DNA of 24,000 nt from Streptomyces hesseae (GTDB taxonomy: Bacteria > Actinomycetota > Actinomycetes > Streptomycetales > Streptomycetaceae): assembly GCF_031845785.1 (NCBI RefSeq), contig NZ_JAVRFI010000002.1, positions 276,388 through 300,387 on the forward strand. The letters are read 5' to 3'. A model generated the notes under the pieces. The model worked only from the letters and a program-made list of their open reading frames with translations. It was not told the DNA's origin and did not search any database. Below are positions 1 to 24,000 of this stretch, in pieces. A program made the position numbers and the translations under genes. The number at the start of each line of letters is the position of its first letter. Positions within the stretch are counted from its first letter, which is position 1.

Positions 1-1796
1 GATACTTCACGGTCCGGCTCGCGGACTTCCCGAGCGCGTACGGCACGTCCTGTCTCACGCGCGTCGAGGAGGCGGTGAAGCCACTGCGCGCCGACGGCCT
101 CACCGTCGAGTACGGAAGTCCGCTCGGAGAGCTGGCGCGTCCCCCGGGAAACGACCGGTTGTCGGAGCTGATCGGTCTCGTGACCGCGGTGGCCGTGCTG
201 ATCCTGGGCTTCGGCAGTATCGCGGCGGCCGCGATACCTCTCGTCACCTCGATGCTGGCACTGCTCGTCGGGCTCAGCTCGCTCGGCCTGCTCGCCAACG
301 CGTTCACCTTCGCCACACCGTCCCCGACGGTGGCCACCATGATGGGCCTCGGTGCCGGGCTGGACTACACGCTCTTCCTGACCACACGCCACCGCCGAGT
401 GCTGCGTGGGACCAGTGACCCGGTCGAAGCCGCCGGGGCCGCGATGGCCACCGGCGGACATGCCGTACTGATCGCCGTCGCGGCCGTGATCCTGGCGCTG
501 ACCGGTCTGTGCCTCTCCGGCACCGGCTTCATCGCCACGCTCGCGGTCGCTGCCGGAATCACCGTACTGGTGGCCGCCGCTGCCTCGCTCACCCTCGCCC
601 CGGCCCTGTTCGGGCTGCTCGGCCGGAACATCGACCGTTTCCGCCTCGGCCGTCCCGTCGACGAGGCCACCGGCACTGCGGACCTCTGGTACCGATGGTC
701 CCGCGCCCTCGGCCGGCACCCGTGCCGTTTCCTCGCCATCGGTGTCCTCGCGGTGGGGACGCTGAGCATCCCGCTCGCGTCCGTGCGCCTGGGTCACATC
801 GACGCCGGTTCCACACCCGGCCGTTACACCGACAGACGCGCCTACGAGCTCATCGCGAAGAACTTCGGTCCCGGCGCCAACGGCCCGCTGACCGTCGTCG
901 TCGAACTCCGCCCCGCCCGGACCGGCGCGGAACCGAGTCCGTCTGCCGACTCCCTCTCCGCAGCCCTGATACGGACCCCGGGTGTCGCGGCGGTCAGCAC
1001 GCCGGCGCCCACCGCCGACCGCACCCTCCTCATCGCGACCGTCACTCCGGAGCACGGCCCCCAGGACCGCAGAACCGCCGACCTGCTCCACCGCCTCGAC
1101 CGCACCGTCCTGCCCAAAGCCCTCGCAGGCACCGGAGCACGCGGTTACATCACCGGCCTCACCGCCGCCCGGCTCACCTTCGCCGACGTGCTGCTCGGGA
1201 ACCTGCCCACGATCATCGCCTTCGTGACCGGCACGGCCTTCCTCCTGCTCCTCGTCACCTTCCGCGGTCTGCTCGTCGCGGCGAAAGCCGCCCTCCTCAA
1301 CCTGTTCTCCATCGGCGCGGCCCTCGGAGTGGTCGTCGCCGTCTTCCAGGAGGGCTGGGGCGGCTCCCTCGTCGGCATCACCGAGCCCGTCCCCATCGAG
1401 CCCTACGTACCGGTCCTGGTGCTCACCATCGTCTTCGGACTGTCCATGGACTACGAGATCTTCCTGATCGTCCGCATCCGTGAAACCTGGCTTCGCACCG
1501 GGGACAACCACGAGAGCGTCGCCACCGGCCTCGCGGCCACCGCTCGCGTCATCACGAGCGCCGCGGTAATCATGACCAGTGTCTTCCTCGCCTTCCTGCT
1601 CAGCACCGACGTCGTCATCAAAATGATCGCCCTGGGCCTGGGCGCCAGCGTGATCATCGACGCCACGCTCATGCGCCTGCTCCTCGTGCCGGCCACCATG
1701 CACCTGCTCGGGAACGCCAACTGGTGGCTCCCGGACCTCCTACGGAGGAGAAGCGGTCTTGGGGACCGTCGGTACAACCGTCGGCGCCGAGATTGA
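1..1796 (+). CDS. MMPL-family (RND superfamily) membrane transporter; 5' end lies outside the window
   Basis: The frame is open from nt 3 with no stop before the listed ORF 75..1796, so the gene is cut by the window edge. Two multi-helix hydrophobic blocks are separated by a ~180-aa soluble loop. Paired motifs GLGAGLDYTLFL and GLSMDYEIFLIVRIRE are typical of MMPL/RND membrane domains. Strong GC3 bias. Confidence 0.85.
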   Translation, partial: YFTVRLADFPSAYGTSCLTRVEEAVKPLRADGLTVEYGSPLGELARPPGNDRLSELIGLVTAVAVLILGFGSIAAAAIPLVTSMLALLVGLSSLGLLANAFTFATPSPTVATMMGLGAGLDYTLFLTTRHRRVLRGTSDPVEAAGAAMATGGHAVLIAVAAVILALTGLCLSGTGFIATLAVAAGITVLVAAAASLTLAPALFGLLGRNIDRFRLGRPVDEATGTADLWYRWSRALGRHPCRFLAIGVLAVGTLSIPLASVRLGHIDAGSTPGRYTDRRAYELIAKNFGPGANGPLTVVVELRPARTGAEPSPSADSLSAALIRTPGVAAVSTPAPTADRTLLIATVTPEHGPQDRRTADLLHRLDRTVLPKALAGTGARGYITGLTAARLTFADVLLGNLPTIIAFVTGTAFLLLLVTFRGLLVAAKAALLNLFSIGAALGVVVAVFQEGWGGSLVGITEPVPIEPYVPVLVLTIVFGLSMDYEIFLIVRIRETWLRTGDNHESVATGLAATARVITSAAVIMTSVFLAFLLSTDVVIKMIALGLGASVIIDATLMRLLLVPATMHLLGNANWWLPDLLRRRSGLGDRRYNRRRRD

Positions 1797-1816
1797 TCAC
1801 GGTCGGCGGCATTGCC

Positions 1817-1841
1817 CGGCAGGGTGCGTCCGGACCTGCCG
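1817..1841 (+). terminator. Weak terminator-like GC hairpin after the MMPL gene
   Basis: CGGCAGG (1817-1823) pairs with CCTGCCG (1835-1841): a 7-bp stem with an 11-nt loop, starting 21 nt after the stop at 1796. No U-tract. Confidence 0.3.
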
Positions 1842-1877
1842 ACCAGCCTCGGCGTAGAGACCCTCTCACCACTTTCA

Positions 1878-1937
1878 GGTGATTGCCGCCGATTGTCGTG
1901 ATGGGGTGATTTTCCGCCGCTACGGTGATCGGGTCAT
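1878..1937 (+). promoter_or_regulatory. Imperfect ~27-bp tandem direct repeat (GGTGAT-bounded) upstream of the decarboxylase operon; candidate operator
   Basis: GGTGATTGCCGCCGATTGTCGTGATGG (1878-1904) is followed directly by GGTGATTTTCCGCCGCTACGGTGATCG (1905-1931) and a third partial unit GGTCAT. GTGAT/GTCAT pentamers start at 1879, 1898, 1906, 1925 and 1933 (spacing 19, 8, 19, 8). The repeat sits 25-90 nt upstream of the start at 1962/1968. Confidence 0.35.
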
Positions 1938-1961
1938 CGGGGTCCGGGGGGCAGGGGTGGG

Positions 1962-3389
1962 GTGGGTATGGAGCTGGGGTACTGGCTCGGGCGGGGAGCC
2001 GAGGCTTTCCGGGAATGGGCGCGAACGTACGACGAGTTCGCGGCGCATACCGCGATGGCGGTCGACGAAGCGGCCTGTGAGGTGGCATTCGAGGAGCTGA
2101 CCGCCCGGCTGCGCGGCAGTTACCCCTTCTTCCACCCCTGCTACGCGGGGCAGATACTCAAGCCGCCGCACCCGGTGGCGGTCGCCGGCTATGCGGCCGC
2201 CATGCTGGTCAACTCCAACAACCACGCGCTGGACGGCGGTCCGGCGACCTCCGCCATGGAGGAGGAGGTGGTGGAGCAGCTCGCGCAGATGGCCGGTTTC
2301 GCGGCCCACCTCGGGCACCTGACCAGCAGCGGCACCCAGGCCAACCTCGAAGCCTTGTTCGTCGCCCGTGAGGCCCGTCCCGGCACGGGGGTCGCCGTCA
2401 GCGCCGAGGCGCACTACACCCACGCCCGGATGTGCCATCTGCTGGGCGTCCCCGTGTACACGGTGCCGGTGGACGATCGTGGGCGCATGGACATGGCCGG
2501 GCTGGAGCGGCTGCTGTCCACCGGGGTCGCCGGCACGGTCGTCGCCACCACGGGCACGACGGCGCTGGGTGCCGTCGATCCACTGCACCGCATCGTCCCG
2601 CTGGCGCGCCGGTACGGGGTGCGCGTCCATGCCGACGCCGCTTATGGCGGCTTCTTCCGGCTACTGGCCGACGGAAGAACCGACAAGGAGCAGGCGCCCG
2701 TCGCGCCGGAGACCGGGGACGCCCTGCGGGCGATCGCGCAGTGCGATTCGGTGGTGATCGATCCGCACAAGCACGGTCTGCAGCCGTACGGTTGTGGAGC
2801 GGTGTTGTTCGGGGACCCGGACGTCGCCCGGTTCTTCCGGCATGACTCGCCCTACACCTACTTCACCTCCCGCAGACCTCATCTGGGGGAGATCAGCCTC
2901 GAATGCTCCCGCTCCGGCGCGGCCGCCGCCGCTCTGTGGCTGACGCTGAAGCTGCTGCCGCTCACCCCTGACGGGCTCGGGGCGGTGCTCGCCGCCGGGC
3001 GACGGGCCGCCGTCCGCTGGGCCGGGCTGATCGGCGCCTCTCCGTACCTGGATCCGTACCAGCCTCCCGAGCTCGACATCGTGACGTACTACCCGGCCGC
3101 TCCGGGGAGTTCGCCACCTCGCCTGTCCCATGTCGGCAGGGCGAGCGATGAGGTGCTGCACCGGGGGATGAACGCCAAGGAGGACCCCGTCTTCCTCAGC
3201 GTCGCCCGTGTCACCGCCGGCGCGTTCACCGCCCGCCACGCCGACGCCGTCGCGGACAGCGACAACACCCACGTATTGCGCAGCGTGCTGATGAAACCGG
3301 AGAGCGAGCTGTATCTCGACCGCCTCCACCAGCGGGTGGAGCAGCTGGCCAAGGCATCGTGGCCCGCTCCTCGGAGGTGCGGCCGATGA
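1962..3389 (+). CDS. Group II pyridoxal-phosphate-dependent decarboxylase (MfnA / tyrosine-decarboxylase-like)
   Basis: Motifs present: HPCYAGQILKPPHP, NSNNHALDGGPATSAMEEEV, HLTSSGTQANLEAL, TGTTALGAVDP, HADAAYGG. The Schiff-base lysine motif is VIDPHKHGLQPYGCG (Lys codon 2769-2771). Start is GTG 1962 or ATG 1968. The stop overlaps the next start (ATGA at 3386-3389). Confidence 0.85.
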   Translation: MGMELGYWLGRGAEAFREWARTYDEFAAHTAMAVDEAACEVAFEELTARLRGSYPFFHPCYAGQILKPPHPVAVAGYAAAMLVNSNNHALDGGPATSAMEEEVVEQLAQMAGFAAHLGHLTSSGTQANLEALFVAREARPGTGVAVSAEAHYTHARMCHLLGVPVYTVPVDDRGRMDMAGLERLLSTGVAGTVVATTGTTALGAVDPLHRIVPLARRYGVRVHADAAYGGFFRLLADGRTDKEQAPVAPETGDALRAIAQCDSVVIDPHKHGLQPYGCGAVLFGDPDVARFFRHDSPYTYFTSRRPHLGEISLECSRSGAAAAALWLTLKLLPLTPDGLGAVLAAGRRAAVRWAGLIGASPYLDPYQPPELDIVTYYPAAPGSSPPRLSHVGRASDEVLHRGMNAKEDPVFLSVARVTAGAFTARHADAVADSDNTHVLRSVLMKPESELYLDRLHQRVEQLAKASWPAPRRCGR

Positions 3390-4213
3390 ACAGCGAGACG
3401 CCGCCGACGCCTCTGACCCTGGCCACCGACTCGCGCGTCCCCGTGCGGGCGGCGGCCGTTGCCACGACCGCCGATTACGACCGCTACTTCCACATCGCGC
3501 GTCAAGCGCCGGACCTGACGTCCTGGACATACGACATGCTCCGGCTCCAGACAGCCGTCCTCGCCGACCTTCCGCACACCGGTCTGGACGACTCCCAGCG
3601 TGCCGCCGTCCTGACCGGTCTGTTGCACGCCTCCCACGCCACGCTGGCCGCGTGGCTGCGGTCCACGCCGGGATCCGTACCGGACGGGCCCGCCGACGGC
3701 CCGTACGGCGCACTGCGCCGCTGGAAACTCGGCCATCAGCTCTTCCATCTCCTGCTGACCACCATGAACAGCGCCCTCGACGACATCTTGGCCGCAGTGG
3801 GCGCGGCACGGTGGGCGTCCGTCCGCCACGGCCTGGAGCGGTTGCGGACGCTGTACGACGCGGCCACCGCCGCCATGGCCTACGCCTCGGACTTCCCCGC
3901 CTCCGTCTACGCGAACGACGTACGGCCCACGATGGAGCCGCCGTTCGCCGCACCGGGCTTCTCCGGAACGCTCAATCAGGAGCACCACGTCATGACCGAA
4001 CGGACGCGCGCCCTCAGGACCGCGCTCGGAAACCTGTCGGCGCCGACGCCCCTCCTCGCCGTGATCCGTCACGAGGAGACCCTGCTGCGGGCGGCACAGC
4101 GACGGAACCGGAAGGCGCACGCGGCGATCTGCGAGCGCTGCGTGCCGGACGGCGCCTCGCTCCTGTCGCGGCACACCACCCGGCAGAGGAGCGACCGTGC
4201 GACATGTGAGTGA
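3386..4213 (+). CDS. Hypothetical protein with no confidently recognised family; tentative resemblance to the tryptophan 2,3-dioxygenase / haem-dependent aromatic oxygenase superfamily
   Basis: ATG 3386 overlaps the upstream stop (ATGA). GC3-biased 275-aa ORF, largely helical in composition. Motifs occur in TDO order: GHQLFHLLL (His117), SVYANDVRPTMEPPFAAPGFSG (Tyr175, Arg180), RRNRKAHAAICERCVPDGAS (His245). The family assignment comes from recalled motifs only. Confidence 0.7.
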   Translation: MNSETPPTPLTLATDSRVPVRAAAVATTADYDRYFHIARQAPDLTSWTYDMLRLQTAVLADLPHTGLDDSQRAAVLTGLLHASHATLAAWLRSTPGSVPDGPADGPYGALRRWKLGHQLFHLLLTTMNSALDDILAAVGAARWASVRHGLERLRTLYDAATAAMAYASDFPASVYANDVRPTMEPPFAAPGFSGTLNQEHHVMTERTRALRTALGNLSAPTPLLAVIRHEETLLRAAQRRNRKAHAAICERCVPDGASLLSRHTTRQRSDRATCE

Positions 4214-7001
4214 GTGGACGATCCCTGCGTCACGGGCCGTGGGGGACGTCGAGGGCATCGACGCACGGACCGGCCTGCGGCTGCTGGCCGGCCTGGTCGA
4301 CGAGGTCGTGTGGCTCGACCACTGCCCCGCCGTGAGCGCCTCGTTCCAGCCGGCGCCCGCCTGGCTCCACCACGAACCGGTCTCCGCCTGGGAGCCCTTG
4401 CCGGAACCCCCGCCCGGCCAGCAGCCGTGCCCGCCCGACCCACGCCGTGTCTGTGTGTCCTTCGCTCCCGAGCACGGGGACAACGCCCGCACCTGGGCCC
4501 GTACGCACGGCTACCGGCTGCTGGCCCCGGACGCCGGTGTCACGGCGTGGGCCGCCGACAAGATCAGCGCCACCCGGCTGTTCGCCGAGGCCGGGGTCCC
4601 CGTCCCGCCCTTCCTGGTGATCCCCGCGTCAGGCCGCGAGCCGGCGGAGGCGTACTGGAGCGGCCGGTGGGAGCGGGCCGTCGCCCAGCGGGCGGAGAAC
4701 AACCTCATCGGCCGCGGGACCGTCCTCGTCGACGGGCCGCCGGGCCTGCGGGCCTGCCTGGACTCCTGGCGGGGCGAACCCGTCAAGCTCAGCCGCTTCG
4801 CTCCCGGGATCTCCCTGACCGTCACCGCGTGCGCCGGGCCGGACCGGACCGTCGTCTCGGCGGTCTCCCACCAGCTCGTCGGGCTGCCCGAGCTGGCCGC
4901 CTCCTGGGGCGCGCACTGCGGCAACCAGCTCGTCGGCCCGGACGACCTGCCCGAGGGGCTGTACGGGCAGGCCCGAGCGGCCGCGTACCAGGTGGGCGAG
5001 GTCCTGCGGGGACGTGGTTTCCGCGGTGTCTTCGGCCTGGACCTGGTGGAGGAGGACGGCCGGCTGCTGGCCGTGGAGGTCAATCCACGCTTCCAGACGG
5101 TGGTGTCCCTGGTCCAGGCCGCCGAGGGCGCGGCGGGCCTTCTGCCGTCCCTGGGCCTGCACGTCCTGTCCTTCCTCCTTCCCGCCCTGCCCCCTCCGGC
5201 GGCCGGACCGCTGCCGCCCGGCCCGCGCCACAGTCAGCTCGTGGTGCATGCCCGTACGGACGCCGTGGTGCGCCGCCCGCCCCCGACGGGGCGCTACCGC
5301 AGGGACGGGCGCGCGGTGACGGGACCGCTTCCCGGGCCGCCCGTGGTGTCCCGGCTGGCCGACGACGAGGTCCTGTGGTGGGCCGTCGCCCGTTCCGGTC
5401 CGGTCATCGCGGGCGAGGAGCTGGCGCTCGTCCAGTTCCCGCGGCCGGTCGCGGGGCTGCGGCCCCGTCCGCGACTGCGGCCCGGCGCCTCGGCCTGGCT
5501 TGCGGCCCTCGCCCCGGACACGGGGCAGGAGGGATCGCACACCGAGGACGAGCCTCCCCCACTGCGGCTGGACGAACGGCGGATGCGCGAGGCGGGCCGC
5601 CACGCCGTCGAACTCGTCATCGACCGGATGACCACCCCCGGCTCCCGGCCGCCCTGCCACGTCCCCTCACCCGGCGCTCTCAGGGCCGCCCTCGACGAGC
5701 CCCTCCCCGAGCACGGTACCCACGACCTGCCCGGCCTCCTCGACCACGTCACCGAGCGCGCACTCGCCGAGGCGACCCGGCTGGACCACCCGCGCTGCTT
5801 CGCCTTCGTGCCCTCCACCGGCAACTTCCCCGCCGTGCTCGCCGACGCGCTGGCCTCCGCGTACCTCTCCGTCCCCGGCGCCTGGCTCGTCGGAGCGGGC
5901 CCCACCCAGATCGAACTGACCACCCTGCGCTGGCTGAAGACGTTCCTGGGCCTCCCGGACGGCCACGGCGGCCTGTTCGTCAGCGGCGGGTCCGTGGCCA
6001 ACCTGACCTGTCTGGCCGTCGCCCGCGACCACCGCCTCGACGGCCGGCCGCAGCCGCACGCCCGGCTGTACTGCTCCTCCCAGGCTCACCCTTCCGTCGC
6101 ACAGGCGGCGCACCTCCTGGGCCTCACCCGCGAACAGCTCGCCGTCCTGCCTCCGGACGACGACCTGCGCCTGGACGCCGACGTCCTGGCCGAGCGCGTC
6201 GGCCGTGACCGCCGCGCGGGACTGCGCCCCTTCGCCGTCGTCGCCACGCTCGGCACGACCGGCACCGGGGCCGTCGACCCGCTCGGCCGTCTGGCCGATC
6301 TGTGCCAGGAGGAAGGCCTGTGGCTGCATGTCGACGGCGCCCATGGCGCGGCCGTCGCCGGCGCCCCACGCGGTCACCATCTGCGGGACGCCCTCGGCCG
6401 GGCCGACTCCCTCACCGTCGATCCGCACAAATGGCTGTTCCAGCCCTATGAGATCGGCTGTGTCCTGCTACGGCGCCCCGAACTGCTTTCCGAGACCTTC
6501 GGTGTGGCGCGCCACGCCTTGGACCAGGGGTATCTCCGAGCGGCCCATCCGGCCGCCCCGGCATGCGAGGAGGTCAACCTCTCCGACTACGGCCCGCAGC
6601 AGAGCCGCGGTCTGCGCGCCCTGAAGCTCTGGCTCTCCCTGAAGACCTTCGGCGCCGGAGCCTTCCGTCAGGCCATCGAGCGGGGAGCGGACCTCGCCGA
6701 GTACGCCGCCGGACTCGTCGAGGCCCACCCCGAGCTTGAGCTGGTCACGCCGCCCGGTCTCGCCATCCTCACCTTCCGCTACCGGCCCCGGGACGCGCCC
6801 GCGACATGGGACGCCGACGCGGCGCAGGCACACATCAGCCGGAGGGTGTGCGCCGACGGCGGAGCCGTCCTCCTCACCACCACGGTCCGGGGAGCCACCG
6901 TGCTCCGCATGTGCACCATCAACCCCACCAGCACCCGTGCCGACGCCGCGTACGTGCTGGACCTGGTCACCCGCTACGGCCGCGACGACATCGGCCCCTG
7001 A
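4197..7001 (+). CDS. Fusion protein: N-terminal ATP-grasp carboxylate-amine ligase domain plus C-terminal group II PLP-dependent decarboxylase domain
   Basis: GTG 4197 (or GTG 4206) lies inside the last 17 nt of the upstream gene, whose stop is at 4211-4213. ATP-grasp signatures fall around aa 115-300 (AADKISATRLFAEAGVPVPPF, GVFGLDLVEEDGRLLAVEVNPRFQ). A Pro/Arg-rich linker covers ~aa 416-458. Decarboxylase signatures: FVSGGSVANLTCLAVAR, ATLGTTGTGAVDP, HVDGAHGA, TVDPHKWLFQPYEIGC (Lys745, codon 6429-6431). One uninterrupted 934-aa frame. Confidence 0.85.
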   Translation: MRHVSEWTIPASRAVGDVEGIDARTGLRLLAGLVDEVVWLDHCPAVSASFQPAPAWLHHEPVSAWEPLPEPPPGQQPCPPDPRRVCVSFAPEHGDNARTWARTHGYRLLAPDAGVTAWAADKISATRLFAEAGVPVPPFLVIPASGREPAEAYWSGRWERAVAQRAENNLIGRGTVLVDGPPGLRACLDSWRGEPVKLSRFAPGISLTVTACAGPDRTVVSAVSHQLVGLPELAASWGAHCGNQLVGPDDLPEGLYGQARAAAYQVGEVLRGRGFRGVFGLDLVEEDGRLLAVEVNPRFQTVVSLVQAAEGAAGLLPSLGLHVLSFLLPALPPPAAGPLPPGPRHSQLVVHARTDAVVRRPPPTGRYRRDGRAVTGPLPGPPVVSRLADDEVLWWAVARSGPVIAGEELALVQFPRPVAGLRPRPRLRPGASAWLAALAPDTGQEGSHTEDEPPPLRLDERRMREAGRHAVELVIDRMTTPGSRPPCHVPSPGALRAALDEPLPEHGTHDLPGLLDHVTERALAEATRLDHPRCFAFVPSTGNFPAVLADALASAYLSVPGAWLVGAGPTQIELTTLRWLKTFLGLPDGHGGLFVSGGSVANLTCLAVARDHRLDGRPQPHARLYCSSQAHPSVAQAAHLLGLTREQLAVLPPDDDLRLDADVLAERVGRDRRAGLRPFAVVATLGTTGTGAVDPLGRLADLCQEEGLWLHVDGAHGAAVAGAPRGHHLRDALGRADSLTVDPHKWLFQPYEIGCVLLRRPELLSETFGVARHALDQGYLRAAHPAAPACEEVNLSDYGPQQSRGLRALKLWLSLKTFGAGAFRQAIERGADLAEYAAGLVEAHPELELVTPPGLAILTFRYRPRDAPATWDADAAQAHISRRVCADGGAVLLTTTVRGATVLRMCTINPTSTRADAAYVLDLVTRYGRDDIGP

Positions 7002-7013
7002 GTGGCCGCCCGG

Positions 7014-7556
7014 TCAGACGATCACCAGCTCCGACGGCCCGGTGATCAGCTCCACCCCGTCCTTCGACGCGCACTTCAGCGGATCGAGCGCGACCTGAAG
7101 CCCCGGCGAGGCCACCGTCCGCCCCTTGAACTTCCCCTCCACCACCCGGCCCACGATCAGTACGACCGCCTGCCCGGCCACCTGCTGTACGTTCCCCAAG
7201 TGGTACACGACCGTCGTCCGCTCCCCGGTGTTCCAGGTGATCCGCTCGGCGGTGGTCGCCTCGGAGAAGAAGCAGCCGTTCCACCCGCCGCCGCTGATCG
7301 AGGACTCCCCCGACCGCAGCGCCGGGTCCGTGGAAAGACATCTGTACGCACCGCTGCCGCCGATCCGGGTCCGTTGCGCCGCCAGCGACAGACCGGGTGA
7401 GAACGTGATGGTGTTGTTCCCCGCGCAGCTCACGGCAGCACGCGATGCGTGTGCCGAAGGGTGTGCCGAAGCGTCGGGCGCCGCGTTCACCAGCGCGGCC
7501 AGCGACGCCGCCACCACACACCCGAGCCTCCTGCCCCATGACAACCGTCCGCCCAT
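7014..7556 (-). CDS. Secreted four-cysteine protein of unknown function (paralogue of 11589..12194)
   Basis: I chose the internal ATG at 7556 of listed ORF 7014..8036. The longer form would overlap the MFS gene and is Arg/Pro-rich. GGGAGGGG lies ~11 nt upstream. Signal peptide MGGRLSWGRRLGCVVAASLAALVNAAPDASA. The mature part is beta-rich with 4 Cys (SCAG, RCLSTD, GCFF, KCAS). Confidence 0.7.
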   Translation of the reverse strand: MGGRLSWGRRLGCVVAASLAALVNAAPDASAHPSAHASRAAVSCAGNNTITFSPGLSLAAQRTRIGGSGAYRCLSTDPALRSGESSISGGGWNGCFFSEATTAERITWNTGERTTVVYHLGNVQQVAGQAVVLIVGRVVEGKFKGRTVASPGLQVALDPLKCASKDGVELITGPSELVIV

Positions 7557-7618
7557 GTCTGCCCAACCCCTCCCGTAAAGCCACCGCGTACCGACGGCGG
7601 CATCCTTTCGTTCCATCC

Positions 7619-9091
7619 TCAAACCTGTCCGGCGCACGACCGTTGTCTCCTCCGTTCGTGTCGCCGACCGGTAAGCGTGAAAGCCATGGCAGCGGTGAGC
7701 AAACCCAGTAGGCAAAGAGCCGGTTGGGTACCCAGCGGCGTGCCGAGCGCGTCGCAGATCGATGCCCCGCAGCCGCGGGGAGGATGCCCAACCAGGGTGA
7801 GTGCGGCTCCTGCCACCGCCGGCCCCGTCGCGCCACCGAGCATGGCGAACGTTGTCGCCGTCGCCGCCGCTTGCGCGGTGCGGTGTGACGCGTGGTCGCG
7901 GCTGACGACGGTCATGGCAGAGCCGTTGGTCAGGCCCAGGCCGCATCCCACGAAGGCGCATGCGCCGCTGAGCAACCACAGGGGCGTGGGGTGCCGATGT
8001 CCACAGCCGCTGAGGAGCACACCGGCCGCGACGCACAGAAGCCCGGTACGCATGAGGCGTGAGCCGTCACACTGTTCACCGGTCCGCCGGGCGGCCAGGC
8101 GCGCGGTGAGAACGGCGGGGACCACGGCCGGCAGGGCGACGACCGCCGCCGAGAGCGGGCTCAGACCGTTTGCGCGGGTGAGAGTGAAGTAAGTGAGGAA
8201 CGTGAAGGCGGAGTTCGCGCCGAAGAGCGCCAGCAGGACGAGCAGCGCTCGGCGCGTGACGGCCTGCCGCAGCAACCCGGCGTCCAAAGTGCCCTGAGGG
8301 TCACGTCGCGTTCGGAGGGTGAGAAGACCGATCAGTGTGACGGTCAGCAGCGCGGTCGCCGCCTGTGCCGGTGCGGAAGCGGTGACCGCCGGAGCGGTCA
8401 GCGTGATCAGCGCGGTGATGGCGGCCGCGGTGCACAAGGTGATTCCGGCGATGTCCATGGGCTGCCGAGGCGACGTCGCCGAGGGTCCGGGTTCGCCGAG
8501 TGCGTGAAGGGCGCAGCCCGCACTGGCGGTCGCGAGAAGAGTGAGGGCGCCGAAGGCCGCCCGCCAGTCCACCAGGCTGGTGAGCAGACCGCCCAGTACC
8601 GGCCCGAGGCAGGAGGCCGCGGCGGCGGTGGAGACCCACCCCGCAACGGCATGCGGCTCGTTTCCCGTTCTCCGGCGCAGGGTGAGCAGAAGGGCGAGGC
8701 TGACGGGCGAGAGAGCGGCACCGCCGATGCCCTGGAGCAGTCGAGCGGCGATGAGGACGGCGGCGGTGGTGGCCGCGGTGGCCAGCAGGCTCGCGGCGGC
8801 GAAGGTGGACAGGGCGACGAGCAGGATACGGCGCGCACCGTACTGGTCGGCGAAGTGGCTCACCCCGAGTTGCAGAGGGCCACAGGTGAGTTGATATGCG
8901 GCGGCGAACCACTGGGTCTGGACGGGCTCCATCTCCAGGTCGGCCGCGACCGCGGGCACGGCCGCCGTGACCGAGGCGATGGCGAGCGCCCCGCAGAGCA
9001 GCGCCGCATAGCAGGCGATGGGGGCGAGGCGCGGTACGCGGCCGGGCGTCGCTGTCCAGGCCCGGCGGTCGTCCGGCAGTCCGGGGCTCAC
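7619..9091 (-). CDS. MFS transporter, drug:H+ antiporter type (about 14 TMS, DHA2-like)
   Basis: Hydrophobic throughout. MFS motif A-like FADQYGARRILLVAL and antiporter motif C-like LGPVLGGLL are present. The preferred start GTG 9091 overlaps the upstream stop as GTGA (9088-9091). The listed ATG 9121 is an alternative. Confidence 0.85.
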   Translation of the reverse strand: MSPGLPDDRRAWTATPGRVPRLAPIACYAALLCGALAIASVTAAVPAVAADLEMEPVQTQWFAAAYQLTCGPLQLGVSHFADQYGARRILLVALSTFAAASLLATAATTAAVLIAARLLQGIGGAALSPVSLALLLTLRRRTGNEPHAVAGWVSTAAAASCLGPVLGGLLTSLVDWRAAFGALTLLATASAGCALHALGEPGPSATSPRQPMDIAGITLCTAAAITALITLTAPAVTASAPAQAATALLTVTLIGLLTLRTRRDPQGTLDAGLLRQAVTRRALLVLLALFGANSAFTFLTYFTLTRANGLSPLSAAVVALPAVVPAVLTARLAARRTGEQCDGSRLMRTGLLCVAAGVLLSGCGHRHPTPLWLLSGACAFVGCGLGLTNGSAMTVVSRDHASHRTAQAAATATTFAMLGGATGPAVAGAALTLVGHPPRGCGASICDALGTPLGTQPALCLLGLLTAAMAFTLTGRRHERRRQRSCAGQV

Positions 9092-10503
9092 AGGTAGTGC
9101 CCGTCCGGTCCTACGATGCATGGCTGCCGCCAGGCCGCGGACCGAACGGTGACCATGGGGAACGTGATGCCGGGTGCTCGAGCGTCCGGTGTGCCACGGG
9201 CGGGGGTCAGGTGCACATGATGGCCTGTCCTGAGGGCCTCGAACAGCCTTCTGGGGGCGGTGGTCGCCGTGACCAGTAGTGGCACATCAGGGGCTGCCGC
9301 GCCGCTCCGGATGCGCGTGCCGCGCCGCGCGGCGTTCCCCGGCAGGCCGGCCAGGCGCGCGGCAAGACGTCGTCGCGGGAGGGGTGGGCTAAGGGCGGTG
9401 AGGACGGTGGCGCGCAGTGCGTGGCCCCAGGGCGAGGGCAGCGCGTTGAAGTGGAGCATGGCGGCGGTGAGCCGCATGACGTGGGCGGCGGAGCGACGTC
9501 GTTCCTCGGCGTAGGCGTCCAGCAGTACCCCGTGGTGAGGCTCGGTGACCGCTGCCGCGAGGCGCCACCCCAGGCTCATGGCGTCGGCCAGGCCGGTGTT
9601 GAGGCCCTGGCCGCCGGTGGGTGGGTGGACGTGGGCGGCGTCGCCCGCCAGTACGACGCGGTGACGCCGGTACCGGGCGGCGTGGCGGTGCTCGCAGCGA
9701 TAGCGGCTGAGCCACTCGATCTCGCGCAGCGCGAGCTCGCGGCCCGTGATCCGGCACAGCAGCTCCTGCACCCAGGCCGCGTCGCGGGCGTCGTTCTGTG
9801 TGTCGTAGGCCTCAAGGCGACGGTAGGGGTAGAGGACGACGCGCCAGCGTCCGTCGCCGAACGGCAGGAGCAGCACCATGCCGTCCGGCCCCCAGTGGCT
9901 CCACGGCTGTTGCGGCTCGAAGTCGAGCCGCGCGTCGACCGAGATGACGTCATAGGGGTGCACGGTGCGTGACGCGGCTATGCCCGACAGCCGGCGCACG
10001 GTACTCCGGGCGCCGTCGCACCCGGCGATGTAGGCAGCGCATATCCGCCGCACACGCCCCGAACTCCGGACGGTCAGCTCGGCACTTCCCTCGTGCTGCC
10101 GCATTCCGACGACTTCCGTCCCGCGCGCGATGAGTGCGCCGTTCTTGAGGGCGTACTCCTCCAACAGCGCTGTGGTCCGGTGCTGGGGCAGAGCGAGCGC
10201 ATACGGAAAGGAACTGTCCAGCGCGGAGAAAGGCGCGATTGACCTGTCAGAACCCAGGGGATAGTGCCAGTAGCGATGACCGTGGGCGACAAATGGCTCG
10301 GCGATTCCGCGCATGTCGAAAAATTCCAGGGTCCGGGAATGCAGCACAAGCGCACGTGTCGCTTGCGGCGGCCGGACATCCCGTTCGAGCACGACGCAGC
10401 CGATACCCCGAAGGCCCAGTTCCCCGGCCAACTGCAGACCGACGGGCCCGCCTCCGACCACGGCGACCTGAACCTCATCGGGCAAGGCCGCGACGTCGGT
10501 CAT
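9088..10503 (-). CDS. FAD-dependent aromatic-ring monooxygenase (class A flavoprotein hydroxylase, PheA/TfdB-like)
   Basis: Motifs: VAVVGGGPVGLQLAGELGLRGIGCVVLER (GxGxxG), GCDGARSTVRR, VLAGDAAHVHPPTGGQGLNTGLADAMSLGWRLA. ATG at 10503 with GAAGGA ~10 nt upstream. Confidence 0.9.
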   Translation of the reverse strand: MTDVAALPDEVQVAVVGGGPVGLQLAGELGLRGIGCVVLERDVRPPQATRALVLHSRTLEFFDMRGIAEPFVAHGHRYWHYPLGSDRSIAPFSALDSSFPYALALPQHRTTALLEEYALKNGALIARGTEVVGMRQHEGSAELTVRSSGRVRRICAAYIAGCDGARSTVRRLSGIAASRTVHPYDVISVDARLDFEPQQPWSHWGPDGMVLLLPFGDGRWRVVLYPYRRLEAYDTQNDARDAAWVQELLCRITGRELALREIEWLSRYRCEHRHAARYRRHRVVLAGDAAHVHPPTGGQGLNTGLADAMSLGWRLAAAVTEPHHGVLLDAYAEERRRSAAHVMRLTAAMLHFNALPSPWGHALRATVLTALSPPLPRRRLAARLAGLPGNAARRGTRIRSGAAAPDVPLLVTATTAPRRLFEALRTGHHVHLTPARGTPDARAPGITFPMVTVRSAAWRQPCIVGPDGHYL

Positions 10504-10709
10504 ACGGTGAATTCCTTCGTCCGTCCTCCCGTTGACCGGTCCAGGCTGACACCCTGCACCGTACGTGTCCAGACCGGCTTGGCCCGCCCGGCGAGATCAC
10601 GGCCCATAGGATTTTCATAATTACATGTGGCCCGTTGACCATCCGAGTGGCTCCTGCCAAGGTGACCGCGGCACGTTCGCGCACTCCTCGTCCAGCCGAA
10701 CGGAGAACG
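10504..10709. promoter_or_regulatory. Divergent intergenic control region between the monooxygenase and uricase-fold operons
   Basis: A 206-bp gap between divergent starts. CCGTTGACC occurs twice (10529-10537 and 10632-10640), and TTGACC resembles a -35 hexamer. The only AT-rich patch nearby is ATAGGATTTTCATAATTACATGT (10606-10628). No confident -10 element was identified. Confidence 0.4.
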
Positions 10710-11561
10710 ATGGGCCATTCCATCGGCGATCACGCGTACGGCGAATGCGGAATCGAATTCCTCCTCGTGGACCGGTCCGGGCCGCAGCAGCGGGTACGCC
10801 GGTTCCGGGCGGACGTCCGCCTGCTGATGGACCACCCCGAGGTCTACCGGGACGGTGACAACACCCGCCTGGTCCCGGTGAGTTCGATCAGCAACTCCGT
10901 ACTGGCCCTCGGTGCCCGGCACACGGCGTCGGAGCCCGAAACCTATGCGCTCGCGCTTGCCGAGCGCTTCCTCACCGCGACCACGCGCGTCCGGAGCGCC
11001 GATGTGCGCCTGACCGCCTCCGGGTTCACCCCGCTCCCGTCCGACCGGCCGGCGTCCGTGGCCCAGCACTTCTCCGCACTCCCCCGCCACCAGGATCACG
11101 CTCACCTCACGCTCCCGCGCCATGGCGAACCCGTCCTCCGCAGCGGCCTGTTGAACATGGAACTCTTCGCGACCGGCGGCGCGACGTTCACGGGCTTCGC
11201 CCGCGACGCCTACACCACCACGCAGACCTTCACCGACCGGGTCTTCGGTGCCCGGTTCAACGTGACCTGGCGGCACTCCGGAACGGACACCGATCACGGC
11301 CAGAGCCGTGCCCGCGCCGAACAGGCCGTCGTCGAGGCCTTCAGCGAGCACACCAGCCGCTCCAGTCAGCACACCTTCCACCACCTGGGCGCCGCCGTGC
11401 TGGACGCCTGCCCCGAAGTCGCGGAGGTCCGAGTGGAGGGGACCCACCTGACCCGCGGCCTGGTGGACCTGACCCCCTTCGGAGTCGGCAACGAAGGCTG
11501 CGTCTACACAGCGGCGGACCACCAGCAGAGCACCGTCACCGTCGACATTCACCGCATCTGA
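10710..11561 (+). CDS. Uricase-fold (T-fold, urate-oxidase-like) protein with non-canonical active-site residues
   Basis: Internal ATG 10710 of listed ORF 10635..11561, with GGAG 4 nt upstream. Collinear with uricases as I recall them: YGECGIEF vs YGKxxVR, GDNTRLVPVSSISNSV vs xDNSxxVATDSIKNT, GFARDAYTTTQTFTDRV vs GFLRDEYTTLxETxDRI, VDLTPFG...VYTAADH vs the C-terminal block. Confidence 0.75.
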   Translation: MGHSIGDHAYGECGIEFLLVDRSGPQQRVRRFRADVRLLMDHPEVYRDGDNTRLVPVSSISNSVLALGARHTASEPETYALALAERFLTATTRVRSADVRLTASGFTPLPSDRPASVAQHFSALPRHQDHAHLTLPRHGEPVLRSGLLNMELFATGGATFTGFARDAYTTTQTFTDRVFGARFNVTWRHSGTDTDHGQSRARAEQAVVEAFSEHTSRSSQHTFHHLGAAVLDACPEVAEVRVEGTHLTRGLVDLTPFGVGNEGCVYTAADHQQSTVTVDIHRI

Positions 11562-11588
11562 GAACGAGGGACCGAGGAAGGGGACCGC

Positions 11589-12194
11589 GTGAACACCACA
11601 GGATCGCGCAAAGCCCGCAGGCTCGCCGTGACGGTCACCGTCATGGCGGCGGCGCTCACGCCCACAACGCAGACGGCACATGCCGACGACCAGCCGGCCG
11701 GCTCTCTCCTGGTGTGCGCCGGCACCGTCGCCGCCTCCTACGCGCCGGGGCTGACCTTCGCGCCGAGAGCCACCTCCGTCACGTCCCGGGCGGTCGTCGG
11801 ATGCCCTCTCTCGACGGACGGCAGGTTCGCCTCCGCGACCTTCGGCGGAGACTCCGCCGGCATCTTGTCCTGCCTCCTGGGGCCCGCGAGCGGCACCCTT
11901 ACGTTCCACTGGGGCGACAACAAGGGAAGGGGGAAAGCATCCCCCCACCACCACGGCAGCCCCGGCGGCCCCGGCGACACGACGTCGACCGCCTCGATCC
12001 ATAGCCTGGCAGCCGTACGCCCGAACGGAAACATCGTCACCGTGAGCACGGGAACCATCACCGACGGCGCCTTCAAGGGGGCGGCAGTCGTCACCGAGGT
12101 GACCCTGCTCGCTTCCCGGCAAGCCGCCTGCCTGACCCCCCGGGGCCTCGCCTCCGCCTCCGGCCCCACCACCGTGACCATTACCCGGGTCTGA
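11589..12194 (+). CDS. Secreted four-cysteine protein of unknown function (paralogue of 7014..7556)
   Basis: GTG 11589 is preceded by GAGGAAGGGG. Signal peptide MNTTGSRKARRLAVTVTVMAAALTPTTQTAHA. It aligns with the 7014..7556 product (VCAG/SCAG, YAPGLT/FSPGLS, GCPLSTD/RCLSTD, G-FKG, ACLTPRG/KCASKDG, GPT/GPS). It carries an extra Gly/His-rich insert, NKGRGKASPHHHGSPGGPGD. Confidence 0.75.
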   Translation: MNTTGSRKARRLAVTVTVMAAALTPTTQTAHADDQPAGSLLVCAGTVAASYAPGLTFAPRATSVTSRAVVGCPLSTDGRFASATFGGDSAGILSCLLGPASGTLTFHWGDNKGRGKASPHHHGSPGGPGDTTSTASIHSLAAVRPNGNIVTVSTGTITDGAFKGAAVVTEVTLLASRQAACLTPRGLASASGPTTVTITRV

Positions 12195-12480
12195 GAAGAC
12201 GTCCGTCCTCGGTTTCGTCCCGGCCCACAACGCCACCACCAGGCATCATCCAGCGCAGAACGAGGCCGCCGGCCGTGGATTCGCTGCTACGTGGAACGCA
12301 GCCCCGCGTGGCGCCGAAGCCTGCGCAGTCTTCTTGCCGGGCCCGTGCGGAGTCCGCGCACCCTGTCTGGTCCGATTTTCGCGTCGGGCCAGGGCGGCAT
12401 CGTCAGCGAGTACGGCCACGGGGCACTGGTCAGCGTGATGGTGGCCGCGGGCTGACCCGGGTGGTGCCGCCCCCGTCCGT

Positions 12481-13275
12481 TCAGAACGCGGAGTTCGCGG
12501 ACCAGCGCGTCAGCAGGTCCGCGTCCCCGTCCACCCGGAGGGCGTCCCAGTCGTGGCCGAGGCGCCCGTACAGGAACAGCAGCAGGTCCGCGGCGGTTCC
12601 CTGGACGGACACGTCGGCGGCCGTGCGCGTGGCTTCCGAGTGCGGGCCCACCTCCACGGTGAAGCCGTCGGGGCCGAGACGGACGAGCCAGTCGCCGTCG
12701 CTGTCGGCGCACCGGAAGCGCAGGGTCTCTCCGGCACCGCGCAGCTCGGCCACCTTGGGGGCGAAGAACGCGGCGAAGGGCAGGTTGACGAGGAACTCGT
12801 CGACGCCGTCGGTGGCCAGGTCGGGGTCGATCACCGGGCGGAGGCCGAGGGCGCGTTCCGCGTCGGTGCGGTGGACCAGGGTCTCGAACAGCATCCGGCG
12901 GATCCAGAACCTGGCGTGCTGGTCGGCTCCCCAGGCCCACATCGGGGCGTCCGGGTCGAGCTCGGCGAAGACGCTCGCGGCCTCGGCGGCGCTGTCCGCC
13001 AGCCAGTCCGGGTAACCGTCCTCGCTCGCCGGGAGCCGCAGTTCCACCTCGCGGGTACGCGGCGGCTCCTGAACGCGTCGGCGCAGGAGCACGGAGAACC
13101 AGCGCTGCACGCTGCCGGTGTGCTTGACAAGGTCGGCGAGCGTCCAGCCCGGGCAGCCGGGCACCGGGGTGGCGAGGTCGGCGTCCTTGACCGCCGCGAC
13201 GAACGCGGCGGTCTCGGCGGCGACGGCCTCGCGGTGGACGGCGGGGGCGGACGCCCGGCCCGATCGGTTCGACAT
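12481..13275 (-). CDS. Maleylpyruvate-isomerase-family mycothiol-dependent enzyme (DinB-like N-terminal domain, TIGR03083 type)
   Basis: Typical family layout: PVPGCPGWTLADLVKHTGSVQRWF, FWIRRMLFETLVHRTDAE, DGVDEFL, and the C-terminal LLLFLYGRL...DGDADLLTRW. I preferred the internal ATG 13275 (MSNRSG...). The listed ATG 13350 is possible. Confidence 0.8.
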   Translation of the reverse strand: MSNRSGRASAPAVHREAVAAETAAFVAAVKDADLATPVPGCPGWTLADLVKHTGSVQRWFSVLLRRRVQEPPRTREVELRLPASEDGYPDWLADSAAEAASVFAELDPDAPMWAWGADQHARFWIRRMLFETLVHRTDAERALGLRPVIDPDLATDGVDEFLVNLPFAAFFAPKVAELRGAGETLRFRCADSDGDWLVRLGPDGFTVEVGPHSEATRTAADVSVQGTAADLLLFLYGRLGHDWDALRVDGDADLLTRWSANSAF

Positions 13276-13808
13276 GTGTGTTTCGCCGCGCTTCCTGCTG
13301 CTCCGGCCCGGCAGCCTTACCCGCGGGGCATCTCGGGGGCAGCCTGCCACAGCGGCTCCGCCGGCTCATGGGCGGGCCGGTCGGCGGGGGGCTGAGCCAT
13401 GCCTCGGCTCGGATCCGGCTCACGGAGGGAACGGGGTCCGACACCGCCGCATGGGGCACCTGCTGGACGGCTCGAAGCCGACGTACCACCCTCGCGCCGT
13501 TGGCCCGTATGGCGGAGCGCGTAAGCGCCCCAAGCATTGGAGCCTCCCTTGCGCGCCGGCATCCTCGCCCCACGGCAGGGCTAGCCGCTGGCCTGGTCGT
13601 ACCGCACCGCAAACACCGTCGACGGCAACTGCTGCCGGGCGGGAAGCGGCCCGGGAGCCTTTCTTCCGCTTGCGCACCCCGTCCCCAAGGGGGGGCGAGT
13701 TCCGGCCGGAGAGGGTGAATCGCGTGATGTGGGTGCCGCGCTTGTCCCATGCTGCCCAACACCCCGTTGGATCCAGCCCCGGCCCCTTGGAAGAACTGGA
13801 GTTCGCCG

Positions 13809-16015
13809 ATGCTCCCGCGCCCGTGCGCCCTGTTCGCCCTCGCTCTCCTCCTGGCCGTGGCCACCACCTCGTTCCAGCCGTCGGATGCCGCCCCACCGTG
13901 GCGGACGGCCTCCCTGAACTACGACTGCGACTGTGCCGACAACGGTTACGACGACGTGCTCGATCTACGGGGCGCCCCGACGGCAGCACTTCCCGGACAC
14001 GATAAGGACAACAACCCGATCAACGTCTTCGCCGACCGGGGGGCATGGCACGCCTACGCCCTGCCGACGGCCGACGCCGACGGCTACGGCGGATTCACCG
14101 GCCCCCTCTACATCGCGCAGGAGTACCCCTGGTGGCTCAGCACCTCCTTCAGCCGCATCCGGCTGAGCGAGGACGGCCGCGCGCTCGACCTTGCCGGCGG
14201 CGGACCGCCGCGCTTCATCTCCCGGCCCGGATCCCTGTTCCAGGCATACGACCTCGGCGGCGGCCTTCGGCTCACCCTTGAGCTTCGGTACGCCACGCAC
14301 CGCACCGCGCTGGTAGGGGCCGTGGTGCGCAACACCGGCCACATCCCACGCGTCCTCGGCGCCGCCTGGGCCGGAAGTCTGCTGCGGCCTGCCGAGGCAC
14401 CCATGAGACAGGCGCCGTCGCTGGCCGTCGCGCCCCGGGGCGTCGCCGTCGACTTCGCCAAGGTGCGCGCGGCAGACGACTTCCTCACCGACGGCACAGA
14501 ACGGTTCGAGGTCCGGCACCGGGACCCGGTGCGCACGACGGTGTCGGGAGACGGGAACTCCTACCGTACGGAACTGGCCGCGCCCTTCACCCTCGCTCCC
14601 GGCACGGCACGCTCCCTGGACTGGACCGAGAGCTACACCTTCACCGAGGCCGAGCGCACCGCGGAAGCCGGTGGGGTACGACGGGTGCTCGCCGACCCGG
14701 TGCGGACCGTCCGGGCGGCCGACACCCGCTGGCGCGGGTACGTCGACGGCGTGACCGCCGGGGTACCGGCCGGCCGGCGGCGGCTCGCCGTCAAGGCGCT
14801 GGAGACGCTGGTGACCAACTGGCGCAGCGCCGCCGGCAGCCTCGCGCACGACGGGATCACGCCGTCCCTCTCGTACAAGTGGTTCGCGGGTGGATTCTGG
14901 GCTTGGGACACCTGGAAGCAGGCGGTCGGCACGGCACGCTTCGACACGGGGCTCGCCGAGGCGCAGATCCGCTCGGTGCTCGACCACCAGATACGTCCCG
15001 GCTCCACGACCCGCCCGCAGGACGCGGGGATGATCCCGGACGCCGTCTTCTACAACGATCCACAGCGGGGCGGAACCAACTGGAACGAGCGGAACAGCAA
15101 GCCGCCGCTAGGCGCCTGGTCGGTGTGGCAGGTCTACGAGCGGAGCGGGAACAAGGACTTCCTGCGGGAGGTGTACCCGAAGCTGGCCGCGTACCAGGAG
15201 TGGTGGTATCGCAACCGGGACCACGACCACAACGGGCTCGCGGAGTACGGTGCGACCGTGGACCCTGCCAACGGCTCGCCCGGGGAACAGCGGCTGGCCG
15301 CGGCCTGGGAGAGCGGCATGGACAACGCACCCCGGTTCGACACCGCGCTGGGCACCACTACCGTGCCGAATCGGGACGGCTCGGGGCAGGTGATCGGCTA
15401 CTCGCTGACCCAGGAGTCCGTGGACCTCAATGCCTATCTCGCCGTCGACCAGGAGCATCTGGGCAGGATCGCCGCGGAGCTGGGGAAGCGGGCGGCCGCC
15501 GACGACTGGCAGGCCAAGACCGCCGCCACCGGCAGGGCCGTACGGGAAAGGATGTACGACCCGGCGACCGGCTGGTTCTACGACACCGCGCTCGGCTCCG
15601 GCACTCGGCTGACGGACCGGGGCAGGGGGATCGAGGGCGCGATCCCCCTGTGGGGTGGCGTCGCGACCCGGCGCAGGCCGCCGCTGTACGCGGACGGCTC
15701 CTGGATCCCACCGAGTTCGCCACCGAGATGCCCCTGCCGACGGTCTCCAAGAGCTCGCCGTACTTCGCCGCGCGGCAGTACTGGCGCGGCCCCGTCTGGC
15801 TCGACCAGGCGTACTTCGCGATCGCGGGGATGCGTGGTTACGGATTCGGCCGCGGCGCGGACGCACTGGCCACGAGACTGACCGAGAGAGCAACCGGTCT
15901 GACCGGCCACGGACCGATCATGGAGAACTACGACCCACTGAGCGGATCCGCCCTCAACTCGCCCAATTTCAGCTGGTCCGCGGCGCTGCTGTTGCCGCTG
16001 ATCGCGGGGCGATAG
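13809..16015 (+). pseudogene. Secreted GH63-like (YgjK / MGH1-type) glycoside hydrolase, interrupted by a 1-nt frameshift (or a sequencing error)
   Basis: ORFs 13749..15881 and 14879..16015 read as one protein. ...GIEGAIPLWGGVAT (frame 3) continues as PAQAAAVRGRLLDPTEFATEMPLPTV... (frame 2) if one C is added to the CCC run at 15667-15669. Signal peptide starts at ATG 13809 (MLPRPCALFALALLLAVA), with GGAG 7 nt upstream. Family motifs: FADRGAWHAY, WAWDTWKQA, NWNERNSKPPLGAW, AAWESGMDNAPRFD, YWRGPVWLDQAYF, ENYDPLSG, NFSWSAALLL. Confidence 0.7.
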
Positions 16016-17090
16016 CCCGGGACCTCGGCTCTCTCCGTGTCCCTTCACGGTTTCACGCCGCCGGCTTCGGGTGCGCAGGTGGCGCTGCCCGTGCCGACCG
16101 GGACGTACCCGGTCAGGAACGTCTCCCTCCGCCTCGCCGTCCGAGGCCGCCCCGACCCGTGGGGGACTCTTCCCACACGATCCAGACCCGGACCTCCCTC
16201 CGGCAGCGTGGGATCAAGGCCGTCATCCCCCGAGTCTTCCGACGGGACGCTGCTGTTGGAGCGCTACCCCGCCTTACTGATCGCCCGTGGGCCGGAAGCC
16301 GGCCAACCGGTCCCGGACTGACATCCTGCCCGAGCCGGACCTGTTCCTCCTCCACGTTCGAGTACCACGGCCCCGCCCCCTCCTACACCCCCGCGGCCAC
16401 CATCTCCGAGCCGGCCCGGCCACTGCCCGACGCAGGCTGGAAACACGCCCTCGACGGGTGCTGCATCACGTGGAAGGCTCCCGTCGCCCTTGCCGCCGGC
16501 GTACAGGTCGACGCCTTCGCCCCCAGCGGACCAATGGTCCTCTTCCCACCTGGGCGATCTGGGCAGCCACGCGGTCCACCAGCCGGGCTGGGCCCTCCGT
16601 CTGTCCACGAGCGCCCTGGCAGCCCTCCTACAAGACTCCACCTTCGAACTGGCTCATGGGCAAGGGCGCCGACCGCCCGCACCGCCGACGCGCTCAGCCG
16701 CACTGCCCCCGCCTGCTCCGGACAGCCGCAGGGCACACACCCGCTGGCGAACCCGAACAGAATCCGGCCGTACGGATCAAGAGGTCCTGTCATGCGCGTT
16801 GTGGCCAAGTCGGCGTCTCGAGCCTGCCGCGGCAGGCTCGCTGGATCTCCTACAGCCGGGTGACCGCCGACGAATGGGGCTCTTCATCCGGTCGGCAACG
16901 ACGACATCGACCGCGCCGTGGCGTTCCCGAACAACATCACATCTCCCCCGCCGGGCCGGATCAGATGCATGGCCAAATACCGCCTTGGTGGCAGGTTGGC
17001 CGGTTTCAAAACCGTGATGTTGCCGGGGAGTTAACACGGAGACATGATCACTGTTCGTATCAGCCTGATCACTCATCCAGGAGCCGAGAA

Positions 17091-17303
17091 GTGATACGCA
17101 GAACCGCTCTCCGCACCCTCACCACCGTCGCTGTGACCGCGACCCTCGCCCTGCCCCTCACCCAGGGAGTCCAGGCGGCCACCCCGGCCACGACCGCCCC
17201 GGCGACCGCCGCCCCCGCCACGATCAACACGGAAGACGACACCCCCTTCCGCTGGATGGAACTGGACGGCCTACGGGCCGACTCGACGACGACGCCAATG
17301 TAG
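17091..17303 (+). CDS. Small secreted peptide/protein (70 aa precursor, ~41-aa predicted mature part), unknown function
   Basis: GTG 17091 has AGGAG (17079-17083) 7 nt upstream. Signal peptide VIRRTALRTLTTVAVTATLALPLTQGVQA. Mature part ATPATTAPATAAPATINTEDDTPFRWMELDGLRADSTTTPM. A GC hairpin follows the stop immediately. This is only the last 70 codons of listed ORF 16287..17303; the rest of that ORF looks non-coding. Confidence 0.55.
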   Translation: MIRRTALRTLTTVAVTATLALPLTQGVQAATPATTAPATAAPATINTEDDTPFRWMELDGLRADSTTTPM

Positions 17304-17320
17304 CGCCGGGCCGCCCGGCG
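17304..17320 (+). terminator. Tight GC hairpin directly after the small ORF stop
   Basis: CGCCGGG (17304-17310) pairs with CCCGGCG (17314-17320): 7-bp stem, 3-nt loop. Confidence 0.35.
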
Positions 17321-17544
17321 GCCACCGCGGCCATGATCGGCGACGAGCGCGCCGCCACCGCCATCTCCCGTATTTCCGTGTCTCCTTCCGCATCGCGGCG
17401 GCGGCCTTCCTGCCGTCGACACAGCGACGCAGGGCAGCGCGACCAAGGCCCTGAACGGAAGATCGCCGCAAACCCCCTCCATTGCGTCGCGCTCTCGCAT
17501 GCCCTCGTTTCACGAGATTCACCACAAGGGAGTTGTTCATTCTC

Positions 17545-18801
17545 ATGTACAAACGTCGGAGATTTCTCACCTTCGCCACTGCGGGGGCAGTCATATGCAC
17601 CGCCGGATTCATCCCGTCGGTCAGCCAGGCCGCCAACAGCGGCGACAGTGAAGAGAAGGGGTCCTACGCCGAAACGCACGGACTGACGGCGGATGACGTC
17701 AAGAACATCAACGCACTCAACGAAAGCGCCCTGGCTCTGGGGCAACCCGGCAAGCCTCCGGGGGAATGGCCTCCGAGCGCCGGCCCGTCCTCCCGGACCC
17801 CCGGCTCCACCGACGACAGGGAAACCCCTCCGGCCGAGCCGCTCGAAAGGATGCCTGATGCGTACCGGGCCTACGGAGGAAGGGCCACTACGGTCATCAA
17901 CAACTACATACGCAAGTGGCAGCAGGTCTACAGTCATCGAGGCGGCAAGAAGCAGCAGATGACCGAAGAGCAGCGAGAAAAGCTGTCCTACGGTTGCGTC
18001 GGCGTCACCTGGGTAAATTCGGGCCCCTACCCGATGAACAAATTGGCGTTTGCGTTCTTCGACGAGAACAAGTACAGGAACGACCTCAAAAACACCAGCC
18101 CCCGACCCGATGAAACGCAGGCAGAGTTCCAGGGTCGCATCGCCAAGGACAGTTTCGACGAGGGGAAGGGTTTCAAGCGGGCGCGTGATGTGGCGTCCAT
18201 CATGAACAAGGCCCTGGAAAGTGCCCACGACGAGGGGACGTACATCGACAACCTCAAGACGGGGCTCACGAACAGCAATGACGCTCTGCTCCACGATGAC
18301 AGCCGCTCGAACTTCTACTCGGCACTGAGAAACACACCGTCCTTCAAAGAAAGAGACGGGGGCGACTACGACCCGTCCAAGATGAAGGCGGTGATCTACT
18401 CGAAGCACTTCTGGAGCGGGCAGGACCAGCGGGGCCCCTCCGACAGGAGGAAGTACGGCGATCCGGAAGCCTTCCGTCCCGACCAGGGTACCGGCCTGGT
18501 CGACATGTCGAAGGACAGAAGCATCCCGCGCAGTCCCGCCAACTCTGGCGAAAGTTGGGTCAATTTCGACTACGGCTGGTTCGGGGCTCAGACGGAAGCG
18601 GACGCCGACAGGACGGTATGGACCCACGGCGACCACTATCACGCGCCCAACAGTGGCCTGGGCCCCATGCACGTATACGAGAGCAAGTTCCGGAACTGGT
18701 CTGCCGGGTACGCCGACTTCGACCGCGGAACCTACATGATCACGTTCATACCCAAGAGCTGGAACACCGCCCCCGCCAAGGTGCAGCAAGGCTGGCCGTA
18801 A
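17545..18801 (+). CDS. Microbial transglutaminase pre-pro-enzyme (protein-glutamine gamma-glutamyltransferase, Streptomyces mobaraensis MTG type)
   Basis: Near-collinear with the S. mobaraensis MTG sequence as I recall it: PPAEPL.RMPD, NNYIRKWQQVYSHR, QQMTEEQRE.LSYGCVGVTWVNSG (catalytic Cys151, codon 17995-17997), YSALRNTPSFKER, MKAVIYSKHFWSGQD, VNFDYGWFGAQTEADAD.TVWTHG.HYHAP (Asp and His of the triad), MHVYESKFRNWS, ITFIPKSWNTAP.KV.QGWP at the C-terminus. Start is ATG 17545, with signal peptide MYKRRRFLTFATAGAVICTAGFIPSVSQA. Confidence 0.95.
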   Translation: MYKRRRFLTFATAGAVICTAGFIPSVSQAANSGDSEEKGSYAETHGLTADDVKNINALNESALALGQPGKPPGEWPPSAGPSSRTPGSTDDRETPPAEPLERMPDAYRAYGGRATTVINNYIRKWQQVYSHRGGKKQQMTEEQREKLSYGCVGVTWVNSGPYPMNKLAFAFFDENKYRNDLKNTSPRPDETQAEFQGRIAKDSFDEGKGFKRARDVASIMNKALESAHDEGTYIDNLKTGLTNSNDALLHDDSRSNFYSALRNTPSFKERDGGDYDPSKMKAVIYSKHFWSGQDQRGPSDRRKYGDPEAFRPDQGTGLVDMSKDRSIPRSPANSGESWVNFDYGWFGAQTEADADRTVWTHGDHYHAPNSGLGPMHVYESKFRNWSAGYADFDRGTYMITFIPKSWNTAPAKVQQGWP

Positions 18802-18816
18802 CAGAACCGGGCAGAC

Positions 18817-18835
18817 GGGCCGGGTCGTCCGGCCC
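18817..18835 (+). terminator. Terminator-like hairpin after the transglutaminase gene
   Basis: GGGCCGG (18817-18823) pairs with CCGGCCC (18829-18835): 7-bp stem, 5-nt loop, 16 nt after the TAA stop (18799-18801). Confidence 0.5.
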
Positions 18836-19025
18836 TCCACCGTCCACACCTGCGGAGACGCCCCGGTCCCTCACTTGACGCACGTATGGGCGGACCGGGG
18901 ATCCAAGCGACGCAGTCGTCCCCTGAAGACGGAGTCAGCCGGCCTTCGGTGCCATCGCTGCCCAATGCAGTTGCTTTATGACGGCCGGTCTGACATAGAG
19001 CTGTGTCTCACCGCTTGGGTCTCTG

Positions 19026-19058
19026 TGAGGTCGACGAGCTCTTGGTGCTCGTCGACCT
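19026..19058. terminator. Perfect 13-bp inverted repeat, likely a bidirectional terminator
   Basis: GAGGTCGACGAGC (19026-19038) pairs with GCTCGTCGACCTC (19046-19058) around a 7-nt loop. It lies 20 nt downstream of the minus-strand mini-ORF stop (19078) and ~225 nt downstream of the transglutaminase gene. Confidence 0.6.
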
Positions 19059-19077
19059 CGCTCTGGTTGCGCCGCAA

Positions 19078-19239
19078 TCACGCGGGGCGAAGGAACATCA
19101 CCACGCCGATGCCGATGGTCGCCGCGACCATCAAGGCCGGGCCGAACTGTGGGCGGATGTACGCCACGGCGCCGGCCATGATGGCGGCGAGCAAACCCAC
19201 GACAGCGATCAGGGCGAGGAGCGTCTGCTCGGTGGTCAC
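19078..19239 (-). CDS. Small hydrophobic membrane protein (53 aa, two predicted TM helices)
   Basis: GTG 19239 is preceded by GCAGGAGGAC (strong RBS, 5-6 nt spacing). Product VTTEQTLLALIAVVGLLAAIMAGAVAYIRPQFGPALMVAATIGIGVVMFLRPA. The upstream part of listed ORF 19078..19371 is Arg-rich and unlikely to be coding. Confidence 0.55.
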   Translation of the reverse strand: MTTEQTLLALIAVVGLLAAIMAGAVAYIRPQFGPALMVAATIGIGVVMFLRPA

Positions 19240-19376
19240 GAAGTCCTCCTGCGGGTCGGAAAGCAAAGCCCCTGCGAGGCCTGCCGGAACAGCAGCGGAT
19301 CGTCGGGTAAGTCGTATGACACGGCAATCCAGGCACCTGGGCCGGTGACGCTGCCGTCGCAGCATGTCCATCCCGC

Positions 19377-19915
19377 TTAGGGCGGTGACGAGGGCAGGGT
19401 CGCCTTCAGCATGGGTCTTCCGGCTCGGCGACTACTCTTCTGCTTATTGGTCTGGTTGAGGACCCAGCGGCCGGGCTCGACCGTGTCCCGTCCGGCGCGA
19501 GTCCGCAGCAAGGGCCACCGGTTGGGTTTCTTGACCGCGCGTGGGCAGTTTCGGTTACGGCGGGTCGGGAGCAGGCGGCTTCGTGCCTCTTGACCGGCCT
19601 CGGCAAGGGAGCGGGTGAGCCTGGCCGTGGTGGCTCCGAGCTGGGAGGGAACGCTTCGGCGGATGATTCGGACACACTTCAGGCAGGAGACGCGGTCCGT
19701 ATCCACGGCGGGGTCGGCGAGGGCTGCGTCGTGGGCGAACCGGCGGATCGCGTGGTGGACGGCGAGGTAGGCCCACAGCTCTTGCCGGACGCCTTCCGGC
19801 GTCCGGGATTGGATCGGCCCGCCGGGGCCGAGGTGGTTCTTGATCTCATCGAAGGCCGGCCCGATCTCCCAGCATTCGAGATATAGCGCGATGAGCTCGG
19901 CCGCCGGGTACTGCC
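19377..19915 (-). mobile_element. IS4-family transposase, C-terminal remnant only
   Basis: My own translation of the minus strand gives YPAAELIALYLECWEIGPAFDEIKNHLGPGGPIQSRTPEGVRQELWAYLAVHHAIRRFAHDAAL...DTDRVSCLKCVRIIRR. This matches the conserved Y-x-x-R-W-E-I-E / DE-K / RS-TP-GV-QE C-terminal block of IS4 DDE transposases, with two substitutions (ECWEIG for RWEIE). The stop is TAA at 19377-19379. No N-terminal or central DDE part is contiguous with it. Confidence 0.7.
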
Positions 19916-20403
19916 TTGGCGTCGTCGCGCTCGGCTTCCCGGCGTTTGTCCTCGGTGGCGGGTTCGTCCTTGGCGAGCAGGGCGACGGTGCGGCCGTCGG
20001 GGAGCGGGCAGTGGTCGGAGATTCCGCCGCGCCACCTGGTCAAGGCCTCGGCCTTGGCGATGTCCTCGCTGCCATCCAGACGGATCCGCTGGAGTTGGGC
20101 GGTGCCCTGCTCCTCGCGGTCGGAGGTGAAGAAGAGAGAGGCCGAGTCAGGCGCCCACTTCGGGCCGAGGTCGCGGGCCGTGCCGTCGGTCAGCCTGCGC
20201 GGGGATGTGCTGCCGTCGGCGGCGGTGACCCAGACGGACCCGTGCGGACGCCCGCCCCTTCCGCCGTTCGCGACCACTCCGTGGGCGACCAGGCGGCCGT
20301 CCGGCGAGATGGCCGGTGCCACGGCGGCGGCAACGTCCACCACCAGTTCGGCGGTGAGCGGGTCGGTCGGTCCGGGAGTCGGCTGCGGTGCGCGGCGCGG
20401 CAT
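19913..20403 (-). pseudogene. 5' fragment of an S9-family (prolyl oligopeptidase / acylaminoacyl peptidase) gene: beta-propeller part only
   Basis: ATG 20403. The product has the N-terminal propeller pattern of S9 peptidases: PLTAELVVDVAAAVAPAISPDGRLVAHGVV, SVWVTAADGSTSPRRLTDG, PKWAPDSASLFFTSDR, AQLQRIRLDGS. Similarity stops near ERDDAK (~19915), where the IS4 remnant begins. The catalytic domain is absent. Confidence 0.55.
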
Positions 20404-20715
20404 GCGGACTGCCTTTCGCTCGCCAGTACGGCAAGCGGACATCCTGTCGCACTATCGGGTCGGCGTCAGTCGGAATTCGGAGAACGGGCCGCATGCGAAC
20501 CTGCCCCGGACGCCCTGCCACAGCCCATGGCACAGAGTGGACATGCACTGGCGGAAGGGCGGTGACCTGCATGCTTGATCATCGCTATGAGTCGGACCAT
20601 TCTCCCAGAAGGTACGGCTCGATTAACTTCCAATCCACAACCGATAGCTGAACTCGCGTGATGCCAGACGATCTACGGGATCACACTTCGCCACGGGGAC
20701 GAATCCGTCTATTGA

Positions 20716-21175
20716 TCACGACTCGATATGCGCCCTAGGGCCGTCGCAGGTGTCGCCGTTGCTCGCCGAGTCGGGAAGGTCGAACTGGGTGCCGTCCAGG
20801 GCGAGCAGCCCTAGCCCACGCCACCATGCTCCAGGCCTGTCCGGTCCAGCCAGCGGCCCAGCGACCTGCCGGAACAAGGTCTCCAGCACGCCCTCGCCGA
20901 GCCGCGCCCTGGCCCGGGACAACGACGATCGGTTGACCCGGGCCAGAACGCCGCTACCCGGAACGCCGTTGGTCGGCACGCACATGACCTTCTCATACGA
21001 CTCCTGGGCGAACAGGCAAGCGCGAGCACGAAGTAGGCGACCAGCCGAGCCGGAAGCAGACGGCGCCGCTGCTCGGCCCGGCCGTGCTTGACCATCGCCA
21101 CGTCGACCAGCTCTGGGTGAACACCTTCGTCAAGATCCCGATCCGCACCCGTTGCCCGGCGCTCCACACCTTCAC
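20716..21175 (-). mobile_element. IS4-family transposase, N-terminal remnant with at least two frameshifts
   Basis: Three minus-strand frames must be read in series. They give RIGILTKVF (ORF 20993..21175), then PELVDVAMVKHGRAEQRRRLLPARLVAYFVLALA (ORF 20811..21179), then SLSRARARLGEGVLETLFRQVAGPLA...AWWRGLGLLALDGTQFDLPDS (ORF 20716..20985). Together they match the IS4 N-terminal domain. The remnant ends before the DDE core. Confidence 0.65.
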
Positions 21176-21576
21176 GCATCGGTCAACGGCCCGGGAAGAT
21201 CAAAAGCAACTGCATTGGCCATCGCTGCCCCCAGGGCCACATGGCAGCCCACGACGGTCCTGGCGTGGTCGTAGGCGATCGTCATCGTCACCCCGCCGAT
21301 GTGGGCGCGCCCGCCGGTGGCGGTCGAAAGCAGGTCTGCAGGCCCTGGCCGGCGGTGAAGGAGCAGAACGGATCGCGCGAGTACGACAGCGTCATGCAAG
21401 CTCGGGCGAGACCGCAGAAGGCGAATGGCTCAGCAATCTCGGTTGAGATCGGCCCGGCTGTCAGAGACATTACGTCGTCAGGTTGGAGGCATGACGAAGG
21501 CCCGAGCCGACTTCTGCTTGGGCCCCGCCTGCTTCTTCGCCTGGATCACCGCACAGTCACTGAACAGGAGCCACCC

Positions 21577-22377
21577 GTGGCCAACACTTGGCAGACCACC
21601 CCCGACCCTGTCGAGGATCGAAGCCGGCAGGACCATCCGGATCGCCCCGCGGCCTTCGACGACGCGGCGATACGCCAGGCCCGCAACTCCGCCGCGTTCT
21701 GGACCGCAATCGGAAACTCCCGCGGCCACGAGGTGATCCGCCGCCGCAGCTTCCTCGCCGTGCTCGGCGGCGAGCGCGCCGGGACACGCTTCTTGCTGCA
21801 GGAACCCGACCCCGACGCGCACGAGCTCGCCGAGCTGACCGAGCTGGCGGTCCGGTCGACCGGACCGGTGGATGCTGAGGATCCGTTCGATTCCACCGAC
21901 CTGAGTCACCTGGGCATGCGCAACTGGCAGATGCCGATCATGGTGCGCCCGCCCGGTCCTGTCCCCGCCCCCGCGATGGAGGTGATCCGAGTCCGGCGGA
22001 CGCACGAGCTGCAGACTGCCGAGGAGATCCTGATCGACGGCTTCGAGCTGACCAGATTCACCCCCTACCGTCCCGGCGAGATGTTCCCCACGACGCTGAC
22101 CGAGCAGCCAGGCGTAGGCGTCTTTCTCGCCGTCCTGGACGGCGAGGCGGTCGGAGCCGGTGTCACCGTCGTCCACGACGGGTTCGGCAGCCACTACTGG
22201 GTCGGCACGCCGTCGGCGCACCGCTCCCGCGGCGCCGGGCGGGCCGTCATGCTCGGCTCGCTCGCGCCCATGTCGAACCTTCCGGTGACACTCACTGCCT
22301 CACGGCTCGGACGGCCCCTGTACGAGTCGCTGGGCTTCACCGCCGTCACCTCGTCGACCTGGTGGTCCTCACAATGA
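21577..22377 (+). CDS. GNAT-family N-acetyltransferase
   Basis: Internal GTG 21577 of listed ORF 21241..22377, with GGAG 6 nt upstream. C-terminal GNAT core: VFLAVLDGEAVGAGVTVV, WVGTPSAHRSRGAGRAVM (acetyl-CoA-binding R-x-x-G-x-G/A motif), LTASRLGRPLYESLGF. Confidence 0.75.
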   Translation: MANTWQTTPDPVEDRSRQDHPDRPAAFDDAAIRQARNSAAFWTAIGNSRGHEVIRRRSFLAVLGGERAGTRFLLQEPDPDAHELAELTELAVRSTGPVDAEDPFDSTDLSHLGMRNWQMPIMVRPPGPVPAPAMEVIRVRRTHELQTAEEILIDGFELTRFTPYRPGEMFPTTLTEQPGVGVFLAVLDGEAVGAGVTVVHDGFGSHYWVGTPSAHRSRGAGRAVMLGSLAPMSNLPVTLTASRLGRPLYESLGFTAVTSSTWWSSQ

Positions 22378-22390
22378 CCACCACCGAGGC

Positions 22391-22714
22391 GTGACTCAGC
22401 GCCCCCGGCCAACCCGGACACCACTTGCAAGGATGGCCCGTGGCCCCCGTCCCGGCGGCCGGGGAGCCGACCGGGCGCCGGGACGGACAACGCCGCGCGG
22501 TCCGCGGCCCAGACCTGTTGCCCTCGTCGTCCGCGACAAGCGCACCATCGACGACACGGTGGGCATCCGCGACTGGGCTGACGTCCTCGCCGACCGCGGC
22601 TACCTCGGCCGCACCGAAGCACGCCGCTTCAACGCCCTCCTCGACGAGGCGATCGCCTCTGGCCATCGCCTCCCTCAGCGCGCCGACCTCAGCACCCTGG
22701 GGTCATCACGCTGA
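22391..22714 (+). CDS. Hypothetical small protein or gene fragment
   Basis: The C-terminal two thirds (VALVVRDKRTIDDTVGIRDWADVLADRGYLGRTEARRFNALLDEAIASGHRL) have GC3-biased codons and a non-repetitive composition. The N-terminus is Arg/Pro/Gly-rich and the start is uncertain (GTG 22391 or ATG 22433). No family recognised. Confidence 0.3.
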   Translation: MTQRPRPTRTPLARMARGPRPGGRGADRAPGRTTPRGPRPRPVALVVRDKRTIDDTVGIRDWADVLADRGYLGRTEARRFNALLDEAIASGHRLPQRADLSTLGSSR

Positions 22715-23007
22715 GTAGCCATCATCTGGACTGACACACCGTCGCCAAAGTCAGCATCAGTGCCGCCACAGACCGCTGCCGACCGCCGGAGAGCGCCGAG
22801 ACCAGATACTCCGTTCACCACCACTGACCTGCGGAAATACAGGCCACCGGCATGACCGTCCGTTACTGGAGGAGCCCCTCGTAAAAATGCTCATCGATCT
22901 CCCCGAACGGCAAAGCCGCTGAGATGCCGCAGCCTGACGGCACGGCGGCCTCCCAGCGGCTCTGTCGGGGGCTCGGGCCGAGCAGATGCTCTCAACGGGC
23001 GGGCAGG

Positions 23008-23400
23008 TCAGCTCACCTCTGCGGTGAACGCCTCGTACGCCCGTCGAAGAGGACAAAGCGGACCTCCTCGATGCTCGTCTCCGCTTGTCTCACCGTCTCG
23101 ACCGCAATACGGGCCACGTCCTCCATCGGCCACCGGTAGACACCCGTCGAGATCGCCGGGAACGCCACCGTCCACGCGCCCATCTCGTCCGCGGCGCGCA
23201 AGGACTCCCGGTAGCAGGAGGCCAGCAGCGACTCGTCACCACCAGAAACCTGAAACACCGGGCCCACGGTGTTGAGCGTTTACCCACTGCGTCAGGCAGC
23301 GAGCATCAGCGACCGAGCCCCCACGGAGGTCGCCTGCTCGATGCCGGGTCCACGACCACCGATACGGCGTCCGAGACCGGCCTGGCTACGACCCATCCGC
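23008..23400 (-). pseudogene. Decayed macro-domain (ADP-ribose-binding / O-acetyl-ADP-ribose deacetylase-like) gene
   Basis: ORF 23013..23267 encodes the C-terminal half of a macro domain: TVGPVFQVSGGDESLLASCYRESLRAADEMGAWTVAFPAISTGVYRWPMEDVARIAVETV...EVRFVLFD. An in-frame TAA sits 4 codons upstream (23280-23282). Degenerate GGxG-loop remnants (IGGRGPGIEQ...) lie in another frame around 23300-23385. The expected C-terminus RAYEAFTAEVS* is in a shifted frame ending at 23008. Confidence 0.6.
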
Positions 23401-23522
23401 GAATCTTGACGCTTTCCTGACGCCCTGCCCCGGGTAGGCGAGGAATCCATTGCTTACGCTGGCTCGGCCGTCCGCATGATGGCCGAATTTCGACCCCCAC
23501 GGCAGCATCCCAGGAGCACCAC

Positions 23523-24000
23523 ATGGCCACGCCGACCGACACGCACACGAGTCGTCTGCGGGGGTGGATGCTGGAGGGTCTCTCCGACATGGGCAAGGGC
23601 CGTCCTTCGCAGGCCGCGCCGACGCCCGAGCACGAGGGCCAGCCCTGGTACCGGGTGATGTGCCTGACCGGTGTCGACTATTTCTCGACCCTCGGCTACC
23701 AGCCGGGCATCGCCGCCCTGGCCGCCGGGCTGCTCTCCCCTGTCGCGACGGTCGTGCTCGTGATCGTGACGCTGGCCGGCGCGCTGCCCGTCTACCGGCG
23801 GGTGGCCGAGGAGAGCCCGCACGGCGAGGGTTCGATCGCGATGCTGTCCCGGCTGCTGTCCTTCTGGAAGGGCAAGCTGTTCGTCCTCACGCTGCTGGGC
23901 TTCGCCGCGACCGACTTCCTGATCACGATCACGCTGTCGGCCGCGGACGCCTCCACCCACCTGGTGGAGAACCCCAATCTGGAAGGGGTCCTGCACAACA
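23523..24000 (+). CDS. Polytopic membrane protein, APC-superfamily-like permease; 3' end outside the window
   Basis: Not in the ORF track because no stop is reached. ATG 23523 has AGGAG (23512-23516) 6 nt upstream. My translation: [143 protein letters not shown]... It has hydrophobic helices and GC3-biased codons. Confidence 0.7.

Follow-up and report, generated by a model that had tools for sequence, protein, structure and literature searches.

In methanofuran biosynthesis, the group II PLP decarboxylase MfnA supplies an arylamine that MfnD, an ATP-grasp tyramine–glutamate ligase, acylates with an amino acid, so that the two make gamma-glutamyl-tyramine. Insect cuticle tanning relies on tyrosine hydroxylase, DOPA decarboxylase, an aspartate decarboxylase ("black"), the N-beta-alanyl-dopamine synthase Ebony and an arylalkylamine N-acetyltransferase. 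In BtrJ/BtrK (butirosin), CtaD/CtaF (closthioamide) and FlvN/FlvO (fluvirucin), glutamate or aspartate is ligated by its side chain and then alpha-decarboxylated to GABA or beta-alanine, the BtrK-, CtaF- and FlvO-type decarboxylases being classed in group IV, fold type III (PMC11350588). Finally, with carnosine synthase and GADL1/aspartate decarboxylase, a group II decarboxylase gives beta-alanine, whose carboxylate is ligated to an amine by the ATP-grasp enzyme (PMC7367687). Here, we compare with these systems a gene cassette of Streptomyces hesseae, found in a window of 24,000 nucleotides (contig NZ_JAVRFI010000002.1, positions 276,388 to 300,387).

Gene Organization and Conservation

Three plus-strand genes, backed by GC3 frame analysis (1962/1968–3389, 3386–4213, and 4197–7001), overlap at both of their junctions (table 1). 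The first junction is an ATGA (3386–3389) preceded by GGAGG 8 nt upstream; at the second, GTG 4197 comes 5 nt after GAGGAG and lies 17 nt inside gene 2, the stop codon of which occupies 4211–4213. GTG 4206, the other start named for gene 3 in an earlier note on this DNA, is in frame as well, and public annotations of identical proteins begin gene 2 at ATG 3386 (275 aa) and gene 3 at GTG 4197 (934 aa). For gene 1, ATG 1968 is more likely the start than GTG 1962, because 13 of 13 orthologues begin at the equivalent ATG (...ATGGAG). The same order, overlaps included, recurs in 14 species-level genomes with unrelated flanks, and is for this reason more than chance, which upholds the earlier view that the overlapping genes act as one unit and answers its proposal to look for their order elsewhere.

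The unit is nonetheless larger than the three genes first described: as judged with a family HMM, which matches at this position in 14 of 14 clade loci, the conserved cassette comprises a fourth member, a small exported protein encoded convergently to genes 1–3, with an Arg-Arg signal peptide, four conserved cysteines, a predicted all-beta fold and no match to any family in a Pfam search. Members of its family also occur beside an ATP-grasp and decarboxylase pair in Lentzea, Nocardia, Crossiella and Saccharothrix, with the genes overlapping in the latter two, and beside the gene 1–gene 2 pair in Kitasatospora and Amycolatopsis. Conservation does not extend to the rest of 7014–12194 (MFS, FAD monooxygenase, uricase-like), and the absence of NRPS, PKS, and regulator genes noted earlier was confirmed. 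All cassette genes are under purifying selection (dN/dS 0.17–0.66), with the lowest values for the gene 3 decarboxylase (0.17–0.28) and intermediate ones for the small exported protein (0.29–0.58), gene 2 being the least constrained and carrying an internal deletion in one lineage.

Upstream of gene 1, sequences that are unrelated between genomes give way abruptly to conservation at TTCAGGT. In the 14 aligned regions, this element contains an invariant TTCRGGT, a CTAnGGT (with a −10-like TAnGGT) about 46 nt downstream of it, and three GGTGAT(T/C) repeats. The element is probably a promoter or operator; a sigma-70 consensus scan and Rfam gave no match.

Table 1. Features of the cassette and its surroundings (positions in the window)
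Feature	Position	Strand	Basis or remark
Upstream element	1874..1935	+	Alignment of 14 orthologous upstream regions
Gene 1, group II PLP decarboxylase, TyrDC/MfnA-like	1962..3389	+	PF00282; likely start ATG 1968
Gene 2, predicted SfmD-type haem-dependent aromatic (tyrosine) hydroxylase	3386..4213	+	PF27188, haem motif
Gene 3, N-terminal half, ATP-grasp carboxylate-amine ligase domain	4197..5531	+	ATP-grasp_3
Gene 3, inter-domain linker, low complexity, variable length	5532..5621	+	Alignment of 12 homologues
Gene 3, C-terminal half, group II PLP decarboxylase, PLP lysine K745	5622..7001	+	PF00282
Small exported protein, ~180 aa	7014..7556	−	Family HMM; alternative start ATG 7616
Paralogue of the small exported protein, 28% identity	11589..12194	+	Conserved in two closest relatives only

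Predicted Functions of the Encoded Proteins

Gene 2 had been described as a haem-oxygenase-like orphan. However, SfmD_perox (PF27188) is the precomputed domain of an identical protein, a profile search of the PDB matched only SfmD (1e-18), TyrH (2e-13), and an L-tyrosine 3-hydroxylase (2e-11), and the residues of the haem motif H200...H245-x3-C249 (H...HxxxC) align with His274, His313, and Cys317 of SfmD (PMC8179489). On this evidence, gene 2 is a member of the SfmD/TyrH family of haem-dependent tyrosine hydroxylases within the TDO superfamily, which rules out the former assignment and agrees with the Trp_dioxygenase search that had been listed merely as a check. Gene 2 has its family and its H-xn-H-xxx-C motif in common with SfmD (saframycin) and TyrH/LmbB2 (lincomycin, pyrrolobenzodiazepines), but with an identity of only ~25–30% and n = 44 instead of ~38, and it falls into a clade of its own, marked by proximity to a decarboxylase gene and not to NRPS or DOPA-dioxygenase genes. 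Unlike theirs, its substrate could be tyramine rather than the amino acid.

A group II decarboxylase lies within 6 kb at 44 of the 49 genomic loci of gene-2 relatives (at least 35% identity), whereas all 11 of the more distant SfmD-like loci lack one. Where the relative falls into the other main branch, the partner is a canonical DOPA decarboxylase (7xin, 2e-96) with amine oxidase, aminotransferase, SDR, and amino-acid permease genes as neighbors, a context that would suit tyrosine/tyramine degradation, or acid resistance via decarboxylation, rather than biosynthesis. Such a role is nevertheless highly improbable for the cassette of the window, from which antiporter, amine oxidase, and aldehyde dehydrogenase are absent, whose ATP-consuming ligase is anabolic, and whose distribution is patchy and island-like.

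Gene 1 matches PF00282 (79.8 bits, E 2e-22), and its top NCBIfam matches are MfnA and the enterococcal TyrDC, both under cut-off (125.6 vs. an equivalog cut-off of 299.4 for MfnA), and its nearest solved structures are the tyrosine decarboxylases of L. brevis and E. faecalis. It invariably precedes gene 2 and overlaps it by 4 nt, likewise in S. profundus, Amycolatopsis, and Kitasatospora. The overlapping pair also occurs alone, near methyltransferases in S. profundus and with a GNAT acetyltransferase gene after it in Kitasatospora, both typical of amine tailoring; in S. hesseae, the slot of the GNAT is taken by gene 3.

The C-terminal half of gene 3 matches PF00282 over its full length (residues 492–863, 181.5 bits, E 3e-53), so that there are indeed two distinct group II decarboxylases with a DPHK lysine, as initially reported (residues 267–270 with K270 in gene 1; 742–745 in gene 3). 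Its closest solved relative is the tryptophan decarboxylase of R. gnavus (4obu, 5e-80, ~40% identity), followed by DesA and by a DOPA decarboxylase; it is not close to aspartate or glutamate decarboxylases.

The ligase domain proposed for the N-terminal half was also recovered (ATP-grasp_3, 30.8 bits for a cut-off of 23.2, residues 119–301), with its Mg/ATP residues K122, R165, D282, E294, N296, and R298 intact and conserved in 38 homologues. Foldseek with its AF2 model (pLDDT 90.9) retrieved PurK, PurD, biotin carboxylase, and L-amino-acid ligases (probability 1.0, TM ~0.55). The top matches, PurK and biotin carboxylase, together with an E-x-N-x-R motif agreeing with that of biotin carboxylase and a sole NCBIfam relative named "biotin carboxylase" (PRK06524), would fit an enzyme that, by carboxyphosphate chemistry like theirs, N-carboxylates the arylamine into a carbamate or urea instead of an amino-acid amide. 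We give this chemistry very little credence, as a TM of only ~0.55 indicates generic fold similarity, the PRK06524 score (66.6) is far under its cut-off (684), and we are aware of no precedent for it in amine metabolism.

In nine lineages, the ATP-grasp gene without exception adjoins the decarboxylase gene, overlaps it, or is fused to it, and a stand-alone ATP-grasp homologue always has the decarboxylase downstream of it. Among 12 homologues, large indels are confined to the linker, where split versions also end and start. The fusion pointed out earlier is real, and is a lineage-specific state of a gene pair that is itself widespread in actinomycetes.

A Candidate Pathway and Its Alternatives

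From these domain identities, catalytic residues, gene couplings, and co-occurrences, which are direct observations, we infer substrates, a step order, a product, and a link of that product to the exported protein. In module B (genes 1 and 2), the thioether-linked SfmD-type haem enzyme would hydroxylate C3 of L-tyrosine (or of tyramine) with either H2O2 or a combination of O2 and a reductant, and the tyrosine-decarboxylase-like gene 1 product would strip the carboxylate, the output being DOPA-derived dopamine or, in the absence of gene 2, tyramine. Module A consists of gene 3, whose ATP-grasp half would convert the side-chain carboxylate of glutamate or aspartate into an acyl phosphate, the attack of which by the arylamine would give gamma-glutamyl- or beta-aspartyl-dopamine, and the fused decarboxylase would remove the remaining alpha-carboxylate, although these last two steps may also be swapped. 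The route would end in an aminoacyl-dopamine, either N-(4-aminobutanoyl)-dopamine or N-beta-alanyl-dopamine, with a role tied to the small exported protein. We advance this route tentatively. The earlier idea of an amino acid turned into an amine and then an ATP-dependent amide, possibly from an oxidized aromatic amino acid, is plausible.

Several lines of evidence count in favor of this route: the family and haem motif of gene 2, its decarboxylase adjacency, the DOPA decarboxylase of the other branch, the stand-alone gene 1–gene 2 pairs, the adjacency of ATP-grasp and decarboxylase, the intact catalytic residues, the purifying selection, and, by analogy, the MfnA/MfnD, BtrJ/BtrK, CtaD/CtaF, and FlvN/FlvO precedents. 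Moreover, Nocardia and S. bohaiensis have two decarboxylases and one ligase with no hydroxylase; if primary metabolites are the sole starting materials, amide formation there requires that one partner be a dicarboxylic amino acid that undergoes both ligation and decarboxylation. Against it stand the weak constraint on gene 2 and its deletion in one lineage, an arginine at the position of Lys159 of biotin carboxylase, and the lack of a conserved exporter with the cassette. Dopamine cannot be the universal substrate of module A either, because genes 1 and 2 do not accompany this module in Lentzea, Crossiella, and Saccharothrix.

Also against the dopamine route, the gene 3 decarboxylase is nearest to aromatic decarboxylases and may just make a second arylamine. 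In a strict analogue of MfnA/MfnD, it would produce the arylamine that the ATP-grasp joins to a carboxylate (that of glutamate or, as with L-amino-acid ligases, the alpha-carboxylate of a different amino acid), the acyl partner would not be decarboxylated, and genes 1 and 2 would provide either an alternative substrate or a further amine that is hydroxylated. The F-V-P-(S) pocket segment shared with aromatic decarboxylases (its FVPS resembling that of bacterial DOPA decarboxylase), the self-sufficiency of module A in those three genera, and the L-amino-acid ligases among the fold matches are consistent with this scheme. Yet it leaves gene 1 redundant where the hydroxylase is absent, demands a further carboxylate donor for two arylamines and one ligase, and finds MfnA below equivalog level and no detectable MfnD; we consider it unlikely, if worth weighing.

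Some ATP-grasp enzymes, such as RimK, TTL, and LysX, ligate to protein carboxylates. The ligase could likewise use a carboxylate of the small protein as the site at which to attach the arylamine before export, possibly by Tat, yielding a catechol-tagged extracellular protein: no other partner is as widely shared between the two modules as the small protein, its translation is coupled to theirs in Crossiella and Saccharothrix, and many of its copies carry an Arg-Arg signal peptide. We hold this to be improbable, since its family has no invariant Asp/Glu or conserved C-terminal residue, it is missing in S. bohaiensis, S. viridosporus, and Paraburkholderia, and the ATP-grasp fold matches are small-molecule enzymes.

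Relation to Described Systems

The earlier comparison with MfnA/MfnD is sound as to logic, but family membership is rejected, with gene 1 scoring under the cut-off of MfnA, its top NCBIfam match. The cassette ATP-grasp is of another subfamily than MfnD, no other mfn genes are present, and the actinomycete host has no methanofuran-dependent metabolism; the cassette additionally encodes an exported protein and a haem hydroxylase, and its ligase is fused to a further decarboxylase. With BtrJ/BtrK, CtaD/CtaF, and FlvN/FlvO, it shares the pairing of a carboxylate-activating ligase with a PLP decarboxylase, and a ligate-then-decarboxylate logic would explain the fusion in gene 3; however, their acceptor is an acyl carrier protein, which the cassette does not encode, and the gene 3 decarboxylase is of group II, fold type I. 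Carnosine synthase/GADL1 resembles the cassette in its group II decarboxylase and ATP-grasp amide logic, but is eukaryotic and unfused, with histidine as acceptor, and its sequences showed no specific relationship to those of the cassette. The predicted chemistry parallels insect tanning (tyrosine, DOPA, dopamine, N-acylation), down to an acyl group that would be acetyl in the Kitasatospora GNAT variant or a decarboxylated acidic amino acid in the gene 3 variant, although the enzymes are unrelated (haem vs. pterin hydroxylase; ATP-grasp vs. NRPS-like Ebony).

We found no characterized member of the cassette and no literature on it, and its genes co-occur in other genomes and keep their catalytic residues; none of the three findings that the earlier note named as refuting its view turned up. 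The cassette is real, conserved and, as far as we found, not previously studied. In our reading, its two modules and exported protein form a small-molecule pathway that is self-contained and independent of NRPS, and that by analogy may be a variation on the known logic of MfnA/MfnD and BtrJ/BtrK.

A four-gene cassette in changing surroundings

The annotated S. hesseae proteins include two that are 100% identical to the products of gene 2 and gene 3, and GC content at third codon positions backs the gene calls of both strands. The earlier note had described genes 1 to 3 as overlapping at both junctions and as encoding two decarboxylases that keep a DPHK lysine, and this description stands: gene 2 starts at the ATGA overlap of 3386–3389, preceded by GGAGG; gene 3 starts at GTG 4197, preceded by GAGGAG and lying 17 nt within gene 2 (GTG 4206 is likewise in frame); and DPHK occupies residues 267–270 of gene 1 and 742–745 of gene 3. 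As for gene 1, orthologues indicate ATG 1968 rather than GTG 1962 as its start.

Features of the S. hesseae window and of loci in other genomes, the latter in their own coordinates
Feature	Locus	Position	Strand
MMPL gene, truncated	window	3–1796	+
Element 5′ of gene 1	window	1874–1935	
Gene 1	window	1962/1968–3389	+
Gene 2	window	3386–4213	+
Gene 2 region of DYDRYF helix	window	3386–3600	
Gene 3	window	4197–7001	+
Short gene directly 3′ of gene 3 (small exported protein)	window	7014–7556	-
MFS gene	window	7619–9121	-
FAD monooxygenase gene	window	9088–10503	-
FAD monooxygenase and uricase-like genes	window	9088–11561	
Small-protein paralogue	window	11589–12194	+
Microbial transglutaminase gene	window	17482–18801	+
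Further small-protein family copy	L068	9501–10004	
Further small-protein family copy	L075	10774–11304	
Further small-protein family copy	L072	7492–7995	
Further small-protein family copy	L004	14628–15041	
Gene 2 remnant, Streptomyces sp. CA-181903	L074	7741–8016	
Enzyme block and katG, Paraburkholderia humisilvae	L073	5023–13445	
Operon around short SfmD-like gene	L035	8359–15786	

A genome scan with a gene 2 profile returned 61 loci; synteny was compared by gene-calling and blastp clustering. The order gene 1, gene 2, gene 3 fusion, and convergent small gene was constant in 14 species of a Streptoverticillium-type clade, all other surroundings being different. Purifying selection was found on all five coding units, with dN/dS ranges of 0.22–0.31 for gene 1, 0.34–0.66 for gene 2, 0.24–0.53 for the ATP-grasp half and 0.17–0.28 for the decarboxylase half of gene 3, and 0.29–0.58 for the small protein. 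The element of about 60 nt lying 5′ of gene 1, with its invariant TTCRGGT and CTAnGGT and its three GGTGAT(T/C) direct repeats, travels with the cassette among unrelated genomic contexts and is probably a promoter with a regulator-binding site; a sigma-70/terminator scan and an Rfam search of the whole window gave no match. The MMPL, MFS, FAD-monooxygenase, and uricase-like neighbors were considered as pathway members and rejected, being kept in the two closest relatives only. The monooxygenase is an FAD-dependent aromatic enzyme of rifampin-monooxygenase-like type, and the uricase-like protein, with 147.9 bits, stays below its cut-off of 168.4.

Two enzyme modules

On comparison of gene orders, gene 3 is a fusion of a widespread ATP-grasp and decarboxylase gene pair, and in 9/9 loci examined a group II decarboxylase was either coupled to the ATP-grasp subfamily member or fused with it. 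The two genes are separate and overlapping in Streptomyces sp. CA-181903 (order as in the window), in S. viridosporus (where an SfmD-like gene and another kind of decarboxylase accompany them), in Paraburkholderia humisilvae, in Nocardia and S. bohaiensis (where a gene 1 orthologue is present and the hydroxylase absent), and in Lentzea and Saccharothrix (without genes 1 and 2), and they are fused in Crossiella, again without genes 1 and 2. In S. profundus, Amycolatopsis, and Kitasatospora, genes 1 and 2 stand alone and overlap each other, and in the last a GNAT acetyltransferase gene directly follows the pair. More generally, a group II decarboxylase lies within 6 kb of 44 of the 49 gene 2 relatives that are at least 35% identical and of none of 11 more distant loci; in the largest other gene 2 branch, it is a canonical DOPA decarboxylase (7xin, 2e-96).

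Some of these loci deserve a description of their own. In CA-181903, gene 2 is an in-frame remnant of 91 aa, which retains both termini and has lost the catalytic core through an internal deletion, when gene 1, the ATP-grasp and decarboxylase genes, and the small-protein gene are all intact. In Paraburkholderia humisilvae, four enzymes (ATP-grasp, decarboxylase, SfmD-like, and gene 1-like decarboxylase) are encoded beside a katG catalase-peroxidase gene on an IS-flanked island, with transposase genes bordering the block as a whole, an arrangement that suggests horizontal transfer out of actinomycetes. L035 and about 25 similar loci (L020–L053) carry a separate operon around a short SfmD-like protein (~175 aa), with genes for an amine oxidase, a 110-aa unknown, an SDR, a canonical DOPA decarboxylase, a class V aminotransferase, and an amino-acid permease.

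Gene 2 as a member of the SfmD family

Gene 2 had been presented as an orphan, haem-oxygenase-like protein, and neither word survives. PF27188 (SfmD_perox) is precomputed for the database protein identical to gene 2 and for 72/72 homologues; our own search at E ≤ 0.01 returned no Pfam or NCBIfam match, in a Pfam copy that lacked the PF27188 model. Against solved structures, the single sequence matched SfmD (1e-8) and the haem-dependent tyrosine hydroxylase TyrH (4e-5), and a 28-sequence profile searched against the PDB retrieved SfmD (1.2e-18), TyrH (2e-13), and L-tyrosine 3-hydroxylase (2e-11), the next match having E = 0.23; these three were the only solved-structure matches below E 0.2, and Heme_oxygenase and Haem_oxygenas_2 gave none. 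The haem-binding motif of SfmD, HxnHxxxC, consists of His274, His313, and the thioether Cys317 (PMC8179489), with which H200, H245, and C249 of gene 2 align. Among 28 homologues, both histidines are invariant and the cysteine is at least 90% conserved, although the spacing n is 44 in gene 2 and about 38 in SfmD. Because of the PF27188 assignment, the SfmD and TyrH matches, and this aligned motif, the haem-oxygenase label is wrong, when the secondary lead of the earlier note, the tryptophan-dioxygenase superfamily, was right. Predicted membership of the SfmD family, with the two axial histidines and the thioether cysteine of the H-xn-H-xxx-C motif kept, holds. The N-terminal DYDRYF helix region (residues 25–66) aligns with C-terminal residues 231–271 of TyrH, and the alignment suggests that the gene 2 family and the TyrH subfamily may be arranged as a permutation of one another.

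Two decarboxylases and an ATP-grasp domain

By profile and structure matches, genes 1 and 3 carry two differing predicted decarboxylases. Gene 1 matches PF00282 (Pyridoxal_deC) with 79.8 bits against a Pfam gathering threshold of 27 (E 2e-22), and the Schiff-base lysine of its D-x-H-K motif is present as K270. Its closest relatives are bacterial tyrosine decarboxylases (5hsi, 7cwx; ~1e-30) and MfnA, and it scores far below the equivalog cut-offs of both MfnA (TIGR03812, 125.6 vs 299.4) and the enterococcal tyrosine decarboxylase TyrDC (TIGR03811, 122.2 vs 905.3). In gene 3, residues 492–863 cover profile positions 1–375 of 375 of PF00282 (181.5 bits, 3e-53); the DPHK motif holds the PLP lysine, and SQAH(631)PSV is kept across the aligned homologues. 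This domain likewise falls below the cut-offs for the DABA decarboxylase RhbB (198.2 vs 900) and the aspartate decarboxylase PanP (141.6 vs 606.1), and its closest structure is the tryptophan decarboxylase of Ruminococcus gnavus (4obu, 5e-80, with an identity of ~40% across the aligned part, as estimated by eye), followed by DesA and a DOPA decarboxylase. Its F-V-P-S substrate segment is similar to that of aromatic decarboxylases; glutamate and cysteine-sulfinate decarboxylases have an F-N-Q-L segment, which that of gene 3 presumably does not match. With regard to the catalytic-loop Tyr that separates decarboxylases from aldehyde synthases, the loop aligns only ambiguously with those of bacterial enzymes.

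The N-terminal half of gene 3 matches ATP-grasp_3 over residues 119–301 (30.8 bits, cut-off 23.2). In Foldseek, its AF2 model (pLDDT 90.9) matched PurK, PurD, biotin carboxylase, and L-amino-acid ligases with probability 1.0, and also PurT; with TM of about 0.55, these are generic superfamily matches only, which indicate no substrate. The acidic residue and the E-x-N that serve as Mg2+/ATP ligands are kept, and so, with one conservative change, are the phosphate-binding lysines. In 38 homologues, D282 and R298 are invariant, and K122, E294, and N296 are at least 90% conserved; R165, placed by motif alignment only, sits at the position of biotin carboxylase Lys159 as a conservative change. Carboxyphosphate chemistry by this domain is a less likely reading than the ligation proposed below. 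Superfamily membership, with the three-domain ATP-grasp fold, holds, and the domain is intact and outside every characterised subfamily. Its own subfamily counts 291 cluster representatives at E ≤ 1e-30. The only named relative, and the only one in NCBIfam, is the uncharacterised PRK06524, whose cut-off lies far above the score obtained. In a distant family member, the 893-aa protein P0247, the ATP-grasp domain is joined to a PLP domain of fold type II that resembles threonine synthase, which makes this protein a second, independent PLP-enzyme::ATP-grasp fusion.

A recurrent exported partner

The product of the convergent gene, some 180 aa long, carries an Arg-Arg signal peptide and four conserved cysteines, and its structure is predicted to be all-β. 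It belongs to no known family and has no Pfam match, and a PDB profile search gave marginal Ig CH1 matches only (E ~0.003), a weak resemblance that hints at a beta-sandwich; its AF2 model, from an alignment of the two window paralogues only, has pLDDT 32, too low for use. An HMM of the family matches 14/14 clade loci. Further matches adjoin the ATP-grasp and decarboxylase genes of Crossiella and Saccharothrix, where the genes overlap, and those of Lentzea, CA-181903, and, weakly, Nocardia; others lie beside genes 1 and 2 in Amycolatopsis and in Kitasatospora, the latter with three copies. Members of the family thus described adjoin each of the two enzyme modules, in seven or more genera, at times translationally coupled, and the recurrence of an exported partner suggests that the cassette product acts outside the cell. 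Modification of this partner protein by the cassette enzymes would be a less likely explanation than the pathway set out below.

At a distance of 10.5 kb downstream of gene 3, a patch of lower GC (0.62–0.65) holds a gene for a microbial transglutaminase (PF09017, E 1e-256), an enzyme by which primary amines are built into proteins. We considered whether the small protein might be SSTI, SPI, or DAIP, all known substrates of transglutaminase, and rejected this, none of them having appeared in the PDB profile search, an argument that rests on the structures of SPI and DAIP, both of which have been solved.

A proposed route to an aminoacyl catecholamide

Genes 1 and 2 are best read as a putative tyrosine → DOPA → dopamine module, because the SfmD-like clade is repeatedly paired with tyrosine- or DOPA-type decarboxylases and then with amine-tailoring genes. 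Gene 3, in the position of the acetyltransferase, would be an ATP-dependent N-acylation device, whose acyl partner may be a dicarboxylic amino acid. Some genomes have two decarboxylases and one ligase and lack the hydroxylase; in these, an amide could be made from primary metabolites only if a dicarboxylic amino acid underwent both ligation and decarboxylation. This is the logic of BtrJ/BtrK, CtaD/CtaF, and FlvN/FlvO (PMC11350588), which would also account for the gene 3 fusion, and the pathway is predicted to yield an N-(ω-aminoacyl)-dopamine. The acceptor is nevertheless an acyl carrier protein in the BtrJ/BtrK-type pathway, when neither the four conserved genes nor the window holds a carrier-protein gene.

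Two points count against this route: the gene 3 decarboxylase appears to resemble the aromatic type, and the ATP-grasp/decarboxylase pair is found without genes 1 and 2. For these reasons, a plain scheme in which, as with MfnA and MfnD, an aromatic amine is made and ligated stays a serious rival. On the other side, the window contains no MfnD-type ligase and no mfn-like genes of the methanofuran pathway (MfnA-F), and the cassette enzymes differ from that system in that membership of MfnA and MfnD fails; they belong to PF00282, the ATP-grasp superfamily, and the SfmD family, and not to MfnA, MfnD, RhbB, PanP, or haem oxygenase. Catabolism by these enzymes is a less likely account than the dopamine-acylating route. 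A literature search found no characterised member of the cassette and no paper on it, and we rate it as a variation on known biosynthetic logic rather than a separate kind of system.

Possible meaning for actinomycete biology

The nearby transglutaminase gene, together with the acceptance of primary amines by this enzyme (PMC4757070), prompts a speculative “bacterial tanning” reading. The product would be a catecholamide with a free primary amine (e.g., N-beta-alanyl-dopamine or N-(4-aminobutanoyl)-dopamine). After export, quinone tanning and/or the transglutaminase would attach it covalently to the small exported protein or the hyphal surface, in a hardening of the surface akin to sclerotisation. 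We hold this to be very improbable; if true, the catecholamide would be a bacterial counterpart of insect cuticle-tanning agents.

Whatever the final product, our literature search found no dedicated bacterial tyrosine → dopamine route, and the haem-hydroxylase/decarboxylase pair, present in dozens of actinomycete genomes, would be one that is directly testable. Since the ATP-grasp subfamily has no characterised member, one in vitro reconstitution would annotate the whole family, and the cassette, being self-contained, NRPS-independent, and about 5.7 kb long, should be easy to express. An extracellular product, finally, may represent new hyphal-surface biology in a clade that also makes the industrial transglutaminase.

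Follow-up and report, generated by a model that had tools for sequence, protein, structure and literature searches.

A 24,000-nucleotide stretch of the Streptomyces hesseae genome, hereafter the window, encodes a single 934-aa polypeptide in which a full ATP-grasp enzyme is joined to a full group II PLP decarboxylase. The fusion is real and evolutionarily maintained rather than an artefact of assembly, and it belongs to a small uncharacterised operon that most likely leads from tyrosine to a catechol-amine amide. We give about an even chance to a bifunctional enzyme that would carry out consecutive ligation and decarboxylation on an NRPS-independent route from tyrosine or DOPA to an arylethylamine amide; its substrates, the order of its steps and the channelling of an intermediate are what we infer here. 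The features on which the argument draws are as follows.

1962-3389, + strand: deC2, a second PLP decarboxylase of 474-475 aa and the operon's first gene (Pyridoxal_deC, 79.8 bits)
3386-4213, + strand: predicted SfmD-type heme-dependent aromatic (tyrosine) 3-hydroxylase, 275 aa (precomputed Pfam match PF27188, SfmD_perox)
4197-7001, + strand: fused gene, comprising ATP-grasp ligase module, linker and group II PLP decarboxylase module (934 aa, GTG start)
4197-5507, + strand: ATP-grasp module, aa 1-437, with N-domain, ATP-grasp core and C-terminal beta-rich domain (AlphaFold2, Foldseek and alignments)
5076-5096, + strand: EVNPRFQ motif, aa 294-300 (E294, N296 and R298 nearly invariant in the family alignment)
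5508-5561, + strand: variable interdomain linker, aa 438-455 (indel variation among fused orthologues)
5562-7001, + strand: group II PLP decarboxylase module, aa 456-934, complete with its N-terminal helices
6429-6431, + strand: codon of Lys745 (DPHK), the PLP Schiff-base lysine, aligned with the HK of 4obu, 5o5c and 7xin
7014-7637, - strand: convergent gene for a 207-aa predicted secreted protein (gene call in locus L054)

The fused reading frame

In DNA of about 75% G+C the length of an open reading frame is by itself weak evidence of coding, and the fused gene is overlapped by shadow frames of 664 aa (4214-6208, + strand) and 343 aa. The frame at 4197-7001 (+) is nevertheless the coding frame along its whole length, because its GC3 lies at 0.81-0.98 in all 300-nt windows and at 0.89-0.90 over the junction. 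An AGGAG lies 5 nt 5' of the GTG. The open reading frame listing contains no stop codon in this interval, in agreement with the first-pass annotation of the sequence, and the identical frame, with an identical 934-aa product, is present in the independent Logan assembly of run SRR7783809. Both Pfam domains fall in this one frame, ATP-grasp_3 at aa 119-301 with 30.8 bits (cut-off 23.2) and Pyridoxal_deC at aa 492-863 with 181.5 bits (cut-off 27), and the residues that had been pointed out proved exactly placed: DK at 121-122, EVNPRFQ at 294-300, the linker string at 416-455 and Lys745 in DPHK.

The protein is 100% identical to a Streptomyces hesseae database protein, and the fusion architecture is already deposited. 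The first-pass annotation had considered that it might turn out to be common and functionally annotated. It is common within a single clade; the database names are generic ('pyridoxal-dependent decarboxylase', 'ATP-grasp domain-containing protein'), and a literature and database search found no functional description of an ATP-grasp and decarboxylase fusion.

Two complete modules

The AlphaFold2 model of the ATP-grasp module forms a single compact unit (pLDDT 92.6, pTM 0.92), and stand-alone proteins of 420-480 aa align with it over their full length. Across 68 homologues D282 never varies, and D121, K122, E294, N296 and R298 are each conserved at 90% or above; EVNPRFQ is presumably the ExNxR Mg-ATP/acyl-phosphate motif of ATP-grasp enzymes. 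Foldseek matched the model to PurK, biotin carboxylase, PurD/PurT and L-amino-acid ligases (E 1e-12 to 6e-16), with TM scores of about 0.5-0.58 for carboxylases and ligases alike. By sequence profile the top PDB match is the gamma-glutamyl ligase BesA (8yi6), at 1.4e-6 and spanning just 43 residues. No MfnD- or PylC-type NCBIfam model matched this half at E <= 0.01; Pfam ATP-grasp_3 presumably also takes in the PylC/MfnD-type family.

The 40-aa linker string of the first-pass annotation (aa 416-455, nt 5442-5561) reaches back into the ATP-grasp module and includes its conserved C-terminal tail. The conserved blocks of fused orthologues are separated by 33-201 nt, a length always divisible by 3, which encode an acidic or low-complexity stretch.

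The nearest solved relatives of the decarboxylase module are the Ruminococcus gnavus tryptophan decarboxylase 4obu (4.7e-80), the DesA-like decarboxylase 5o5c and the DOPA decarboxylase 7xin. It scores 273 bits to tryptophan, 209 to lysine and 205 to DOPA decarboxylases, with acidic-amino-acid decarboxylases lower at 104-130. Beyond Lys745 it has His631 (SSQAH), Asp713 (HVDGAHG) and the loop tyrosine Tyr779 (QGYLR), and both modules retain their catalytic residues.

Distribution and origin of the fusion

About 40 protein clusters show the fused architecture, with identities of 68-94%. In a genome scan it accounts for 24 of 50 species-level loci, to which are added a Crossiella species with a complete chromosome and the window itself, and fused orthologues in other species range down to 68% identity overall and 64% in the ATP-grasp half. 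A further 22 loci of the scan, from other Streptomyces, Nocardia and Paraburkholderia, are split, with the halves encoded by adjacent genes; those of S. bohaiensis are 50% identical to aa 12-437 and, in a stand-alone decarboxylase of 509 aa, 63% identical to aa 456-929. That the two activities are functionally coupled, as had been proposed, is very likely, since the pair stands side by side in a constant order at 48 loci and is fused in the genomes just listed. The ATP-grasp family is widespread among actinomycetes and lacks typical secondary-metabolite neighbours.

In neighbour-joining trees of each half all fused forms make up one clade, and the two trees agree; the fused forms thus descend from one old fusion event. 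The fusion has been kept by selection in a Streptoverticillium-type Streptomyces clade and in one Crossiella. In most split loci the stop codon of the ATP-grasp gene overlaps the start codon of the decarboxylase gene, by 4 or 7 nt, precisely where fused proteins have their linker. This suggests that the fusion arose when an indel deleted the stop codon separating two genes that overlapped and were translationally coupled. The first-pass annotation had considered a recent fusion by loss of a stop codon; the stop-codon origin is borne out by these overlaps, but the fusion is not recent, being clade-wide, with halves 64-94% identical to those of the window protein and a frame kept through many linker indels.

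The same observations bear on the extremely improbable reading that the fusion is a sequencing or assembly artefact in the linker, or a non-functional accident of the strain. The linker is indeed G+C-rich, and in Streptomyces sp. CA-181903 (L018), which belongs to the fused clade, the reading frame is lost inside a G-run of the linker. Against this, the fused frame recurs with differing linker lengths in 24 independent species genomes and in the complete Crossiella chromosome, an independent assembly of the reads yields the very same protein, codon-position G+C runs on without a break and neither half has lost its catalytic residues. In-frame fusions in multiple species, together with the independent assembly, effectively refute an artefact.

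The operon and its partner genes

The fused gene is the last in a translationally coupled operon ordered deC2, SfmD-like gene, fusion, which together make a cassette of four activities. This context, with its SfmD-like hydroxylase and second decarboxylase, was missing from the first-pass annotation; it is a pointer to the chemistry. At its start the SfmD-like gene overlaps the deC2 stop by 4 nt, and its last 17 nt overlap the beginning of the fused gene. Its product matches SfmD (6vdp, 1.1e-8) and the heme-dependent L-tyrosine hydroxylases 7kqr and 8r2s, and its AlphaFold2 model (pLDDT 81.7) has SfmD as the top fold match, followed by MarE, TDO and IDO. H200, H245 and C249, invariant in the family, form the HxnHxxxC heme motif of SfmD (PMC8179489). 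The deC2 product is related to bacterial tyrosine decarboxylase and MfnA, matching the MfnA-type and enterococcal tyrosine decarboxylase NCBIfam models, each under its cut-off, and the PDB entries 5hsi and 7cwx (bacterial tyrosine decarboxylases) and 6ebn. The convergent 207-aa protein matches no Pfam family, is conserved downstream in the fused clade only and is probably not part of the pathway.

An aromatic hydroxylase and a second decarboxylase are conserved partners of the pair. In Paraburkholderia humisilvae all four genes likewise make up one operon. The SfmD-like gene accompanies the pair in 34 of 48 loci. Two loci without it (L040 and L052) carry an HpaB-type 4-hydroxyphenylacetate 3-hydroxylase directly downstream of the pair, and two that have it (L046 and L048) carry distant HpaB-like genes (27% identity) 4-6 kb upstream; the hydroxylase is absent from five fused-clade loci, four fused and the frameshifted L018. 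A second aromatic decarboxylase lies within 10 kb of the pair in 40 of 48 loci, either deC2, whose orthologues (58-92% identity) stand beside it in 30 loci, Paraburkholderia included, or a canonical AADC in its place, scoring 345 bits to plant tyrosine decarboxylase and 317 bits to DOPA decarboxylase. Because deC2 is swapped for a non-orthologous enzyme of the same predicted function, the second decarboxylase is suggested to be the amine-forming step. None lies within 10 kb in Crossiella L002, S. orinoci L025, L040, L048 and L052, where the fused or adjacent decarboxylase may make the amine itself.

Proposed pathway and alternatives

In the proposed pathway the SfmD-like enzyme would 3-hydroxylate tyrosine and the stand-alone decarboxylase would turn the hydroxylated product into dopamine, the amine being tyramine in loci without the hydroxylase. 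The ATP-grasp module would then convert a carboxylate, most simply the side chain of Glu or Asp in an MfnD-like manner, into an acyl phosphate and couple it to the arylethylamine, after which the fused decarboxylase would strip the conjugate of the alpha-carboxylate it still carries, leaving an omega-aminoacyl-arylethylamine, for example 4-aminobutanoyl-dopamine or beta-alanyl-dopamine. The two steps may also run the other way round, with Glu or Asp decarboxylated first and the omega-amino acid ligated afterwards, and would then give the same compound. Because group II decarboxylases are obligate dimers, the fusion would place two consecutive active sites into one dimeric particle. Counting against this pathway, the fused decarboxylase is not closest to any known gamma-glutamyl- or aspartyl-conjugate enzyme and lies further still from acidic-amino-acid decarboxylases. 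The short span of the BesA match, the ranking of PurK and biotin carboxylase above amino-acid ligases among the folds, the five loci whose pair has no second decarboxylase nearby and the five fused-clade loci without the hydroxylase weigh against it as well.

The resemblance of the fused decarboxylase to aromatic enzymes (4obu at about 40% identity by eye, and 7xin) lends some weight to an order like that of MfnA and MfnD, which we regard as possible but doubtful: tyramine, dopamine or tryptamine would be the arylethylamine made by the fused decarboxylase, the ATP-grasp module would N-acylate it directly, for example with the gamma-carboxylate of glutamate, and the second decarboxylase would be separate or redundant. 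The five loci with no other decarboxylase nearby fit this order, as does the HpaB hydroxylase directly after the pair in L040 and L052, and a PF00282 decarboxylase working with an ATP-grasp tyramine:glutamate ligase is a documented precedent (PMC8141765). The 40 loci with an extra decarboxylase, clearly of tyrosine/DOPA type, speak against it, and two enzymes for one step in a four-gene cassette would be redundant.

Two further readings place the cassette in other chemistry. Unlikely, in our assessment, is a catabolic or protective role in which surplus aromatic amino acids or amines are conjugated for degradation or detoxification, as in Puu-type gamma-glutamylation. Three Nocardia loci do carry Puu-like genes 3' of the pair, namely a gene resembling glutamine synthetase (185 bits to the model for gamma-glutamylputrescine synthetase), a PuuD-like Peptidase_C26 gene, an aldehyde dehydrogenase and an SDR; L040 has an aldehyde dehydrogenase with its HpaB gene after the pair, and the breadth of the ATP-grasp family without typical secondary-metabolite neighbours fits as well. 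Those Nocardia loci are closely related and the only ones of their kind, however, a dedicated heme hydroxylase making DOPA or dopamine from tyrosine is not needed for catabolism, and the patchy, horizontally spread range (Crossiella, Paraburkholderia) is more typical of accessory biosynthesis. Very unlikely is that the ATP-grasp module acts as a PurK/biotin-carboxylase-type carboxylase, using bicarbonate and ATP to N-carboxylate an amine to a carbamate, or to a urea with two amines. PurK and biotin carboxylase domains, rather than amino-acid ligases, head its list of fold matches (E 6e-16 to 1e-13), its sole NCBIfam match is PRK06524 'biotin carboxylase', EVNPR presumably resembles the motif of carbamoyl-phosphate synthetase and biotin carboxylase, and two decarboxylases would supply two amines with no obvious carboxylate. 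But the PRK06524 match, at 66.6 bits, is far under its cut-off of 684, a TM score of about 0.55 at 11-16% identity cannot separate carboxylases from L-amino-acid ligases (RizA appears in the same list at 5e-13), and the top sequence-profile match is a gamma-glutamyl ligase. In a motif-only alignment, what we take to be the position of the catalytic Glu296 of biotin carboxylase is a conserved valine (V302), and ATP-grasp enzymes are not known to form ureas.

Comparison with known systems

A documented analogy is found in methanofuran biosynthesis, where the L-tyrosine decarboxylase MfnA (PF00282) works with MfnD, an ATP-grasp tyramine:L-glutamate ligase that forms gamma-glutamyltyramine by an acyl phosphate route (PMC8141765). 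The fusion shares the pairing of a PF00282 decarboxylase with an ATP-grasp enzyme, its ATP-grasp half being ATP-grasp_3. Archaea and methylotrophs make MfnA and MfnD as two proteins, whereas here one decarboxylase is fused to the ligase, the cassette has two decarboxylases and an aromatic hydroxylase, and these decarboxylases reach 76 and 126 bits against an MfnA model cut-off of 299.

The hydroxylase resembles SfmD, the 3-methyl-L-tyrosine 3-hydroxylase of saframycin biosynthesis, in its Pfam family, best fold match and heme motif. It is 23-25% identical to SfmD and heme-dependent L-tyrosine hydroxylases, has 44 residues between its histidines rather than the 37-40 of SfmD-like proteins (PMC8179489), and is partnered by decarboxylases and an ATP-grasp ligase, with no methyltransferase or NRPS partners.

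The 'ligate, then decarboxylate' logic proposed for the fusion is shared by CoaBC. This bifunctional phosphopantothenoylcysteine synthetase/decarboxylase, also called Dfp, first joins an amino acid to a carboxylate and afterwards decarboxylates the attached residue, which yields a biogenic-amine amide. Its folds and cofactors are unrelated (CTP-dependent ligase, flavin-dependent decarboxylase), its domain order is reversed and its pathway is another. BtrJ of butirosin and BesA of beta-ethynylserine biosynthesis are ATP-grasp enzymes joining the gamma-carboxylate of glutamate to an amine; a PLP decarboxylase of the butirosin route goes on to turn the gamma-glutamyl into a 4-aminobutyryl unit. 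That enzyme, BtrK, is a fold-III decarboxylase with a carrier-protein-bound substrate. The ATP-grasp half is linked to BesA by the short profile match given above; unlike the 934-aa protein, none of BtrJ, BtrK and BesA is fused. The C-terminal module, for its part, matches 4obu with 272.7 bits over aa 529-930 of the fusion and shares with it and with aromatic L-amino-acid decarboxylases the PLP lysine, stacking histidine, aspartate and catalytic-loop tyrosine, while the known tryptophan and aromatic L-amino-acid decarboxylases, unlike this fused module, are stand-alone enzymes.

The fused gene and its split relatives

The fused gene begins with GTG at 4197 and runs on the forward strand to 7001 (4197..7001) for 934 residues without a break, and its product is 100% identical to a Streptomyces hesseae database protein. 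In this one frame a Pfam search places ATP-grasp_3 at aa 119-301 and Pyridoxal_deC, in full length, at aa 492-863. The G+C content of the window (62-76%) is that of high-G+C actinomycete DNA, in which ORF length is weak evidence, since shadow ORFs (664 and 343 aa) overlap this one. GC3 in the coding frame is 0.81-0.98 in each 300-nt interval throughout the gene, junction included, and AGGAG lies 5 nt ahead of the start codon. The residues located in the first-pass annotation, namely DK at 121-122, EVNPRFQ at 294-300, the Pro/Arg-rich string at 416-455 and the PLP lysine at 745, all proved exact. That annotation knew of no description of such an architecture and proposed a search for ATP-grasp and decarboxylase in one chain; among 5.8 billion proteins we found 40 clusters carrying both domains, 920-989 aa in length and at 68-94% identity. 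Almost all are from Streptoverticillium-type Streptomyces (roseoverticillatus, cinnamoneus, abikoensis, mobaraensis, albireticuli, olivoreticuli and others), and one is encoded on the complete Crossiella sp. CA-258035 chromosome. An independent Logan assembly (run SRR7783809) encodes the identical 934-aa product. A sequencing artefact is effectively excluded for this gene, and the chance that the fusion is an artefact of any kind is very small. No RNA family was detected in the window with Rfam, and a promoter and terminator scan of 1500-7800 gave no signal above chance.

A scan of one genome per species, queried with an alignment of the ATP-grasp half, covered 50 loci. The two parts lie in one stop-free frame at 24 of these and form two genes at 22; the remaining 4 either lack the pair or run into a contig end. 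In Streptomyces bohaiensis the split pair consists of a 522-aa ATP-grasp protein (50% identity to aa 12-437 of the fusion) and a 509-aa decarboxylase (63% identity to aa 456-929) whose genes overlap by 4 nt, so that the break falls exactly within the linker. Overlaps of the 4-nt GTGA/ATGA type occur at most split loci and 7-nt overlaps at the Nocardia loci; given such a stop/start overlap, an indel upstream of the stop suffices to fuse the frames. The conserved blocks of the fused genes are separated by 33-201 nt of acidic or low-complexity composition with the frame always kept, which, judging from these sequences, is the picture expected of a tolerated but selected linker. Simple neighbour-joining trees of the two halves, calculated without support values, agree in grouping all fused genes into one clade, of which Crossiella is the earliest branch, and in leaving the split forms of other Streptomyces, Nocardia and Paraburkholderia outside it. 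The single clade in both trees indicates that the fusion arose once, is old relative to its clade and has been maintained since.

The sole exception inside the fused clade is Streptomyces sp. CA-181903 (L018), in which the halves are out of frame. Here a frameshift lies at 11300-11404 of the locus, within the variable linker at a G-run (GGCGGGGGAGGGGG), and the NCBI annotation is a 480-aa ATP-grasp protein; the cause is a secondary fission or else a sequencing error in the homopolymer. Repetitive junction inserts were seen in some relatives, among them L010, L026 (11338-11540, with acidic DEDR-type repeats in the linker) and L049 (11329-11653, where the N-terminal tail of the split decarboxylase carries VSPVGVSVAGVSSAE-type repeats).

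Structure and predicted function of the two halves

The ATP-grasp half scores 30.8 bits against ATP-grasp_3 (PF02655; cut-off 23.2), which is likewise the precomputed family of most orthologues. An AF2 model based on 68 homologues has the three-domain ATP-grasp fold as one unit (pLDDT 92.6, pTM 0.92), and the beta-rich C-terminal part that had been assigned to the core from sequence lies inside the same modelled unit as the N-terminal domain. The best 50 of 596 PDB fold matches (E <= 1e-3) are all ATP-grasp enzymes, including PurK, biotin carboxylase, PurD, PurT, RizA and BL00235; these neighbours all lie at TM ~0.5-0.58 and 11-16% identity, and the comparison therefore does not discriminate carboxylases from ligases. 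A family-profile search ranked the gamma-glutamyl ligase BesA first, over 43 residues only, followed by PurK and D-Ala-D-Ala ligase. Among the 68 homologues the acidic residue D282 is invariant, E294, N296 and R298 of the ExNxR motif that follows it are each conserved in at least 90%, and D121 and K122 are nearly invariant, the Mg-ATP and acyl-phosphate roles of the conserved residues being assigned by analogy. We predict that this half is an ATP-dependent carboxylate-amine (or thiol) ligase.

An exhaustive search of 1.8 billion representatives returned 1,153 relatives of the ATP-grasp half, nearly all of them stand-alone and 420-470 aa long; a fusion to the decarboxylase is seen in a single representative. 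Two remote relatives, P0095 (893 aa) and P0128 (801 aa), carry the ATP-grasp domain C-terminally fused to a PLP enzyme of fold type II (Pfam PALP), and this ATP-grasp branch has thus been joined to PLP enzymes more than once and in differing orders. At two loci, L034 and L032 (Embleya sp. AB8, 9926-11302), an orthologue with 52-54% identity occurs without the partner decarboxylase, and that of Embleya adjoins adenylation enzymes, a WS/DGAT-like protein and an NRPS module.

The decarboxylase half is complete, N-terminal helices included, and matches Pyridoxal_deC (PF00282) over model positions 1-375 of 375 with 181.5 bits (cut-off 27). Its closest solved relatives are the R. gnavus tryptophan decarboxylase (4obu; 4.7e-80), a DesA-like decarboxylase (5o5c) and DOPA decarboxylase (7xin), with which K745 (the PLP lysine), D713 (the pyridine-N aspartate), H631 (the stacking histidine) and Y779 (the catalytic-loop tyrosine) all align, the reference residues being numbered as in pig DOPA decarboxylase. 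Tyr798 (SDYG) was considered for the catalytic-loop position and rejected, as it pairs with a Trp further along in 7xin; the equivalent residue is Tyr779 (QGYLR). The fused half reached no NCBIfam equivalog at its cut-off, scoring 198.2 bits against 900 for L-2,4-diaminobutyrate decarboxylase (NF052646), 141.6 against 606.1 for aspartate 1-decarboxylase PanP (TIGR03799) and 76.3 against 299.4 for the tyrosine decarboxylase MfnA (TIGR03812), for which the stand-alone decarboxylase deC2 scored 125.6. Decarboxylase activity is predicted for this half, with a substrate that homology alone does not fix. The fusion is a maintained one of two modules with intact catalytic residues, whose genes are always adjacent.

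A conserved gene cassette

The fused gene closes a tightly coupled group of three.

Genes of the coupled group
1962-3389, forward strand: deC2, a stand-alone PLP decarboxylase akin to bacterial tyrosine decarboxylases and MfnA
3386-4213, forward strand: SfmD-like gene, 275 aa; overlap of 4 nt with the deC2 stop and of 17 nt with the fused-gene start
4197-7001, forward strand: fused gene

SfmD_perox (PF27188) is precomputed for the 275-aa product and 57 relatives; the Pfam copy used for our family search gave no PF27188 match for it, and a blank there does not mean the absence of a Pfam family. Sequence matches of this protein are SfmD, which is best, and heme-dependent tyrosine hydroxylases, and its predicted fold matches SfmD first, followed by MarE, TDO and IDO. 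The HxnHxxxC motif binds the thioether-linked heme of SfmD, with n = 37-40 (PMC8179489). H200, H245 and C249 of this motif are invariant in the family of the 275-aa protein, which agrees with the SfmD type in family match, fold and motif except that n is 44.

Neighbourhoods were counted by tblastn in 10-kb flanks, some of them on short contigs, at the 48 loci with the ATP-grasp and decarboxylase pair, fused or split. A second decarboxylase lies within 10 kb at 40 of the 48, an SfmD-like gene is present at 34, and a second decarboxylase and a hydroxylase occur together at 32, so that the pair is usually accompanied by a predicted aromatic 3-hydroxylase and a predicted tyrosine/DOPA-type decarboxylase. 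Ten loci have a canonical aromatic L-amino-acid decarboxylase in place of deC2 (345 bits against plant tyrosine decarboxylase and 317 against DOPA decarboxylase), and at two loci with no SfmD-like gene (L040 and L052) the pair is immediately followed by a 4-hydroxyphenylacetate 3-hydroxylase of HpaB type; partners are swapped for non-orthologous enzymes with the same predicted function. The ORF of 167-177 aa located 5' of the Crossiella fused gene has no relationship to the SfmD-like protein. In the beta-proteobacterium Paraburkholderia humisilvae a single operon comprises the ATP-grasp, decarboxylase, SfmD-like and deC2 genes. Just upstream of and divergent from this operon is a catalase-peroxidase-type gene (L053, 7026-9209, reverse strand; Pfam peroxidase, 251 bits), which may be coincidental or tied to the SfmD-like enzyme's peroxide chemistry. 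At three Nocardia loci (L041, L045 and L047, ~12900-17500) the split pair is followed directly on its 3' side by a glutamine-synthetase-like gene that weakly matches gamma-glutamylputrescine synthetase and by genes for a PuuD-like Peptidase_C26 protein, an aldehyde dehydrogenase and an SDR, which together resemble a Puu-type gamma-glutamyl amine pathway.

Remaining genes of the window

Other likely genes
7014-7637, reverse strand: predicted secreted protein, 207 aa, no family assignment; convergent with the fused gene, stops 12 nt apart
10635-11561, forward strand: uricase-like protein, likely a real gene
11589-12194, forward strand: ORF without assignment, likely a real gene
12481-13350, reverse strand: mycothiol-dependent maleylpyruvate-isomerase-like protein, likely a real gene
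17482-18801, forward strand: microbial transglutaminase (Pfam Transglut_prok, 852 bits)

The gene at 7014-7637 keeps its place in almost every genome of the fused clade and is not conserved there outside the clade. An MFS transporter (7619-9121, reverse strand) and an FAD monooxygenase (9088-10503, reverse strand) were rejected as cluster members because orthologues occur at only two of the 50 loci, L005 and L008, which are close relatives; the Logan contig of the window's own strain (L054) also has both genes. Two reverse-strand ORFs, 10500-12239 (579 aa) and 12287-13867 (526 aa), were rejected as genes, having no family match and a non-coding GC3 of 0.65-0.67, and are probably shadows of opposite-strand or other-frame genes. 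The transglutaminase gene lies in the part of the window lowest in G+C (0.62-0.65 vs ~0.70 elsewhere) and fits a Streptoverticillium-type origin of the window.

A candidate pathway and its alternatives

There is, in our judgement, an even chance that one protein performs two consecutive steps of a tyrosine-derived amide pathway. Tyrosine would be converted to DOPA by the stand-alone hydroxylase and DOPA to dopamine by the stand-alone decarboxylase, with tyramine formed where the hydroxylase is absent. Because the ATP-grasp superfamily has a general acyl-phosphate mechanism (PMC8141765), the ATP-grasp module would require a carboxylate and a nucleophile. The substrate of the fused decarboxylase would have to be a free alpha-amino acid. 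Glu or Asp could be joined through its side-chain carboxylate to the arylethylamine, as MfnD does with tyramine, and decarboxylation after ligation would take off the remaining alpha-carboxylate, a scheme that would use all four enzymes without redundancy. Alternatively, Glu or Asp could be decarboxylated first and the resulting omega-amino acid then ligated; by either order the product would be an omega-aminoacyl-arylethylamine.

The main rival follows the order of MfnA and MfnD, with the fused decarboxylase itself producing the amine. The fused module does resemble aromatic decarboxylases and some loci are without any other decarboxylase, but a separate aromatic decarboxylase is near-universal, and we consider this order rather unlikely. 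A catabolic or protective role of the cassette, to which the Puu-like neighbours at the three Nocardia loci would lend some weight, seems improbable, and a carboxylase-type ATP-grasp module, with biotin carboxylase among its fold matches and only 66.6 bits against the 684 of the PRK06524 biotin carboxylase-like equivalog (NF005096), seems quite improbable.

The two-step pathway from tyrosine can be extended to a more specific and frankly doubtful proposal, in which a compact, horizontally mobile, NRPS-independent cassette of four activities (heme tyrosine 3-hydroxylase, aromatic decarboxylase, ATP-grasp ligase and second decarboxylase) would make a catecholamine conjugate undescribed from bacteria, the last two steps being channelled in the fused protein in the Streptoverticillium clade. 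Candidate conjugates would be beta-alanyl-dopamine or 4-aminobutanoyl-dopamine. The former is a cuticle-tanning metabolite of insects, where the enzyme is quite different. In a still more unusual variant, the ATP-grasp module would link two decarboxylase-derived amines via bicarbonate to give a urea.

Significance and relation to known systems

By 'Rosetta stone' logic the fusion ties together two enzymes, the ligase being from an ATP-grasp family with >1,000 uncharacterised members. Combined with the conserved hydroxylase and the second decarboxylase, it delimits a small pathway that is directly testable because its four genes (~5 kb) fit on one expression construct. If the proposal is true, it would provide a new NRPS-independent route from tyrosine to amide natural products, another physiological setting for the rare heme hydroxylases of the thioether-linked SfmD type, and, in S. 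bohaiensis and S. hesseae, a natural split and fused pair for what fusion adds to catalysis. The architecture is already in public databases under generic names; a full-text literature search found no paper on the fusion or the cassette, its related matches being limited to methylofuran and MfnD, the E-64 pathway, closthioamide, and carnosine and GADL1.

The system would work as MfnA and MfnD do but is not a member of their families, its scores lying below the equivalog cut-offs. CoaBC also combines a ligase and a decarboxylase in one chain, and BtrJ and BtrK follow the logic of gamma-glutamylating and then decarboxylating; with both of these systems the cassette has a logic in common, and the folds are unrelated or only partly related.
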